DNA of 64,000 bases from Alphaproteobacteria bacterium (GTDB lineage: Bacteria > Pseudomonadota > Alphaproteobacteria > GCA-2731375): positions 1,312,001-1,376,000 of the forward strand of contig CBDDPY010000002.1 in assembly GCA_965232515.1 (NCBI GenBank), read 5' to 3'. The notes under the pieces were generated by a model. That model did no database searches and was not told the origin of the DNA. It saw only the letters and a list, made by a program, of their open reading frames with translations. Shown piece by piece: positions 1 through 64,000 of this stretch (position 1 is the first letter of the stretch; every line of letters begins with the position of its first letter). Both the position numbers and the translations under genes were made by a program.

Positions 1-672
1 AATGGCAATCATGGCGAAGGCGATGACCGGCCAAATCACGTTCGGGAAGATCTCGATGGCGATGATGCGCAGGTCGCCGGCGCCCATGGCCTTGGCGGCG
101 GTGACGAACTCGCGCTGGGCAAAGGTCAGCGTCGCGGCGCGGGTGATGCGGGCCGAGGCCGGAATGAACAGCAGGCCCAAGCCCACGGTGACCGTCGTCA
201 GGCTGCCGCCGAAGATGGTCGAGAACAGCAGCAGGATCACGAGGCCGGGCACGGCGAGCCAGGTGTCGATGGCGATCACCACGACCTCCTCGACCCAGCG
301 GCGGTAGTAGCCGGCGAGCAGGCCGAGGATCAGGCCGAAGGCGAGGCCGATGGCGGGCGCGCAGAAGCCGACGGTGAGCGACACCCGCGCGCCATAGACC
401 AGGCGGGCGAGAATGTCGCGGCCGAGCACGTCGGTGCCGAGCCAATGCGTTGCGCTGGGCGGCGACTGCAGCTCGATGAAATCGGCTTCATAGGGATCGG
501 CGATCGGCAGCAGGGGCGCCAGCGCGGCGAGAACGACGACCAGGCAGAGCCAGGTCATCGAGATCCAGAACACCACGCCCAGACGCTTGCGCCGGGCCAC
601 GGTGGCGATGGCGTCCGCGTCGGCGCCGGTCGCGGCTACCTGGGTGGGGCGGTCGACGGTGGTCTCAGCCAT
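1..672 (-). CDS. ABC peptide/nickel transporter permease (DppC/OppC-like), truncated by window edge
   Basis: Minus-strand frame from ATG 672 reads MAETTVDR...RKRLGVVFW...HWLGTDVLGRDILARLVYGARVSL, a typical DppC N-terminal motif; overlaps the stop of the upstream permease. Confidence 0.9.
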   Translation of the reverse strand, partial: MAETTVDRPTQVAATGADADAIATVARRKRLGVVFWISMTWLCLVVVLAALAPLLPIADPYEADFIELQSPPSATHWLGTDVLGRDILARLVYGARVSLTVGFCAPAIGLAFGLILGLLAGYYRRWVEEVVVIAIDTWLAVPGLVILLLFSTIFGGSLTTVTVGLGLLFIPASARITRAATLTFAQREFVTAAKAMGAGDLRIIAIEIFPNVIWPVIAFAMIAI

Positions 673-1618
673 GGCTCATCCGAACCCGGATGCGCGGATC
701 GAGTGCCGCGTAGATCACATCGACGGTGAAGTTCACAATCACGTAGGCGATGGCGATGAAGGTGACGCAGCCCTGGATCATGATGAAATCGCGCGCGAAG
801 ATCGCGTTGATCAGCAGACGGCCGACGCCCGGCAGGCCGAAGATCGACTCGATGATGATCGAGCCGCCGATCAGCTGTCCCACCTGCAGACCGACCAGCG
901 TGATCAGCGAGAAGGACGACGGCCTGAGCGCGTGTACGATCAGGATTCGTAAGTCCGACATGCCCTTGGCGCGCGCCATGGCGATGTAGTCTTCCTGCAG
1001 CACGCCGATCATCTCAGCCCGGAGCGCCCGCATCAGCACCGTCCATTCCGCCAGCGCGAAGCTGAGCGCCGGCAGCAGCATGCCCTTTAGGTTGGCCCAG
1101 AGGCCGGCGGAAATCGGCTCGTAACCGGTGGCGGGCAGGACTTGCAGATAGAGCGAGAAGAACAGGATCAACAGGATCGCGGCGATGAACGGCGGTACCG
1201 AGACGCAGGCGAAGCCGATGCCGGCGATCCAGCGGTCGACGCGGCGGCCCGATTTATAGGCGCTGAGCACGCCCATGGGCACGGCGAGCGCCAGGGCGAA
1301 GATCTGCGCCAGCAGCATGAGTTGCAGCGAAACGGGGAACCGCGAGAGGATCGCTTCCATTACCGGCTCGCCGGTGCGGAACGACTTGCCCCAATCGCCG
1401 GAGAACACGCCGCCGAGCCAGGAGAAATAGCGCAGCAACACCGGCCGGTTCAGGCCGAGGTCCTCGCGGATCTGCTGCACATCGGCCTCGGACGCGTCCT
1501 GCCCGGCGATGTCGTAGGCGATATCGCCGGGCAGGACGTTCACCAACAAGAAGGTGAACAGCGTGACGCAGAACAGGACGACGACCAGCCGCCGCAGCCG
1601 CCAGAACAGAAACCGCAT
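665..1618 (-). CDS. ABC peptide transporter permease (DppB/OppB-like)
   Basis: LPGD...LGLNRP..RY N-terminus, EAA loop EDYIAMARAKG, IESIFGLPGVGRL. Confidence 0.93.
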   Translation of the reverse strand: MRFLFWRLRRLVVVLFCVTLFTFLLVNVLPGDIAYDIAGQDASEADVQQIREDLGLNRPVLLRYFSWLGGVFSGDWGKSFRTGEPVMEAILSRFPVSLQLMLLAQIFALALAVPMGVLSAYKSGRRVDRWIAGIGFACVSVPPFIAAILLILFFSLYLQVLPATGYEPISAGLWANLKGMLLPALSFALAEWTVLMRALRAEMIGVLQEDYIAMARAKGMSDLRILIVHALRPSSFSLITLVGLQVGQLIGGSIIIESIFGLPGVGRLLINAIFARDFIMIQGCVTFIAIAYVIVNFTVDVIYAALDPRIRVRMSHG

Positions 1619-1648
1619 CGGGCCGGCCCGCCGACGCCGGTCCCGTTC

Positions 1649-3232
1649 TTACCGGTCGAGCCAGACGCTGGAGGTGTCGGCGACGCCGCGCCAGATGGTC
1701 GGCACGTTCTTGACGTCCTTGCGCGTGAAGACGTGATAGCGCCGGCCGCCGCGATACTGGATGTGGCCGGAGTCGTTCATGCGCGCGGCGATCTGGCAGA
1801 GCATCTTCTCGCGCGCCTGACGGTCGTCCGACATGCGCTGCCCCAGCACCAACTTGTCCATTTCGGGGTCGTTGAAGCCGGTCAGGTTGTAGCTGCTCTT
1901 GGAATGGTGCAGGGCGAAGACCTGCGGTCCGATGTCCGAGAAGTCGGCAATGCGCCAGCCGCTGATGTGATAATCGTTGGTGAACACCTTCTTGACCAAC
2001 GTGTTCTGATCCACCGGCTCCAGCGTCAACTCGACGCCAACCTTCTTATAGAGCTGCTGCATGATCTCGCCCAGCTCGCGGCCGCGCGGCGTCGTGGTGT
2101 GGATCATCGACAGCTTCACCGGCTGACCATAGGCGGCCAAGAGTTCTTTTGCCTTGTCCGGATCGTAGTGCCGATAGCCGGACTCACCGCAATCGACATG
2201 CCCGGTAAACGGGTGCGTGGCGAAGGGCACGGTGTCCTTCCAGCTCACCTTGATGACCGCGTTCTGGTTCCAGGCGTGGCTCAACGCCGCGCGCACCCGA
2301 GGATCGTCGAGCGGCGGCTTGCGGGTGTTGAAGAAGGTAATAAGCGCGCCGGCGCCGTCGAGCGTATGCGTAACAAGGTCCTTGTCCTTGAGCGCGCGCT
2401 GAATGGTGTTGCCGCGGTCGGTCCAGATCATGTCGACCTCGCCGGACTTGATCGCGGCGTAGCGGGTCTGCGTGTCGGGCAGGATGCGGAAGACGATCCG
2501 GTCGAGATAGGTGCGGTCCTTGTCCCAATAGTCCTCGTTGCGCACGGCGATAATGCGGTCGCCGCCGGCCCAGGATTCGAACTTGTAAGGGCCGGTACCC
2601 ATCGGCTGGCGGTTCTGCTTGCCGGCCTCGACGTTTTTGGTCGAGGGGATGAAACCGGCCATCCAGGTGCTGCCGACAACGCCGAGGAACGGCTGCCAGG
2701 GATGTTTGAGGTCGAACTGCACGGTGTGGTCGTCGACGGCGACGGCCTTGTCGATCGCGGTGATAAAGCTGCGGCTGCGCGACTTGTTCTTCGGATCGAG
2801 GATGCGGTTGTAGTGATCGGCGACATCGGTCGCCGTGAACGGCGTGCCGTCGTGGAAGCGCACGTCCTTGCGCAGGTTGAAGGTCCAGGTCTTTTGATCG
2901 TCGGACGCCGACCATGAGGTCGCCAGGCTTGGCGAAATATCGTCGGGGGTGTGGAAGTTGATCAGCCGGTCGTGGAAGACGACGGACACGAAGCTGCCGG
3001 AGATGCCGAGCACGCCGCCCTCAACGGCATCGAAGCCGCGCACGTCGGTCTCGATGGCGACGGTCAGGGTGCCGCCGCGTTTTGGCGTGTCACCGACGGC
3101 CGGACCGGTGACGGCGAGCGCCGTAAGGATGCCGAACGTCCCGGCCGCAGCAAGCGCGAGTCGGCAGCGAGACGGATTCCGTTTGTCGTTTTTCGTCATG
3201 GCTACGAACCTCCCCATCGCAGAGACCCCCAT
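1649..3232 (-). CDS. ABC transporter substrate-binding protein, family 5 (DppA/OppA-like); start uncertain
   Basis: Signal peptide, PSLATSW..SDDQKTWTFNLRKDVRFHDG, PMGTGPYKF motifs. Confidence 0.92.
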   Translation of the reverse strand: MGVSAMGRFVAMTKNDKRNPSRCRLALAAAGTFGILTALAVTGPAVGDTPKRGGTLTVAIETDVRGFDAVEGGVLGISGSFVSVVFHDRLINFHTPDDISPSLATSWSASDDQKTWTFNLRKDVRFHDGTPFTATDVADHYNRILDPKNKSRSRSFITAIDKAVAVDDHTVQFDLKHPWQPFLGVVGSTWMAGFIPSTKNVEAGKQNRQPMGTGPYKFESWAGGDRIIAVRNEDYWDKDRTYLDRIVFRILPDTQTRYAAIKSGEVDMIWTDRGNTIQRALKDKDLVTHTLDGAGALITFFNTRKPPLDDPRVRAALSHAWNQNAVIKVSWKDTVPFATHPFTGHVDCGESGYRHYDPDKAKELLAAYGQPVKLSMIHTTTPRGRELGEIMQQLYKKVGVELTLEPVDQNTLVKKVFTNDYHISGWRIADFSDIGPQVFALHHSKSSYNLTGFNDPEMDKLVLGQRMSDDRQAREKMLCQIAARMNDSGHIQYRGGRRYHVFTRKDVKNVPTIWRGVADTSSVWLDR

Positions 3233-3450
3233 CGGTCCCGCAGGTTATCGGCCGGCGTTGCGGCCATTGGCTGGGCGTCGACCGTCACGGTTCGACACCC
3301 GCCCCGTCGTCTTTTTCCGCGACGTCGGGTTGATGGTCCCGTAAGCGCGGGCCGGAATCAAGCATTCCGAGAGTTGACCAGTGTAGGACCCGCCCGCCAC
3401 GCTGGCAGCGTGAGGAATTGGGAGCAATTTGTGGCTGGGAGAACGGTGTC

Positions 3451-4650
3451 ATGCGTCCATTCGACGGTCTGTTCGTGCTGGATTTCACGCACGTGCTCGC
3501 GGGTCCCTACTGCACCTATCAGTTGGCCCTGCTGGGCGCGGATGTAATCCGGATCGAGCCGCCGGGGGGCGGCGACATCATTCGGGGGGCCGGCGGCGGC
3601 ATGACACCGGCCTTCATGGCGCAGAACGCCAACAAGAAATCGCTGGCCCTCGATCTCAAGACCGCGCCCGGACGGGAGGTCGCCCAACGCCTCGCCGCCG
3701 AATGCGACGTGCTGGTCGAGAATTTCCGTCCTGGCGTCATGGACCGGCTCGGGTTGGGGCATGACAACGTCAAGGCGGCGAACCCGGCGGTGATCTACTG
3801 CTCGATCACCGGCTACGGTCAGGACGGCCCGTTGGGACAGCGGCCGGCCTACGACCATGTCATTCAGGGCATGTCGGGCGTAATGGCGGTGAACGGCCGC
3901 GACGCCGGCCGGCCGCAACGCGTCGGGTTTCCGTTCATCGATTACGCCGCCGGCCTGATGGCGGCGTTTGCGGTGGCAAGCGCCCTGGTGCAGCGGGGAC
4001 AGACCGGCAAGGGTCAGCGTATCGACACGGCCATGCTGGACACGGCGCTGGTGCTGATGGCGCCCGTGCTGGCGCAACAACTGATCGCCGGCCAGGCACC
4101 ACGGGCGACCGGCGGCCGCGCCTTCAGCGGCAGTCCGTTTTCGGGCGTGTTCGACACATCGGACGGCCAGTTGGTGCTGGCGGCGAACACGCCGAAGCAG
4201 GCCCGTGCGCTTTGCGACGCACTGGACCTCGCCGATCTGGCGGACGACCCGCGGGCGGCCGACTGGCAGGCGAACCCGGATTTCGCGGCAGAGGTGCAGC
4301 GGTCGTTGAACGCGGTTTTCGCGACCCGTAGCGCCGACGCGTGGGAGCAACGCCTGAGCGCCGCCGACGTGCCGGCCGGTCGGTTGCGCGACGTCGCCGA
4401 TATCCTGGCGCATCCACACATTGACACGCGCGAGGTGCTGCACGAGATCGCCGACATGCCTGGCGTCGACCAGCCCGTCACCGTGCCGGGTGTCGGCTTC
4501 AAGCTGGCCGATAGCGGCCAGAAGGTCACCGCGCCGCCGCCGCGCCTGGGCGAGCACAGCCGCGAAGTTCTCGCGCGCTTCGGCTACAGCGCCGCCGACA
4601 TCGACGCCCTGGCGGCAGAAGGCGTCATCGCCTGCAACGACGGCAGTTAG
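3451..4650 (+). CDS. Family III CoA-transferase (CaiB/BaiF)
   Basis: VLDFTHVLAGPYCT..LALLGADVIRIE, NANKKSLALDLK, DVLVENFRPG. Confidence 0.93.
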   Translation: MRPFDGLFVLDFTHVLAGPYCTYQLALLGADVIRIEPPGGGDIIRGAGGGMTPAFMAQNANKKSLALDLKTAPGREVAQRLAAECDVLVENFRPGVMDRLGLGHDNVKAANPAVIYCSITGYGQDGPLGQRPAYDHVIQGMSGVMAVNGRDAGRPQRVGFPFIDYAAGLMAAFAVASALVQRGQTGKGQRIDTAMLDTALVLMAPVLAQQLIAGQAPRATGGRAFSGSPFSGVFDTSDGQLVLAANTPKQARALCDALDLADLADDPRAADWQANPDFAAEVQRSLNAVFATRSADAWEQRLSAADVPAGRLRDVADILAHPHIDTREVLHEIADMPGVDQPVTVPGVGFKLADSGQKVTAPPPRLGEHSREVLARFGYSAADIDALAAEGVIACNDGS

Positions 4651-6077
4651 CGCGCCAAGTCCGAGGCGAGTTCGCCGAGGGTGCGGATGCCCTGTTCGAT
4701 GCGGGCGTCCCAGCGGTTGCCGCAACTGACGCGCAGACAGTTGGCATAGCGGCTGCCGGCGGAGAAGGCGTCGCCGGGGGCGAAGCAAATGTCGTGTTCC
4801 AGAGCCTTGGCGAAGAGGTCGCGGGTGCGGATGCCGTTCGGCAGGACGAGCCAGAGCACGAAGCCGCCGGCCGGGCGGCTCATGCGCGTGCCGGCGGGAA
4901 ATGATTTGTCGATGACCCGCATCATGCGGTCGATATTGTCCTGGAAGGTGCGCCGGATGCGGCGCAGGTGGCTGTCGTAGCCGCCCGACGACAGGAAATC
5001 GGCGAGCGCCACTTGCGGCAGGGCCGGGCCGCAGAGCGTGAAGGCGAACTTGTTGTCCAGCACCGGCGTCATGTGCCGTTTGGTCACGATCCAGCCGATC
5101 CGGTAACCCGGCGCCACGGTCTTGGAGAATGAGCTGCAATAGACGATGTCGGCATCTGGATCGAGGGCCATGAAGGGTTTCGGCCGCTCGGTTCCGAAAT
5201 AGATGTCGCCGTAGATATCGTCCTCGATCAGCGGCACGCGATGCTTCGCCAGCAACGCCAGCACGGCGCGTTTTTTTTCCTCGGGCATGGTGCAGCCGAG
5301 CGGATTGTTGAAGCTGGAAGCGAACAGGCAGGCGGTGATGGATTTCGCCGCGAGCGCCTTCTCAAGCGCCGAGACGTCGACGCCGGTGTCGGAGTCGGTC
5401 GGCAGTTCGAGCGCTTTCAGGCCATGCGCCTCGATCACCTGCAGCAGGCCAAAATACGTCGGCGACTCGATGGCGATGGTGTCGCCCGGCCGGGCGACGG
5501 TCTTGAGCGCCAGCGTCAGCGCTTCGGTGCAGCCGCAGGTGATGGCGATGTCGTCGGGCGACAGCGCCTGCCCCCAGCGCAGGGCGCGCCGTGCGATCTC
5601 GCGGCGGAGGCGGAGGTCGCCGCGGGGGTGGGTGTAGATGTTGTATTCGGTGCCGCTGACCCGGGCCGCACGGGCGAGGAAGCGATCGAGCCGGCCGGCG
5701 GCGAGGATGTCGGCGCTCGGGATCGCGCAACCCAGCGGCACCAAATCGGGATCGGACGCATATTCCAGCAGGTTGACGACCAGGCCGGAGACGGCGACGC
5801 GGGTCGGCTTTGCCGGCGGCTTGGTCATGACTGGCGTCGGCAGCGAGACAGAGGCCCCGTTCGTCACGTAGAAGCCGGACTTCGGGCGCGCCTCGAGAAT
5901 GCCGCGATCCTCGAGCAGGCGGTAGGCCTGTAGCACGGTGGAAATGCTGGCCTGGCGCTGCCGGCTGATCTGACGCACCGACGGCGCCCGCGAGCCCGCC
6001 GGCAGCGTGCCGCTGTCGACGAGATCGGTGATGAAGCCCGCCAGCTCTTCGTAGCGATAACGCGGTTCCGCGCCCAT
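4647..6077 (-). CDS. MocR-family regulator (GntR HTH plus PLP aminotransferase domain)
   Basis: N-terminal RAPSVRQ..STVLQAYRLLE..G.LEARPKSGFYV; class I PLP motifs EDDIY and SSFSKTVAPGYRIGW; start set at ATG 6077. Confidence 0.93.
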   Translation of the reverse strand: MGAEPRYRYEELAGFITDLVDSGTLPAGSRAPSVRQISRQRQASISTVLQAYRLLEDRGILEARPKSGFYVTNGASVSLPTPVMTKPPAKPTRVAVSGLVVNLLEYASDPDLVPLGCAIPSADILAAGRLDRFLARAARVSGTEYNIYTHPRGDLRLRREIARRALRWGQALSPDDIAITCGCTEALTLALKTVARPGDTIAIESPTYFGLLQVIEAHGLKALELPTDSDTGVDVSALEKALAAKSITACLFASSFNNPLGCTMPEEKKRAVLALLAKHRVPLIEDDIYGDIYFGTERPKPFMALDPDADIVYCSSFSKTVAPGYRIGWIVTKRHMTPVLDNKFAFTLCGPALPQVALADFLSSGGYDSHLRRIRRTFQDNIDRMMRVIDKSFPAGTRMSRPAGGFVLWLVLPNGIRTRDLFAKALEHDICFAPGDAFSAGSRYANCLRVSCGNRWDARIEQGIRTLGELASDLAR

Positions 6078-6106
6078 GATGGCTCTGTCCTTACAATTGC
6101 CGTGCA

Positions 6107-6171
6107 TTACAGAATGCCACGGGAAATCTGTTATGGGCACAATTTTGGTTTTCTGTAACTGTTATCAACAG
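6107..6171. promoter_or_regulatory. Probable MocR operator: CTGTTAT/CTGTAAC direct and inverted repeats
   Basis: CTGTTAT at 6128 and 6159, CTGTAAC at 6153, TTACAG at 6107, CTGTT-atc-AACAG at 6159-6171, in the AT-rich gap between divergent mocR and phzF. Confidence 0.55.
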
Positions 6172-6217
6172 ATCTGGCTTGCTAGTTCTTGGATTGGGAC
6201 GACAAGGAGAGGCAGGC

Positions 6218-7135
6218 ATGACCAGCTATTCCTATTTCACCGTTGACGTATTCACCGACGAGGTGTTCGGCGGCAATCCGCTGGCGGTGTTTCCGCACGC
6301 GGAGGGCCTGAACGACCGGCAGATGCAGACAGTGGCGCGCGAGCTGAACCTGTCGGAAACGACCTTCGTGTTCCCGCCCGACAATCCGGCGCATACCTGC
6401 AAGGTGCGGATTTTCACGCCGGGTGCGGAGCTGCCCTTCGCCGGCCATCCGACGCTCGGCACGGCGCATGTGCTGGTCAGCAACGGCGACATCGCCGCCA
6501 ATGGCGATACGACCGAGGTCGTGTTCGAGGAAGGCGTGGGGCCGGTGCCGGTGAAGGTTTCGCGGCAGTCGGCGGACCTGACCTTCGCGCAACTCTCGGT
6601 GTCAAAGCTGCCGGATTTCGGACCGCCGGCTCCGTCGCGCGACGATCTGGCTTCTGTCCTGTCGACTTCACCCAACGACATATCGGCCGACGCGCCGATC
6701 CAGGCCGTGTCCTGCGGCGTGCCGTTCCTGTTCGTGCCGGTCAGCGGCCTCGACGCCATGGCCCGGCTGCAGCCCAATATGGCGCGCTGGACCGATGTGC
6801 TGGGCGACTTTTGGGCGACCGAGGTGTTTGCCTTGACCCGCGAGACGGTGAACGAGGGTTCCAATGTCCATGCCCGGATGTTCGGGCCGATGATCGGGAT
6901 CACCGAAGACCCGGCGACCGGCGGCGCGGCCGCCGCGCTCGGCGGCTATCTCGGCGTGCGGGAAGGCCCCGAGACCGGTACCGCGCGTTGGCGGGTAGAG
7001 CAGGGGATCGAGATGGGGCGGCCGAGCTTCCTCGACGTTGAGACCGACAAACAGGCCGGCGAGATCACGGCCGTGCGGGTCGGCGGCGCGACGGTGCCGG
7101 TCAGCCGCGGCGAGATGGACATTCCCGCAATCTGA
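6218..7135 (+). CDS. PhzF-family isomerase
   Basis: VDVFT...GGNPLAV, NLSETTF, RIFTP..ELPFAGHPTLG, EDPATG. Confidence 0.93.
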   Translation: MTSYSYFTVDVFTDEVFGGNPLAVFPHAEGLNDRQMQTVARELNLSETTFVFPPDNPAHTCKVRIFTPGAELPFAGHPTLGTAHVLVSNGDIAANGDTTEVVFEEGVGPVPVKVSRQSADLTFAQLSVSKLPDFGPPAPSRDDLASVLSTSPNDISADAPIQAVSCGVPFLFVPVSGLDAMARLQPNMARWTDVLGDFWATEVFALTRETVNEGSNVHARMFGPMIGITEDPATGGAAAALGGYLGVREGPETGTARWRVEQGIEMGRPSFLDVETDKQAGEITAVRVGGATVPVSRGEMDIPAI

Positions 7136-7165
7136 GACGCGAACGAGAGATCGAAGGAAAGATCA

Positions 7166-8302
7166 ATGGCGACGTTTCCACAGAACGACATCATTTCGCT
7201 GACCGGCGAGACGGTGCGCTATGACCTGGCCGAAAGCGTTGGCCCGGACATCCGCCTGGGCGACCTGCTGGCCGCCGCCGGCGATGCGGATCTCGGCGAC
7301 CTGCTGCTGGGCTACCGGACGGCCGAGGGCGACGCGCGGCTGCGCGAGATCATCGCAGAACAGCACGGCGTCTCGGCGGACGATGTCGTCATTACCGTCG
7401 GCAGCATGCAGGCGCTGTTCCTGACCGCATTCATTCTCTGCGATCCGGGTGACGAGGCGGTGACGACGGCGCCGCTGTTCCCGCTGGCGCGGAACGTGCT
7501 GGAGGCCGTGCGCGCGGATGTGAAAACGCTGAGGCTCAGCTTCGAACAAGACTACCGGCTCGATCTCGAAGATCTGGATCGGCAACTCTCCGCCCGCACC
7601 AAGTTCGTCAGCCTGGCTTCGCCACAGAATCCGTCGGGCGTCGCCATGCCCGACGGAACCGTGCGCGACGTGATCGCCCTGATGGCGGCGAAATGTCCCG
7701 ACGCCTACCTGCTGCTGGACGAGACCTATCGCGACGCCGTTTACGGCGACGATGCGGTGGCGCCAAGCGGCGTGACGCTCGGCCAGAAGGTGATCTCCTG
7801 CGCTTCGCTGTCGAAATGCCATGGCGCGCCAGGTCTGCGGCTGGGCTGGGCGATCAGCCGGGATCCGGCGCTGCGCGAGCAATTGGTGCTGGGCAAGTTC
7901 AATACGTCGATCGCCAATTCCGCGATTGACGAGGCCCTGGCCCTGAAGGTGCTTGAACAGCGGGATCGCATCATCGGCGACCGCCGGCGCCATCTGGCCG
8001 ACGGACTGGCGCGGACGGCTGCCTGGACCGACGCGAACGCGGCCTATGTCGACTGGGTACGGCCGGATGCCGGCGCGCTCTGCTGCGTGCGACTGAAACC
8101 GTCGGTCTTCGACGAGGCCGCCGTCGACCGCTTCTATGCGGCGCTGGCGACAGAGGGCGTCCGCGTCGGCAACGGCGCCTGGTTCGGCGATGAGGCCCGG
8201 GTCTTCCGTCTGGGCTTCGGCCTGCTGTCGATGCCCGATCTCGATGCGGCGCTGGGCGGCCTCGCCTCGGCCATCGAGGCGGCGGCGCGCGACGCCGCCT
8301 GA
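7166..8302 (+). CDS. PLP-dependent aminotransferase class I/II
   Basis: SPQNPSG, LDETY, SLSKCHGAPGLRLGW. Confidence 0.9.
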   Translation: MATFPQNDIISLTGETVRYDLAESVGPDIRLGDLLAAAGDADLGDLLLGYRTAEGDARLREIIAEQHGVSADDVVITVGSMQALFLTAFILCDPGDEAVTTAPLFPLARNVLEAVRADVKTLRLSFEQDYRLDLEDLDRQLSARTKFVSLASPQNPSGVAMPDGTVRDVIALMAAKCPDAYLLLDETYRDAVYGDDAVAPSGVTLGQKVISCASLSKCHGAPGLRLGWAISRDPALREQLVLGKFNTSIANSAIDEALALKVLEQRDRIIGDRRRHLADGLARTAAWTDANAAYVDWVRPDAGALCCVRLKPSVFDEAAVDRFYAALATEGVRVGNGAWFGDEARVFRLGFGLLSMPDLDAALGGLASAIEAAARDAA

Positions 8303-8494
8303 CCGCCGGTCACACGCCCTTGAAGTCTCTCATCTGGTCGATTGATCGCGAAAACTTGATGAAATCAGTCTGTTTTCTTCAGGTATTTACCTCCGGTCGA
8401 CACTAGCTAACGCGCCAAGCTGGAGCGATGTGATGGAACCGCGAGTTCCGTTACGTCGTTGTCTACAGCGTCCTGGATTACTGGGAGAGCATTG

Positions 8495-9154
8495 ATGGGA
8501 TTGCAGCTGGGCGACGTTGCCCCGAATTTCACGGCCGAAACCACGCAGGGACCGATTAGCTTCCATGATTGGATCGGCGACGGCTGGGCCGTGCTGTTTT
8601 CACACCCGAAGGACTTCACGCCGGTCTGCACGACCGAGCTCCAGTCGATGGTCCGTCTGGAGCCGGCATTCGCCCGGCGCAACGTCAAGATCATCGGCCT
8701 GAGCGTCGATACGGTTGACGAGCACGTCAAGTGGATTGAGGACATCAAGGCATTCACCGGCCTGGAGCCGAGCTATCCGCTGATTGGCGACCACGACCTC
8801 GCCATCGCCAAGCTCTACGGCATGCTGGACGCGCGCGCCCGCGGTCACGCCGATGGCCGGACCGCGGCCGACAATGCAACGGTACGCAGCGTGTTCGTGA
8901 TCGGCCCGGACAAGCGGATCGAGCTGACGATCAATTACCCCATGAGCACGGGCCGGAACTTCGACGAGATCCTGCGGGTCATCGACTCGCTGCAGTTGAC
9001 CGCCAACTACAGCGTGGCGACGCCGGCCAACTGGCACTCGGGCGAGGACGTGGTCATCCCGCCGACGGTGAGCGACGAAGCGGCCTGGGAAATCTTCCCC
9101 TGGGGCTGGCGGGCGCCGCGACCTTATATGCGCTACGTCGCCTGCCCGCGCTAA
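8495..9154 (+). CDS. 1-Cys peroxiredoxin (Prx6 type)
   Basis: FSHPKDFTPVCTTEL, YPMSTGRNFDEILRVIDSLQ. Confidence 0.95.
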   Translation: MGLQLGDVAPNFTAETTQGPISFHDWIGDGWAVLFSHPKDFTPVCTTELQSMVRLEPAFARRNVKIIGLSVDTVDEHVKWIEDIKAFTGLEPSYPLIGDHDLAIAKLYGMLDARARGHADGRTAADNATVRSVFVIGPDKRIELTINYPMSTGRNFDEILRVIDSLQLTANYSVATPANWHSGEDVVIPPTVSDEAAWEIFPWGWRAPRPYMRYVACPR

Positions 9155-9170
9155 CGCCGCGCCTCTGGCG

Positions 9171-11171
9171 CTAACTCTCCGCCGGGGCGGCCGCGCGTCG
9201 GCCGCCCGAGAGCCAGGCAATGACAACCCCTGGCGCCGTCAGGGCAATCGCGATCAGCGTGAGTTGAACATGCCCCAGGCCGATCATACCGCCGCCGGGG
9301 GCGGCGAGCGTCAAGCCGCCGGCAATTAGCGACAGGCGGCCGAGCCAGGACAGCGGCCCGAGCCCGAGGCTGCCGATGCCGATCAGCCAGCCCTGCAGGC
9401 CGGCCGAGACGAGCAGGATGCCGATCATGGCGGTGGCGATGACGACAACGATCTCGCCCGCCGCGCCCTGCAATAGCAGCGCCGGATTGAAGACGAAGAA
9501 GAACGGGATGAAGTAGATCACCGTGCCGATGCGCATGGCCTCGAGCCCGGTCTGCATAGGCTCGCACTTGGCGACCGAGGCGGCGGCGAATGCGGCGAGC
9601 GCCACCGGCGGGGTGATGAAGCTGAGCATGCCCCAGTAGAGCAGGAACATGTGCACGCTCATGGGGTCGAGACCGACCTGGATCAGCGCCGGCGCCAGGA
9701 TGATGGCGAGGAAGATGTAGGCCGCCGTCACCGTCATGCCGATGCCGAGGATGAAGCTGGTGAGCGCGCCCATGATCAGCAGCACCAGCGGCGCGCCGCC
9801 GGCCAGGAATACGAGATCGTTGGTGAGCGTGCCGGTCATGCCGGTCGCCTGCAGCGCGCCGACGATTAGGCCGACCGCGGCGAGCAGGCCAGCGAGCTCG
9901 GCCAGCAGGCCGCCGGTGGCGAAGATGTAGGCCTTGAACTGCTCGAGGCTGAGCCGATGGTTGCGGTTGAACTGATTGATCACCAGCAGCAGCGCCGTCG
10001 CGTAGAACGGCGCGTGCGCCTCGCGCTTCAGGAACACCAGCATGAAGACCAAGAGCGCGAAGACGGCGACGTAGTACCAGCCGTCCTTGATCACCGCCCA
10101 GAGCGACGGCAGCTCGGACCGGTCGAGGCCGGTCAGCTTGTTCTGCGCCGAGTAGGCATCGATCTGCATGAACAGGCCGAGATAGTAGAGCAGTGACGGC
10201 ACGATCGCGGCGACCGCGACGGTGACGTAGGAGACCTCGAGGAAATCGGCCATCACGAACGCGGTGGCGCCCATGATCGGCGGCATCATGGTGCCGCCGG
10301 TCGACGCGCAGGCCTCGATGGCGCCGGCGGTCTTGGGCCGGACGCCGATGCGTTTCATGGCTGGGATGGTGAGCGCGCCCGTGGTCAACACGTTGGTGAT
10401 CGGCCCGCCCGACATGGAGCCGAACAGGCCGGAGGAGAAGATCGCCACCTTGGCCGGCCCGCCGCGCACATGGCCCAGAAGCGCGAAGGCGAGGTTGATG
10501 AAGAACTGACCGCCGCCGGTATAGACCAGCGCGTTGCCGAACAGCAGGAAGCCGAAGAACAGAAGCGCGAAGGCCTGCATGGGAATGCCGAGCAGGCTCT
10601 CTTCCGAATAGATGTGATAGGCCGCCGTGTCGAGGAAGGTCTGGCCGACGCCGGAGATCACCTGCGGCATGTGCTCGACATAGGTCGGGTAGAACGAGAC
10701 GACCGTGACGATGATGAACACGGCAAGGCCGCCGGCGCGCCGGCCCGCTTCCAGGATCACGGCCCAGAGCACGACGGCCATGTAGCGCGCGGAGTCCGGC
10801 GCGTTGTATTCCCAGCTCTCCTCCAGGATCGGCAGGCCGTAATAGGTGAAATAGCCGGTGAGGCCGAGCGTCAGCAGGAACAGCACCGCGTCATACCAGG
10901 GGATCGTACGCCGGGGCGCCGATTTGTAGGCGGGCATGAACAGGAAGATCATCGACACCATGACGCCGATAAGCAGGTACATGTACTGGTTCTGCACCAG
11001 CTTGTTGCCGATCAGCAGGCTGAAGAAGCCGAGCTGGAACATCTCGTTCACAGCGAGTGCCGTGGCGATCAGCGTCAACGCCAGGATCAGGCCGGTCCAA
11101 AGCCGGCCGAGCCGGCGATAGCGCTGGGTTTCGACGTCGTCGGCGTGCGCGGGCTCGGCCGGTGCGCTCAT
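9171..11171 (-). CDS. TRAP/TAXI transporter fused 4TM/12TM permease
   Basis: GGPAKVAIFSSGLFGSMSG, EACASTGG.MMPPIMGA.AF, ITPPVALAAFAAA. Confidence 0.93.
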   Translation of the reverse strand: MSAPAEPAHADDVETQRYRRLGRLWTGLILALTLIATALAVNEMFQLGFFSLLIGNKLVQNQYMYLLIGVMVSMIFLFMPAYKSAPRRTIPWYDAVLFLLTLGLTGYFTYYGLPILEESWEYNAPDSARYMAVVLWAVILEAGRRAGGLAVFIIVTVVSFYPTYVEHMPQVISGVGQTFLDTAAYHIYSEESLLGIPMQAFALLFFGFLLFGNALVYTGGGQFFINLAFALLGHVRGGPAKVAIFSSGLFGSMSGGPITNVLTTGALTIPAMKRIGVRPKTAGAIEACASTGGTMMPPIMGATAFVMADFLEVSYVTVAVAAIVPSLLYYLGLFMQIDAYSAQNKLTGLDRSELPSLWAVIKDGWYYVAVFALLVFMLVFLKREAHAPFYATALLLVINQFNRNHRLSLEQFKAYIFATGGLLAELAGLLAAVGLIVGALQATGMTGTLTNDLVFLAGGAPLVLLIMGALTSFILGIGMTVTAAYIFLAIILAPALIQVGLDPMSVHMFLLYWGMLSFITPPVALAAFAAASVAKCEPMQTGLEAMRIGTVIYFIPFFFVFNPALLLQGAAGEIVVVIATAMIGILLVSAGLQGWLIGIGSLGLGPLSWLGRLSLIAGGLTLAAPGGGMIGLGHVQLTLIAIALTAPGVVIAWLSGGRRAAAPAES

Positions 11172-11253
11172 GGCATCAGACTTTCGGAAGCTATGGAGAA
11201 GGCGGACGGGGCCGGAACGCGTTGCGGTCCCGGCCCGCCGCGAACATGACCGG

Positions 11254-12396
11254 TCACCAGGTGGTGAAGATCACTTCCATCTCGGCGCCCGACAGCGCGT
11301 CGGCGCGCGCCGTCATCCAACCCTTGTCGAAGTCGTCGGCAGGATTGGCCGTGTAGGCATCCCAGGCTTTCTTCAGCACGGTCTGCCGAGCCAACAGACG
11401 CTCCTGATTGACTTGGGCGGGGTCCGACCAGCGGCCGACTTCCTTCAGATACCGCACCGCGCCCGAATGCCAGGGCAGATAGAAGTCGTCGAGCTGCTGC
11501 TCGATGGCCCAGCCCTCGGCGCCCGGCGCGCCTTCCTTATAGGCGTCGAAGCCCTCGACCATGGCTTTGGCCATGCCGTAGGCCACGTCATCGCCGGTGT
11601 CGGTGGTCGAGACCAGGATCGGATAGACGCTGGCGATACCTTCCGACCGGCCGCCCGGAATGCCGGGGCCCTTGGTGCAGATGCCCTGCACGTACCACGG
11701 CACCAGTTTCTGCACGCGGTCCCAGCCGGCCTTGTCGGCGAATGGCATCGGCGGGTGGTAGACGCCGCGCGGGCTCGATTCCATCTTCAGCATGAAGGTC
11801 GATTGCGAGGCCGTGATCGAGGCGTCGATATCGCCGTTGATGATGCCGTTGATCGACGCGGCCCAACCGCCGACCTCAACCTTCTCGACCTCGTCGAGCC
11901 CGACATTGGCGAAAGCCAGTAACGCCTCGGCGGCCTTCTGCAGGGCCGGCGAGCCGCGCACCCAGCCGATGCGCTTGCCGCGCAGGTCGGCCATGGTTTT
12001 GACGCCGACATCGTTGGCGACGGCGAACGTCGTGCAGCCGGCCGAGCGGTTCAGCAGGACCAGGCGGATCGGCATCGGCCCCCAAGCCTTCTTGCCGAAG
12101 GTAAAGACGGCCTCCTGCGCATAGACGCTGTCGGAGCCGGTGGCCGTGAACTGCGCGGTGCCCTTCTTGACCGGCGACAGCCGGGAAACGTCGTTCTTGC
12201 CGGGCAGCACGCGCAGGTTCACTTGGTACTTGTTCTTCAGCATGCTGCCGATGGCGACCATCTGGCTGTAGCCCGAGGTGCCGGTGTTGTAAGCCGTGGT
12301 GACGAGCGTGCCGGGCAACTTGACGTCATCGGCGACAGCGGCGCCGGACGCAGAAACAAGACACGCCAACAATCCGGATAACAGGTGCTTATGCAT
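11254..12396 (-). CDS. TAXI-family TRAP solute-binding protein
   Basis: Start MHKHLL at 12396 with GGAGGA RBS and signal peptide; DLRGKR, PWHSGAVRYLKE; adjacent to the fused permease. Confidence 0.88.
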   Translation of the reverse strand: MHKHLLSGLLACLVSASGAAVADDVKLPGTLVTTAYNTGTSGYSQMVAIGSMLKNKYQVNLRVLPGKNDVSRLSPVKKGTAQFTATGSDSVYAQEAVFTFGKKAWGPMPIRLVLLNRSAGCTTFAVANDVGVKTMADLRGKRIGWVRGSPALQKAAEALLAFANVGLDEVEKVEVGGWAASINGIINGDIDASITASQSTFMLKMESSPRGVYHPPMPFADKAGWDRVQKLVPWYVQGICTKGPGIPGGRSEGIASVYPILVSTTDTGDDVAYGMAKAMVEGFDAYKEGAPGAEGWAIEQQLDDFYLPWHSGAVRYLKEVGRWSDPAQVNQERLLARQTVLKKAWDAYTANPADDFDKGWMTARADALSGAEMEVIFTTW

Positions 12397-12688
12397 TGCA
12401 CTTCCTCCCATCCATGTTCGACGAATGCTCTTGCGGCCTCGCTTAAGACAGAGAGTTTTCCATAATCCGGCAGCATCCACAAAGCGATATGCCTGTGGCC
12501 GCGGCAGGCGACATGCGACCACCCGTGTTAGGCTCTGGGTCGAGCAACGGCGTGCCGAAATGCGCATGAATACGCGGATGAGGTCCCGCGAGGGTCGGCC
12601 GAACCCCGTGAGTGCCGGCCGCAGCTTCGCGCATCTTGGGTAACCGAGCCGACCGGGCCGTATCAGACACCGAGCCGAGGAGCGACCA

Positions 12689-14344
12689 ATGCGGGTCATC
12701 GACGTGATCACCGAGATCCTGAAACGCGAAGGTGTCGAGCATCTGAGCTGCTATCCGACGACGGCGCTGATCGAGTCGGCGGCCGCCGCCGGCATCCGGC
12801 CGATCATCTGTCGGCAGGAGCGGGTCGGCGTCGGCATCGCCGACGGCTTCGCGCGGGTGAGCAACGGCCGGCCACCGTCGGTCTTCGCCATGCAATACGG
12901 GCCGGGCGCGGAGAACGCCTTTCCCGGTATCGCCACGGCGTTCTCGGACTCGACGCCCATGCTGTTGCTGCCATTGGGCCATCCGCGCGAGCGCGACCGG
13001 GTGTTTCCGCTGTTCAGCAGCGTCAGGACCTACGAGACCGTGACGAAGTCGGTCGAGCAGGTGAACGTGCCGGAGCGCGTGGTCGACTCGATGCGCCGGG
13101 CGCTGGCGGCCATGCGCACCGGCCGTCCCTGTCCGGTGCTGGTCGAGGTGCCACAGGACGTCGCCGGGCAGGAGGTCGATGCCGGCATCCTGGAGAGCTA
13201 CGCGCCGGTGCGGGCTGCCCGCGCGCAGGCAGATCCTGACGACATCGAAGCGGCGGCGCGGGCGCTGCTGGCGGCCGAACGCCCGATCGTGCTGGCGGGC
13301 GCGGGCGTGCTCTATGCCGAAGCCAGCGCCGAGCTGGCGGCGCTCGCCGAACTGTTGCAGGCGCCGGTCATGACGACCATGGAGGGCAAAAGCGCCATCT
13401 CCGAGAAGCACCATCCGCTGGCGCTGGGCAGCGGGTCCGGCGTGATGAGCGGACCGGTCTACGAGTTCCTGCGCGACGCCGACGTGGTGCTGGCGATCGG
13501 CACCAGCCTGACCCGGCATCCGATGGTGACGCCGCTGCCGCCGGGCAAGCTCGTGATCCAGGCGACAAACGACCCCACTGACCTGCACAAGAGCTATCGC
13601 GTCGATCATCCGATCCTGGGCGACGCCAAGCTGGTGCTGCGTCAGTTGACGGAATGCTGCGCCGATCTGCTCGGCGGCAAGCAACACCGCGAGCCGGGCG
13701 CGGTGCCCGCCGAGATCGCGCGGGTCCGCGAGGAATGGCTGGCCGAATGGCTGCCGAAGCTGACCTCGGACGCGGCGCCGATCAATCCCTATCGGGTGAT
13801 CTGGGAGTTCATGCGGAACATCGATCCGGCCGACGCCATCATCACGCATGATGCCGGCAATCCCCGCTTCGAGATGATGCCGTTCTACCGCTCCGACGGA
13901 CCGCGCAGCTATCTCGGCTGGGGCAAGTCGCACCAGCTCGGGACCGGCCTCGGTCTCGCCATCGGCGCCAAGCTGGCGGCGCCCGACAAGTTCTGCGTCA
14001 ACGTGATGGGCGACGCGGCGTTCGGCATGACCGGCCTCGATTTCGAGACCGCGGTGCGCTGCGATCTGCCGATCTGCACCATCGTGCTGAAGAACTCGAC
14101 CATGGCGGTCGAGGTCAAGCACATGGCCGTCTCGCACGAGAAGTACCAGACGCGGGACGTCGGCGGCGACTATGCCGATATCGCCCGGGCGCTCGGCGGC
14201 TGGGCCGAACGGGTCGAGGACCCGGCCGAGGTCGGCCCGGCGCTGTTGCGGGCCAAACGGGCCAACGAGGAGGGCCGGGCCGCACTTCTCGAATTCATTA
14301 CCAGCGACGAGCCGGCCTATTCCTATCTGCGGCCGTTTGGCTAA
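12689..14344 (+). CDS. Thiamine-diphosphate-dependent enzyme (acetolactate synthase-like family)
   Basis: RQERVGVGIADGFAR, QYGPGAEN, ThDP motif GDAAFGM...N. Confidence 0.92.
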   Translation: MRVIDVITEILKREGVEHLSCYPTTALIESAAAAGIRPIICRQERVGVGIADGFARVSNGRPPSVFAMQYGPGAENAFPGIATAFSDSTPMLLLPLGHPRERDRVFPLFSSVRTYETVTKSVEQVNVPERVVDSMRRALAAMRTGRPCPVLVEVPQDVAGQEVDAGILESYAPVRAARAQADPDDIEAAARALLAAERPIVLAGAGVLYAEASAELAALAELLQAPVMTTMEGKSAISEKHHPLALGSGSGVMSGPVYEFLRDADVVLAIGTSLTRHPMVTPLPPGKLVIQATNDPTDLHKSYRVDHPILGDAKLVLRQLTECCADLLGGKQHREPGAVPAEIARVREEWLAEWLPKLTSDAAPINPYRVIWEFMRNIDPADAIITHDAGNPRFEMMPFYRSDGPRSYLGWGKSHQLGTGLGLAIGAKLAAPDKFCVNVMGDAAFGMTGLDFETAVRCDLPICTIVLKNSTMAVEVKHMAVSHEKYQTRDVGGDYADIARALGGWAERVEDPAEVGPALLRAKRANEEGRAALLEFITSDEPAYSYLRPFG

Positions 14345-14403
14345 CGCCGGCAGCAAGGCTAAAGTCGTCGCCGGTAGGGGGCCTGTTGGGAGGGAACGCA
14401 TCC

Positions 14404-15036
14404 ATGAAGCTGTACGATTTTCACTTGGCGCCGAACCCGAAGCGCGTACGCATCTTTCTCGCCGAGAAGGGTATCGAGGTGCCGAAGGTCGAGATCAACA
14501 CGCGCGAGGCCGGGCAATTCTCGCCTGAATTCCTGAAGGTCAATCCGGGCGCGACCATTCCGGCCCTGGAGCTGGATGACGGCACCTGCATCTCGGAGAC
14601 CGTGGCGATCTGCCGCTATTTCGAGGAGGTTCAGCCCGAGCCGCCGCTGATGGGGGTCGACGCCAAGGACAAGGCCGTCGTCGAAATGTGGAGCCGGCGC
14701 TGCGAGCTGGAAGGCTTCATGGCAATCGGCGAGGCGGTGCGCAACGGCTTGCCGATGTTCGAGGATCGGGGTCTGGCCGGCATGCGGAGCGGCGTGCCGC
14801 AGATCCCAGCGCTGGTCGAGCGCGGCAAAGCCACGGCGACGCGGTTCTGCAAGAAGCTGGACGCCCAGCTCGCCGACAACGAGTTCATCGCGGGACCTCG
14901 CTTCACGATCGCGGACATCACGGCTTTCGTGATGTTCGGGTTCGCGAGCCGCATCGAGTTCGCCATGCCCGAGGACTGCACGAACATCAAACGCTGGTTC
15001 GACGCGGTGGCGGCGCGGCCGAGCGCCGACGCCTGA
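14404..15036 (+). CDS. Glutathione S-transferase
   Basis: APNPKRVRIFLAEKG, NPGATIPALELDDG..ISE, FTIADITA. Confidence 0.93.
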   Translation: MKLYDFHLAPNPKRVRIFLAEKGIEVPKVEINTREAGQFSPEFLKVNPGATIPALELDDGTCISETVAICRYFEEVQPEPPLMGVDAKDKAVVEMWSRRCELEGFMAIGEAVRNGLPMFEDRGLAGMRSGVPQIPALVERGKATATRFCKKLDAQLADNEFIAGPRFTIADITAFVMFGFASRIEFAMPEDCTNIKRWFDAVAARPSADA

Positions 15037-15042
15037 GCGACT

Positions 15043-16218
15043 ATGGCCGGGGGGCGACGCGGCTATGACGGGGTCGCCGTCTGCGCGCCGGTGACCGTGC
15101 CGTATGTGCGGCATTCGATCCGCAGCGCGCACTGGTTCTGCGGCCGCGCGCTCGCCGCCCTGATCGAACGGGCCGGCATTGCCAAGTACGACGTCGACGG
15201 CATGTGCGTGTCGAGCTTCACGCTGGCGCCGGACACCGCCGTCGGCCTGACCCAGCATTTGGGCGTGTCGCCCCGCTGGCTGGACCATATCCCCATGGGC
15301 GGCGCCAGCGGCGTTGTCGCATTGCGGCGGGCGGCGCGGGCCGTGCAGGCGGGCGACGCCGAGATCGTCGCCTGCATCGCCGCCGACACCAACCATGTCG
15401 ACAGCTTCCGCCGCACCGTCGCCAGCTTCAGCCAGTTCGCCAACGACGCGGTTTATCCCTATGGCTCGGGCGGGCCGAATGCCAGCTTCGCCTTTCTGAC
15501 CGACCACTACATGCGCGAGTTCGGCGCGCTGCGTGAGGATTTCGGCAAGCTCTGCATCGCCCAACGCGACAATGCGCTCAAGAACCCGAACGCGTTGATG
15601 AAACGGCCGCTGACGCTGGACGCCTATCTTGACGCACGACCGATCGCCGAGCCGTTGCGGCTGTTCGATTGCGTGATGCCGTGCGCCGGCGCGGAAGCCT
15701 TCCTGGTGATGCCGTCGGAACGCGCAAAAGCGCTGGGCCTGCCGTTCGTTACGATCGAGGCGACGATCGAACGGCACAATGCTTTTCCCGACGATCCGAT
15801 CCAGATCCGCGGCGGCTGGGCCGTGGATTGCGACGATTTCTATGACATGGCCGGCATTGGCCCGGACGCGATCGATTTCGTGCAGGCCTATGACGACTAT
15901 CCCGTGATCTGCTTCATGCAGATCGAGGACCTGGGCTTCTGCGCCAAGGGCGAGGCGCCGGCCTTCGTGCGCACCCACGACCTGACCGCCGGCGGCGATT
16001 TTCCGTTCAACACGTCGGGCGGTCAGTTGTCGGTCGGCCAGGCCGGCGCGGCCGGCGGTTCGCTGGGGCTGGTCGAGGCCATCCGGCAATTGACCGGCGA
16101 GACGTTGGGCGCCGTGGTCGAGAACGCGCGGCGCGGCCTCGTGTCGTGCTTCGGCATGATCAACTACGACCGCGGCCTCTGCACGTCGGCCGCGATCTTA
16201 GGCCGAAGCGCGGCATGA
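15043..16218 (+). CDS. SCP2-type thiolase-family protein
   Basis: RDNALKNPNA, PLRLFDCVMP, YDDYP, NTSGGQLSVGQAG. Confidence 0.9.
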   Translation: MAGGRRGYDGVAVCAPVTVPYVRHSIRSAHWFCGRALAALIERAGIAKYDVDGMCVSSFTLAPDTAVGLTQHLGVSPRWLDHIPMGGASGVVALRRAARAVQAGDAEIVACIAADTNHVDSFRRTVASFSQFANDAVYPYGSGGPNASFAFLTDHYMREFGALREDFGKLCIAQRDNALKNPNALMKRPLTLDAYLDARPIAEPLRLFDCVMPCAGAEAFLVMPSERAKALGLPFVTIEATIERHNAFPDDPIQIRGGWAVDCDDFYDMAGIGPDAIDFVQAYDDYPVICFMQIEDLGFCAKGEAPAFVRTHDLTAGGDFPFNTSGGQLSVGQAGAAGGSLGLVEAIRQLTGETLGAVVENARRGLVSCFGMINYDRGLCTSAAILGRSAA

Positions 16219-17456
16219 CGACGCCACTGCCGCCGCCGAAGAAGAAGGACCCGGTCAAGCGGACACGGCAGCCGACGCTGCCGCCGGCGAACCGGTCGCG
16301 GGAAGCGCAAGGGCTGACGGCGATGGCGGCGGCCGGCCGCTTCGGGCTGCAGGTCTGCGCGGACTGCGAGACAGTGCAGTATCCGCCGCGACAGATCTGC
16401 GGCAACTGCCTGTCGGACGCGCTGGAGTGGCGCGACGTGCCGGACGCCGGGACGCTGTTGGCCGAGACCACGCTGCGGCATTCGAACGATCTGTTCTTCC
16501 GCGACCGGCTGCCCTGGCGGCTGGGCGTGGTGCGGATGGATGCCGGTCCGTCGGTCGTGGCGCATCTGGCCGAGGACTGCCGGCATGGTGAGCGGGTACG
16601 ACTGGCGCTGGATCTGGACCGCAGCGGTCATGCCGTGATGACGGCGCGGCCGGAAGTGCCCGACTCGAACCAGAAGGACGATCTGCAATTGCGAGAGATG
16701 GCCATCGATCCGAAGAACCGGCGGGTGCTGATCGTCGACGGCAAGACAACGCTGGGCCTGGCGCTGGCCCAAGCCTTCGCCGACGCCGGCGCGCGGGAGA
16801 TCTTTGTGGGACACGCCCAACCGTGGAAGGCGAGCGCCAGCCTGGAGGCCGCGCGGTCGATCAAGAGCGTGACGCTGTTTCCGCTCGACGTGACCGACAC
16901 CGACTCGGTGCAGGAGCTGGCCTCCCTGATCGGCGCGAAGGTCGAGATCCTGGTCAACAACAGCCACCACGTGCGCATGGGCGGCGTGATCGACCGCTTC
17001 GACTTGAACACCTCGCGCGAAGAGTTGGAGGTCCACTATCACGGCCTGATGCGCCTCGCCGGCACGTTTGGGCCGGTCATGCGGTCACGCGGGGCCGACG
17101 GCGCGCATAGCGCCGGCGCCTGGGTCAACGTGCTGTCGGCCTATGCGCTGGTGAACAATCCTGAATTCGGCACCTATGCCGCATCGCAGGCCGCAGCGCT
17201 GTCGCTGTCGCACTGCCTGCGGGCCGAACTGGCGGCGGGCGGCATCCGGGTCGTGAATGCCTTCACCGGCCCGCTGGAAGACGAATGGCACCAGATGGTG
17301 CCGCCGCCGAAGCTGGAGCCGGCGATGGTCGCAAGGCGTATCGTCGACGCCCTGAAGAAGGGTCAGGAGGACGTGCCGATCGGCGCCGTCGCCGAGGAGA
17401 TGATCGCGCGTCTGGCCGAGAACCCGAAGGAGATGGAACGTGCGATCCGGTTGTAG
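16215..17456 (+). CDS. Zn-ribbon/OB-fold (DUF35) fused to a short-chain dehydrogenase
   Basis: CADC..QYPPRQIC..C followed by an OB-fold, then an SDR-like domain with YAASQ in place of YxxxK; ATGA-coupled to the thiolase. Confidence 0.85.
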   Translation: MTTPLPPPKKKDPVKRTRQPTLPPANRSREAQGLTAMAAAGRFGLQVCADCETVQYPPRQICGNCLSDALEWRDVPDAGTLLAETTLRHSNDLFFRDRLPWRLGVVRMDAGPSVVAHLAEDCRHGERVRLALDLDRSGHAVMTARPEVPDSNQKDDLQLREMAIDPKNRRVLIVDGKTTLGLALAQAFADAGAREIFVGHAQPWKASASLEAARSIKSVTLFPLDVTDTDSVQELASLIGAKVEILVNNSHHVRMGGVIDRFDLNTSREELEVHYHGLMRLAGTFGPVMRSRGADGAHSAGAWVNVLSAYALVNNPEFGTYAASQAAALSLSHCLRAELAAGGIRVVNAFTGPLEDEWHQMVPPPKLEPAMVARRIVDALKKGQEDVPIGAVAEEMIARLAENPKEMERAIRL

Positions 17457-17477
17457 CGTTTCGGGGAGGGGCGGACG

Positions 17478-18275
17478 ATGACGTCGGAACCGACGGACGG
17501 AATCCTCGGCCGGTTCCTGACCGGCATCGTCAGCGGCAGGATCCGCGTGGTCGATTTGACCATGACGCTGCAGCCGGACTTTCCGACCATCACCATGCCG
17601 CCGGAGCTGGGGCAGTCCTGGCCGTTCCGCATGGAGGAGATCTCGCGTTATGACCATCGCGGGCCGGCCTGGTACTGGAACAACCTGTCCTGCGGCGAGC
17701 ACACGGGCACACATTTCGACGCGCCGATCCATTGGATCTCCGGCAAGGATCTGCCGGAGAACGCCACCGACACCATTCCGGTGGAGAAGTTCCTGGCGCA
17801 TGCCTGTGTCGTCGACTGTTCGGAACAGGCGGCGAGCGATCCGGATTTTCTGCTAACCATTGAAATGGTCGAAGCCTGGGAGGCCGAGCATGGCCGCGTT
17901 CCGGCGCGCTCCTGGCTGCTGATGCGGACGGACTGGTCGTGGAAGCGGGACCCGGCCGATTACATGAACATGGCGGACGACGGCGCGCATACGCCCGGCC
18001 CGCACGAGGACCTGGTGCCCTGGCTGATCGCCGAGCGCGACGTCATCGGCTTCGGCTGCGAAGCGGTGGGCACGGATGCCGGACAGGCGCCGCATCTCAA
18101 GGTGCCGTTTCCCTGCCACTATCACATGCACGGCAACAACCGGTTCGGCTTGCCGTCGCTGACCAATCTCGACCTGCTGCCGCCGCAGGGGGCGGTGCTG
18201 ATCACGCCGCCGTTGAAGATCCGCCAGGGCTCGGGCAGCCCGACCCGTGTGCTGGCGCTGGTCGAAGACGGCTGA
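17478..18275 (+). CDS. Cyclase-family metal hydrolase (kynurenine formamidase-like)
   Basis: EHTGTHFDAPIHW motif; C-terminal GSGSPTRVLA. Confidence 0.92.
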   Translation: MTSEPTDGILGRFLTGIVSGRIRVVDLTMTLQPDFPTITMPPELGQSWPFRMEEISRYDHRGPAWYWNNLSCGEHTGTHFDAPIHWISGKDLPENATDTIPVEKFLAHACVVDCSEQAASDPDFLLTIEMVEAWEAEHGRVPARSWLLMRTDWSWKRDPADYMNMADDGAHTPGPHEDLVPWLIAERDVIGFGCEAVGTDAGQAPHLKVPFPCHYHMHGNNRFGLPSLTNLDLLPPQGAVLITPPLKIRQGSGSPTRVLALVEDG

Positions 18276-18289
18276 CAGGAGGAAAGAGC

Positions 18290-18724
18290 ATGGCGCTGCC
18301 GCAGGATATCTCGCCCGTGAACAGCGAGCTGATGGACACGCTCGCGCGGTCGGCTGAGATGGACTGGATCGAGACGTCGCCGGGCAAGGCCCATATCAAG
18401 GTGCTGTGGCTCGGGCCCGAGACCGGGCGCTGGGCCGTGCTGCTGAAATGGGCCAAGGGTTACGTGGCGCCGCCGCACAAGCACCTCTCGGCCGCGCACA
18501 CCTTCATTCTGTCGGGCAAGCTGCAGGTGCGGGACGGCGTTTTGCAGGCCGGCGACTATGTCTACGAGCCGAACGGCATGGTGCATGACGCAACGACGGC
18601 ATTGGAGGACACCGAGTACCTGTTCATCTGCGACGGGCCCGTGCTGTTCTTCGGCGACGACGGCTTCACCGGCTATCTCGGCTGGGAGCAGCTGGAACGC
18701 CTGCGCGCGAAGGCGTCAGCTTGA
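18290..18724 (+). CDS. ChrR-like cupin (possible dioxygenase)
   Basis: PPHKH..AHTFILSG, YVYEPNGMVH; AGGAGG RBS before ATG 18290. Confidence 0.8.
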   Translation: MALPQDISPVNSELMDTLARSAEMDWIETSPGKAHIKVLWLGPETGRWAVLLKWAKGYVAPPHKHLSAAHTFILSGKLQVRDGVLQAGDYVYEPNGMVHDATTALEDTEYLFICDGPVLFFGDDGFTGYLGWEQLERLRAKASA

Positions 18725-18830
18725 CACCTGTGGGGACGGCTCCTAGCGTGAATTTCCGATAAGCAAAAACTTGTGAACCGGGTCCCATGTCACCAGCATG
18801 GCCGCCCGACCAACCTTGGGGAGAGAACCG

Positions 18831-19838
18831 ATGCGTCATCAGATCGCCCGAGTCCTGCGCGCGACCATCGCGGGCAGCTTCGCCGGCGCCATGCTGGTCT
18901 CGGCCGCACAGGCCGAGAAGATCACCCTGCACGGCGCGAGCCAGTTCGACGAGAGTCATGCCTTCACGCGGCTCATGCGCAAGTTCGAGGAACTGACTCG
19001 GTTGTATTATGGCGGCGACGCCGAGCTCGAGTTCGTGATGCACCTGAACAGCGAGCTGGGACTGGAGAAAGACTATTTCGCCTACATGAACCAGGGCATC
19101 TCGGTCGACTACGCGATCGTCGCGCCGTCGCACATGTCGACCTTCTCGAAGATGGCGACGCTGCTCGATCCGCCGATGCTTTATCGCGACGCCGGCCACT
19201 GGAGCAAGGTGCTGGCGAGCGACGTGCTGAAGCCGATCGAGGACGACGTCATGAAGCGCGCCGATGTGATGCTGATCGGCTATGGCGGCGGTGGCGTTCG
19301 GCATCTGATCGTCAACAAGCCGGTGACCAACATGGCCGACGCCGCCGATCTGCCGATTCGGGTGATGGGCGCACCGATCCAGACCAAGATGTTCGAGGCG
19401 TTCGGCATGGCGCCGACCGTGATTGCTTATGCCGAGGTCTACAGCGCCATCCAGACCGGCGTGATCGACGCAGCCGAGAACGAGGCAGCCGGCATCCAAC
19501 AGATGAAATTCTACGAGGTCGGCTCGAACATCGCGCTGACGGGACACGCCATCACGGTGCGGCCGCTGGCTTTCAGCGGCAAGACCTTCCGCCGGTTGCC
19601 CGAGGACCTGCAGGTGGCCATTCAACAGGCCGGCCGCGACGCCGGCACCTTTGGCCGGGTTATCGAGCTGACCGAGGGCCGCTCGAAGCTGGCCAAGATG
19701 GAGTCCGAGGGCAAGCTGAAGACGGTGTTCTTCTCCGAGCGCGACAAGCTGATCGACGCGGCGGGGCCGGTGCTGGTCGACTTTTTCAAGGACAACGACG
19801 CCGAGGACCTGTTCAAGGCCATTCAGGCGGTGAAGTAG
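18831..19838 (+). CDS. dctP: TRAP transporter substrate-binding protein
   Basis: Signal peptide; IRV, EVYSAIQTGVIDAAEN, KFYEV, LTGH. Confidence 0.92.
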   Translation: MRHQIARVLRATIAGSFAGAMLVSAAQAEKITLHGASQFDESHAFTRLMRKFEELTRLYYGGDAELEFVMHLNSELGLEKDYFAYMNQGISVDYAIVAPSHMSTFSKMATLLDPPMLYRDAGHWSKVLASDVLKPIEDDVMKRADVMLIGYGGGGVRHLIVNKPVTNMADAADLPIRVMGAPIQTKMFEAFGMAPTVIAYAEVYSAIQTGVIDAAENEAAGIQQMKFYEVGSNIALTGHAITVRPLAFSGKTFRRLPEDLQVAIQQAGRDAGTFGRVIELTEGRSKLAKMESEGKLKTVFFSERDKLIDAAGPVLVDFFKDNDAEDLFKAIQAVK

Positions 19839-19871
19839 GCGGACCGAGTTTTCCGCCAGAATATTGCTGAC

Positions 19872-19898
19872 GACCGGCGGCCGATCCGGCCGCCGGTC
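19872..19898. other. Perfect 12-bp intercistronic hairpin between dctP and dctQ (mRNA stabiliser or attenuator)
   Basis: GACCGGCGGCCG-atc-CGGCCGCCGGTC. Confidence 0.6.
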
Positions 19899-19945
19899 TA
19901 TCTTTGCCGGCACATCGCCGGCAACCGCGTGACCGCCGAGGACGC

Positions 19946-20422
19946 ATGCGCAACGCAATCGACATCTATTATCGGTTCTTGAAGCTGCTGCTGACGGTGA
20001 TGATGGCGGTGCTGATGGTGCCGGTGACGTTGCAGATCGTCGCCCGCTATATCGGCATCATTCCGCGCTACATCTGGACCGAGGAGATGGCGCGGTTCTG
20101 CTTCATCTGGATCATTCTGATCGGCGCCATGATCGCGGTGCGCGACGGCAGCCACTTCCTGGTCGACCTGCTGCCGGAGCCGCGTACGAAACGCGGCACG
20201 GCGATCGGCCGGATCTTCGTCGACGCGATCATACTCGTCGTCGCGATCATCTTCGTGGTCTGGGGGTGGCCGCTGGTGCAGTTCGGCCTGCTGCAGGAAT
20301 CGGAGATGGCCGGGCTGCCGATGGTGCTGATCTACGCGGCCTGGCCGATCGCCGGCGTGACCTGGATGCTGTTCCTGGGCGAACGCATGGTCGACCACCT
20401 CAAGCTCTATCGGAGCGGTTGA
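19946..20422 (+). CDS. dctQ: TRAP transporter small permease
   Basis: Four TM segments, WTEEMARFCFIW...H. Confidence 0.9.
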   Translation: MRNAIDIYYRFLKLLLTVMMAVLMVPVTLQIVARYIGIIPRYIWTEEMARFCFIWIILIGAMIAVRDGSHFLVDLLPEPRTKRGTAIGRIFVDAIILVVAIIFVVWGWPLVQFGLLQESEMAGLPMVLIYAAWPIAGVTWMLFLGERMVDHLKLYRSG

Positions 20423-20424
20423 GC

Positions 20425-21726
20425 ATGGGTCCGTGGGAAGTCGCCGGGATCCTGTTCCCGCTGTTCATCGGGCTCGTCATCCTGCGGGTGCCGGTGGCGT
20501 TCGCGCTGGGGCTGGCCTGCGTGCCGGTGTTCCTGCTGGACGAGCGCCTGACGCCGTTCCTGCTGATGAACGAGATGTTCAAGTCCTACAACGCCTTCGT
20601 GCTGTTGGCGGTGCCGTTCTTCCTGCTGGCGGCCAACATCATGAACGCCGCCGGCATCACCGACCGGCTGGTGCGGCTGGCGCGCGCCATGGTGGGGCAT
20701 CTGCCGGGCGGGCTCGGCCATATCAACGTCGTCGTCAGCATGATGTTCGCCGGCATTTCGGGCTCGTCGACGGCGGACGCGGCGGGTATCGGCTCGCTGA
20801 TGATCCCGCAGATGAAGAAGCAGGGCTTCGCCGCCAGCTTCACGGTCGCGATCACGGCCTGCTCGTCGGTGATGGGCGTGGTCATTCCACCGAGCATCCT
20901 GATGGTGGTGTGGGGCGGCCTGATGTCGGTCTCGATCGGCGGCCTGTTCCTGGCCGGCGTGATCCCGGGCCTGCTGATCGCGCTGTCGCAGATGTTGACG
21001 GTCTATATCTACGCCAAGCTCTACGGCTATCCGATCTATGCCCGGACCTCGCTGAAGGAATTCGCCGCGGCGCTGTTGTATTCCGTGCCGCCGCTGATGA
21101 CGCCCGTAATCATCGTCGGCGGCATCGTCGGCGGTTTCTTCACGCCGACCGAAGCCTCGGTGATCGCGGTGATCTACTCGCTGGCGCTGGGCGTGATCGC
21201 CTATCGCAGTATCGGGCCGAAGGAAATCCCGCGCGCGTTCTACAATTCCGCGCGGTTGGCCTCGATCTCGCTATTCTGCATCGGCACGGCCTCGGCGTTT
21301 GGTTGGATCCTGGCCTATTTCAAGATCCCGTCGGCGCTGGTCGAGGTGCTGAGCGGCCTCGGCGTCGGCCCGACCAGCACCGGACTGATCGTCGCCGGCG
21401 CCTTCCTGTTCATCGGCATGTTCATCGACGCGATCCCGGCGATCATCATCCTGGGCACCGTGCTCTGGCCGGTCGCCGAATTCGCCGGCCTGCATCCGAT
21501 CCACTTCGCCATCATCGGCATCGTCTCGCTGGCTTTCGGCCTGGTGACGCCGCCCTACGGATTGTGTCTGCTGATCGCTTGCGCCATCGGCGAGATCAAG
21601 CTGGTGCAGGCGCTGAAGGATGTCGTGATCGTACTGATCCCGATGTTGCTGGTGCTGTTGTTCATCGTGATCTTTCCAGAGATGATCCTGGCGCTGCCGA
21701 AGCTGCTGATGCCGAAGTTCATCTGA
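20425..21726 (+). CDS. dctM: TRAP transporter large permease
   Basis: LLAVPFFLLA, FAGISGSSTAD, VIPPSI, FTPTEA, TPPYG. Confidence 0.93.
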   Translation: MGPWEVAGILFPLFIGLVILRVPVAFALGLACVPVFLLDERLTPFLLMNEMFKSYNAFVLLAVPFFLLAANIMNAAGITDRLVRLARAMVGHLPGGLGHINVVVSMMFAGISGSSTADAAGIGSLMIPQMKKQGFAASFTVAITACSSVMGVVIPPSILMVVWGGLMSVSIGGLFLAGVIPGLLIALSQMLTVYIYAKLYGYPIYARTSLKEFAAALLYSVPPLMTPVIIVGGIVGGFFTPTEASVIAVIYSLALGVIAYRSIGPKEIPRAFYNSARLASISLFCIGTASAFGWILAYFKIPSALVEVLSGLGVGPTSTGLIVAGAFLFIGMFIDAIPAIIILGTVLWPVAEFAGLHPIHFAIIGIVSLAFGLVTPPYGLCLLIACAIGEIKLVQALKDVVIVLIPMLLVLLFIVIFPEMILALPKLLMPKFI

Positions 21727-21746
21727 CCCTCGTCGGCCACCCGGCA

Positions 21747-21953
21747 TTACTCGCGCCGGACAATCACGTAGACACGGTTGTCCGGCGCGCCGCAGTTGGG
21801 GCAGGTGACGTAGAGCCGGCGCAACGAGCGGTCCGGACCGAACCGACGGAGCAGGGACTCGGCGTCCAACGTTTGGCCATGCCGGCAGCTGGGACACATC
21901 GTGTGAAAGTCGTGGTCGTCGGCGAAGTCGCCCAGCGTCGGATCTTCCGTCAT
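21747..21953 (-). CDS. Small zinc-ribbon protein (CPSC...CPNCG), probably SOS-regulated
   Basis: About 68 aa with two CxxC pairs; LexA box 25 bp upstream; alternative start at 21965. Confidence 0.7.
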   Translation of the reverse strand: MTEDPTLGDFADDHDFHTMCPSCRHGQTLDAESLLRRFGPDRSLRRLYVTCPNCGAPDNRVYVIVRRE

Positions 21954-21978
21954 CTTCGCCCCCATTTGCGCCAGAGTG

Positions 21979-21993
21979 GTTCTTATTTTGTTC
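21979..21993 (-). promoter_or_regulatory. Alphaproteobacterial LexA (SOS) box
   Basis: GTTC-TTATTTT-GTTC, an exact GTTC-N7-GTTC match with AT-rich spacer, in an intergenic gap. Confidence 0.75.
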
Positions 21994-22047
21994 CATTTGG
22001 CGCAATGAGTGCGGTATGTCAACCGATGTCCCCGAGATCACACAGAT

Positions 22048-23235
22048 CTAGGATGCGGTGACAATTCCGTTGCCGATCATTCGGTCGATATCGCCCGAAG
22101 GAAGACCGAGTTCGGTGAGGATCTCGCGGCCATGCTCGCCGAGACGCGGGGCCGGTGATCGCACGGCTGCGGGTGTCTTGTCGAAACGGGCGGCGGGACG
22201 GGGCTGGCGCACGTGGCCAAGGCCCGGCGCCTCGTGCGTCTCGATGATGGCGTTCTCGACGATTTGCGGATCGGCCAGCATGTCCTGTCGCCGCAGGATC
22301 GGCGCGCAGGGCACGTCCTCAGCGGTCAGGCGCGCGAGGATCTCGGCGCTCGGCCATTTGGCGATCTCGGCAGACATGGTGGCGCGGCGGTCGACGATGT
22401 GCTCCGAACGCGCGGCGGCGGTACGGAAGCGTTCGTCCTCGATCAGTTCGGGCCGGCCGAAGGCGCGGCACATGCCGGCCCATTCGGCATCCGACACGGC
22501 ACCGGCGGATATGAAGCCGTCCTTCGTCTCGAAGACCAGATCGAGGCCCATCTGCGCCGTCGCCGGATCGACTTCGCGGCCCACATAGGTTAGCCCGGCC
22601 ATGCCTTCCGGCCAGAGATAGGCGACCATGGTGTCGAGCATGGAAAGCCGGATGTGCTGGCCCTCGCCGGTGCGCTCGCGGTGGAAGAGGGCGGCCGTGA
22701 TCGCCTGCGCCGCCGTCACCGAGGTGGTCTTGTCGGGGATGATGGTGCGGACCATCCGCGGCCGGCCGGTCTCGCGGTCGGTCTGGATATCGGCAAGCCC
22801 GCAGAGCGCCTGGATGATCGGATCGTAGACCCGCTGATGCGCGTAAGGGCCGGTCTCGCCGAAGCCGCTGATCGACACAAAGATGATGTCAGGCCGGATC
22901 TCTCGCACGGCGTCCTCGCCGAAGCCCATGCGTTCGATGGCGCCGGGCCGGAAGTTCTGCACCAGCACATCAGCCGTCGCCAGCAGGCGCCGCAGGACGT
23001 CTTTGCCGACCTCCTGCTTCAAATCCAGCGCCAGCGAGCGCTTGCTGCGATTGCAGGAATAGAACGATGGCGGCAGGCCGTCGTCGCTGCGCCGGAGATG
23101 ACGCATGCGCTCGCCCTCGACCGGCTCGACCTTGATCACGTCGGCGCCCTGGTCGCCCAGCATCATGGTCGCGACGGGGCCGGATACCATGCTGGTCAGG
23201 TCGATCACGCGAATGCCGGAAAGCGGTCCTGTCAT
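22048..23235 (-). CDS. Family III CoA-transferase (CaiB/BaiF)
   Basis: GIRVIDLTSMVSGP, NRSKRSLALDLK, QNFRPG. Confidence 0.93.
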   Translation of the reverse strand: MTGPLSGIRVIDLTSMVSGPVATMMLGDQGADVIKVEPVEGERMRHLRRSDDGLPPSFYSCNRSKRSLALDLKQEVGKDVLRRLLATADVLVQNFRPGAIERMGFGEDAVREIRPDIIFVSISGFGETGPYAHQRVYDPIIQALCGLADIQTDRETGRPRMVRTIIPDKTTSVTAAQAITAALFHRERTGEGQHIRLSMLDTMVAYLWPEGMAGLTYVGREVDPATAQMGLDLVFETKDGFISAGAVSDAEWAGMCRAFGRPELIEDERFRTAAARSEHIVDRRATMSAEIAKWPSAEILARLTAEDVPCAPILRRQDMLADPQIVENAIIETHEAPGLGHVRQPRPAARFDKTPAAVRSPAPRLGEHGREILTELGLPSGDIDRMIGNGIVTAS

Positions 23236-23258
23236 GTGCGGGCCTTTCGTTGTCGATG

Positions 23259-23915
23259 TCAGGGGCCGACCCGGTCGGCGGGCAGGGCGTTACTGGCCTC
23301 GGCCGCGGCATAGGCCGGGCGCGCTTTGGCGCGGTTGACATAGGCGGCGCAGGCGTCGGGCAGGTCAATGCCGTAGCGGTCGGCCCAGTCGAGGCACGTC
23401 GCCAGGAGAATATCGGCCACGCCGAGCCGTTCGCCGAACAGGTAGGGGGCGGCATCCGCGATGCGGGGCGCCATGGCCTCGATCTGGTCTCGGCAATACT
23501 CCTCGGCCGAGGCGACGGCCTCGGGCGCCTGGCCATAGATCTGCGGCAAGTGGCCGTGCCGGCGGATGAGGTAGAGCGTATGCGCGTCGAGCTCGGTCAT
23601 GACGAAATAGCACCACTCGTCAGACCGGGCGATGTCGGCATCGGATTGCGGCAGATGAACGTCCGTGCCCTCGCCGTAACGGCGAAACAGATGCTGCACG
23701 ATGGCAGCGCTTTCGGAGATGCCGACGTCGCCGTCCTGCAAATACGGAATCTTGTGCCGTGGATTGAGGCGCAGATATTGCTCGGTGAGGGTTTCGCCGG
23801 TGCGAGACTGTATCGGCTCAGTCCGGTAGGTCAGACCGAGCTCGTGCAGCGCCCAGTGCACGCGAAAGGCGCGGATCGACACCGCCCCCCAGACCGTGAT
23901 CTCCCCCTGCTGCAT
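23259..23915 (-). CDS. Glutathione S-transferase
   Basis: True start MQQGEI at 23915 inside the longer ORF; RAFRVHWALHELG, LNPRHKIP, ISESAAI, VADIL. Confidence 0.88.
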   Translation of the reverse strand: MQQGEITVWGAVSIRAFRVHWALHELGLTYRTEPIQSRTGETLTEQYLRLNPRHKIPYLQDGDVGISESAAIVQHLFRRYGEGTDVHLPQSDADIARSDEWCYFVMTELDAHTLYLIRRHGHLPQIYGQAPEAVASAEEYCRDQIEAMAPRIADAAPYLFGERLGVADILLATCLDWADRYGIDLPDACAAYVNRAKARPAYAAAEASNALPADRVGP

Positions 23916-23977
23916 GGCACCACTCTCCCCGTACGCCCCCGACGACTGACAGGATGCCACGCGACGGCGCGAAGATG

Positions 23978-24661
23978 CTAATCCGCGTTGGTAGTCTTGG
24001 GGACGCCGTGACGAACGATTGTCAGCAGCAGCAGGCCGAGCAGCGTGCCGTTCAGGATATGCCAGACGAAGTGCGTGCCGAGCGGCCAGACCACACACAG
24101 CGGTTCGTCGATCGTTCGGAAGGTGAGCGAGACGGCGAACAGGGCGGCGGCGAGCAGGAGGCCGCGGCCGGCGGGCGCGCCCTTCGCGGCGAGCAGCGCG
24201 CCGCAGATCGCCAGCGCCAGGAACGCCGGCAGATACCCGGTGCTGCCGCGCAGGGCATCGCCGAACAGGAAACCGGCGCCCGCGGTGATCGCGAATGACG
24301 CCGGTATGTAGGCCAAGCCGATGACGACCGACATGGGCCATCCCAAACCGAAGAAACGCCGCAACGCAACAATCAGGTAGCTGACGATAAACAAGAAGAT
24401 CGGCAGCACGTCGGCGATGCCGGCCCAGCGCGTCGCGAGTGTGTGAAACAGGAACGAGCCGGTGCCGATGGCAAACACGAGCGCCACCAGCAACTGCACC
24501 GACGCGTCGAAACGACCGGCTCGGCGGGCCGCGATCAGCCCGACGACGGCCGCGATGATGAAGGCCGCGTTGGTGACGGCGTTGACCGGCTCGGACCAGA
24601 AGCCGAAATCCGTCCGCTCGCAATAGGCGTCGACCTGGACGGACAGCGACGACTGTTCCAT
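23978..24661 (-). CDS. Ceramidase-domain (CREST) membrane protein
   Basis: YCER....WSEPVNAVTN, GSFLFHT, THFVWH. Confidence 0.85.
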   Translation of the reverse strand: MEQSSLSVQVDAYCERTDFGFWSEPVNAVTNAAFIIAAVVGLIAARRAGRFDASVQLLVALVFAIGTGSFLFHTLATRWAGIADVLPIFLFIVSYLIVALRRFFGLGWPMSVVIGLAYIPASFAITAGAGFLFGDALRGSTGYLPAFLALAICGALLAAKGAPAGRGLLLAAALFAVSLTFRTIDEPLCVVWPLGTHFVWHILNGTLLGLLLLTIVRHGVPKTTNAD

Positions 24662-24686
24662 CTCCGCCCCCGCGCGTGACCGGCGT

Positions 24687-25646
24687 TCAGCTTCCGGGGA
24701 TGGTCAGCACCGCCTTGCCATCGAAGGTCCGCTCCATGAGGTCGCGGGCCTGACCGGCAACCTCGGACCAATCGGTCACCCGGTCAATGCGGCAGTCGAG
24801 GCGGTCCGCTTCCAGGAAACCCAACAGGCGCGGGAACGCGTCTACCGGCGGCTCTATCTCGCTGGTGGCGTAGAGGTGCAGGCCACGGAGCGATGCGCGC
24901 CCATGCATGAACAAGTCAGTGATGGGCAACGCGACCTCGGGGCTGCCGGAAATTCCATAGGTCACGCAGATGCCGTCCTTGTCGAGCGCCTTCACCGCGT
25001 TCGCCAAGAGGGCGCCGCCAATGGAATCCATGGCGAAACGGAACGGCCCGTTCTCCGCGAAGCTGCCGCCGTCGTCGGTGACCAGCACCTCGTCGGCGCC
25101 GAGCGCGCGGGCGAAGATGGCTTTCTCGGCCGAACGGACCTGCGCCGTTACGTGCGCGCCGGCGTGCTTGGCGAGCTGGATCGCGAACATGCCGACGCCG
25201 CCCGAGGCGCCGGTGATCAGCGCCTTGCGGCCGAGGAGCGCGTGCGCGGTGTCGATGCAATGGAGCGCGGTCAGACCGGCGACCGGCAGGGTCGCCGCCT
25301 GTTCGAACGTCACGGCGTCGGGCAGCGGCGCCAGGTCCGAGGTCGGCAGGTAGACCCGTTCGGCCCAACCTTCCATCCGGCGGCAGAAGCCGACGACGCG
25401 CGTACCTTCGGCGGGTCCGCTGCCGTCGGCTGCCGGCGTCTCGACCGTGCCGGCGATGTCCCAGCCGACCGTGTTGCCGGCCTCGGCTGCGTTCATGGCG
25501 CGCTTCACCTCGCCGCGATTGAGCGAGAAGGCGGCGATACGGACCAGGGCCTCGTTCGTTGCCGGCGCTCTGAGCGCGATCTCAGCCACGCGCAGGCCGT
25601 CGCCGCCCGGATCCGTCACCACCGCCCGCACCTGTTCACCCGTCAT
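24687..25646 (-). CDS. MDR-family (quinone oxidoreductase-like) dehydrogenase
   Basis: FSLNRGE, GWDIAG, AATLPVAGLTA, ITGASGGVG. Confidence 0.9.
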   Translation of the reverse strand: MTGEQVRAVVTDPGGDGLRVAEIALRAPATNEALVRIAAFSLNRGEVKRAMNAAEAGNTVGWDIAGTVETPAADGSGPAEGTRVVGFCRRMEGWAERVYLPTSDLAPLPDAVTFEQAATLPVAGLTALHCIDTAHALLGRKALITGASGGVGMFAIQLAKHAGAHVTAQVRSAEKAIFARALGADEVLVTDDGGSFAENGPFRFAMDSIGGALLANAVKALDKDGICVTYGISGSPEVALPITDLFMHGRASLRGLHLYATSEIEPPVDAFPRLLGFLEADRLDCRIDRVTDWSEVAGQARDLMERTFDGKAVLTIPGS

Positions 25647-25723
25647 GCCGACACTCCCCAAAATTCATCGTCAAACGAACCGTCACCAACATCTAGCCAC
25701 AACCACGCACGACGCAAGGCCCG

Positions 25724-26800
25724 TCATTCGGCCGCGACGCCGGAGACGGCTTGCAGCGCCCGACGGAATCCGCCGAAGCGGCGGCGGTAGTCGGTCGGCG
25801 TGATGCCGACCTTGCGCCGGAACAGACGCCGGAAGAAGCTCGCGTCCTCGTAGCCGACCTCGTTGGCGACGGCTTCGACGGCGATGTCCGACGTCTCCAG
25901 CAGCTGCTTCGCCTCTTCGAGGCGCAGGGTATGCACGTAATCCATGGGCGACAGGCCGGTGACACTGGCGAAGCGGCGCTTGAACGACCGCTCCGCCATC
26001 CCGCTGCGCCGGACCATGGCCGCGACGGGGGACGAGGTCGTGTAGTTCTCGGCGATCCATTCCTGACAGGCGGCGATCGTCGCGTCTTCGACCTGCTGCG
26101 CGCCAGACAACGCAGCAAAGGGCAGCTGGCCATGGCGGTGCCAGTCCATCAGATAAACCCGCGCCAGACGCATGGCTTCCTCCAGCCCGAGGAAGCGCGC
26201 GATCAGGAACAGCGCCAGGTCCTGCCACGAGGTGCCGCCGCCCGATGTGATCACCCGCTGGCCGTCGCCGGTGGCGACCAGTACACGGGCCGGGTGCACC
26301 TTGACCTTGGGATAGCGGCGGGCGAGGCCGTCGCAATAGCCCCAATGCGTGGTGGCATCGCGGTCGTCGAGCAGCCCGGCCTCCGCCAGCAACAAGGTGC
26401 CGGAGCAGGCCGCCGCGAGCGTCGCGCCCTGGGCCTCGCGCTGTCGCAGCCAGCCGATGGCAGCATCGTAGCGGCCGGCAATGTCCTCGCCCGGTGCGAC
26501 GAATAGATCGGACACGCAGATCAGCTCGGCCGACGGGCAGGTCTCGAAGCTGTAATCCGGCTGCACCCAGATGCCGTTGGCGGCGCGAAAACGTCGACCG
26601 TCCGGCGACACGACGATGGGCCGGGCCTTCGATGGCCCCGGCTTGCCGGTAACGAGGAAATCCCAGTCCCGCCCTGCAGAGGCGAACAACTCGAACATGC
26701 CGTAGAGCGTGCCCGCCGTGGTTTCGGGAAGGGCGAGCAGCGCCACCGTCAGCGGCGTTGCACATTCCGGCTCGATTGCCGCCTTGTCCAGCTCAGTCAT
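25724..26800 (-). CDS. GlxA-family regulator (DJ-1 domain plus AraC HTH)
   Basis: ACSG.LLLAEAGLLD...ATTHW, C-terminal AraC motif VGYEDASFFRRLFRR. Confidence 0.93.
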   Translation of the reverse strand: MTELDKAAIEPECATPLTVALLALPETTAGTLYGMFELFASAGRDWDFLVTGKPGPSKARPIVVSPDGRRFRAANGIWVQPDYSFETCPSAELICVSDLFVAPGEDIAGRYDAAIGWLRQREAQGATLAAACSGTLLLAEAGLLDDRDATTHWGYCDGLARRYPKVKVHPARVLVATGDGQRVITSGGGTSWQDLALFLIARFLGLEEAMRLARVYLMDWHRHGQLPFAALSGAQQVEDATIAACQEWIAENYTTSSPVAAMVRRSGMAERSFKRRFASVTGLSPMDYVHTLRLEEAKQLLETSDIAVEAVANEVGYEDASFFRRLFRRKVGITPTDYRRRFGGFRRALQAVSGVAAE

Positions 26801-26904
26801 GGCAGAATCGACCTGTTCTTGTCCGAAATGACTTTAGCATCATCACCCACCCGGCGATAGAAACCCCGCCAGGTGGGGAACCCATTCGAACCGGGACTTA
26901 AGAC

Positions 26905-27996
26905 ATGACAGTCATTCCGCAAGAGACCACCGCATTCGACACTGATCGCATGGCCGCCTTCGAAGAACGCCTGGTGTCGGCTTTCAACGAATCGGCCTTC
27001 AGCCTGATGGCCTCCATCGGCCATCGGACGGGCCTGTTCGAGTCCCTCAACGGCGCGCCGCCGCTGACCAGCGCCGAGATCGCCGCGCGGGCCGGCCTGC
27101 AGGAGCGCTACGTCCGCGAGTGGCTTGGCGCCATGGTCGCGGCCGATGTGGTCGAGCACGACGGCGACGCCGGCACCTATCGCCTGCCGGCGGAGCACGC
27201 GGCCCTGCTGACCGACGCGGGCGAGGCCAATCTGGCCGTGTTCGCGCAATACATCCCACAGCTCGGCGCCGTCGAGGACGATATCATCGCCTGCTTCCGT
27301 AACGGCGGCGGTGTGCCATACGAGCGGTTCCATCGCTTCCATGAGATCATGGCGGAGGACAGCGGCCAGACCGTGCTGCCGGCGCTGATCGATCACATAA
27401 TTCCGTTGGCGCCCGATCTGCGCGGGCGATTGGAAACGGGCATCGACGTGCTGGACGTCGGCTGCGGCCGGGGCCGGGCGCTGATGCTGCTGGCCGAAAC
27501 CTTCCCCTACAGCCGCTTCACCGGCTACGACCTGTCAAAGGACGCAACGGATTGGGCCCGGGCCCAGGCGGCCGAACGCGACCTGGCGAACGTGACGTTC
27601 GTCGCCCGCGACGTCAGCGATTTCGACGAGACCGCCGCCCAGGAAGCGTTCGACTTCGTGACCACGTTCGACGCGGTGCACGATCAGGCGAAGCCGCTCA
27701 ACGTATTGACGGGCATTCGACGCTCGTTGCGGAAGGGCGGCGTCTATCTGGCCCAGGACATCAAGGGTTCGAGCCACCACCATCACGACCGCGACCACCC
27801 GCTCGGCACGCTGCTCTACACGGTGTCCTGCATGCACTGCATGACAGTCTCGCTGGCCCAGGGTGGCGAGGGGCTGGGCGCCATGTGGGGGCGTGAGGTG
27901 GCCGAACGATACTTCCGTGACGCCGGTTTCGGCAACATCGAGGTGCACGAGCTGGAGCACGACATCCAGAACTACTACTACGTCTGCCGGCCTTAA
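26905..27996 (+). CDS. HTH-fused SAM-dependent methyltransferase
   Basis: ERYVREWL winged helix; VLDVGCGRG; FDAVHD; GLGAMWG. Confidence 0.9.
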   Translation: MTVIPQETTAFDTDRMAAFEERLVSAFNESAFSLMASIGHRTGLFESLNGAPPLTSAEIAARAGLQERYVREWLGAMVAADVVEHDGDAGTYRLPAEHAALLTDAGEANLAVFAQYIPQLGAVEDDIIACFRNGGGVPYERFHRFHEIMAEDSGQTVLPALIDHIIPLAPDLRGRLETGIDVLDVGCGRGRALMLLAETFPYSRFTGYDLSKDATDWARAQAAERDLANVTFVARDVSDFDETAAQEAFDFVTTFDAVHDQAKPLNVLTGIRRSLRKGGVYLAQDIKGSSHHHHDRDHPLGTLLYTVSCMHCMTVSLAQGGEGLGAMWGREVAERYFRDAGFGNIEVHELEHDIQNYYYVCRP

Positions 27997-28154
27997 CATC
28001 ACCGAGTGCGACGGCGAAGCGGTGCGCATGTGGCGCACCGCTTCGTTGATCGTCAGGACGCAATTTGTTGACGAGAAATTGCTTGTAACGGTTGTTGGGC
28101 GAAATTATGTACCAGGTAGTACATTTGAATCGACACGGACGTTAAGGAGACGAC

Positions 28155-28829
28155 ATGTCGTTGGCGGAAAAGCTTGACGCGCTGCGCGAAGCGGGCGGCA
28201 AGCGCATAGGCGAGGAGAAACGGGTCGTGATGCGCCGCGCGACCGAAGACCTGCGTCAGTCGGGAATTCTCGATGGCGTGGCGAAGGTCGGCGACCGCTT
28301 CCCGGCGTTCGCGCTGAACAACGCCGATGGCGAGCTGGTGCGGTCGTCCGACCTGCTGGCGCGCGGCGCGGTCGTCCTGACGGTCTTTCGCGGCGCCTGG
28401 TGACCCTACTGCAATGCAGAGCTGTATGCTTTGCAGGCTGTCCTGGGGGAACTTGAAGCAAGCGGCGCGAGCCTGGTGGCGCTGACGCCGCATCTGGCCG
28501 AGCACAGCCGCGCCATGCGTCAGAAGCACGGCCTGAACTATCACCTGCTGACCGATCCCGAAAACGCGTACGCGGCGGAGTTGGGCCTCAGGTTTTCGTT
28601 TCCGGACGATCTGCGGGAGATCTACCGCAGCATCAACATCGACCTGCCGCGGTACAATGGCGACGACAGCTGGACGCTGCCCGTGCCGGCGCGGTTCGTG
28701 GTCGATACCGATGGCATCATCCGGGCGGCCGATGTCGATGTCGACTATACCCGGCGGCCGGAGCCGGAAAAGACGTTGGCCGACGTGAAGGCGCTGGGCC
28801 TCGGACCGCTGCCGAATGCGACGGGCTGA
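28155..28829 (+). CDS. Peroxiredoxin-like AhpC/TSA selenoprotein (Sec at TGA 28401-28403, UxxC), 224 aa
   Basis: ORFs 28155-28403 and 28431-28829 are in frame; read-through gives FRGAW-U-PYCNAEL, the FYRGxWCPYC motif with the first Cys replaced by TGA. Confidence 0.9.
28415..28435 (+). promoter_or_regulatory. Bacterial SECIS-like hairpin
   Basis: TGCAGAGC-TGTAT-GCTTTGCA, 8-bp stem (one G-U), GU in the loop, starting 11 nt after the UGA. Confidence 0.75.
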
Positions 28830-28846
28830 CGAATAGGGATGGAGAC

Positions 28847-29563
28847 ATGAGCATCGATGTGAAGGCGCTGACCTTCGATACGGGCGGCACCATTCTCGAC
28901 TGGCACAGTGGCATCAGCGCCGCACTGGCGAAGGCTGGCGCGGCGCACGGCCTGGACAAGGACTGGCCGGCGATCACCAACGACTACCGGCGTCGGTCGC
29001 TGAAAAAGATGCTGAACGCGGGCGGCGAGACGCCGGCGACGTTCAACATCGACGACGCGCACCGCGAGATGCTGGACGTGGTAATCGCCGAACATAGCCT
29101 CGATGCCTTCACGGCGGCGGACCGCGACGCGATCTGGCGCGCCTGGCACGAACTCGACACCTGGCCGGATTTCCCGGCCGTGCTGCCGAAGCTGCGGGAG
29201 CGCTACACCGTCGCCTCGTTCACGATCCTGAGCGTCTCGCTGATCATCGACACGGCGAAGCGAAACGGTCTCAGCTGGGACGCAGTGATCTCCTGCGAGA
29301 TGATCGGCACCTACAAGATCAGGCCCGAGGCCTATCGCACGGCCGCCAAGTGGCTGGTGCGCGAACCGAGCGAGATCCTGATGGTGGCCTGCCACAACTT
29401 CGATCTGGACGCCGCCCGGGAGGTCGGTTTCAGGACCGCCTTCGTGCGCCGGCCCGACGAGTGGGGCGCCGAGGGCGCCCCCGATCCCGATCCCAATCCG
29501 GCCTGCGACATCGTTGCCGACGACTTCCCCGACCTTGCCCGACAACTGGGCGTTCAAATCTAA
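28847..29563 (+). CDS. Haloacid dehalogenase type II (HAD family)
   Basis: FDTGGTILDW, YK.RPEAY, MVACHNFDL. Confidence 0.9.
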   Translation: MSIDVKALTFDTGGTILDWHSGISAALAKAGAAHGLDKDWPAITNDYRRRSLKKMLNAGGETPATFNIDDAHREMLDVVIAEHSLDAFTAADRDAIWRAWHELDTWPDFPAVLPKLRERYTVASFTILSVSLIIDTAKRNGLSWDAVISCEMIGTYKIRPEAYRTAAKWLVREPSEILMVACHNFDLDAAREVGFRTAFVRRPDEWGAEGAPDPDPNPACDIVADDFPDLARQLGVQI

Positions 29564-29652
29564 GTGACATTAGGCGGCACTGTATTTGCCACGCACGCGT
29601 CACGCGAACTAGATTAGCGTTGTATCGATAAAGCGTGGAAACGGGGGTCGGA

Positions 29653-30564
29653 ATGAGCTGGCAGCCGGCGGGCGTGCCGATGTGTCATGAAAAGCGTAGG
29701 CCCATTGACGTCCTGATCGAGCCGCGGGCCCGGAATCTGGGCGGATTCGAGGTGCGCCGGGTGCTGCCATCGGCCAGGCGACGCAGCGTCGGGCCGTTCG
29801 TGTTCTTCGACGAGATGGGACCGGCGGCGTTTCCGGCCGGTGAGGGAATCGATGTGCGGCCGCATCCGCATATCGGCCTTGCAACGGTGACCTATCTGTT
29901 CGAGGGCGAAATCCTGCATCGCGACAGCCTGGGCTCGGTACAGCCGATCCAGCCCGGCGCGCTGAACTGGATGACGGCCGGCCGCGGCATTACTCATTCT
30001 GAACGCACGCCCCCGGCGCTGCGTGCCGAAGGGCAGCGGTTGCACGGAATCCAGTCCTGGGTCGCGCTGCCCCGCGACCTGGAAGAGACCGCACCCGACT
30101 TCCAGCACTTTCCGGCAGACAGTCTGCCGGTCGTCGAGCGGGACGGCGCCACGTTGCGGCTGATCGCCGGCGAGGCCTATGGCGAACGGGCGCCTGTCGA
30201 AACCGCCCTCGACCTGATTTATCTCGAAGCCAACCTGAAGGCCGAAGCGCCGTTGCCGCTGCCGGAGGACAAGGCCGAGCTTGCCGTCTATGTCGTGACC
30301 GGAGATGTCAGGATCGGCGATGCGCCGGTCGCGCCGGGCCGCATGGCGGTGCTGAGCCCAGAAGCGTCGTGCACGGTTACCGCGCTCTCCAAGGCCAGGC
30401 TGATGCTGTTGGGCGGCGCGCCTGTGGATGCCAAGCGGTACATGTGGTGGAATTTCGTCTCGAGTTCCGAGGCGCGCATCGAGCAGGCCAAAGCCGACTG
30501 GCGCGACGGCCGTTTCCCGCAAGTGCCCGGCGAAGACGACATCATTCCCCTGCCGGAAACCTGA
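29653..30564 (+). CDS. Pirin-family protein
   Basis: RPHPHIGLATVTYLF.G.I.HRDSLG, MTAGRGITHSE, WWNFVSS. Confidence 0.95.
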   Translation: MSWQPAGVPMCHEKRRPIDVLIEPRARNLGGFEVRRVLPSARRRSVGPFVFFDEMGPAAFPAGEGIDVRPHPHIGLATVTYLFEGEILHRDSLGSVQPIQPGALNWMTAGRGITHSERTPPALRAEGQRLHGIQSWVALPRDLEETAPDFQHFPADSLPVVERDGATLRLIAGEAYGERAPVETALDLIYLEANLKAEAPLPLPEDKAELAVYVVTGDVRIGDAPVAPGRMAVLSPEASCTVTALSKARLMLLGGAPVDAKRYMWWNFVSSSEARIEQAKADWRDGRFPQVPGEDDIIPLPET

Positions 30565-30843
30565 TCGCTTGACGCCGGCCCCATCGGCCCGGCGATAATG
30601 ATCGCGATGTAGGCGTACGCCGATGCCATGCGTGGCGGCGTAGCGTTTCGTCGGTAGCCCCAGTGAATGTATGGCCGCGATGGCGGCCGCTTCTCCGTAT
30701 CTCACATTGCGTAACGGCATGGATCGGCAGGGCGCGCGTGGACGCGGCCCGCCGTTGTTGACCGCCGTCCGCGCGATTGCCCCCTTACGAAAACAGAACC
30801 AACGAGGCGCGCATAGGCCGCGCCCGACAAGGAGGGAAAAAGC

Positions 30844-31371
30844 ATGAGCCAATCAGGCGTGAACAGACGGCAATTCCTGCACAAGGGTGGTCTCGCGGTG
30901 GCCACGGCGGCGGCCATGGCCAGCGCCATGACCGTGATCGACCCGAACGCGGCGTGGTCGATGACGACGAAGGCGCTGACGCCCGACACCGCACAGGCGT
31001 TGCTGAAGATGTCGCGGACGCTCTATCCGCACGACATGCTGGCCGACGTCTATTACGGCAAGGTGGTCGAGGCGCTGGATGCCGGGGCCGACGACGACAA
31101 GCTGTTCAATGACCTGCTGAACGACGGCGTTGCCGGACTGAACGCCATCAACGGCATCCTGTTCGTCGACCTCAGCCGTGGCGCTCAGCTCGCGGCCGTC
31201 ACCAGCATCGAGGGCTCGGAGTTCTTCGTCGCGGTCCGCGACACCACGGTCTGGACGCTCTACGCCAACCCGCTGGTCTGGCGCTACTTCGGCTACGAGG
31301 GGCCGTCGGCCGAACACGGCGGCTATCTCGAGCGTGGCTTCGACGACATCGCCTGGCTGCCGAAAGCCTGA
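30844..31371 (+). CDS. Tat-exported small subunit (gluconate 2-dehydrogenase subunit 3-like)
   Basis: NRRQFL twin-arginine signal; W..FGYEG.S...GGYLERGF.DI.WL; directly before a GMC oxidoreductase. Confidence 0.8.
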   Translation: MSQSGVNRRQFLHKGGLAVATAAAMASAMTVIDPNAAWSMTTKALTPDTAQALLKMSRTLYPHDMLADVYYGKVVEALDAGADDDKLFNDLLNDGVAGLNAINGILFVDLSRGAQLAAVTSIEGSEFFVAVRDTTVWTLYANPLVWRYFGYEGPSAEHGGYLERGFDDIAWLPKA

Positions 31372-31385
31372 GCGGGGAGGGACAC

Positions 31386-32945
31386 ATGGCGACATTCGAC
31401 AAGAACGACGACAGCGTCGTCGTGGTGATCGGTTCCGGCGCCGGCGGCGGCACGCTGTCGCGCGAGCTGACGCAAAAGGGCATCAACGTCGTCTGCCTGG
31501 AAGCCGGCAAGCGCTACACGCTGGCCGACTTCCGAAACGACGACAACTACATGTTCGAGCTGGTCTCCTGGCTGGACCCCATGTCGCAGTCCGGCGACAT
31601 CGCCACGCACCGGGCAACACCGCTCTGGACCTGCAAGACGGTCGGCGGCACGACGGTGCACTGGGCCGGCAACTGCCCGCGGTTCCAGCCGCACGAGTTC
31701 AAGGCGCGCACGACCTACGGCGATCTGCCGGGCGCCAACCTGCTGGACTGGCCGATCGGCTACGACGATCTCGAGCCCTACTACGAGCGGGCCGAGACGG
31801 CCATGGGCATTGCCGGCCGCGGCGGCCGGCCGCAACTGCCGGGCAACAACAACTTCATGGTCATGCAGGCCGGCGCCAAGCGGATCGGCTATAGCAAGAT
31901 TCACACCGGCTACATGGCGATCAACTCGGAACCCTATGACGACCGGCCGGCCTGCCGGCAGATCGGTTTCTGCATGCAGACCTGCGTCATCGGCGCCAAA
32001 TGGTCGACGCTCTATGCCGACATCCCGAAGGCGGAAGCGACCGGCAAGTTCGAGCTACGCCCGGAGAGCATGGTGCTGAAGATCAATCACAACGCCGACG
32101 GCAAGGTCACGGGCGTCGTCTATGTCGATGCCGACGGCAACCGACAGGAACAGAAAGCCCGTGTGGTGGCCGTCGCCGGCAACTCGATCGAGACGCCGCG
32201 GCTCTTGCTGAATTCGGAGTCGGCGCAGTTCCCGGACGGTCTGGCGAATTCCTCCGGTCAGGTCGGCCGCAATTACATGCGGCACACAACAGGCTCGGTG
32301 TTCGGCATCATGCCGAAGCCGGTGAACTGGCACCGCGGCACGCAGATGGCGGGGCTGGTGGAGGACGAGGCCGGTCACCAGACCGATCGCGGCTTCGCCG
32401 GCGGCTATTACCTTGAAACCCTGCCACTAGGGCTCGCCATCGCGCCGGCGGTGACACTGCCGGGCGCCTGGGGCCGCGACTATACGGCGAAGATGGAAAT
32501 GTACGACCACTTCGCCGGCATGTGGATCTGTGGCGAGGACATGCCGCAGGAGAGCAATCGCATTACGCTCAACGACACGGAGCGCGACCAGTACGGCCTG
32601 CCGATCCCGCACGTGCATTTCGACGACCACCAAAACGACAAGGCCATGCGCAACCATGCCTACAAGCAGGGCCGGGCGGTCTACGAGTCGTTGGGCGCAA
32701 CGGATGCGATCGAAGTGCCGCCGTTCTCGTCGGGCCACAACATGGGCACCAGCCGGATGAGCGAGAAGCCAGAGGACGGTGTCGTCAACCAATGGGGCCA
32801 GACCCACGACATCGCCAACCTGTTCATCTCGGACGGCAGCGTGTTCACGACGGGGGCGGCCTGCAACCCGACGCTGACCATCGTCGCGCTCGCCATCCGC
32901 CAGGCCGATTACCTGGCCGATCAGATGGCGAAGAACGAGATCTGA
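31386..32945 (+). CDS. GMC-family FAD oxidoreductase
   Basis: IGSGAGGG, VGGTTVHW, CRQIGFCMQTC, NSSGQVGRN, HNMGT.RM, NPTLT. Confidence 0.95.
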   Translation: MATFDKNDDSVVVVIGSGAGGGTLSRELTQKGINVVCLEAGKRYTLADFRNDDNYMFELVSWLDPMSQSGDIATHRATPLWTCKTVGGTTVHWAGNCPRFQPHEFKARTTYGDLPGANLLDWPIGYDDLEPYYERAETAMGIAGRGGRPQLPGNNNFMVMQAGAKRIGYSKIHTGYMAINSEPYDDRPACRQIGFCMQTCVIGAKWSTLYADIPKAEATGKFELRPESMVLKINHNADGKVTGVVYVDADGNRQEQKARVVAVAGNSIETPRLLLNSESAQFPDGLANSSGQVGRNYMRHTTGSVFGIMPKPVNWHRGTQMAGLVEDEAGHQTDRGFAGGYYLETLPLGLAIAPAVTLPGAWGRDYTAKMEMYDHFAGMWICGEDMPQESNRITLNDTERDQYGLPIPHVHFDDHQNDKAMRNHAYKQGRAVYESLGATDAIEVPPFSSGHNMGTSRMSEKPEDGVVNQWGQTHDIANLFISDGSVFTTGAACNPTLTIVALAIRQADYLADQMAKNEI

Positions 32946-33006
32946 GGGAGGGCAGGGACGTGGCCGGGATCGGTGTTCGCGGTCCCGGCCATTCCTTTTG
33001 CAGGGA

Positions 33007-34005
33007 TCAAATTCCGAAGAAGGCGCGGGCGTTGCCGCCCAGGATTTGAGACTTGGCCGCCGCCGACAGCGTCGGATGGCCGCGAACCAAGCCGCCGACG
33101 GACTGTTCGCCGAGCGGGAAGGGGTAGTCGGAGCCAAGCATCACGCGTTCCTCGCCCATCACCGCCACCAGCAAGCTGAGCGCGCCCTCGTCGAAGACGG
33201 CGCTGTCGACGCAGAACCGGTCGACATAGCACGACGGGGGATTTGGGCAGTCCTCGCGCACAATGTCGCGTTGGCGCCAGGCGTTGTCGACCCGGCCCAG
33301 CAGGTAGGCGAAGCTGCCGCCGCCGTGCGCGAAGCAGAGCTTCAGCGACCGGGGCAGGCGTTCGAAGGCGCCGGACAGGACCAGCGAGAGGATCGCGAGC
33401 TGGGTTTCGGCCGGCATCGCCACCAGCCAGGGCAGCATGTACTTCGGCATGCGGTCGCGCGCCATCATGTCCCAGGGGTGCACCAGCACGGCCGCGTTCT
33501 CATCGGCGCAATGCTGCAGGAAGGTGATCAGGCCTTCGTCGTCCAGGTTCTTCTCGCCGACATGGTTGCCGATCTGCACGCCGAGATGGCCGTCGCGCAT
33601 GGCGCGGCTGACCTCGGCGCAGGCGAGGTCAATGTCCTGCAGCGGCACCTGGCACAGCGCCTTCAACCGGTCGGGCCGGTGGGCGCAGAGTTCGAGCGCG
33701 GCGTCGTTGAAGATCCGCGCGCAGTCTCGCGCCTGTTCGGCCGGCCGCATATAGGCGAACAGCAGCGGCGTCGCGCAGAGGATCTGCACATCGATGCCGT
33801 CGCGGTCCATCTCCGCCAGCCGCACGGCCGGGTTCCAGCAGGCCTCGTAGATCGGCCGGAATTCCCTGTCGCCCAGCATGACCATGGCTTTGCCGCCGCC
33901 CAGATGCTTCATCCACGGCCAGTCCGGCGTGCCGAAGCGTTCGGCGAGATCGGGCCAGGTCTCGGGAAAGAAATGGCTGTGCATGTCGACGATCAAGGAA
34001 CGCAA
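33007..34005 (-). CDS. nbaD: 2-amino-3-carboxymuconate-6-semialdehyde decarboxylase (ACMSD); start approximate
   Basis: [41 protein letters not shown]; follows nbaC. Confidence 0.88.
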
Positions 34006-34010
34006 CTCCC

Positions 34011-34610
<600 letters not shown>

Positions 34611-34707
34611 CTATACAGTCAGCCGGCCGGCGGCGGCATCAATCGTCGCAAACCCGGCCGGTCCGCTTGAGGCAGCACCTGTTGTCGTTGAAGACCCGGC
34701 CGAAGGC

Positions 34708-36018
34708 TTACGCCGCGACGTCGGGGCGCAGCAGGCATTCCGGCGGAAAGCGCAGTTCGACAAGCGTGCCGACGCCGACTTCGCTCTTGATGGTCAGCGT
34801 GCCGTTGTGCAGCTCGATCAGCTTTTTGGTCAGCGGCAGCCCGAGGCCGGCGCCGTCGGCGCTGCGGTCGTGGCCGCTGTCGAGCTGGACGAACGGCAGC
34901 AGGACCCGGTCCAGGTCCTCCGCCGCGATGCCGATGCCATCGTCGCGCACGGCGACCACCAGATCGCCGGCACGGTCGATGGTGACGGACAGGCCGATAT
35001 GGCCACTCGGCTCGGTGAACTTCACGGCATTCATCAGGAGGTTCAGCAGAATCTGCCGCATCCGGCGCTCGTCACCCGACATCGCCGGCAAGCCGTCGTC
35101 GATCTTGGCCTCGACCTTGACGCCCTTGCGGTCTGCCTGCGTCGACACCATGCGCAGGGCGACGGCCGCGGTCTCGCCGATGTCAATCGGCTGCATCTGG
35201 CAGTCGAGCTCGCCCGCCTCGGCCTTCGAGAAATCCAGAATGTCATTGATCAGCGAAAGCAGATGCGTGCCGCTGCTATGGATATCGGCGACATAGCTAT
35301 CGTATTGCGAGCTGCCAAGCGGCCCGTGGATGTTGTTGGCCATGGCCTCGGAGAAACCGATGATCGCATTCAACGGCGTGCGCAGTTCGTGGCTCATGGT
35401 CGCCAGGAATTCGGTCTTCGTGCGGTTGCCGGCCTCGGCGTCGTTCAACGCCTTCTGCAGATCGACGTTCGATTGACGCAATTGCTTGAACGTGTCGTCG
35501 AGCACCCGGTTCGGCATCACCTGCACCAGGATGGAAATCGAGCCGGCGGCAATCGCGGCGACGGCGGCAACCACGGCCGCATAGTAGGCGACGGGCAGCA
35601 TGCTTTTGGTCACGCTGACGGTCGCGACCCGCTGGGCCTCGAAGTAAACGGTGCGGGTGCGGACCATGGTCGGCCAGCGTTGGAAATAGCCCTTGGACAA
35701 GATGTTATCGCCATTGGCGTCCGCCAATTCGACAAAGATCTGCGTACCGTCGAGCTGACGGTCGGTCAGCAGGGCGTTCAGACGATCCATCTCCGCCTCC
35801 CAGGTCATGGGATTTGCGTACACGAAGCGGGTGACCTCGTCGGTCTGCTTGGTGACCTCAGCATAGAGATCGGTGATCTCATGGTTGAGCGTGATGGCGA
35901 CATAGCCGGCCGGCGCCGTGATCGCCATCAGTACGGCGATAACACCGACCAGATTGGCGACCAGCCGGTGGACGCGTTCGGCTTCGCGCTGCAGTGTGGA
36001 TGTATGCACGGCGTTCAT
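34708..36018 (-). CDS. Membrane sensor histidine kinase (orphan)
   Basis: Two TM segments; FLATMSHELRTPLNAIIGFS; NAVKFT; DDGIGI; GAGLGL. Confidence 0.93.
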   Translation of the reverse strand: MNAVHTSTLQREAERVHRLVANLVGVIAVLMAITAPAGYVAITLNHEITDLYAEVTKQTDEVTRFVYANPMTWEAEMDRLNALLTDRQLDGTQIFVELADANGDNILSKGYFQRWPTMVRTRTVYFEAQRVATVSVTKSMLPVAYYAAVVAAVAAIAAGSISILVQVMPNRVLDDTFKQLRQSNVDLQKALNDAEAGNRTKTEFLATMSHELRTPLNAIIGFSEAMANNIHGPLGSSQYDSYVADIHSSGTHLLSLINDILDFSKAEAGELDCQMQPIDIGETAAVALRMVSTQADRKGVKVEAKIDDGLPAMSGDERRMRQILLNLLMNAVKFTEPSGHIGLSVTIDRAGDLVVAVRDDGIGIAAEDLDRVLLPFVQLDSGHDRSADGAGLGLPLTKKLIELHNGTLTIKSEVGVGTLVELRFPPECLLRPDVAA

Positions 36019-36349
36019 TTCGAACCTATGAGATCGGTTTGGTCCCGATCGTTCCTGGTGGCGGCTGCACGACCCTTGGGTCGACCTGCAGCGATCTGAC
36101 GATTTCAGAAAACGCTGTGGTGGCGCGGTTTACACTCCGACCCCGCATATAGTTCGGAATTCTAATGTTTACGCCCTTAAGTTGAGGTTAAGACCAGCAC
36201 CGCATGTCGTGGTTCGCCAAATGAGCCTGTGGCGGCGGCGATATGGTCAGTCCGGCGATTGCCGACAGGGGTCGGACCTGATCGATCCGGTACCGGCGAC
36301 GCGCTACTCCCCGCTTGACGCCGCGCCCTGGCGGCGCAATCTGTCTGAG

Positions 36350-37681
36350 ATGCCAGATGAAACCGACTTCGACCGTGCGCCTGGCGGTGCTGCCGCCTCC
36401 CGCCGGCGGCGACATGTCCCGGACCGGACGCCCGCGGCGCCCGGCGGATTGGGGCAATGGATCCGCGCCGCCGGGCTGTCCGCAATCCTTGCCTGTACGG
36501 TGCTGCCGCCCTCGGCGATGCCGGCAAATGGCGCGGAGAACGCCTGCGTTCAGGCCGGGACCTGGATCGATCCGAAGACCGGCGACGTGCTGGCGGTCGA
36601 CGCGCTGATATCGTCCCTGGCGACGCGGTCGGTTGTTCTGCTGGGCGAGCGCCATACGGACCCCGAACACCATCGCTGGCAGGCTGCGATGCTGGCCGCC
36701 CTGCAGGCTCACCGGCCGGCGCTTGCCGTCGGCTTCGAAATGTTTCCCCGCAGCGTGCAGCCGGCGCTTGATGCTTGGTCCCGGGGCGAACTGAGCACCG
36801 AGGCGTTCCTGCGCCAGTCACGATGGCGGGAAGTCTGGGGTTTTGACGAAGGACTCTATCTGCCGCTGCTGCACTTCGCGCGCGCGAACCGACTGCCGGC
36901 GCTGGCATTGAATGTCGAGCGCTCGCTGGTGGCGCGGGTCGGTCGCCAAGGCTGGAGGGCGGTGCCCGCGGCAGAGCGCGAAGGATTGACGGACCCGGCC
37001 GAGGCAACCGCGGACTATCGGCAATCATTGGTGCGTATCTATGCCCAAACGCATCGCGAGAGCGGCGCCGAGAATGCGACTGAAGACGCCGCGCCGGACC
37101 TCAAAGCCATCATGGCCGAGCCGGCGTTTCAGAACTTCGTCGCGGCGCAACTGACCTGGGACCGGGCCATGGCGGAGGCGATCGCCGCCGCGCGCGAGGC
37201 CGATCCGTCCAGGCTGGTGATCGGCATCATGGGGCGTGGCCATATCGAACATGGCTGGGGCGTGCCGCACCAGCTTGCGGACCTCGGCATTGCCGACGTT
37301 GCCGTGCTGCTGCCGATGACGGCGACGGCAGCCTGCGACGACATGGCCCCGGACCTGGCCGACGCCGTGTTCATCGTCGACGCGTCGGACGCGTCCGAGG
37401 CGCCGCCGGACCGACCGCGCCTGGGCGTAATGGTCGAGCGGGCCGATGACGGGGTCCGGGTCCTGCAGGTGGTCGACGACAGCGTCGCCGCGGCCGCCGA
37501 GCTTGTCGCCGGCGACATCATCGTCATGGCGGCGGGCCAGCCGATCAAGCGCCGCGCGGAGCTGATCGCGGTCATCCAGCGGCAGGCGCCCGGCACCTGG
37601 CTGCCGCTCGATATCAAGCGTGACGGCGAGATCATGCAACGGATCGCCAAGTTTCCCACCGCCGCAAACGACAACCCGTGA
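36350..37681 (+). CDS. ChaN-family (TIKI/EreA-like) protein with C-terminal PDZ; start uncertain
   Basis: VLLGERH....HH.WQ, GFEMF, AQLTWDRAMA, GRGH; PDZ RPRLGV...GDII. Confidence 0.82.
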   Translation: MPDETDFDRAPGGAAASRRRRHVPDRTPAAPGGLGQWIRAAGLSAILACTVLPPSAMPANGAENACVQAGTWIDPKTGDVLAVDALISSLATRSVVLLGERHTDPEHHRWQAAMLAALQAHRPALAVGFEMFPRSVQPALDAWSRGELSTEAFLRQSRWREVWGFDEGLYLPLLHFARANRLPALALNVERSLVARVGRQGWRAVPAAEREGLTDPAEATADYRQSLVRIYAQTHRESGAENATEDAAPDLKAIMAEPAFQNFVAAQLTWDRAMAEAIAAAREADPSRLVIGIMGRGHIEHGWGVPHQLADLGIADVAVLLPMTATAACDDMAPDLADAVFIVDASDASEAPPDRPRLGVMVERADDGVRVLQVVDDSVAAAAELVAGDIIVMAAGQPIKRRAELIAVIQRQAPGTWLPLDIKRDGEIMQRIAKFPTAANDNP

Positions 37682-39651
37682 AACCGCTGCTCGCCGCCAT
37701 CGGCGCACTGGCATTGTCACTTGCGTCCGCCGTCGTCGCGGCCGACGGGCGGATCCATCACGACATCGACATACGCCTGGATCCGGCGACGGGCCGGATC
37801 TCGATAAACGATGCTGTGCAGGTCGATCGCGGCGGAGATCTCGACGTATCGCTTGCCGACTGGCTCTCGATCGAAAGCGCCCGGCTCGGCGACCGGCCAG
37901 TCGAGATCCAACAACGGGCAGGCGGCTGGCGCCTCAAGCTGCCGACCGGCGACAGCCGGGTTGTCGCGCTCGAACTGAGGGGGCAGATTCCGCCATTGCC
38001 GACAAACGGCCGGCCGCGGACGGCCGGCGGCGTGTCGGGCGTCGAGGGCAGCTACCTGCCGGGCTATGCCGGCTGGCTGCCCCGGTTCGGCGATGGCCCG
38101 ATCAGCTATCGCCTGCGCGTCGAGACGCCGCTGCCCCACCGCGCGGTCGCCACCGGCCGCCTGGTTGATGAAACGGACGACGGCGAGACCTATGGCGCCA
38201 CCTTCATGGCCGACCGGCCGACGGAGCCACCGTCGCTGTTCGCCGGACCGTTCGACATCAGCGAGCGACAACACGGCGAGATCCGCCTCCGAACCTATTT
38301 TCATCCCGAGTTGGCAAGCCTCGCCGACGATTACCTGACGACGTCGGCTGCCTATCTCGACCGCTTCGCGGCGGCGATCGGCGTCTATCCCTACGATGAC
38401 TTCCATATCGTCTCGGCGCCGTTGCCGGTCGGTCTCGGCTTTCCGAATTTGACCTATGTCGGACGGCGGGTGCTGCCGCTGCCGTTCATGCGCGGCCGTT
38501 CTCTGGCGCACGAGATCCTGCACAACTGGTGGGGCAACGGCGTCGCGGTGAACTATGCCGACGGCAATTGGTCCGAGGGACTGACAACGTACATGGCCGA
38601 CTATGCCGTGGTCGCCGACCGAGGCGCCGACGCGGCGCGCGAAATGCGCCTCGGCTGGCTGCGGGACTATGCCGCCCTGCCGGACTCGCGCGACATGCCG
38701 GTGACGCGGTTTACCGCGAAACGGCACGATGCCGCGCAGGTCGTCGGCTACAACAAGGTCGCCTTTATCTTTCACATGTTGCGGCAGGAAATCGGCGATG
38801 CCGCGTTCACCGCGGCGCTTAGACAGTTTTGGCAGGACCGGCAATTGCAAACCGCCGGTTGGACTGAACTCAAAGCGGCGTTCGAAGAGGCGCACGGCGA
38901 GGGGCTTGGCTGGTTCTTCGATCAATGGCTCGATCAGGCCGGCGCGCCGCGTATCGAGCTCGGTCCGATCGTCGTTGGCGACGACGGCCAACATACGGTG
39001 ACGGTAACGCTGCGCCAAACCCCGCCGGCCTATCGACTAAGCGTGCCGGTGATGATCGAAACCGAGGCCGGCCGCGAACGCCGGTCGATCCAACTTGACG
39101 GGCAGGCAGGTGCCGCGACGTTGCGGCTCGCCGCCCGGCCGTTCGCCATCCACGTGGACCCGGACCATGATTTGTTCCGCCGGCTGCTGCCGGGCGAGAG
39201 CCCACCGATCTTCCGCGACGTTACGCTCGCCGCCGATACCCGGACGCTGATCCTGACCGACGACGAGGCCGCGCGGGCAACCGCGCGACGTCTTGCCGAT
39301 CGGCTGCTCGATACGCCGCTTCAGCTCATCGACGCCCGGGCCGATGCGCCGGACCGCTATCCGCTGCTGGTGATCGGCCTGGCCGAGCAGGTCCGGCCAG
39401 CGTTGCGGAGGGCGGGTCTCGCCAGCCGGCTCGACGGCGCCGGCACGGCGCGGGCCTGGGCCACACGCCGGCCGAACGGCCAACCGGTCTTGGTCGTAAC
39501 GGCGGCGGATGGCGACGCGCTCGGCGCGCTGCTGCGGCCGCTGCCGCACTATGGCCGCAAGAGCTTTGCGGTGTTCCAGGGACGCCGGGCGATCGATACC
39601 GGCGTCTGGCCCGTGCGCGACAGCCCGTTGCGGCGCGTTCTCCTGGACTGA
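37678..39651 (+). CDS. Secreted M1-family zinc aminopeptidase
   Basis: Signal peptide; HEILHNWWGN...WSEGLT (HEXXH-18-E); YNK. Confidence 0.88.
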   Translation: MKPLLAAIGALALSLASAVVAADGRIHHDIDIRLDPATGRISINDAVQVDRGGDLDVSLADWLSIESARLGDRPVEIQQRAGGWRLKLPTGDSRVVALELRGQIPPLPTNGRPRTAGGVSGVEGSYLPGYAGWLPRFGDGPISYRLRVETPLPHRAVATGRLVDETDDGETYGATFMADRPTEPPSLFAGPFDISERQHGEIRLRTYFHPELASLADDYLTTSAAYLDRFAAAIGVYPYDDFHIVSAPLPVGLGFPNLTYVGRRVLPLPFMRGRSLAHEILHNWWGNGVAVNYADGNWSEGLTTYMADYAVVADRGADAAREMRLGWLRDYAALPDSRDMPVTRFTAKRHDAAQVVGYNKVAFIFHMLRQEIGDAAFTAALRQFWQDRQLQTAGWTELKAAFEEAHGEGLGWFFDQWLDQAGAPRIELGPIVVGDDGQHTVTVTLRQTPPAYRLSVPVMIETEAGRERRSIQLDGQAGAATLRLAARPFAIHVDPDHDLFRRLLPGESPPIFRDVTLAADTRTLILTDDEAARATARRLADRLLDTPLQLIDARADAPDRYPLLVIGLAEQVRPALRRAGLASRLDGAGTARAWATRRPNGQPVLVVTAADGDALGALLRPLPHYGRKSFAVFQGRRAIDTGVWPVRDSPLRRVLLD

Positions 39652-39714
39652 GACGACGGCTGACGCCGCGGTCGCACCGGGCCGCGAAAGACCTGTTCCG
39701 GCGCCGCAGCGCCG

Positions 39715-40143
39715 TCAGATCACCGGTCCGGTCGCAACAACGACCTGCCAGACGATCAACAGCGTGCCGATCCAGGCAACCGTGAAGGCCAACGTGCGGA
39801 GATAGGGGATGCCGGCGATGTGGACGACCGCCTGCGCCACGCGTCCCCAAAAGAACAGCCGGGCGCCCAATGCCGTCAGGTCATTGCTGGCGCCAACGAC
39901 TTCGGCGATCAGCACGACGGCGGCGAATGGCAACAGGTTCTCGACCAGGTTCATATGCGCGCGCTGGCTGCGCTTTGCCCAGTCCGGCAGGTCGTCGTAC
40001 CTGCCGGTCGGATAGCCCATCATCGCCGGCAATCCGCGCACGCCGACGCCGGCAAGAACATAGGGAATCCAGAGCAACAAGCAGAGCAGGGCACTGTACG
40101 CCAACAAACGCAGATCCACGGTGAGCATCACCTCGGGTTCCAT
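39715..40143 (-). CDS. MAPEG-family membrane protein
   Basis: RAHMNLVENLLPFA, FFWGRV..H. Confidence 0.88.
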   Translation of the reverse strand: MEPEVMLTVDLRLLAYSALLCLLLWIPYVLAGVGVRGLPAMMGYPTGRYDDLPDWAKRSQRAHMNLVENLLPFAAVVLIAEVVGASNDLTALGARLFFWGRVAQAVVHIAGIPYLRTLAFTVAWIGTLLIVWQVVVATGPVI

Positions 40144-40398
40144 GGCGGTTTCCTCCTGTTCGGATCGAGCCCTCCCGAATCTCCCATGCTGAACGTTACC
40201 GCAAATCAGCGATGTCTACTATGTGGACACCCGCTAAAATTGCAGACAAATACGCGTAAAGATGGCTGACATTCGTAGTTAACGAAGCGTGAACACGCTA
40301 GGCCGCCGGACCGCGAGCGGCCATAATATGGATGAGGTCCAGTCCCGCTTCGCGGCGTTCAAATCGGCGCGGAGCCTTGGTTTCGCGGGAGACAGTCA

Positions 40399-40767
40399 AT
40401 GCGTACCGGTAAGACGATGCTCTGGACCCTGATGCTGACGCTGTTGCTGGCGGCGCCGGCCGGCGCCAACGACTTCACGACCGCGCTCGACGCTTTCAAG
40501 CGCGGCGATGTGCTTTCCGCCCTCGAGGATTTTCACGCCCTGGCGGACCGGGGCAGCGCCAAGGCACAGCTAAAGCTGGGCCTGATCTATGCCAAGGGAC
40601 AGGGCGTACCGCGCGATCTGGCACAGGCGCATATGTGGTTCGCACTGGCGGCCGACCAGGGCTCGTCGCCGGCGAGCCAGAACCTCGACCTCCTGTCGCT
40701 CTGGCTGACGCCGGAGCAGCGCGCCGAGGCCGAGCGCCTGACAACGGAATGGCGGTCCCTGCACTAG
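40399..40767 (+). CDS. Secreted Sel1-repeat protein
   Basis: AQLKLGLIYAKGQGVPRD..QA.MWF..AA.QG. Confidence 0.88.
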   Translation: MRTGKTMLWTLMLTLLLAAPAGANDFTTALDAFKRGDVLSALEDFHALADRGSAKAQLKLGLIYAKGQGVPRDLAQAHMWFALAADQGSSPASQNLDLLSLWLTPEQRAEAERLTTEWRSLH

Positions 40768-40870
40768 CTGCAAGGCCGCCGGGCACCGGCGGACAACTGA
40801 AGCCGGCATCGTTGATTCAGGTAGATCGAAGCGGCAAGCTTGGCGCGTGAATTGTGCCGGAGGGCGCGAC

Positions 40871-41377
40871 GTGCCAGCGGAATTCGAGATCAGCATCGCG
40901 AAGCCGGCTGACGCCGCCGCCGTCGACGCCCTGCTCGCGGCATCCTATCCGGTTCTGATGCGCCCGGGCTACGAGCCGGCGATCCTGGCCGCGGCGCTGC
41001 CCCATATGACACGGTCGAGCCCAACACTGCTGTCCTCCGACACCTACTATCTGGCGAGATCCGCGACCGGCGACGTCGTCGGCGCCGGCGGCTGGACGCG
41101 AGAGCGGCCGGGCAGTGGCGAGGTGGTGCCGGAACTCGGGCATATCCGGCATTTCGCGACCCATCCAGACTGGGTCGGGCGCGGCGTCGGTCGCCAAATC
41201 TTTGGGCGTTGCGCCGAGGCGGCCCGGGCGGCCGGCATAAGGCGCTTCGAATGCTCTGCCAGCCTGAACGCCGAGGGCTTCTACGCGGCGCTCGGCTTCA
41301 ACCGATTGGGGTACATCGAGGTGCAGATGGGGCCCGTCACGACATTTCCCGGCGCCCTGATGATGCGGTCACTTTGA
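40871..41377 (+). CDS. GNAT acetyltransferase
   Basis: FATHPDWVGRGVGR, NAEGFYAALGF. Confidence 0.85.
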   Translation: MPAEFEISIAKPADAAAVDALLAASYPVLMRPGYEPAILAAALPHMTRSSPTLLSSDTYYLARSATGDVVGAGGWTRERPGSGEVVPELGHIRHFATHPDWVGRGVGRQIFGRCAEAARAAGIRRFECSASLNAEGFYAALGFNRLGYIEVQMGPVTTFPGALMMRSL

Positions 41378-42346
41378 AGCCCGGTCGCGCGTTCGCGTCG
41401 CGCCGGGCGAAACGAGAAACGGCGCCCAGCGACCGACCGCGCCGGCAACGCCCTTCGGCAGCAGATAGACGATCAGGATCAAAATGATGCCCTGGGCCGG
41501 CAGCGACAACGCCGCCGACGTGCTGGCCGAGAGGTCGGGCAGGAACTGCACCAGCAGGCCGCCGAACACCGCCCCCCAGACCGAATTCAGACCGCCGGCG
41601 ACGGCGCCGACCAGCAGCATGATAGCGAAGAACAGCGTGTAGCTGTCCGGCGCGATGTAGTCGGTCAAGAGCGCGACGATGCCGCCGGCGACGCCGGCGT
41701 AGGCGGCGCTGACGCCGAAGATCGTGGTCTTGTAGATGGTGACGTTGACGCCCATGGGCGCGGCGGCGATCTCGTTGTCGCGGATCGCCTTCAAGGCCCG
41801 CCCGACCCGGCCTTGCATCAGATTGCCGGCCAACCAAATCAGGAGCAGCAGCACGACGAGCGTCACCAGATGCCACCACTGATCGTCGCTCAACGCCAGG
41901 CCGAACGGCGCGGACGGTCGGTCAAGATAGATCCCCTGCACGCCACCGGTCAGCGGCTCGAGATGGCGCGACTTCAGAATCTGCGGCACGGCCACAGCCA
42001 ATGCCCAGGTCGCCAGCGCCAGATGCACCAGCGACAACCGCAACGCCGGCCAGCCGAACAGAAAACCGGCGACGAAGGCCGCTGCACCAGCAGCAAGAAG
42101 GCCGACATATGGGCCAAGCCCGGCATCCTGCATGGTCAGCGCCATGGCATAGGCGCCGACGGCGAAGAAGGCGCTGTGGCCGATGGAAAACTGCCCACTC
42201 AACCCAGTCAGCAGATTTATGCCGAGGATGGCGATGGCGTAAGCGCCGGCGAGCGTGAAGCGATAAAGCGTGTAGCCCTCGAGGACGAAGGCCATGCCGA
42301 ACGCGACGGCGACGAACAACACGATGGCGAGCTGGCGGGGAGTCAC
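41369..42346 (-). CDS. Branched-chain amino acid ABC permease (LivM-like), orphan here
   Basis: NLLTGLSGQFSIGHSAFF, GRALKAIRDNE.AA..MGV. Confidence 0.88.
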   Translation of the reverse strand: MTPRQLAIVLFVAVAFGMAFVLEGYTLYRFTLAGAYAIAILGINLLTGLSGQFSIGHSAFFAVGAYAMALTMQDAGLGPYVGLLAAGAAAFVAGFLFGWPALRLSLVHLALATWALAVAVPQILKSRHLEPLTGGVQGIYLDRPSAPFGLALSDDQWWHLVTLVVLLLLIWLAGNLMQGRVGRALKAIRDNEIAAAPMGVNVTIYKTTIFGVSAAYAGVAGGIVALLTDYIAPDSYTLFFAIMLLVGAVAGGLNSVWGAVFGGLLVQFLPDLSASTSAALSLPAQGIILILIVYLLPKGVAGAVGRWAPFLVSPGATRTRDRASK

Positions 42347-42641
42347 AGGAACAGTTCAGTCGACGCAATGTAAGAAAGCGGTACCTGGCGTGGCGGGCGA
42401 CCTGCCGATGGTCCCCGTCAGCCTAAGCCGAACATATCGGTATGCAAATGGCCTAAAGCCGGCCGGACGCCCGACGCGCGATGTTCCGCCCCGGCCGACG
42501 CAGCGGCAACGCAATCGAACTCGCGCCTTTTAATATGCATTCAAAATACCTATTTTTAAGGCATGGCAGGGCGGCTGCATGGAAATTGGTGTGCAACCGG
42601 CCATTATGCCGACGCAGCGGTAACAGACGGCATTCGGATCG

Positions 42642-43082
42642 ATGCACACCACCTTCCTTTTCGTTCACCTGGTTGCCGCCACGATCTGGGCCGGCGGACA
42701 CCTGGTACTGGCGGCGAGCCTCCTGCCGCAGGCGCTGGCGAAGCGCGACCCGGATCTGGTGCTCGGCTTTGAGCGCGTCTATGAGCGGATCGGTCTCCCG
42801 GCCATGGCGATCCAGGTCGTCAGCGGGCTTTGGCTTGCTTATCATCTTCGACCGGGTTTCGCGACCTGGCTGGACTGGAGCGATCCCGTGGCGCTGACGA
42901 TCTGCCTGAAGCTCGCCTGCCTTGCCGGAACCGTCGCGCTGGCCGTTCATGCGCGGTTGTTCATCATTCCGCGGCTGGATACGGCGCGCCTGCCAATGCT
43001 GGGCGCCCACATCGTCGCCGTCACCGTGTTGGCGCTCCTGTTCCTTTGGCTCGGGCTCGCCTTCCGCTATGGCGGGGTCTGA
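42642..43082 (+). CDS. CopD/DUF4149-like membrane protein
   Basis: HLVAATIWAGG, QVVSGLWL, four TM segments. Confidence 0.7.
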   Translation: MHTTFLFVHLVAATIWAGGHLVLAASLLPQALAKRDPDLVLGFERVYERIGLPAMAIQVVSGLWLAYHLRPGFATWLDWSDPVALTICLKLACLAGTVALAVHARLFIIPRLDTARLPMLGAHIVAVTVLALLFLWLGLAFRYGGV

Positions 43083-43087
43083 GACGC

Positions 43088-43744
43088 ATGAACGTCCTCG
43101 TCGCCATGGCCGTCTTTGTCCTCAGCCACGTCGTGATCGCGCGGACGCGCCTGAAGCCCGCGCTGATCGACCGGTTCGGCGAACGCGCCTACCTCGCAGG
43201 CTATTCCGCGCTCTCGCTCGTTCTGCTCGGTTGGGTGATCGGGGCCGTGCTCGCGGCCGAACGCATTTTCCTCTGGGCGCCCCCTGAATGGGGCTACGGC
43301 TTCGCGGGCATCATCTCCTTGACCGGCTTCATCCTCATCGGCATCGGCGCGCTGGCCGTCAATCCGCTCTCGGTCGCCTTTCGCAAGGCCGGATTCGATC
43401 CCGATCGGCCGGGCGTGATCGGCTGGGTGCGTCATCCGCTGATCTGGGGACTGACCCTGTGGGGCCTGGCCCATATCCCGGCCAACGGCGACTGGCCGAG
43501 CCTCGTGCTGTTCGCCGGCTCCGCCGCCTTCGGCGCGATCGGCGTCTTTGCCATCGAGCGGCGCCTGAAACGGCGGCTGGGCCAAGACGAGTGGCGACGG
43601 TTGACGGCCGGACGCGGCCATATCGACCGCAGTTCACTCATGGGCGCGGCGCTCGGCCTGGGGCTCTGGCTGGTATTTCTTGCGCTCCACCCCATCCTGT
43701 TCGGCGCCGATCCGCTGGCTGGCTTGCTGGCGCATTTCGGTTAG
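43088..43744 (+). CDS. NnrU-family membrane protein
   Basis: FVLSH, YSALS, RHPLIWG..LW..AH..ANGD, LHP..FG. Confidence 0.88.
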   Translation: MNVLVAMAVFVLSHVVIARTRLKPALIDRFGERAYLAGYSALSLVLLGWVIGAVLAAERIFLWAPPEWGYGFAGIISLTGFILIGIGALAVNPLSVAFRKAGFDPDRPGVIGWVRHPLIWGLTLWGLAHIPANGDWPSLVLFAGSAAFGAIGVFAIERRLKRRLGQDEWRRLTAGRGHIDRSSLMGAALGLGLWLVFLALHPILFGADPLAGLLAHFG

Positions 43745-43833
43745 CAGGTTGATGCCGAGTAGGTGACCGGCCAACCTTCCGTCCTTCGCGGGCGACGCGC
43801 TTGCTTCGGCGGCGCAGACAGGCCAAAGGCGGA

Positions 43834-43923
43834 TGGCGGATGGGGTGGGATTCGAACCCACGAGACGCGCTAACGTCTGCCGGTTTTCAAGACCGGTGCC
43901 TTAAACCGCTCGGCCACCCATCC
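43834..43923 (-). tRNA. tRNA-Ser(TGA), 90 nt, encoded CCA
   Basis: GGATGGG...CCGGT-CT-TGA-AA-ACCGG anticodon arm, long variable arm, GGTTCGAATCC T-arm, CCCATCC-G-CCA end. Confidence 0.96.
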
Positions 43924-43925
43924 GC
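43883..43925. repeat. att core, left copy (within the intact tRNA)
   Basis: GTTTTCAAGACCGGTGCCTTAAACCGCTCGGCCACCCATCCGC. Confidence 0.95.
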
Positions 43926-43988
43926 AATAATGATTTCAATCACTTAACAAAATTGTCGGGGCCGCGATACACCGCAAGAGCCCCGACT

Positions 43989-44007
43989 TGCAACCCAATT
44001 GCAACCC
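43989..44007. repeat. Probable integrase arm-type sites (TGCAACCC x2)
   Basis: TGCAACCC at 43989 and 44000; the same tandem pair recurs at 58270 and 58282 near the other att. Confidence 0.7.
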
Positions 44008-44017
44008 GACCGGCCGG

Positions 44018-45169
44018 TCAGCGTTCTACCATTGGTCTCAATATCGCGTCTATCCGGTTGGCCGCTTCTTCCTGCATTCCCGGCAGCACATGCGAATAGG
44101 TGTCGAGCGTGATCGAGACCGACGCATGGCCGGCGCGCTCACTCGCCACCTTCGGGTGCACGCCTTCAAGCAGCAGGTGCGAGATGTGCGTATGCCGGAG
44201 ATCGTGAAACCGGACGGTCGGGACATCGATGCCGGCGATGCGGCGGGCAAACTCGCGGGTGAGGGAGCGCGGCTGGACTGGCGCGCCGTCATAGCGGCAG
44301 ATAACCAACCCCTCGTCGTCGCGCCCCATGCCTTGGGCAAGCCGGAGCTCGGCCTGCTCGCGCCGATGGCGCCGCAGGGCATCGACCGCGACCGCAGGCA
44401 ATGAGATCGTCCGGCGCGAGCGTGCCGTCTTCGGCGGCTGGAACTGCACGCCCTTGGCTGTCTGCTCCAAGGTCTGGGTTACCGAGATGGACGCGCCGTC
44501 GAGATCGACATCGCGCCAGCGCAGACCAAGTATCTCGCCGCGGCGCATACCTGTGGTGACGGCCAGCAGGACCGGCATGTAAAGCTTGGTGCCGCCTATC
44601 GCGTCGAGCAGGACGCCAGTTTCCTTCGGGGTCAGGATCCGCATTTCCTTCCGCACCGGCCGCGGCGGCTCGACATCCTTGGCCGGGTTCCTGGCGATCA
44701 TCTGCCAGCGCACGGCCTGCTTTAGCGCCTGGCTGAGTATGCGGTGGTGGTGCTTCACCGACTGGGCGGAAAGACCTCCCTTGCCATCACGGCGGCCCGA
44801 TTCGAGCGCCTTTGACCATGCGGTGCTGATATGGACCGGCTGCAGCTTGCTGAGAACGTGCGTGCCCAGCGCCGGCACCAGATGATGGTGCACGATGTCG
44901 GCGTAGCGCTCGAACGTCTTCGGTCGAACGCTCGGCTTCACGGTGTCAAGCCACTGCTGCAGGAACTCGGCAACCGTGGTGCGGCTCGGCTCGACATACT
45001 CATTCGCATCCAGCGCGGCCAGCAGGCGGTTGAGTTCCCGCTGAGCATCGCGCTTGCCGCCGCGGACAGTGTGCCATTTGGTGCGGCGCTTCCCGGTCTC
45101 AGGGTCGCGCCCGATATCAATCTTTATCGCCCATGATTCCTTACCGCGCTTGCGGATATGACCTTTCAT
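44018..45169 (-). CDS. int: Tyrosine integrase
   Basis: Arm-binding N-terminus MKGHIRKRG..W; TGMRRGE, KT, FHDLRHT, GH, TYSH catalytic set; adjacent to att. Confidence 0.96.
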   Translation of the reverse strand: MKGHIRKRGKESWAIKIDIGRDPETGKRRTKWHTVRGGKRDAQRELNRLLAALDANEYVEPSRTTVAEFLQQWLDTVKPSVRPKTFERYADIVHHHLVPALGTHVLSKLQPVHISTAWSKALESGRRDGKGGLSAQSVKHHHRILSQALKQAVRWQMIARNPAKDVEPPRPVRKEMRILTPKETGVLLDAIGGTKLYMPVLLAVTTGMRRGEILGLRWRDVDLDGASISVTQTLEQTAKGVQFQPPKTARSRRTISLPAVAVDALRRHRREQAELRLAQGMGRDDEGLVICRYDGAPVQPRSLTREFARRIAGIDVPTVRFHDLRHTHISHLLLEGVHPKVASERAGHASVSITLDTYSHVLPGMQEEAANRIDAILRPMVER

Positions 45170-45717
45170 TTCAGCCTCCCGATCAGATCGCCCAGCCATT
45201 CCCGGATGCTGGGGAACATCTTCAACTGTTTTGAGTATTGAACGCCCTTCTCCGGAAGCGGCGTCTCATAGGTCATTTTCAACTGATCGATGATCCCGAG
45301 AGCGGTGGCCTCCGCCAATTGCTCGGGCTTAGGTGCCCAGCTTAGATGGGCCGGCGCCTTGGTCTTGCCCGCGGGTCGGAAGGCCAGCAACAGCTTTGCA
45401 ATCGCCTGGGCAGTGACCTCGGTGGTGTAAGCGTCGCTCGCCCAGTGCCGCCGCGTGATCATCTCGACCGAGTCAAAGACCTCGTTGAACAGCCGCGCAA
45501 ACGCATAGCGCTCGAGGCTATCGAACCGCTCCCGGATTTGCTTTTCATCGTCGAATGACCCGCGCAGCCGCGCCTCGACCTCCTGGCTAAGTGACATGTT
45601 GCTCGCCGCCCGGGCGTCCTCCAACGCCTGCCGCAAGTCGGCTGTAATGCGCGTGGTGAGCACGGCCCGCTTGTCCTCATAAGGCCCGCTTGGTTTGCGT
45701 CCGATCTTCCTTGGCAT
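45166..45717 (-). CDS. Arc/TraY-like ribbon-helix-helix regulator
   Basis: LTTRITADLRQALEDARAASNMSLSQEVEARL has an RHH pattern; ATGA-coupled to int, divergent from xis. Confidence 0.7.
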   Translation of the reverse strand: MPRKIGRKPSGPYEDKRAVLTTRITADLRQALEDARAASNMSLSQEVEARLRGSFDDEKQIRERFDSLERYAFARLFNEVFDSVEMITRRHWASDAYTTEVTAQAIAKLLLAFRPAGKTKAPAHLSWAPKPEQLAEATALGIIDQLKMTYETPLPEKGVQYSKQLKMFPSIREWLGDLIGRLK

Positions 45718-45898
45718 CGTCTCGTCCTGCTTAATTTGTCTTCACTATTTTTCACTCTGATGCGTTTTGATGTGGTGCGCAAGCACAAAAAGGGCTATAG
45801 CGGCTAGAGGCGAAACAAAACGAGACCGGCCGAGGCCACAGAGGGGGCCGTAGTCCTAGGGCTCGACCAACTGCGAAGCGCAAAGGAAAGGAAACATC

Positions 45899-46093
45899 AT
45901 GCTGGAAAACCCGAAGACCATCAGCGTCCCCGAGGCCGGCTGGCGCTATTTCGGTCTCAGCAAGAATGCGTCCTATGAGGCCGCCAGGCGCGGCGATCTT
46001 CCCGTCATCCGCATCGGTCGCATCCTGCGCGTCCCGGTGGCCGCGATGGACCGAATGCTTGAGCAGGCCGGCCAAAACGAACGCGCTGCCTGA
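45899..46093 (+). CDS. Excisionase-like HTH protein
   Basis: TISVPEA...GLSKN..YEAARRGDLP.IRIGR..RVP; AAGGA RBS. Confidence 0.85.
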   Translation: MLENPKTISVPEAGWRYFGLSKNASYEAARRGDLPVIRIGRILRVPVAAMDRMLEQAGQNERAA

Positions 46094-46133
46094 CGCGACG
46101 AGTAGAAAGAGGACCGAGCGCTAGCCGCGAGCC

Positions 46134-46310
46134 ATGACCGCAAGGCTCACTATCGATGCTGAGCGAGAACGCCGGCTGTGCGACGGCGAAAGATCGCCAG
46201 ACCGCGCAGGCGGTACGACGGACATGGCAGCAGATGCGGCCATGAACACGTTTGAGAGGATCGGCGAGATTGTCGACCGAATCGTAAAGCGGATTTGGAT
46301 CGATGATTGA
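46134..46310 (+). CDS. Small hypothetical protein (58 aa, below the track cutoff)
   Basis: Open frame ending MNTFERIGEIVDRIVKRIWIDD, overlapping the next start; alternative start 46242. Confidence 0.4.
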   Translation: MTARLTIDAERERRLCDGERSPDRAGGTTDMAADAAMNTFERIGEIVDRIVKRIWIDD

Positions 46311-46866
46311 ACTCGACTTCGACCCCCGAGAGACCTTCTACGCCTGCGGGCGCGATGTCCGACAGAGCCACATTGATCGGATCTGCCGGCACGTCACACC
46401 GCGCGCATTGCTCGGCGGCGGCGGCTTCGGTGTTGCCCGCATCCAGTTCGACGGTGACAGGTTCGATTTCGACGCCGCCGGCTTCGAAGCGTTCATTCTG
46501 GCCGCAAGAGAGTCACGGTGGACCGATCAGCTCGGAACCATAACCCCCATTATCGATCTCGTTGCCTGGCTGCCCGACCGCCCGCAGGTGTTCGGCGTGC
46601 TGGAGGGCCGCGCCTGGGCACTCGGGGAGCCGGCTCTATCGCCGAACCGAATGACCGCAGTCCCGGTCGTGCGAACACCGCTCGCCTGGCTGCAGCACGG
46701 CGGCGACGCGCTGCTGATCCTCGATCGCAAGCGGGCTTGGCTAGAACTGATGCACGGGCCGGCCCTGATCGCCGAAGACGTGCAGCATGGCCGAGAGCTG
46801 CGAGAGATCGTCAACCCGCCGAAATGGACGGGCGAAATCATGTTGCGGGAGAGGGCGGCAGCATGA
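46303..46866 (+). CDS. Hypothetical replication-module protein
   Basis: 187 aa with IIDLVAW and RTPLAWL motifs; ATGA-coupled to the helicase. Confidence 0.7.
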   Translation: MIELDFDPRETFYACGRDVRQSHIDRICRHVTPRALLGGGGFGVARIQFDGDRFDFDAAGFEAFILAARESRWTDQLGTITPIIDLVAWLPDRPQVFGVLEGRAWALGEPALSPNRMTAVPVVRTPLAWLQHGGDALLILDRKRAWLELMHGPALIAEDVQHGRELREIVNPPKWTGEIMLRERAAA

Positions 46867-48005
46867 GCGACGACGGGTTGATCCGACTGGAGGACGCCGA
46901 ACACCGCGCCCGCGGCGGCGATCCCACGCCGATCATCGACGAACTCGACCCTGTAAGGCTGCACGGCAAGCCGATCCCGCCGCGCCGCTGGTTGGTGCCC
47001 GGCCTGATCCCGTGGAAATCCGTCACGTTGCTCGGCGGCGATGGTGGGTTGGGAAAGTCGCTGCTAGCAATGCAGCTCCAGGCCGCGGCCGCGATCGGGC
47101 AAGACTGGATCGGGTTCGAAACCCAGCCGGTCAAGTCATACGGCATCTACTGCGAGGACGACGCCGACGAGCTGCACCGCCGGCTTGCCGACATTGCACG
47201 GCATCACGGCGTCGAGCTCGGCGACCTGGCCGACATGCTGATGGCGCCGAGGGTCGGACACAACAGTGTTTTGGCGTCGACCGGCTACGACCGCATCTTC
47301 CGCGAGCTGCCGCTATTCCAGGCTGTCAAAGCGAAGTGCCGCGAGCATGGCGCCCAATTACTCATCATCGACACCGTGGCCGACACGTTCGGCGGAAACG
47401 AGAACTTCCGCGGCGAGGTGCGCACCTTCATCAACCTGCTGCGGCAGATCGCAATCGAGATCGACGGCGCCGTTGTCTTAACCGCACATCCGTCGAAAGA
47501 CGGCCTGTCGACCGGCAGCGGTATTTCGGGGTCGACCGCCTGGAACAACAGCGTTCGGTCTCGCGTCTACCTGACCCGGCCCAACACCGACGACGGCGAG
47601 GAGGACCGATCGGACGAACGGGTGCTGAAGACGATGAAAGCCAATTACGGCGGCCTGCATGACGATATCCGGCTCGTCTGGCGGGATGGCGTTTTCGTCC
47701 GCATCGAGGAGCCGAGCGGCACCATTGGTGCCATCGAGCGACGGTCAGCGGAAGGTGCGTTTCTGGAGGGTCTGGACGCGCTGCAGCGCCAGGGCCGAGC
47801 GGTTAGCGAGTCCCGCAATGCCGGCAACTTCGCGCCGAAGGTAATCGCCGGCATGAAGGTCGGGAAGCGGCACGGCCGGGGCAAGTTGGCCAAGGCCATG
47901 GAGCGGCTTTTCGACGAAGGAAAGATCAAGGTCGAGACGTACGGACGCACCGGCGATCGGCACAAGCGCATCGTCATCGTCGGCGAGGAGGGGCACGAAA
48001 AATGA
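46863..48005 (+). CDS. AAA_25 / RepA-type SF4 helicase
   Basis: RRWLVPGLIP, Walker A GDGGLGKS, Walker B LLIIDT, GGNEN, AHPSK, SGSTAW, KANY; start ATG 46863. Confidence 0.92.
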   Translation: MSDDGLIRLEDAEHRARGGDPTPIIDELDPVRLHGKPIPPRRWLVPGLIPWKSVTLLGGDGGLGKSLLAMQLQAAAAIGQDWIGFETQPVKSYGIYCEDDADELHRRLADIARHHGVELGDLADMLMAPRVGHNSVLASTGYDRIFRELPLFQAVKAKCREHGAQLLIIDTVADTFGGNENFRGEVRTFINLLRQIAIEIDGAVVLTAHPSKDGLSTGSGISGSTAWNNSVRSRVYLTRPNTDDGEEDRSDERVLKTMKANYGGLHDDIRLVWRDGVFVRIEEPSGTIGAIERRSAEGAFLEGLDALQRQGRAVSESRNAGNFAPKVIAGMKVGKRHGRGKLAKAMERLFDEGKIKVETYGRTGDRHKRIVIVGEEGHEK

Positions 48006-48008
48006 GCT

Positions 48009-48196
48009 GCGTCGGTCCCGTTTCGCCACCTCGTAAGTCATTGATTTTATTCGCGTCGGTGTGTGTTCGACGATTTTGCGTAGGTGTCTGAGAAAATGAA
48101 AGAAAATCAATCACTTAACTCTTGCGTCGGTTCTGCGTCGGTGTGTGCCTACCCCCATAGGGGGGTAGGGCAGGGCCCCCGCTCGTCGGGGGAGCC
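48009..48196. other. Putative replication origin: GCGTCGGT iterons, two inverted IHF-consensus sites, GC-rich hairpins
   Basis: GCGTCGGT at 48009, 48053, 48124, 48135 (GCGTAGGT at 48078); TAAGTCATTGATT at 48034 and AATCAATCACTTA at 48105. Confidence 0.65.
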
Positions 48197-48243
48197 CACT
48201 GCCCCAGTTCCGTCACTCCCCTTGGAAACCCGGAGGAACCGAA

Positions 48244-48588
48244 ATGCTTGATGACATCACCTGCGCCGAGTTCGGCCAGCGCGTGGTCGACGAACTCGCG
48301 CGAACCTGCCCGCATCTGCAGCCTTTCCTCGTCGAGACCGCCCGGTTCGGCGCGGTATGCACATTCGCTCGCGAGAAGAAGTTGGGCGGCGACAAGCCGG
48401 CCTGGCAGATCCTCGAGTCGGCGCTTGCTGACATCTTTCACGTGGCGCGCCGGATAGGCACCGGCGGCGATGACATGACCTGGACCGTGGTTTCGGACAA
48501 GGCCGCGCTTCGCGAGGCGCTGACCGCCGTTTTGCAGCCCGAGCCGGCGCCCGAGCCCGAAGAACCGAACATCCTTATGGCCGGTTAG
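48244..48588 (+). CDS. Hypothetical protein
   Basis: GGAGG RBS; first gene of the coupled late-like operon. Confidence 0.65.
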   Translation: MLDDITCAEFGQRVVDELARTCPHLQPFLVETARFGAVCTFAREKKLGGDKPAWQILESALADIFHVARRIGTGGDDMTWTVVSDKAALREALTAVLQPEPAPEPEEPNILMAG

Positions 48589-48631
48589 GACGGCGAAACC
48601 GGCGTCTGTCTGCACAGTGGAGACCGCGCAA

Positions 48632-48868
48632 GTGAGCGAAAAGACAAAGGAAACCGGGAAACGCCCCCCTCGTGTCGGCCGTCTTGACACCGTTGGCGGC
48701 GTCGTCGCGGAGCTGGGCAAGATCTATCGAGCGGCCCGCCGCGGCGATATCGACACCCAGGATGTGACCCGGCTCGCCTATGTGCTGTCGCAAATCCGCG
48801 CGGCCATCGAAAGCAGCGAAATCGAGCGCCGGCTTGACGAGCTTGAACGCAAGGCAGGAACGCTATGA
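48632..48868 (+). CDS. Small helical protein, possible small-terminase/packaging-type factor
   Basis: G.I....A..L pattern and terminal EIERRLDELE coiled coil; function inferred only. Confidence 0.55.
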   Translation: MSEKTKETGKRPPRVGRLDTVGGVVAELGKIYRAARRGDIDTQDVTRLAYVLSQIRAAIESSEIERRLDELERKAGTL

Positions 48869-49179
48869 GCAAGCGCCTCCGCGCCCGGTTGGAACGCCTC
48901 GAAACCGCGAAGGCAGATGCCGAGGCGTTCTGCAACACCATCGTCGTTCTGCCCGGAGAGACGCACGACCAGGCGCTCGGTCGCCTCGGCTTCGAGCCTG
49001 GCCCAGTCGACATGACCATGTTCGTGCAGCGGTTCGCCGAAGACGCGCAGCCAGAACCGGTAAAGCGGACACCGCTCGTCGGCAGACCAGCCGGGCCGCT
49101 CCGGGTTGTTATGGCCGACGACTGGAGCCGGGAAGACTGGGACCTGACGGAATACGCCGACTGCGAGGGGCGGTCATGA
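48865..49179 (+). CDS. Hypothetical protein (RLERLE...PGET)
   Basis: ATGA overlaps on both sides. Confidence 0.7.
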   Translation: MSKRLRARLERLETAKADAEAFCNTIVVLPGETHDQALGRLGFEPGPVDMTMFVQRFAEDAQPEPVKRTPLVGRPAGPLRVVMADDWSREDWDLTEYADCEGRS

Positions 49180-49364
49180 GGCGGAGCATCACACATCGCC
49201 TCGACCGCGTGGCCCGCCGCGTCGACCCGTCGCCGGGGATTGTATTTGTCATTATCAAGCCCGGAGAGACGCGGGAATCCGTCATGGCCGAAAGGGGCCT
49301 GACCGGGCGCAAGTTCCGAGCCCTCTACATCATCGACCTGACGAAAGGGGAACACGATGAATGA
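49176..49364 (+). CDS. Small hypothetical protein, apparent paralogue of the preceding gene
   Basis: MRRSITHRLDRV...IIKPGET; ATGA-coupled. Confidence 0.6.
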   Translation: MRRSITHRLDRVARRVDPSPGIVFVIIKPGETRESVMAERGLTGRKFRALYIIDLTKGEHDE

Positions 49365-50013
49365 ACCTGTAAACGAGGCCGAACCGTCGGCAGCCGAGAA
49401 GGTGGCCGCGACGCTCGCCGGCCTCGAAACGCAACTCGCCGACGCGACGGCCGAGCGTTCCGAGCTGATCGACCGACAGGGCCGATTGGCGATGCGCATG
49501 CACAGCGGCGACAGCGCAGCCGGCGAAGCCTATCGCGGCGTGGTGGGCGAGCGGCGCCGGCTTGATGAGACGGTCGAAAGCCTGACGCTCGCTGTGCAGG
49601 CGGCCCGCGCCGAGCATGAGCAGGCTGTCAGCGACGATATGGCGGCCGCCGAGGCAAACCGGGCCGAGCGTATCGACGCCCTACTCGACCTGCGCAATGC
49701 GGCGCTTGCCGACGCCGAGCGAGCCTTGCGCGAGGCGCTCGACCGGCTGGACCGAGCCGGCGAGCTGGCGGCCGAGATCGTCGAGGTTCGCGGCGCTGTC
49801 AAGAACCTGCCCCGTTTCAGCAACACGCTGCACCCCGAAAACACACGCGACCGGCTGTCGTGTTCGGCCAACGCGTTCGGGCTCGGGCGGTGGCTCAATC
49901 TCGATCAGGAGCGGATGCCGTTCATCAGGGACGACACGCCATCGTCGCTGGTCGACGTCGAGGCACCCGTACAGGACCGATATCGACTGACCGAGAAGGA
50001 GCACGCGGCATGA
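49357..50013 (+). CDS. Coiled-coil protein
   Basis: Ala/Glu/Arg-rich heptads over about 150 aa; AAGGGG RBS. Confidence 0.75.
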   Translation: MNEPVNEAEPSAAEKVAATLAGLETQLADATAERSELIDRQGRLAMRMHSGDSAAGEAYRGVVGERRRLDETVESLTLAVQAARAEHEQAVSDDMAAAEANRAERIDALLDLRNAALADAERALREALDRLDRAGELAAEIVEVRGAVKNLPRFSNTLHPENTRDRLSCSANAFGLGRWLNLDQERMPFIRDDTPSSLVDVEAPVQDRYRLTEKEHAA

Positions 50014-50363
50014 ACGCGCAAGAGGCACAACGGAAGATCCGCGCCATCCTGGCCGACAAGGATCACGCCTATCACGATTCTCGTAGTCCACAGCATCAAG
50101 ACGCTGTGGACGTGATGCAGGGGCTTTACGAGATCGTCTATCCGGTCAGCGAGCCCGAGCCCGGCGGGCAGCGGTTCGCCGAGCTGGCGCAATCCCAGAT
50201 CCGGAAGAAGGAAAGCGATCCCGACTTCATGGCGGCGTACCGCGAACCCGGCCACGCCGATCACGCGCAGGCGGTCGAGACCATGAACCGGCTTTACCGC
50301 GAGGCGCACCCGGAGCCCTCGATCGAGGAAGGGTTCGCAGACGCAGGAGGGCCCGAGCAATGA
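50010..50363 (+). CDS. Protein with two tandem copies of a podovirus scaffold C-terminal-like motif
   Basis: Internal repeat AQ..IR....D...AY......H..AV..M..LY....P; AAGGAG RBS and ATGA overlap at 50010. Confidence 0.7.
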   Translation: MNAQEAQRKIRAILADKDHAYHDSRSPQHQDAVDVMQGLYEIVYPVSEPEPGGQRFAELAQSQIRKKESDPDFMAAYREPGHADHAQAVETMNRLYREAHPEPSIEEGFADAGGPEQ

Positions 50364-50803
50364 CCATGAGCGGCGTTGCAACCGGCGGCCTGGGCAGCAT
50401 CGGAGACCAGCAGCACAAGCCCGATGACTTCCAGGCACTCTTGGAGACGTACGGCACCGCCTCGGCGGCCGGCGACTACAAGCACTTCAGCGAAGCGGTT
50501 GGGGACAGGCTGGTTGAAGCCGGCGTGCTGGACGAAAATAGCCCTTGGCTGACGACGTTCGTCTTGCAGGCGCAGGCGGCGGCAAAGCTCCGGGAAGTCG
50601 TCGACGGACGCGGCGAAGTGGTGCGGGATTTCGGCGGGCTCGCCATGTTCCTAAGTGATCGCGCGATGATCGGTGGCGACGAAGGGCGTCGGCTACTGCT
50701 CGAGTACGCAGACTTCCGCCAGGCGTTCGCAAAGGCATGCCGGGACGAGCTGGAAGCCCGAAGCGGACAACCAGGCTACGAAGCACCGGACGACGCCGCA
50801 TGA
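50360..50803 (+). CDS. Hypothetical protein
   Basis: ATGA-coupled on both sides; AGGAGG RBS. Confidence 0.7.
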   Translation: MTMSGVATGGLGSIGDQQHKPDDFQALLETYGTASAAGDYKHFSEAVGDRLVEAGVLDENSPWLTTFVLQAQAAAKLREVVDGRGEVVRDFGGLAMFLSDRAMIGGDEGRRLLLEYADFRQAFAKACRDELEARSGQPGYEAPDDAA

Positions 50804-51312
50804 CCACTGCGCCCGCTACAGTCGATTATCGCGCGCGCTCGCGGCGGCCCGTCATCCGGGAAGCGACGGCCGCCGACGTGCCCGAGCTGGTGCGCCTGGG
50901 CGCCGAGATGCACGCGGAGTCGCCGGCCTATTCCTGGCTGCCGTTCGACGACGTGCTGGCGCTCGCGAACGGGCATCGCTGGGTGATGAGCGACGAACAC
51001 TTGGTGCTGACGGCCGACGATGACGGCGACCTGTTCGGCGTGCTGGTCGGGCACCTCGGACGGTTCTTCTTCTCGCGCCGGCTGATCGCCTCCGACATCG
51101 TGCTCTATGTCCGCGCCGAACGCCGCGGCGGCCTGGCGGCGAGCCGGATGGTCAAGCGCTTCCGGGACTGGGCGACAGAGCGCGGCGCCGCCGAGATGTG
51201 TATCGGGGTAAGCGCCGGCATCGATAGCGAGCGTATCGGCCGCTGGCTGGAAGCGATGGGAATGGACATCGGCGCGGTCACGTACAAGAGGCGGCTCGAT
51301 GTCACTCCATGA
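50800..51312 (+). CDS. Phage-type GNAT acetyltransferase
   Basis: IREATAADVP, LYVRAERRGG..A..M, start ATG 50800. Confidence 0.82.
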   Translation: MTTAPATVDYRARSRRPVIREATAADVPELVRLGAEMHAESPAYSWLPFDDVLALANGHRWVMSDEHLVLTADDDGDLFGVLVGHLGRFFFSRRLIASDIVLYVRAERRGGLAASRMVKRFRDWATERGAAEMCIGVSAGIDSERIGRWLEAMGMDIGAVTYKRRLDVTP

Positions 51313-52018
51313 ACTCGGACCACCGTTCGGCGATGATGGCGCGTGCGATCGGGATTGCGGTGGCGCGGTCCATGCCCGGCCGCAGTCGGTCGTCGTAGAG
51401 CGTGGCGAGGAGCAGCCTGTCAGCCGGGGTGAGCTCGAAAACCGTATCGGCTTCGCAGATGACGGACGGACGGTAGTGGCAGGCGTCGGCCGGCAGGCCC
51501 ATCGCCTGATAGATCTCCTCAAGGATGCAGTCGCGCTGGTCTCGTTCCGAGATGTCGGCGCCGATCAGCACAAGCGCGCCGATCACCTCGCCGTTGCCGC
51601 GTTGCGTGGCGATGTGCACCAGGCAAAGCGATGCGTTGATTTCATCGCCGGCACTTACCCATGTTGGCTGCACCTGACGAAATTGCCGGCGCGGCATAAC
51701 GGCGATTTGGAAATTGACCTGATCGTCGCGGACGGCGCTCCGGTTCCAGCCGAGACCGGTTGCTACGGCGATGTCATCCATGCTGGCTTTGAGGAAGGCG
51801 TCATGCAGGGCAAGGCTCGTTCGAGCGGCCTCACTGTCGACCCATCCAACGACTGGTTCGTTGGGCCAGCGCCGCATGGTGTCTTGGCCAACGCCGAAAT
51901 CATTACCGAAAGCGGCCACTTCGAATTGCCGGGCCACGTTCTCGGGTGTCGGCGTAATCGGCTCCGGGCCAGTCGACACGCAACCGGCGAGCAAGAGAGC
52001 GGCGAGCAGCACACGCAT
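51302..52018 (-). CDS. DUF2927-like lipoprotein
   Basis: Lipobox LLAGC; CILEEIYQAMGLPAD..S; D..LL..LYD.RLRPGM. Confidence 0.75.
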   Translation of the reverse strand: MRVLLAALLLAGCVSTGPEPITPTPENVARQFEVAAFGNDFGVGQDTMRRWPNEPVVGWVDSEAARTSLALHDAFLKASMDDIAVATGLGWNRSAVRDDQVNFQIAVMPRRQFRQVQPTWVSAGDEINASLCLVHIATQRGNGEVIGALVLIGADISERDQRDCILEEIYQAMGLPADACHYRPSVICEADTVFELTPADRLLLATLYDDRLRPGMDRATAIPIARAIIAERWSEFME

Positions 52019-52056
52019 GCCGCAACCATATAGGCGCGAACAAAGGAGACGCAATC

Positions 52057-52890
52057 ATGTGTGGTACAGGCGGTGAAGGCGACAACGGCGGCGATGCCGA
52101 AGTTGACATTGAAGCGCAGGCATTCGGCGTTGGCCCGGTCGGGCAGACGGGGCCGGCACCGGGACCAGGGAATGAGCCGGGCGGGCCGTCGGACAATCCG
52201 GGTCCGGGTCAGTTTGGCGGCATCGGCGCGCCGGGCACGTCCGGGAATTTCGGCGGTGTCGGCGGTCCTGCCGATCTTGAAGCCGATCAAGCCGGGCGGA
52301 ACCCTGGCGCGCTGTCGCCGGGTAAGGGACCAGGGCCGAGCAGCAACACAGTGGGCAAGGTCATCAAAAATGTCTTGCCGTTCGGTGTGCCGCCGGCCGC
52401 TCTCGATCCGTTGGCCGAGAAGGGCGGCCGCGCAATAACAGGCCTTATCGAGGGCATAACCGGAGCGAAGGGCCAAGCCCCCGGCCAAGGCCCCAGCACA
52501 GGCAGCGAAGGCGGTCCCGCGAGCGATTTCGGCGAGAGCGGTAACTTCGGCGGTGTTGGCTTTGGTGGCGGAAACACTGGCGGCGACGGTGCGGTTGATA
52601 ATGGCGCTTCCCGACCGCTGGCAACGTCCGTGCAGACAGCCGAGCGTCAAATCGCGAACCAGCTCGGGCGGCCGGCGCCGCCGGCACGCGCCCCTGCGCT
52701 TGACCTGCCGAGCTCGAACATTGACGAGATCCGTGCCGAGCTGGAAGCAGAGAAAGACGCCCGCCGACGCCGGCGGCGCGCGACACGCGATTCAACGATC
52801 GTGACCGGTCCGCTCGGCGTGCCTGGGCAACCGGAGCTGCTGTTCACTCGCGCGATCCCCGGCGCGTCGCGTCGCCTTTTGGGGCAGTGA
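52057..52890 (+). CDS. Gly/Pro-rich protein with MC start and podovirus virion-protein-like C-terminus
   Basis: AAGGAG RBS; ends RRRRRATRDSTIVTGPLGV...RRLLGQ. Confidence 0.7.
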   Translation: MCGTGGEGDNGGDAEVDIEAQAFGVGPVGQTGPAPGPGNEPGGPSDNPGPGQFGGIGAPGTSGNFGGVGGPADLEADQAGRNPGALSPGKGPGPSSNTVGKVIKNVLPFGVPPAALDPLAEKGGRAITGLIEGITGAKGQAPGQGPSTGSEGGPASDFGESGNFGGVGFGGGNTGGDGAVDNGASRPLATSVQTAERQIANQLGRPAPPARAPALDLPSSNIDEIRAELEAEKDARRRRRRATRDSTIVTGPLGVPGQPELLFTRAIPGASRRLLGQ

Positions 52891-52892
52891 CG

Positions 52893-53198
52893 ATGGCCGA
52901 CGACGACAAGGTGGTCGAACTCAGCGACTCGCGCGGCGATCAGATCCAGGCCGATCAGCAATTCCTGCTCGACGAGCTACGCAAGTCTGCAGCAGCGGCG
53001 GCGGACATCCCCGATCTGGCCGGCTTCGCCCTGATCGCCTGGGACGGCGAGGCGAAGCCCTACACGCTGGTGAACCTCGGCGCGACCGTTAATCCGACCG
53101 TGCCGCGGCAGCTAATCCCGGCCTATGTGCAGATCGTCATGCAGCAGTGGCACGCGCTGTGCTGCGAGCAGGAGCGGTTAGATGGCAGTGAACTGTAA
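52893..53198 (+). CDS. Hypothetical protein
   Basis: Immediately follows the previous stop; LAGFALIAWD motif; alternative GTG start 52887. Confidence 0.65.
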   Translation: MADDDKVVELSDSRGDQIQADQQFLLDELRKSAAAAADIPDLAGFALIAWDGEAKPYTLVNLGATVNPTVPRQLIPAYVQIVMQQWHALCCEQERLDGSEL

Positions 53199-53247
53199 TT
53201 GACGCCGCTACAAACTTCCTAGTCGGTCATCGACGTCCAGTTGAGCT

Positions 53248-53592
53248 TCATTCAATACGCCAAGAATGGTCTGGATCAGGCACAAAAGTCACTCCAGATC
53301 CACTACCAACTCCGATTCCCCCCGTTTCATCCGGAATCAAGGATCCCTCATGTTTGGAATAACGGATCATCACCAGCCAACCGTTTGGCACTGAAACCCT
53401 CCAAAGCTCGTAGCACGTCGGTTGAGGTCGAATCTCGCTACCACAATCTCTCTCAATAACCTCCCATAATAGGCGGTACTGACCTGCAGACTGACCTGCA
53501 GCCGGCGCAGATATCAGCAGCAAACTCGCTGAGATAGCTGCGATGGCAATGGGAATCCCTAAAACTAGCGAGGCACGCATCGGATTGCTCAC
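53248..53592 (-). CDS. Small secreted hypothetical protein (lower-GC cargo)
   Basis: Signal peptide; R..VPNGWLV and FVPDP.H.W motifs; GTGA-coupled to the upstream Cys-rich gene. Confidence 0.65.
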   Translation of the reverse strand: MSNPMRASLVLGIPIAIAAISASLLLISAPAAGQSAGQYRLLWEVIERDCGSEIRPQPTCYELWRVSVPNGWLVMIRYSKHEGSLIPDETGGIGVGSGSGVTFVPDPDHSWRIE

Positions 53593-53909
53593 TCACATCC
53601 GTCAAAGGGATCGCAAAAACAGCCGATCGGGCAATCCCCAGAGTGCTGACAGTACTGACCAACGCAACTCGTTGCCACAAGCTCATCAAATGACCGCAGC
53701 TCGTCCGGGCACCACGTAGCACGAATACAATTTGCCGAGCGCGCATGGGCCTCAGCAAACGAAAGTCCCTGTACATGGATTTTCTTTCGTGCGAGCGGTC
53801 CAGATTCTGGGTCTGCCACAAGGTATATCCCCGTGCCACTCATCTCGTTTTTGTTCTGGTTCGGCTGAACATACTTTGCAACTTCAGGATGAAGTTCGAA
53901 GGTCGGCAT
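53589..53909 (-). CDS. Small protein with a six-Cys C-terminal peptide
   Basis: GGGAGG RBS, ATG 53909; ends CVGQYCQHSGDCPIGCFCDPFDGCE. Confidence 0.65.
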   Translation of the reverse strand: MPTFELHPEVAKYVQPNQNKNEMSGTGIYLVADPESGPLARKKIHVQGLSFAEAHARSANCIRATWCPDELRSFDELVATSCVGQYCQHSGDCPIGCFCDPFDGCE

Positions 53910-54336
53910 AGCTACCTCCCGGCCAAATTGTCGAACACCATTTGATACTAGCAACCTTAGATTTTATAACAAACACCTGTAGCTATGAAACGGCAATTTG
54001 CCGGTAGACAGGTTTCCCCAATGCGCGAGCCTGCATCGGCGTCACCATGAACCCGTCGTGCTAGAGCACCTAATTTCGACCTACGTAAGGGACGTCATGC
54101 AGACATGGCACGGGCCGGCGTGCGGCCAGGAGCGGCTCGACGCCGGCAAGTCAGGGGGGAGAGAAGTAGCCCAGGCAGTCCCTTGCCGCTGTGGCGCGAA
54201 ACCTCGGCCAGAGAGGGGTGCTCTGTGGGGCATCCTTGGGCATGGAGAAAGAAAACAGGGAGGGCACCCACCTTGTTTTCGAAACTGCCGTCGATAATGA
54301 ACAGTGACGACCACAGAGCTTGCCAAGTGGGCGATG

Positions 54337-54546
54337 TTAGAGGCGCATGAACTGAACGAACGCCTGAATGGCGAACCCCGATACTACCAGCAGGAATCCA
54401 TAGAATTGGCGGTCGAACCGCTGTCCGCCACCGCTCCAGAACGGCCGGCGGTCCGGCGCCCTCAGTAGATGGTAGCCGAGAACTGCAAAGCCCACGCCGT
54501 CGCAGAGCAGCCCGACGAGATTGATGAACCCCAAACTCACAATCAT
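54337..54546 (-). CDS. Small two-TM membrane protein
   Basis: Two hydrophobic segments; AAGGGG RBS. Confidence 0.55.
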   Translation of the reverse strand: MIVSLGFINLVGLLCDGVGFAVLGYHLLRAPDRRPFWSGGGQRFDRQFYGFLLVVSGFAIQAFVQFMRL

Positions 54547-54577
54547 TGTCGCCCCCTTCTGACGTTGGCGGAGATTG

Positions 54578-55105
54578 TTATGTCGATGGACTGTCTTCAG
54601 ATGTCACGCCTTCCACATCTGACATTTCGATCGGCGGTATTCGCAGGTACAGCGGCCGCCCAAACGTGTGGTAGATCACGCCATAGACACGCTCGGTATG
54701 GGACCATTCAATCAAGTCTTGTGTCTGCTGGCACTGCGACATGAATTTCTCGCCAACCTTAAGAACGTAAGGGAGTGGATAGACGTCGCCTGGATGCATC
54801 ACGACGGCTGCCTTAGTCGATTTGTTGAGAAGCCAACTCCACCAACCGTCATAACCGAGCAGACCGATGGTGGTTATGGTCGTTGGGGTGGAGCCCGTGT
54901 TGGCAACGTCAAAGATCACGTATTTAGTGTCTCTTTCGAAGCCTCGGCCCCCGGCGAAAATCATGTTCGGCCGTGCCCATCCCTGTAACCGCGGTCCCCT
55001 CGACCACCATTTGATGGCATCCCAAACCAACACGAACGTCGCAACAATCGCCGCATAGATCGCGACAGGGTCGATTTCGTCGGCCAGATCAAACGTAAGC
55101 TCCAT
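54578..55105 (-). CDS. Membrane-anchored hypothetical protein
   Basis: N-terminal TM (VAIYAAIVAT..LVW), then beta-rich domain with V.N.G..PTTI. Confidence 0.7.
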   Translation of the reverse strand: MELTFDLADEIDPVAIYAAIVATFVLVWDAIKWWSRGPRLQGWARPNMIFAGGRGFERDTKYVIFDVANTGSTPTTITTIGLLGYDGWWSWLLNKSTKAAVVMHPGDVYPLPYVLKVGEKFMSQCQQTQDLIEWSHTERVYGVIYHTFGRPLYLRIPPIEMSDVEGVTSEDSPST

Positions 55106-55174
55106 GCTGGCACCCGCCTTTTCGATTTACGTTCGGCGCAATCTACAACCGATAATACAACCTAGCGGGCATAG

Positions 55175-55198
55175 AAAAGGCCCCGCCGAAGCGGGGCC
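55175..55198 (-). terminator. Rho-independent terminator after the recombinase
   Basis: Minus strand GGCCCCGC-TTCG-GCGGGGCC-TTTT. Confidence 0.85.
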
Positions 55199-55240
55199 AG
55201 TAGAGTCTTGGTGCGGCGAGGAAAGCGCCGCGGGGCCAGC

Positions 55241-56203
55241 TTACACGCGGTTCTGCGCTGTCGCCAGCTTGGCCGCCGCACCGCGGCGAACCATCAGGTT
55301 CTCGGTGTAGCGCGACACCATCAGCGCCGTTTTCCAGCCGCCGGCCTGCATGATGCCCGGCAGCTCGATGCCAGCCGCGACCATGTCCTGAGCGCAGCCG
55401 ACGCGCGTTGAATGCCCGGAGATGTCCGAGACCAGCGAATCGGCAACGCCGGCAGTGGCGGCCATGCGCTTGTAGATCCGGGCCACGTCGCCGCCCCGGA
55501 GACGGCTGCAGACGGCGCCGCCGAGCCGGACGGACCGGAACAACGCGCCATGCGCGATGTCGGCCGCCCGCAGCCACGCCGAGAGGTGCGCCACAGTGTC
55601 AGCCGCCAGGTACCGCATGGAGCCTTCGCCGCTCTGGTCGGTTTTGCTGCGCCGAATGAGCGCCGTTCCGTCGCCGGCCTCGGTCACATCGATGTCGGCC
55701 ACGTCCAGCGCCACGAGCTCGCTGCGCCGCGCCAGCGTGTCATAGGCGACGGACAGCAGCGCACGGTTGCGAAGGCCGATCGGCGTGTCGGGACAGGCCG
55801 CGAGCATGCGGTCGACCAGCGGGCGTGTCAGCCCGGCCGCCTGCCGCTGCCGCCGGCCTTTCTCGCGGTGCATGCGCTTCATGGCGAGCTTGACGGACAG
55901 GTCATCGGTTGGCGTCGGCACGCCTGCCGCACGGTGGAACATGGCGATGCTCGACACGTACCGCTGCACCGTCGCCGGCGCCCGGGCCTCGGACATCGCG
56001 TCGATGAACGCCACCACGGCCGCAGGGGTCGCGGGGAGGGGCGTGAACCCCTCCCGTACGCACCAGGCCGTCCAGATGGCCGTATCGCTCTTGAGCGCCC
56101 GCTCCGTCGCTTCGGCATAGGCGCCGCGGGCCTGCTCGGCGTGCCGCTCGAGATTGGCCAGCACATCGGCCGGCAGCGGCGTGACGGTGGTGAGCGCGTT
56201 CAT
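55241..56203 (-). CDS. Cre-like tyrosine recombinase (resolvase type)
   Basis: SAM-like N-domain; RNRALL..YDTLARRSEL, RRSKTDQ.G.G, SGHSTRVG.AQD, GGWK, RY; no arm-binding domain; GGAGG RBS before 56203. Confidence 0.92.
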   Translation of the reverse strand: MNALTTVTPLPADVLANLERHAEQARGAYAEATERALKSDTAIWTAWCVREGFTPLPATPAAVVAFIDAMSEARAPATVQRYVSSIAMFHRAAGVPTPTDDLSVKLAMKRMHREKGRRQRQAAGLTRPLVDRMLAACPDTPIGLRNRALLSVAYDTLARRSELVALDVADIDVTEAGDGTALIRRSKTDQSGEGSMRYLAADTVAHLSAWLRAADIAHGALFRSVRLGGAVCSRLRGGDVARIYKRMAATAGVADSLVSDISGHSTRVGCAQDMVAAGIELPGIMQAGGWKTALMVSRYTENLMVRRGAAAKLATAQNRV

Positions 56204-56517
56204 GACGAGCCTCCAACACTCAGGCCGACACTCCACAAAAGGGGCAACGCCCTTGTCTCGGGTCCAGGCTGCCGGCCCTCGTCAACAGCGATGCGCCAGT
56301 ACCGCGCGTCGAAGTCGAACGGCGGCCGCAGCGGATCGGCGTTGAGCCGCCACGCCAACAATGACGCCTCCTCCTCAAGCCAAGCCCAGTATTTGCGCAA
56401 GGCCTCCTCGGACGGGCGTTCGATGGCGGCGACGATTTGCGGCTTGATGATGGCCGCCGTCGATGCGATGGCGCCCATACCTTTGACGACAGTGCGACGG
56501 GAAACGTTCGTTTTCAT
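56200..56517 (-). CDS. Small phage-type protein with twin-arginine-like N-terminus
   Basis: MKTNVSRRTVVKG; GGAGG RBS; ATGA-coupled to the recombinase. Confidence 0.65.
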   Translation of the reverse strand: MKTNVSRRTVVKGMGAIASTAAIIKPQIVAAIERPSEEALRKYWAWLEEEASLLAWRLNADPLRPPFDFDARYWRIAVDEGRQPGPETRALPLLWSVGLSVGGSS

Positions 56518-56528
56518 GGCCGCCTCCC

Positions 56529-57167
56529 TCACACCCAAGCCTTGCCGCAGGCCAGATACTCGACCGTCTGATTGCTGGCGATTTGCGCCCGGCACCCTTC
56601 CGCCGACTGTTGGGTAAACTCGTTGTCGGCAAGATCGTTTTCCCGGTCGTGGTTGTCTTCGGCCGGGTCGTCGTCTTCCAGCGGGTCGTCATCCTCGTTG
56701 TCGTGGTCAGGCTCCATGTCGGCGGCTTCGCTGCCGAACTCGGCCAGCCAGGCCAGCAACGGCGGCGTGACGGGAACGAGCAGGTAATCCAGATCGCCGT
56801 CGACGGGGATAAGGTCAGCGTCGGCGACCAGCGCGGCAACGACCAGCGTCGCCTTGTGCGCCATCTGCCGCCGCAAGATCGCCGCTTCACCGGTCATAGC
56901 GATGGCGATGTTGGTGGCGGCTGTCCGCCGGCCAGTCGGGGCGCACCGGTGGTACTTCAGCAGTCGCGCCAGCTTCAGCAGCACATGCCGTGTGAAGTCG
57001 AGCCCGATGTCGTCGTGCACGTCGAGCAGATCGGCCGGCACGTCCGGCAGAAGGTGCGGCAGGTGTTCTGCCCGGTCATAGGACCTGGCCGATTCGCGGA
57101 CGAAGTGCTTGCGCGACGCAATGCCGATCGCGCGGGCTTGCGCGGCAGCCATTTCGATGGGTGTCAT
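56529..57167 (-). CDS. Hypothetical protein with acidic repeat tail; first gene after the C4 leader
   Basis: Tail EPDHDNEDDDPLEDDDPAEDNHDRENDLAD; RBS overlaps a C4 target box. Confidence 0.65.
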   Translation of the reverse strand: MTPIEMAAAQARAIGIASRKHFVRESARSYDRAEHLPHLLPDVPADLLDVHDDIGLDFTRHVLLKLARLLKYHRCAPTGRRTAATNIAIAMTGEAAILRRQMAHKATLVVAALVADADLIPVDGDLDYLLVPVTPPLLAWLAEFGSEAADMEPDHDNEDDDPLEDDDPAEDNHDRENDLADNEFTQQSAEGCRAQIASNQTVEYLACGKAWV

Positions 57168-57219
57168 GATGATTTCCTACGTTTGGCTTTCTAGGCCATG
57201 CCAGCGGTCAGCGCTGGCG

Positions 57220-57293
57220 CCGGGAGCTAGAAACCGGACGTAGGACCGGCGGGCTTATTCCCCCGAAGGGTCTTGTATTCACCGCACTCCCGA
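57220..57293 (-). ncRNA. C4-like antisense RNA (P1 C4 / P4 CI type)
   Basis: Closing stem CGGGAG/CTCCCG, internal GAATACAAGACCC-TTCG-GGGGAATAAG, antisense boxes CCTACGT and GTTTCTAG complementary to flanking targets. Confidence 0.8.
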
Positions 57294-57370
57294 CAGAAGC
57301 CGGGCATAAATATACCGCCAAGACCGGTGGCGGGAACCGCCTACGTTAGGTGTTTCTAGCACCGTCGATA

Positions 57371-57399
57371 ATGATAGATATGGGGCACCTAGTTTGCAA
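57371..57399 (-). promoter_or_regulatory. Sigma70-type promoter of the C4 operon
   Basis: Minus strand TTGCAA-17 bp-TATCAT just upstream of the first target boxes. Confidence 0.7.
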
Positions 57400-57473
57400 C
57401 CCTCGGCTAGTACGCAATTGATCGGAAGATTGGATCGCGGCGAGACGCAACGCTCAAACCTCAGCAATCGGCC

Positions 57474-58226
57474 ATGATGACAGTCAACAACTTCTCAGAA
57501 CTGATCGACGGAATTTCGACGATCATCGATGCGCGGCCAAGTGAGACGTGGTGGTGGCGGGGTCACGCCAGGAAGGACTGGAGCTTGCGCCCGAGCGTTC
57601 ATCGAGGCGACCTCGGGCATCGGTATGAGCAGAACTCGTTGGCGACCTTTGTTCGGTACAGCTCTGCACGGCATGCGAACTGCCCTGCGCGCAATGACCT
57701 GCCATCGTGGGCATTCCTGATGCAGCACTACGGGGTGCCCACGCGCCTGTTGGACTGGTCGGAGTCCCCACTCATTGCCGTTTATTTTGCTGTCGCCAAC
57801 CAGGCACACGAAGCTGAGGCAGGGGTGTTGTCTGGGCTACTTCCCGGCCCCATGAACCATCATGAAGCCGGCCTAGCCGGAGTGATTGGCATTAACGGGG
57901 AACCAGCTCGTTCATTGTTCTTGGCCATGAGCGATGAACGAATTCATGAAAAGCACCAAGAAATCATCGCGATACAAGCAAACCAAATGGACCCGCGGAT
58001 GCTGGCGCAGCTTTCGCACTTCACGATCCATGGCCGCGCCACACCTATTGAGCAGATCGATGTCGCGGGTCAGGTCCTCTTCCAAATAGAGATAGCGCCG
58101 CAAGCCAAGGCCGGCATTCGTGAGAGGCTGAGGCAGTTCGGAGTGAGGGAAATGAATCTATTTCCGGATCTCGAACACCTCGCTAACGAGATTCGTGAAT
58201 TGCGGTGGAAAGCGCCCGAAAGCTGA
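57474..58226 (+). CDS. FRG-domain protein
   Basis: WWRGH....W.L.PS..R, MQHYGVPTRLLDWSESPLIA.YFA, RM.AQ...FT, LFPDL. Confidence 0.92.
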   Translation: MMTVNNFSELIDGISTIIDARPSETWWWRGHARKDWSLRPSVHRGDLGHRYEQNSLATFVRYSSARHANCPARNDLPSWAFLMQHYGVPTRLLDWSESPLIAVYFAVANQAHEAEAGVLSGLLPGPMNHHEAGLAGVIGINGEPARSLFLAMSDERIHEKHQEIIAIQANQMDPRMLAQLSHFTIHGRATPIEQIDVAGQVLFQIEIAPQAKAGIRERLRQFGVREMNLFPDLEHLANEIRELRWKAPES

Positions 58227-58406
58227 ACGTCCAACTCGGCGCGAACCGTTGCCAAAGAACAGCGCCATCTGCAACCCACATTGCAACCCAACTGCGAAGG
58301 AATTGCCGGGATGACCGGGGACGAAGCGAAACACCGGACGCCACGAAAGGCCCGGATTTCCTAACTCTCAGGGAAGTGAAGGGACAGCGCGGTACGGTTG
58401 TAATCA

Positions 58407-58449
58407 GTTTTCAAGACCGGTGCCTTAAACCGCTCGGCCACCCATCCGC
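58407..58449. repeat. att core, right copy (displaced 5' half of tRNA-Ser)
   Basis: Identical to 43883-43925; covers tRNA position 1 through the anticodon loop. Confidence 0.95.
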
Positions 58450-58592
58450 GTCAGAATCGTGGCGCGATTTCTAGCACCGTCGTGACCACAGCGTCCACGC
58501 CCACACCCCGAGAAAACACGCGCGCGAGCGGTCCGGTTGCTGCTAGCCTTGACGCACAAAACAAATGCCAAATCCGAAACAGGGGGCATGGG

Positions 58593-59948
58593 GTGACGAA
58601 ACCGGAAACGGATCCGAACGGCGGGCCGGATATTGCCGGCGGCCGGCTGGCCGACGTGGACTATGCGCAGAACTTCGCCGATGTGCATCCGCCGCTGGCG
58701 CCGGCGGCGGCGATGGTCGAGGCGAACCGCTGTTATTTCTGCCATGACGCGCCGTGCATCGAGGCCTGCCCGACCGAGATCGACATTCCGGGCTTCATCC
58801 GCAAGATCAAGACCGGCAACGTCGCCGGCGCCGCGAAAACGATCCTGGAGCAGAACATCTTCGGCGGCGCCTGTGCCCGTGTCTGTCCGACGGAGGTGCT
58901 GTGCGAGCAGGCCTGCGTACGCACGACGCAGGAAAACACACCGGTGACCATCGGCCTGCTCCAGCGCTTCGCCACTGATCATCTGATGGCCAACGACGCG
59001 CAGCCGTTCGCACGCGCACCCTCGACGGGCAAGAAGGCGGCTGTTGTCGGCGGCGGCCCGGCCGGCCTCGCCTGCGCGCATCGTCTCGCGATGCTGGGCC
59101 ACGACAGCGTCGTCTTCGAGGCGCGCGACAAGGCGGCCGGGCTGAACGAATACGGCATCGCCGCCTACAAGGTGCCGGATGGTTTCGCGCAGACCGAGCT
59201 GGATTTCATCACCGGCATCGGCGGCATCGAGATCCGCTGTGGCCAGGCGCTGGGCCGGGACGTGACGCTGGGCGAGCTGCAGCAGGACTTCGACGCCGTG
59301 TTCCTGGGGCTCGGCCAGGCCGGCGTACGGGCGCTCGGCCAGGCCGGCGAAGATCTGGACGGCGTGCACGACGCGGTCGGCTACATCGCCGACCTGCGGC
59401 AGGCCGACGACCTGGCGGCGCTGCCGGTCGGCCGGCGCGTGGTGGTGATCGGCGGCGGCAATACCGCCATCGACATCGCCGTGCAATCGAAGCGTCTCGG
59501 CGCTGAGGACGTCACGATGGTCTACCGCCGCGGGCCCGAGCAGATGGGCGCGACGCCGCACGAACAGGAGTTCGCACAGACGAACGGCGTCAAGATCAAG
59601 CATTGGGCGCAACCGGTGCGCCTCGAGGGCGCCAACGGCCATGTTGCGATGGCCGTGTTCGAGTACACGCGGTTGGACGACGGCGGCAAGCTGTTCGGCA
59701 CCGGCGACCTGCTGGAGATCCCCTGCGACGTCGTGTTCAAGGCGATCGGCCAGCAGTTCGTCCCGGTCTGCAGCGAAGATGCGCTTGAAATCGCCAAGGG
59801 CCGGATCGCCGTCGACGCCGAGATGCGCACGTCGTTGCCGAACGTCTGGGCCGGCGGCGATTGCGTCGCGGGCGAGGATCTGACCGTGCAGGCCGTGCAG
59901 GACGGCAAGGTCGCGGCGCAATCCATCGATCGGTATTTGCGAGGATAG
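58593..59948 (+). CDS. preT: Dihydropyrimidine dehydrogenase subunit A
   Basis: EANRCYFCHDAPC..ACP, CARVCP...LCE..C, GGGPAG, GGGNTAID; directly upstream of preA; start approximate. Confidence 0.9.
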   Translation: MTKPETDPNGGPDIAGGRLADVDYAQNFADVHPPLAPAAAMVEANRCYFCHDAPCIEACPTEIDIPGFIRKIKTGNVAGAAKTILEQNIFGGACARVCPTEVLCEQACVRTTQENTPVTIGLLQRFATDHLMANDAQPFARAPSTGKKAAVVGGGPAGLACAHRLAMLGHDSVVFEARDKAAGLNEYGIAAYKVPDGFAQTELDFITGIGGIEIRCGQALGRDVTLGELQQDFDAVFLGLGQAGVRALGQAGEDLDGVHDAVGYIADLRQADDLAALPVGRRVVVIGGGNTAIDIAVQSKRLGAEDVTMVYRRGPEQMGATPHEQEFAQTNGVKIKHWAQPVRLEGANGHVAMAVFEYTRLDDGGKLFGTGDLLEIPCDVVFKAIGQQFVPVCSEDALEIAKGRIAVDAEMRTSLPNVWAGGDCVAGEDLTVQAVQDGKVAAQSIDRYLRG

Positions 59949-59978
59949 CGGGCACCACGCCACAAGGGAGATAACGAG

Positions 59979-61250
59979 ATGGCCGATCTTCGGTGTGAGA
60001 TTGCCGGTGTGAAATCGCCGAACCCGTTCTGGCTGGCCTCGGCGCCGCCAACGGACAAGAAATACAACGTCGAGCGCGCCTTCAAGGCGGGCTGGGGCGG
60101 CGCGGTCTGGAAGACGCTGGGCGAGGACCCGCCGATCGTCAACGTCTCCTCGCGCTATGGGGCTGTGAGCCTGAACGGCCAGCGCGTCGCGGGCTTCAAC
60201 AATATCGAGCTGATCACCGACCGGCCACTGCACGTGAATTTGCAGGAGATCAAGGAGCTGAAGCGCGACTGGCCTGACCGGGCCATCGTCGTCTCGCTGA
60301 TGGTGCCGTGCGAGGAGGCGAACTGGCGGGCGATCATCGAGCAGGTAGCAGAGACCGGCGCCGACGGTATCGAGCTGAACTTCGGGTGTCCGCACGGCAT
60401 GTCGGAGCGCGGCATGGGTTCGGCCGTCGGCCAGGTGCCGGACTACGTGGACATGGTGACGCGCTGGTGCCGGACGCATACGCGCATGCCGGTCTTCGTC
60501 AAGCTGACGCCGAACATCACCAACATCCTCGGTCCCGCGCGGGCTGCGAAGGCGGGCGGGGCGGATGCCGTGTCGCTGATCAACACCATTACCTCGATCG
60601 TCTCGGTCGACCTCGACAACATGGCGCCGGAGCCGACGGTCGACGGCAAGGGCACGGCCGGCGGCTATTGCGGCCCGGCCGTGAAGCCGATCGCGCTGCA
60701 CATGGTGGCGACCATTGCCCGCGACCCGGAATGCCGGGGCCTGCCGATCTCGGGCATCGGCGGCATCGAGACCTGGCGCGACGCGGCCGAGTTCATCGCG
60801 CTCGGCGCCGGCTCGGTGCAGGTCTGCACGGCGGTGATGCACTACGGCTTCAAGATCGTCGACGACATGATCGACGGCCTGTCGAACTGGATGGATGAGA
60901 AGGGCTATCGAACGCTTGACGATTTCCGCGGCCTCGCCGTGCCGAACGTGGTCGACTGGCAGGACCTGAACATGAACTACGAGACCGTGGCCCGCATCGA
61001 CCAGGACCTCTGCATCAAGTGCGGTCTCTGCCACATCGCCTGCGAGGACACCTCGCACCAGGCGATCACGGCGCGGGCGAACGGCGAGCGGCGCTATGAA
61101 GTGATCGACGCGGAATGCGTCGGCTGCAACCTGTGCCAACATGTCTGTCCGGTCGACGGCTGCATCGACATGGTCGCGGTCGACAACGGCAAACCGTATG
61201 TGAACTGGACCCAGGACCCGCGCAATCCGATGCGCCAGGCCGCCGAGTAA
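59979..61250 (+). CDS. preA: Dihydropyrimidine dehydrogenase subunit B
   Basis: NPFWLASAPPT, NNIELI, ELNFGCPHGM.ERGMG, KLTPN, two C-terminal 4Fe-4S motifs. Confidence 0.95.
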   Translation: MADLRCEIAGVKSPNPFWLASAPPTDKKYNVERAFKAGWGGAVWKTLGEDPPIVNVSSRYGAVSLNGQRVAGFNNIELITDRPLHVNLQEIKELKRDWPDRAIVVSLMVPCEEANWRAIIEQVAETGADGIELNFGCPHGMSERGMGSAVGQVPDYVDMVTRWCRTHTRMPVFVKLTPNITNILGPARAAKAGGADAVSLINTITSIVSVDLDNMAPEPTVDGKGTAGGYCGPAVKPIALHMVATIARDPECRGLPISGIGGIETWRDAAEFIALGAGSVQVCTAVMHYGFKIVDDMIDGLSNWMDEKGYRTLDDFRGLAVPNVVDWQDLNMNYETVARIDQDLCIKCGLCHIACEDTSHQAITARANGERRYEVIDAECVGCNLCQHVCPVDGCIDMVAVDNGKPYVNWTQDPRNPMRQAAE

Positions 61251-61269
61251 ACCTGGGAGGGGTAGGGGA

Positions 61270-62118
61270 GTGCCGGATACATTGACGCAAGACCGCCTGC
61301 CGCCCGCGGACGCGCTGGCGATCAGTCCGAACGCGCGGCGGCTGACAGCAGCGGAAAAGAGGCAGTTCGAGGAATGGGGCTATATCAAGAACCTGCCGGT
61401 GTTCGATACAGCCGCGCTGGCGGACCTACAGGCCCGCTTCGAGGAGCTCGCCGCGCGGCTGCCCGACGGCGTCGACATCAACCAGACCAACATGTGGCAG
61501 AAAGCGAGCCCCTGGTTCCACGCCTTCTGCCGCACGCCGGCCATTCTGGACTATGTAGAGGACCTGATCGGGCCGGATTTCTATCAGTGGAGCGGGCAGT
61601 TCTTCGTCAAGTATCCGGGCGACGGCACGGTCGTTCCCTGGCACCAGGATGCGCAGTACTGGCCACTGAAGCCGAGCCGGACGGTCAGCGTCTGGCTGGC
61701 GATTTACGATTCGGACGAGGAGAATGCCGCCATGCAGGTGGTGCGCGGCAGTCATCGCCTGGGCGACCTGGCCCATCACGAGGTCAGCGGCGACAAATAC
61801 GTGCTGGAGCAGGAGGTCGACGCCGATCTGATCGACCAGGCGAATGTCGTCACGCTGGACCTCAAGGCCGGCGAGATTTCGCTGCATGACGACGGCCTGC
61901 TGCACGGCTCGGGCCCGAACAACTCGGACCGGGTCCGCTGCGGCATGACCATGCGCTTCAGCCCGACCGAGGTGAAATGCGACCTCAGCGTCTGGCCGAA
62001 CTTCGAGGCCTATATGGCGCGCGGCATCGACCGCTACGGCCATAACCCGCACGGCAAGCTGCCGACGCAGGAGGGCGCGCCGGTGCGCAAGTTCCAGCAC
62101 TCTTCGGAGTTCGTTTAG
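61270..62118 (+). CDS. Phytanoyl-CoA dioxygenase (PhyH)-family 2OG-Fe(II) enzyme
   Basis: PWHQD..YW, GSH, LLHGSGPN.SDR.R. Confidence 0.9.
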   Translation: MPDTLTQDRLPPADALAISPNARRLTAAEKRQFEEWGYIKNLPVFDTAALADLQARFEELAARLPDGVDINQTNMWQKASPWFHAFCRTPAILDYVEDLIGPDFYQWSGQFFVKYPGDGTVVPWHQDAQYWPLKPSRTVSVWLAIYDSDEENAAMQVVRGSHRLGDLAHHEVSGDKYVLEQEVDADLIDQANVVTLDLKAGEISLHDDGLLHGSGPNNSDRVRCGMTMRFSPTEVKCDLSVWPNFEAYMARGIDRYGHNPHGKLPTQEGAPVRKFQHSSEFV

Positions 62119-62139
62119 GCGTCAACCTCCTTCACCGAG

Positions 62140-62169
62140 GTCATGCCCGGACTTGATCCGGGCGTCCAC
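62140..62169. repeat. Alphaproteobacterial REP-like palindrome (single copy in window)
   Basis: GTCATGCCCGGA-cttga-TCCGGGCGTCCAC just after a stop codon. Confidence 0.55.
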
Positions 62170-62237
62170 CTGCTTCGGCCGATGCCCCCGTCGCGCCCGT
62201 TCTCCGCCCGGCGATGACAAATATTGTTGCCTTTTCC

Positions 62238-62288
62238 TTGACAAACATTCCAAGGAATATTATTTCCTCAGATACATTCTTTGGAATG
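62238..62288 (+). promoter_or_regulatory. Promoter with palindromic operator candidates (possibly MarR)
   Basis: TTGACA at 62238; ATTCC-aa-GGAAT 62247-62258, AGGAA-tattat-TTCCT 62253-62268, CATTC-tttg-GAATG 62275-62288. Confidence 0.55.
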
Positions 62289-62304
62289 CAAATAGGAGCG
62301 GGAC

Positions 62305-63459
62305 ATGAACAGGCGGCGGTTTATTCGGGTGATCGGGGCCGGCGGCGTGGTGGTCGCGGGATCGGCGGTCGGCCTGACGCAGTGCGATCAGATGCCGGCG
62401 GAAGCCATCGCCGGCTGGGACGGGCCGGGCGGGTCTGAGAGCGAGCCGCGCCGATGGGCGCTGGCGCACGCGATCCTGGCGCCGAATCCGCACAATATGC
62501 AGTCTTGGATCGCCGACATCGGCGAACCCGAGACGATTACGCTGCTGGTCGACCGCGAACGGCTGTTGCCGGAAACGGACCCGTTCGGCCGGCAGATCGT
62601 CATCGGCTGCGGTTGTTTTTTGGAGCTGCTGGTCATGGCGCTGGCCGAACGCGGCTATGCCGCCGATGTTCAGATGTTTCCCGACGGCGGCGGCGAGGTG
62701 GGCTCCGATCTGTCGGAACCGTTCGCCCGTATCAAATTGCGCGAGGCGACCGGCGTGGCGCGCGATCCGCTGTTCCGGCAGATCCCGCTGCGACGCTCGA
62801 ACAAGGAGCCCTATGACGCCGAAAAGCCGTTGACATCGGCACATGCCGCCACGCTCGCCGGGTCCTACGACGCGAACGAAATTCCATTGCACTTCACGGA
62901 GGCGCCGGCCAACCTTGAACGCATTCGCGACATCGCTGCGCGCGCGGTGATGCTCGAAATGGAGACGCCGCGGACCCACAAGGAAAGCATCGATCGCGTG
63001 CGGATCGGCGCCGACGCCATCGCCGAACACCGCGACGGCATCGACCTGAACGGCCCGATGTTCTGGTGGATGAACAGGCTGGGGCTGATCACGCCCGAAA
63101 CCATGACCACGCCCGGCACCATGGCCTGGCAGGGCGGCATCGACTATGCGATGGGCTGGCTGAACGGTACGCCGAGCTATGGCTGGATGACGACAGCCAC
63201 CAATGATCGGGCGACGCAGGTCGCCGTCGGCCGGGCCTATGTGCGGCTGAACCTGCAGGCGACGGCGTTGGGCGTGGGCATGCACCCGAACAGCCAAGCA
63301 TTGCAGGAATACCCCGAGATGGCGACACTGCAGCGGGAACTTCTCGACGCCACCGGTACGGCGGAGGGGCATACCCTGCAGATGCTGTTCCGGCTGGGCT
63401 ATGCGCCCCCGCCGCCGCCATCGCCGCGCCGGGCGCCGGACGACATCATGAGGACGTAA
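62305..63459 (+). CDS. Tat-signal Acg-family FMN-binding nitroreductase-like protein
   Basis: MNRRRFI; AILAPNPHN.Q.W, LPETDP..RQI.IG.G.FLE, GR.Y.R..L.AT. Confidence 0.85.
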   Translation: MNRRRFIRVIGAGGVVVAGSAVGLTQCDQMPAEAIAGWDGPGGSESEPRRWALAHAILAPNPHNMQSWIADIGEPETITLLVDRERLLPETDPFGRQIVIGCGCFLELLVMALAERGYAADVQMFPDGGGEVGSDLSEPFARIKLREATGVARDPLFRQIPLRRSNKEPYDAEKPLTSAHAATLAGSYDANEIPLHFTEAPANLERIRDIAARAVMLEMETPRTHKESIDRVRIGADAIAEHRDGIDLNGPMFWWMNRLGLITPETMTTPGTMAWQGGIDYAMGWLNGTPSYGWMTTATNDRATQVAVGRAYVRLNLQATALGVGMHPNSQALQEYPEMATLQRELLDATGTAEGHTLQMLFRLGYAPPPPPSPRRAPDDIMRT

Positions 63460-63471
63460 AGGGACGGCTAT

Positions 63472-63957
63472 ATGCGCGGGCAGGCAGCGGAAGCGACAAG
63501 ATCGGCAGCGACCGAAGCGGATACGCGCTTCCGCGTGCTGAACTGGATCGGCATCATCAACCAGCTGTCGTCGACGCTGGCGAACCACATGCTGGAACCG
63601 CTCGACCTGCCGCTGCCGCAATTCACTCTGCTGAACCACTTCAGCCACCGGCCGAAGGAGGGCAAGACCATCACCGGCATTGCCCGCGCCATGCAGCAGC
63701 TGCAACCGGGCATCAGCAAGACGGTGCAGAAGCTGATCGCCAAGGGCTATCTGGAATGGCGGCCGAACCCCGAAGACGGCCGCTCGAAGCTGTTGTTCCT
63801 GACGCCGGCCGGCCGGCGCGTGCATGCCGGCGCGGTGGCGATGATGGGCGAGGCGCTGGCCGGGCCGTTCGAGGGCTGGACACAGACCGAGCTGGAAGAG
63901 CTGTTCACGCAGCTCGACCGGCTGAAAATCTGGCTCGACGACAACCGGCCGGCTTAG
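63472..63957 (+). CDS. MarR-family regulator
   Basis: QFTLLNH, KL..KGY, EDGRSK...LT.AG. Confidence 0.9.
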   Translation: MRGQAAEATRSAATEADTRFRVLNWIGIINQLSSTLANHMLEPLDLPLPQFTLLNHFSHRPKEGKTITGIARAMQQLQPGISKTVQKLIAKGYLEWRPNPEDGRSKLLFLTPAGRRVHAGAVAMMGEALAGPFEGWTQTELEELFTQLDRLKIWLDDNRPA

Positions 63958-64000
63958 GCCGCGCCTCTCAACGCGACGATCTTCGGCCAAAACAGCTCGA

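Follow-up and report, generated by a model that had tools for sequence, protein, structure and literature searches.

A cis-encoded antisense RNA switch of the C4 type, carried on a genomic island of an alphaproteobacterial genome, probably silences a three-gene operon ending in a Cre-type tyrosine recombinase. The locus lies on the minus strand of a 64-kb stretch of DNA (the window), and every element named in the original prediction for 55175..57399 was found there, exactly or a few bases off (Table 1). The predicted succession of target, antisense RNA, and second target is real, and the same order is annotated in phage P1. The locus had been described as a "Cre-like recombinase operon rather than an antirepressor". 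A recombinase is indeed present in the operon, as its third gene; the contrast with an antirepressor is unproven because genes 1 and 2 are near-orphans without assigned function. The locus sequence was confirmed in fragments by one DNA read run; three RNA runs bearing the same species label placed 0 reads on it, an outcome that carries no weight for or against expression.

Table 1. Features of the minus-strand locus and of the surrounding island (window coordinates).
Feature	Position	Strand	Remark
Promoter-like site, -35 TTGCAA, 17-nt spacer, -10 TATCAT	57371..57399	-	Putative function
Target box a1 CTAGAAAC, complement of RNA a'	57352..57359	-	
Target box b1 ACGTAGG, complement of RNA b'	57340..57346	-	
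Terminator-like/attenuator hairpin CCGCCA-CCGGTCT-TGGCGG (57333-57315), then TATATTTAT	57306..57333	-	
C4-type antisense RNA, Rfam sRNA-Xcc1, 84 nt	57211..57294	-	Covariance model
Hairpin GCCAGCG-CTGAC-CGCTGGC, directly 3' of the RNA, without T-run	57200..57218	-	
Target box a2 CTAGAAA	57188..57194	-	
Target box b2 ACGTAGG (57182-57176), pairing reaching ACGTAGGA, over gene 1 RBS AGGA (57178-57175)	57175..57182	-	
Gene 1, 212 aa	56529..57167	-	
Gene 2, 105 aa	56200..56517	-	
Gene 3, Cre-type tyrosine recombinase, 320 aa	55241..56203	-	
Intrinsic-terminator-like 8-bp GC hairpin GGCCCCGC-TTCG-GCGGGGCC (55198-55179), then T-run TTTTCTAT	55171..55198	-	
Left 43-bp direct repeat	43883..43925	.	Within tRNA-Ser(tga) (43834-43923, minus strand); context, outside the switch
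Right 43-bp direct repeat	58407..58449	.	Identical to left repeat

The RNA belongs to the sRNA-Xcc1 family (RF02221), and its architecture is C4-type. The sRNA-Xcc1 model matched over its full length (positions 1-87) with 59 bits against a gathering score of 53 (E 4.7e-8 in the window and 5.2e-10 in 701 nt), and the RNA is a single copy in the genome. A structured RNA had been predicted at 57293-57220; it is present, and the covariance model sets its bounds at 57294-57211. The consensus structure, a closing stem around two hairpins, is found with all helices aligned and a few non-canonical pairs. In the covariance-model alignment, b' (CCUACGU, 57244-57238) occupies the loop of hairpin 2, and a' (GTTTCTAGC / GUUUCUAGC / GUUUCUAG, 57234-57226) is single-stranded between hairpin 2 and the closing stem. 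Folded alone, the RNA is no more stable than its shuffles (z = -0.14); the minimum-energy fold departs from the Rfam consensus in hairpin 1, and the closing stem and hairpin 2 survive in the centroid fold. The fold of the 207-nt leader pairs b'a' with a2b2 in cis (z = -2.4).

An Infernal scan with the Rfam C4 (RF01695) and c4-a1b1 (RF03163) models had been proposed as a check. Neither these models nor isrK (RF01394) gave a match at E <= 10 in 56900-57600, and sRNA-Xcc1 matched instead. The same three models had no match in 20 other sRNA-Xcc1-family loci. As a positive control, phage P1 scored 68.8 bits with the C4 model and 51 bits with c4-a1b1. Kinship with C4 is therefore architectural and not demonstrated homology. 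Alignment of the leader with the P1 leader was uninformative.

The target boxes tie the RNA to its own locus. Both pairs, a1/b1 (57359-57340) and a2/b2 (57194-57176), complement b' and a' without a mismatch. Searched with one mismatch permitted and a spacer of 3-9, the a/b two-box pattern has three matches in the 7.39-Mb genome, all exact and all within a 184-nt stretch. Two are a1b1 and a2b2, and the third is the RNA's own b'a' read as its complement; a control with the pattern reversed has 11. Because this pattern is confined to the locus and the sRNA-Xcc1 E-value in the window is so low, the arrangement exceeds chance. A duplex-energy scan of the window with b'a' was discarded because it ignores RNA structure; GC-rich, G:U-laden spurious duplexes topped the true boxes.

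Related loci have the same arrangement. In a class sample of 30 loci (this locus included), the RNA's own two-box complement lay upstream in 22/30 and downstream in 12/30 (spacer up to 30), compared with 28/792 (3.5%) and 20/792 (2.5%) for mismatched RNA/flank controls, and an independent phylum sample had upstream boxes in 23/29, downstream boxes in 17/29, and both in 15/29 (controls 18/678, 2.7%, upstream and 16/678, 2.4%, downstream). Loci taken from related genomes do not count as independent, and chance may account for a few two-box matches that use stem bases. Box sequences vary among loci; where the case is clear, the end of b2 stands 6-12 nt ahead of the start codon. Four family loci match the spacing of P1, with a2 at +4/5 and b2 at +35. 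The original prediction was to be given up if there were neither a covariance-model hit nor co-variation of the boxes; instead, sRNA-Xcc1 matches and the boxes co-vary in related loci.

In Xanthomonas campestris, sRNA-Xcc1 is described as an integron-cassette, trans-acting, virulence-linked sRNA (PMC12189769; PMC2996969; bioRxiv 10.1101/2025.06.18.660453). Unlike in that published view, the targets here and in most sampled loci flank the RNA itself. In the literature texts consulted, no flanking a/b boxes are described for sRNA-Xcc1, and a search for a published link between sRNA-Xcc1 and C4 gave only side-by-side listings of both families. A trans-acting, host-directed sRNA with incidental flanking boxes is very improbable at this locus, since the two-box target occurs here alone in the whole genome and since, in most family loci, boxes and RNA change together, as incidental sequences would not. 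Such a role would agree with the description of sRNA-Xcc1 as a transcript that runs at about 100 nt on Northern blots, was mapped to 88 nt, and has many predicted targets (PMC2996969), and with its discussion as a virulence-related trans-acting RNA (PMC12189769).

With fair confidence, we read the locus instead as a real C4-type switch with an unusual cargo. Its closest counterpart in layout is the immI C4 system of P1/P7 (RF01695, RF03163, clan CL00128), which has, as here, a promoter, a1, b1, a hairpin with U-run, the RNA, a2, b2, and the first gene on one strand. The P1 record lists a1, b1, c4, a2, b2, and icd, with the annotation "repression of icd ant translation". As in P1 C4, b' is in the loop of the second hairpin, a' is in the unpaired stretch that precedes the closing stem, and the tRNA-like closing stem is followed by CCA; P1 b2 ends 10 nt before the icd start. 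The loop b' and strand a', the two flanking target pairs, the position of b2 at the start of gene 1, and the covariation are all features of the C4 layout. Unlike in P1, the sRNA-Xcc1 model matches here and the C4 and c4-a1b1 models do not, while P1 shows the reverse. Hairpin 1 is longer than in P1 C4 and has conserved AAUACAA and GAAUA internal loops, and the a2-b2 spacer is 5 nt compared with 22 nt in P1. The cargo shows no similarity to Icd/Ant1 and ends in a recombinase, and the host is a high-GC alphaproteobacterial island rather than a plasmid prophage.

The leader of IsrK from Gifsy-1 of Salmonella is also similar: its a1/b1-type boxes and terminator hairpin precede a stable, processed RNA and an operon of antirepressor type. 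On P1, the isrK model matched a1b1 and the hairpin at a sub-threshold 35 bits. IsrK differs from the present RNA, which has no isrK match, and it is reported to be a translation activator rather than a repressor.

In the mechanism that we propose, a single promoter would drive a leader (a1/b1, a weak terminator-like hairpin, the 84-nt RNA, and a2/b2) followed by three coupled genes. The promoter-like site is the sole sigma-70-like match in 54900-57700 (mean in shuffles 0.4). The three genes are tightly packed between this one promoter-like site and one strong terminator, which is consistent with co-transcription. The RBS of gene 2 (GGGAGG) begins one base past the gene 1 stop, its ATG is 11 nt past that stop, and the gene 2 stop and the recombinase start overlap as ATGA. 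All three ORFs are intact, and each has an RBS.

The RNA would be excised from the leader, probably by RNase P, since its 8-bp closing stem is tRNA-like, has U at -1 and G at +1, and is followed directly by GCCA (57218-57215). RCCA follows the closing stem in 19/30 family loci. P1 C4 is processed by RNase P. The hairpin directly 3' of the RNA possibly serves in 3' end protection or processing. Once released, b' in the hairpin-2 loop and the adjoining single-stranded a' would pair with a2/b2. The original prediction placed a2/b2 over the RBS of the gene that begins at 57167, and the pairing of b2 does cover AGGA, which is 7 nt ahead of the gene 1 ATG, so the RBS would be occluded. Gene 2 and the recombinase would also be kept off through translational coupling and polarity. 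The upstream a1/b1 pair may offer the RNA a second place to bind, whether as a decoy, in autoregulation, or to help termination at the hairpin. The outcome would resemble immunity: accumulated RNA would hold the operon silent, and expression would require the transcript to get ahead of the RNA, for instance when the element enters a naive cell or is strongly induced. Most likely, the three genes are held off by this RNA. If the switch were inactive, the finding would shrink to an ordinary Rfam match on a genomic island.

A decayed or chance arrangement, in which a relic RNA gene stands beside unrelated genes, hardly fits these data. Both box pairs match perfectly, with b2 placed on the RBS; the model score is over the curated cut-off; and the three intact ORFs with their RBSs include a recombinase with all six catalytic residues. 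The unremarkable fold energy of the RNA and a cargo unique among the sampled loci point toward a relic.

The island is 14.5 kb long, is integrated at tRNA-Ser, and is bounded by identical 43-bp direct repeats. Its genes include an integrase, an HTH_17-like gene, and an AAA_25 primase/helicase-like gene (46518-48005). A segment at 57319-57340 matches part of the tRNA-Ser repeat at 18/22 positions and was considered as a relic att site; it was set aside because the similarity goes no further (roughly 0.05-0.1 such matches are expected by chance).

Phage P4 offers another precedent. Its CI RNA with seqA/seqC is an immunity RNA in the leader of the operon that it controls, with complementary targets on both sides, and it is described as terminating transcription by pairing with seqA and seqC (PMC4825925). 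By analogy, the RNA could bind a1/b1 and a2/b2 as the transcript emerges and so end transcription prematurely here, for example at the hairpin 57333-57306, instead of or besides a translational block. We consider this unlikely, although it deserves more weight than the other alternatives. A terminator-like hairpin does stand between a1b1 and the RNA, a hairpin with U-run is at the same place in P1, and the integrase, HTH_17-like, and primase/helicase-like genes of the island recall P4. However, the hairpin is upstream of the RNA, so stopping there would also end RNA synthesis, and its T-run is interrupted (TATATTTAT). A comparable hairpin with T-run occurs in only 6/30 family loci, compared with 1/28 control windows, and is no family feature. 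P4 terminates transcription of its replication operon, whereas here b2 is exactly on the RBS, as in other loci, which points to translational control. The replication gene is not behind the RNA, which precedes a non-replication operon, but 9 kb from it on the opposite strand.

Genes 1 and 2 are near-orphans. Neither has a family match in Pfam, PHROGs, NCBIfam, or PADLOC, or any similarity to P1 Icd or Ant1, and these family searches found no icd/ant or other antirepressor. Gene 1 or gene 2 could still encode an antirepressor of a new kind. In the gene 1 protein, residues 1-115 form a conserved helical N-terminal domain, and the C-terminal half is acidic. Its AlphaFold model has a mean pLDDT of 70.6 (near 90 for residues 1-115), and Foldseek found nothing at E <= 0.001 in PDB and BFVD. 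Gene 1 has three partial homologs in a set of 5.8 billion proteins and four representatives, itself included, among 1.84 billion; there was no usable Protein Atlas match, and its one genomic homolog locus has no sRNA-Xcc1-type RNA match. The gene 2 protein has a twin-arginine-like N-terminus (SRRTVVKG and a hydrophobic stretch) and one homolog (76% identity). Protein Atlas leads from it only to hypothetical and Tat-signal proteins, and it is not similar to a Tat-like protein behind the RNA in one other family locus.

An addiction system like type I toxin-antitoxins would require gene 1 or the uncontrolled recombinase to be harmful, with the stable RNA as the antidote stabilizing the island. 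The founding sRNA-Xcc1 is upstream of the toxin gene symE in Xanthomonas integron cassettes (bioRxiv 10.1101/2025.06.18.660453), and nucleases or DNA-modifying enzymes are behind the RNA in other family loci. For this locus, we regard addiction as improbable. A SymE-like arrangement is not apparent, as the family searches of genes 1 and 2 revealed no recognizable toxin, and gene 1 has no fold match. Furthermore, addiction needs a labile antidote, and one would expect an RNA with a tRNA-like form to persist.

The cargo behind family RNAs varies. In five loci it is of antirepressor type (P22_AR_N, Bro-N with P22_AR_C, or Rha), and other loci have SNase, PDDEXK_4, GmrSD_C, or N6_N4 methylase genes. 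We propose tentatively, as an idea that may well not hold, that the whole sRNA-Xcc1 family is another widespread lineage of self-targeting immunity RNAs of the C4 type, which would be tRNA-like, RNase P-released, and flanked by two bipartite targets of their own. Here such an RNA would have come to place a Cre-type recombinase under conditional control, giving a natural RNA-gated recombination switch that fires only on naive-cell entry or induction. If this is true, the reading of sRNA-Xcc1 changes; annotators label it routinely, and recent papers call it virulence-related or host-directed, while covariation would put its targets next door, as in P1 immI. C4 logic would then reach past antirepressors to nucleases, methylases, regulators, and here a Cre-type recombinase. 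Translation of a recombinase set by a programmable two-box antisense RNA would also be a natural template for RNA-gated recombination tools.

The last gene had been predicted to encode a Cre-like recombinase, and this identification holds. Judged by its sequence, the protein is a true Cre relative, with 32% identity to Cre over 306 aa (BLASTP, E 4e-41). Counted from the BLASTP alignment, R159, K187, H264, R267, W290, and Y299 align with the six Cre catalytic residues R173, K201, H289, R292, W315, and Y324. PF00589 (Phage_integrase) matched with 73.8 bits (cut-off 27.1). Each of the best 17 PDB matches is either Cre or derived from it, making Cre the best solved relative, and the protein is nearer to Cre (chains at E 2e-35) than to Xer (XerD at 1.5e-5); NCBIfam Xer models scored far under their cut-offs. 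In P1, cre has its own promoters, adjoins lox, and is outside C4 control, unlike the recombinase here, the third gene of a putatively RNA-gated operon.

The association of RNA and recombinase is without comparative support in the sampled loci. No recombinase was found downstream within 1.5 kb in the other RNA loci (0/58), and 18 loci with recombinase homologs (<=54% identity) had neither such an RNA at E <= 0.1 nor any homolog of genes 1 and 2. Unlike P1 Cre/loxP, the recombinase has no convincing lox-like site in the 15 kb scanned, and a palindrome search for its target gave nothing useful. The role suggested for it in the original prediction, circularization or multimer resolution on entry or induction, is speculative. 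The lox-like search returned one 13-8-13 site with two mismatches (57908-57941), inside an FRG gene; by our own estimate, about 0.8 such sites would be expected by chance in those 15 kb. As a separate observation, one family locus has a recombinase-like gene upstream of the RNA and divergent from it.

The locus is a real and complete C4-type switch, formally of the sRNA-Xcc1 family, whose unusual cargo has a Cre-type recombinase as its last gene. The original prediction had described a C4-type switch before a Cre-like recombinase operon, and re-reading of the minus-strand sequence bore out that description in every element (see the table). The b' and a' parts of the RNA are perfectly complementary to the b and a boxes. 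Pairing at b2 runs on to ACGUAGGA, and because of this extension it would cover the ribosome-binding site AGGA, which lies 7 nt before the gene 1 ATG. The gene 2 ATG lies 11 nt past the gene 1 stop, and its ribosome-binding site (GGGAGG) begins one base past the same stop. Right after the operon terminator are two copies of a GGTTGTA direct repeat, 12 nt apart (55144-55162), upstream of a 175-aa ORF (54578-55105).

Features of the switch operon and the surrounding island, with positions in the window
Feature	Position	Strand	Remarks
Direct repeat, left copy	43883-43925		43 bp
Tyrosine integrase	44018-45199		adjoins intact tRNA-Ser(tga), 5' side
Terminator-like hairpin	55198-55179	minus	strong, 8 GC pairs; downstream of recombinase
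Recombinase	56203-55241	minus	320 aa; ATG overlaps gene 2 stop as ATGA
Gene 2	56517-56200	minus	105 aa
Gene 1	57167-56529	minus	212 aa; start codon at 57167
Box b2	57182-57176	minus	ACGTAGG
Box a2	57194-57188	minus	CTAGAAA
Second hairpin	57218-57200	minus	without T-run
a'	57234-57226	minus	GUUUCUAGC; single strand between RNA hairpin 2 and closing stem
b'	57244-57238	minus	CCUACGU; in loop of RNA hairpin 2
Structured RNA	57294-57211	minus	84 nt
Hairpin CCGCCA/TGGCGG	57333-57315	minus	followed by TATATTTAT
Box b1	57346-57340	minus	ACGTAGG; complement of b'
Box a1	57359-57352	minus	CTAGAAAC; complement of a'
Promoter-like site	57399-57371	minus	TTGCAA-17-TATCAT; sole such site within 54900-57700
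FRG-domain gene	57474-58226	plus	PADLOC candidate single-gene defence family PDC-S15, E 5e-41
Direct repeat, right copy	58407-58449		43 bp

A 14.5-kb island holds the switch operon at its right end. The island is flanked by two identical direct repeats, each a copy of the tRNA-Ser(tga) 5' part; tRNA-Ser and island together span 43834-58449. Core metabolic genes (NnrU, dihydropyrimidine-dehydrogenase-type) lie outside the repeats. The island also has an AAA_25 primase/helicase-like gene, an HTH_17-like ORF just below cut-off (26.8 bits against 27), and the FRG gene, which is divergent from the RNA promoter. The hairpin that separates b1 from the RNA (57319-57340) is identical at 18 of 22 positions, in direct orientation, to the tRNA-Ser/att repeat part GCGGTT...CACCGGTCTTG; the likeness stops there and by a rough estimate is near chance level.

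A scan of the window placed the RNA in Rfam family sRNA-Xcc1 (RF02221) with 59 bits, where the curated cut-off is 53 (E 4.7e-8), and the 7.39-Mb genome has only this copy. The original prediction had named the Rfam models C4 and c4-a1b1 for a covariance-model check. Such a model does match, but it is RF02221; C4 (RF01695), c4-a1b1 (RF03163), and isrK gave no match at E <= 10 in a permissive scan of 701 nt. In the C4 immunity region (immI) of phage P1, used as positive control, C4 scored 68.8 bits, c4-a1b1 51 bits, and isrK below threshold, with no sRNA-Xcc1 match. RF02221 was likewise the sole match at 20 further sRNA-Xcc1 loci. The RNA is formally a member of sRNA-Xcc1, outside the Rfam C4 clan, because RF02221 matches and the C4-clan models do not. 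A genome search for CTAGAAA-N(3-9)-ACGTAGG with one mismatch permitted gave three matches, all exact and all at this locus (a1b1, a2b2, and the complement of the RNA's own b'a'), against 11 for a reversed control pattern. Folding of the RNA alone was no better than that of shuffled sequence (z = -0.14), which counts against the locus being more than chance.

The sRNA-Xcc1 RNA here and C4 share one architecture. Each has two hairpins and a closing stem with CCA after it; b' occupies the hairpin 2 loop, and a' sits just 3' of that hairpin. The P1 record annotates a1 (48255-61), b1 (48269-76), c4 (48343-48419), a2 (48423-29), b2 (48452-59), and icd (48470), and notes "repression of icd ant translation"; a U-run hairpin stands between b1 and c4, as a hairpin stands between b1 and the RNA here. 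The P1 work is reportedly that of Citron and Schuster. N15 CA is another RNA with a target-antisense-target layout, and C4 is processed by RNase P.

P1-type logic is the best-supported reading of the switch. The RNA would be cut out of the leader of its own operon, and it carries RNase P-type signals (U at -1, G at +1, and an 8-bp stem followed by GCCA). It would then block the gene 1 ribosome-binding site by two-site pairing at a2/b2, with coupling and polarity silencing gene 2 and the recombinase. Structure prediction for the full leader pairs b'a' with a2b2 in cis (z = -2.4), and therefore the block may already act on the unprocessed transcript. The main mechanistic rival, which is compatible with P1-type logic, is that a1/b1 and the hairpin behind them may serve autoregulation or attenuation in the manner reported for P4 CI with seqA and seqC (PMC4825925). 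An upstream T-run hairpin was found at 6 of 30 sRNA-Xcc1 loci from the same class (1 of 28 control windows) and is not a family trait.

The third gene had been called Cre-like, and its product fits that name. P1 Cre and the recombinase share 32% identity across 306 residues (E 4e-41), and R159, K187, H264, R267, W290, and Y299 align with the Cre catalytic residues. Its best 17 solved relatives are Cre or the derivative Tre, XerD comes next (1.5e-5), and NCBIfam Xer models scored far under their cut-offs. Recombinase homologs were found in 25 of 401 class genomes, including its own (best 54% identity); none of the 18 homolog loci scanned had an sRNA-Xcc1-type RNA, and none of 19 had a gene 1 or gene 2 homolog. 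The combination of this RNA with a Cre-type recombinase is so far unique. A search of the island for a recombinase target site gave nothing beyond one lox-like 13-8-13 inverted repeat with 2 mismatches (57908-57941, TCGTTCATTGTTC / GAGCGATGAACGA), which falls inside the FRG ORF; about one such site is expected by chance. We infer that the switch would limit expression to entry into a naive cell or induction, when the Cre relative would act on the element's own DNA.

Gene 1 has no family match in four libraries and no fold match. Its N-terminal domain is confidently predicted to be helical, and the common part of its handful of relatives is the first ~105 residues. The only genomic relative is on a short MAG contig (L052:816-3493), and lacks such an RNA upstream; an ORF upstream of it matches Peptidase_S24 (CI/LexA-type) at threshold, no more than a hint of a phage-regulatory setting. 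Gene 2 has one homolog, a twin-arginine-like N-terminus (SRRTVVKG), and only leads in the Protein Atlas. A protein behind another RNA of the sRNA-Xcc1 family (L007:1619-2185) also has a twin-arginine-like start (TRRDLLALSG) and is otherwise unrelated to gene 2.

No result is more useful than the covariation of the RNA with its flanking boxes across the family, since it alters the way the annotated family sRNA-Xcc1 should be read. A class sample of 151 genomes (RNA matches at E <= 1e-3 in 24, above cut-off in 6) gave 30 loci including the switch. Each flank was searched for stretches of 6 nt or more that are perfectly complementary to two consecutive segments of the RNA 3' half, in the right order. 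Own boxes were found upstream at 22 of 30 loci (within 160 nt, spacer <= 15), downstream at six (within 80 nt, spacer <= 15), and on either side at 25, where RNAs set against the flanks of other loci gave 28/792 upstream and 9/792 downstream; related genomes are not independent, and a few box matches use stem bases (e.g., L002, L009). With a spacer <= 30 and a 90-nt flank, downstream boxes rose to 12/30 (control 20/792). Four loci have the P1 spacing (a2 at +4/5, b2 at +35), and in clear cases b2 ends 6-12 nt before a start codon. RCCA follows the closing stem at 19/30 loci. Without one locus from an unpublished genome (L024, G071), the counts are 22/29 upstream, 5/29 and 11/29 downstream, and 18/29 for RCCA. 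An independent phylum sample of 151 genomes (matches in 32) added 29 new loci, with own boxes upstream at 23, downstream at 17, and on both sides at 15 (controls 18/678 upstream, 16/678 downstream). Box sequences vary between loci, and therefore RNA and flanks co-vary. The conservation or co-variation in homologous elements on which the original prediction had depended is thus present in both samples, far above mismatched controls.

Published papers treat sRNA-Xcc1 in several ways. It was detected as a Northern band of ~100 nt, 88 nt mapped, with many predicted targets (PMC2996969), and the Rfam entry came via community submission (PMC3531072). Work on Xylella discusses it as related to virulence and perhaps exported, and lists C4, isrK, and sRNA-Xcc1 in tandem for one genome (PMC12189769). 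In APSE phages an ORF6N protein is encoded downstream of it (PMC7313666), and in Xanthomonas cassettes symE has this place, "suggesting a divergent regulatory mechanism" (bioRxiv 10.1101/2025.06.18.660453). Both c4 and c4-a1b1 are listed by Weinberg et al. 2010 (PMC2864571). In a literature search that reached few subscription journals, no text gave sRNA-Xcc1 C4-type flanking targets; an earlier description may exist.

The first one or two ORFs behind each RNA were compared with Pfam. For the class sample the comparison took in 34 ORFs at 24 of the 29 other loci, omitting L005, L006, L015, and L016 (no ORF start within 250 nt) and L011 (ORF from 220 nt downstream). Many had no Pfam family; others had sub-threshold Rha-like domains (L002, L025, L004), HTH regulators (L026, L009), SNase, N6_N4 methylase, AAA_24, PDDEXK_4, or GmrSD_C. 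In the phylum sample (30 of 48 candidate ORFs, 25 of 29 loci), classical antirepressor domains were above cut-off: P22_AR_N (L057), Bro-N with P22_AR_C (L058, L064), and Phage_pRha (L070, L080). When the recombinase was compared by tblastn with 58 other RNA loci (1.5 kb each side), the sole match was a fragment (L062, G477:C411:1-2627; 36% over 140 aa, PF00589 sub-threshold) ~565 nt upstream of the RNA and divergent.

One genome has three sRNA-Xcc1 copies ~994 nt apart (L004/L027, G045:C1:749745-751817). Behind each of the two copies examined come a 104-aa ORF and a Rha-like ORF. The b' loop and its corresponding b box are not the same in the two (CTTTTGT vs CTTGTTT), which makes this a tandem array whose switches differ in specificity. 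In several genomes (L066, L068, L070, L071), sRNA-Xcc1 copies have tRNA genes no more than 1.5 kb away, consistent with tRNA-integrated elements.
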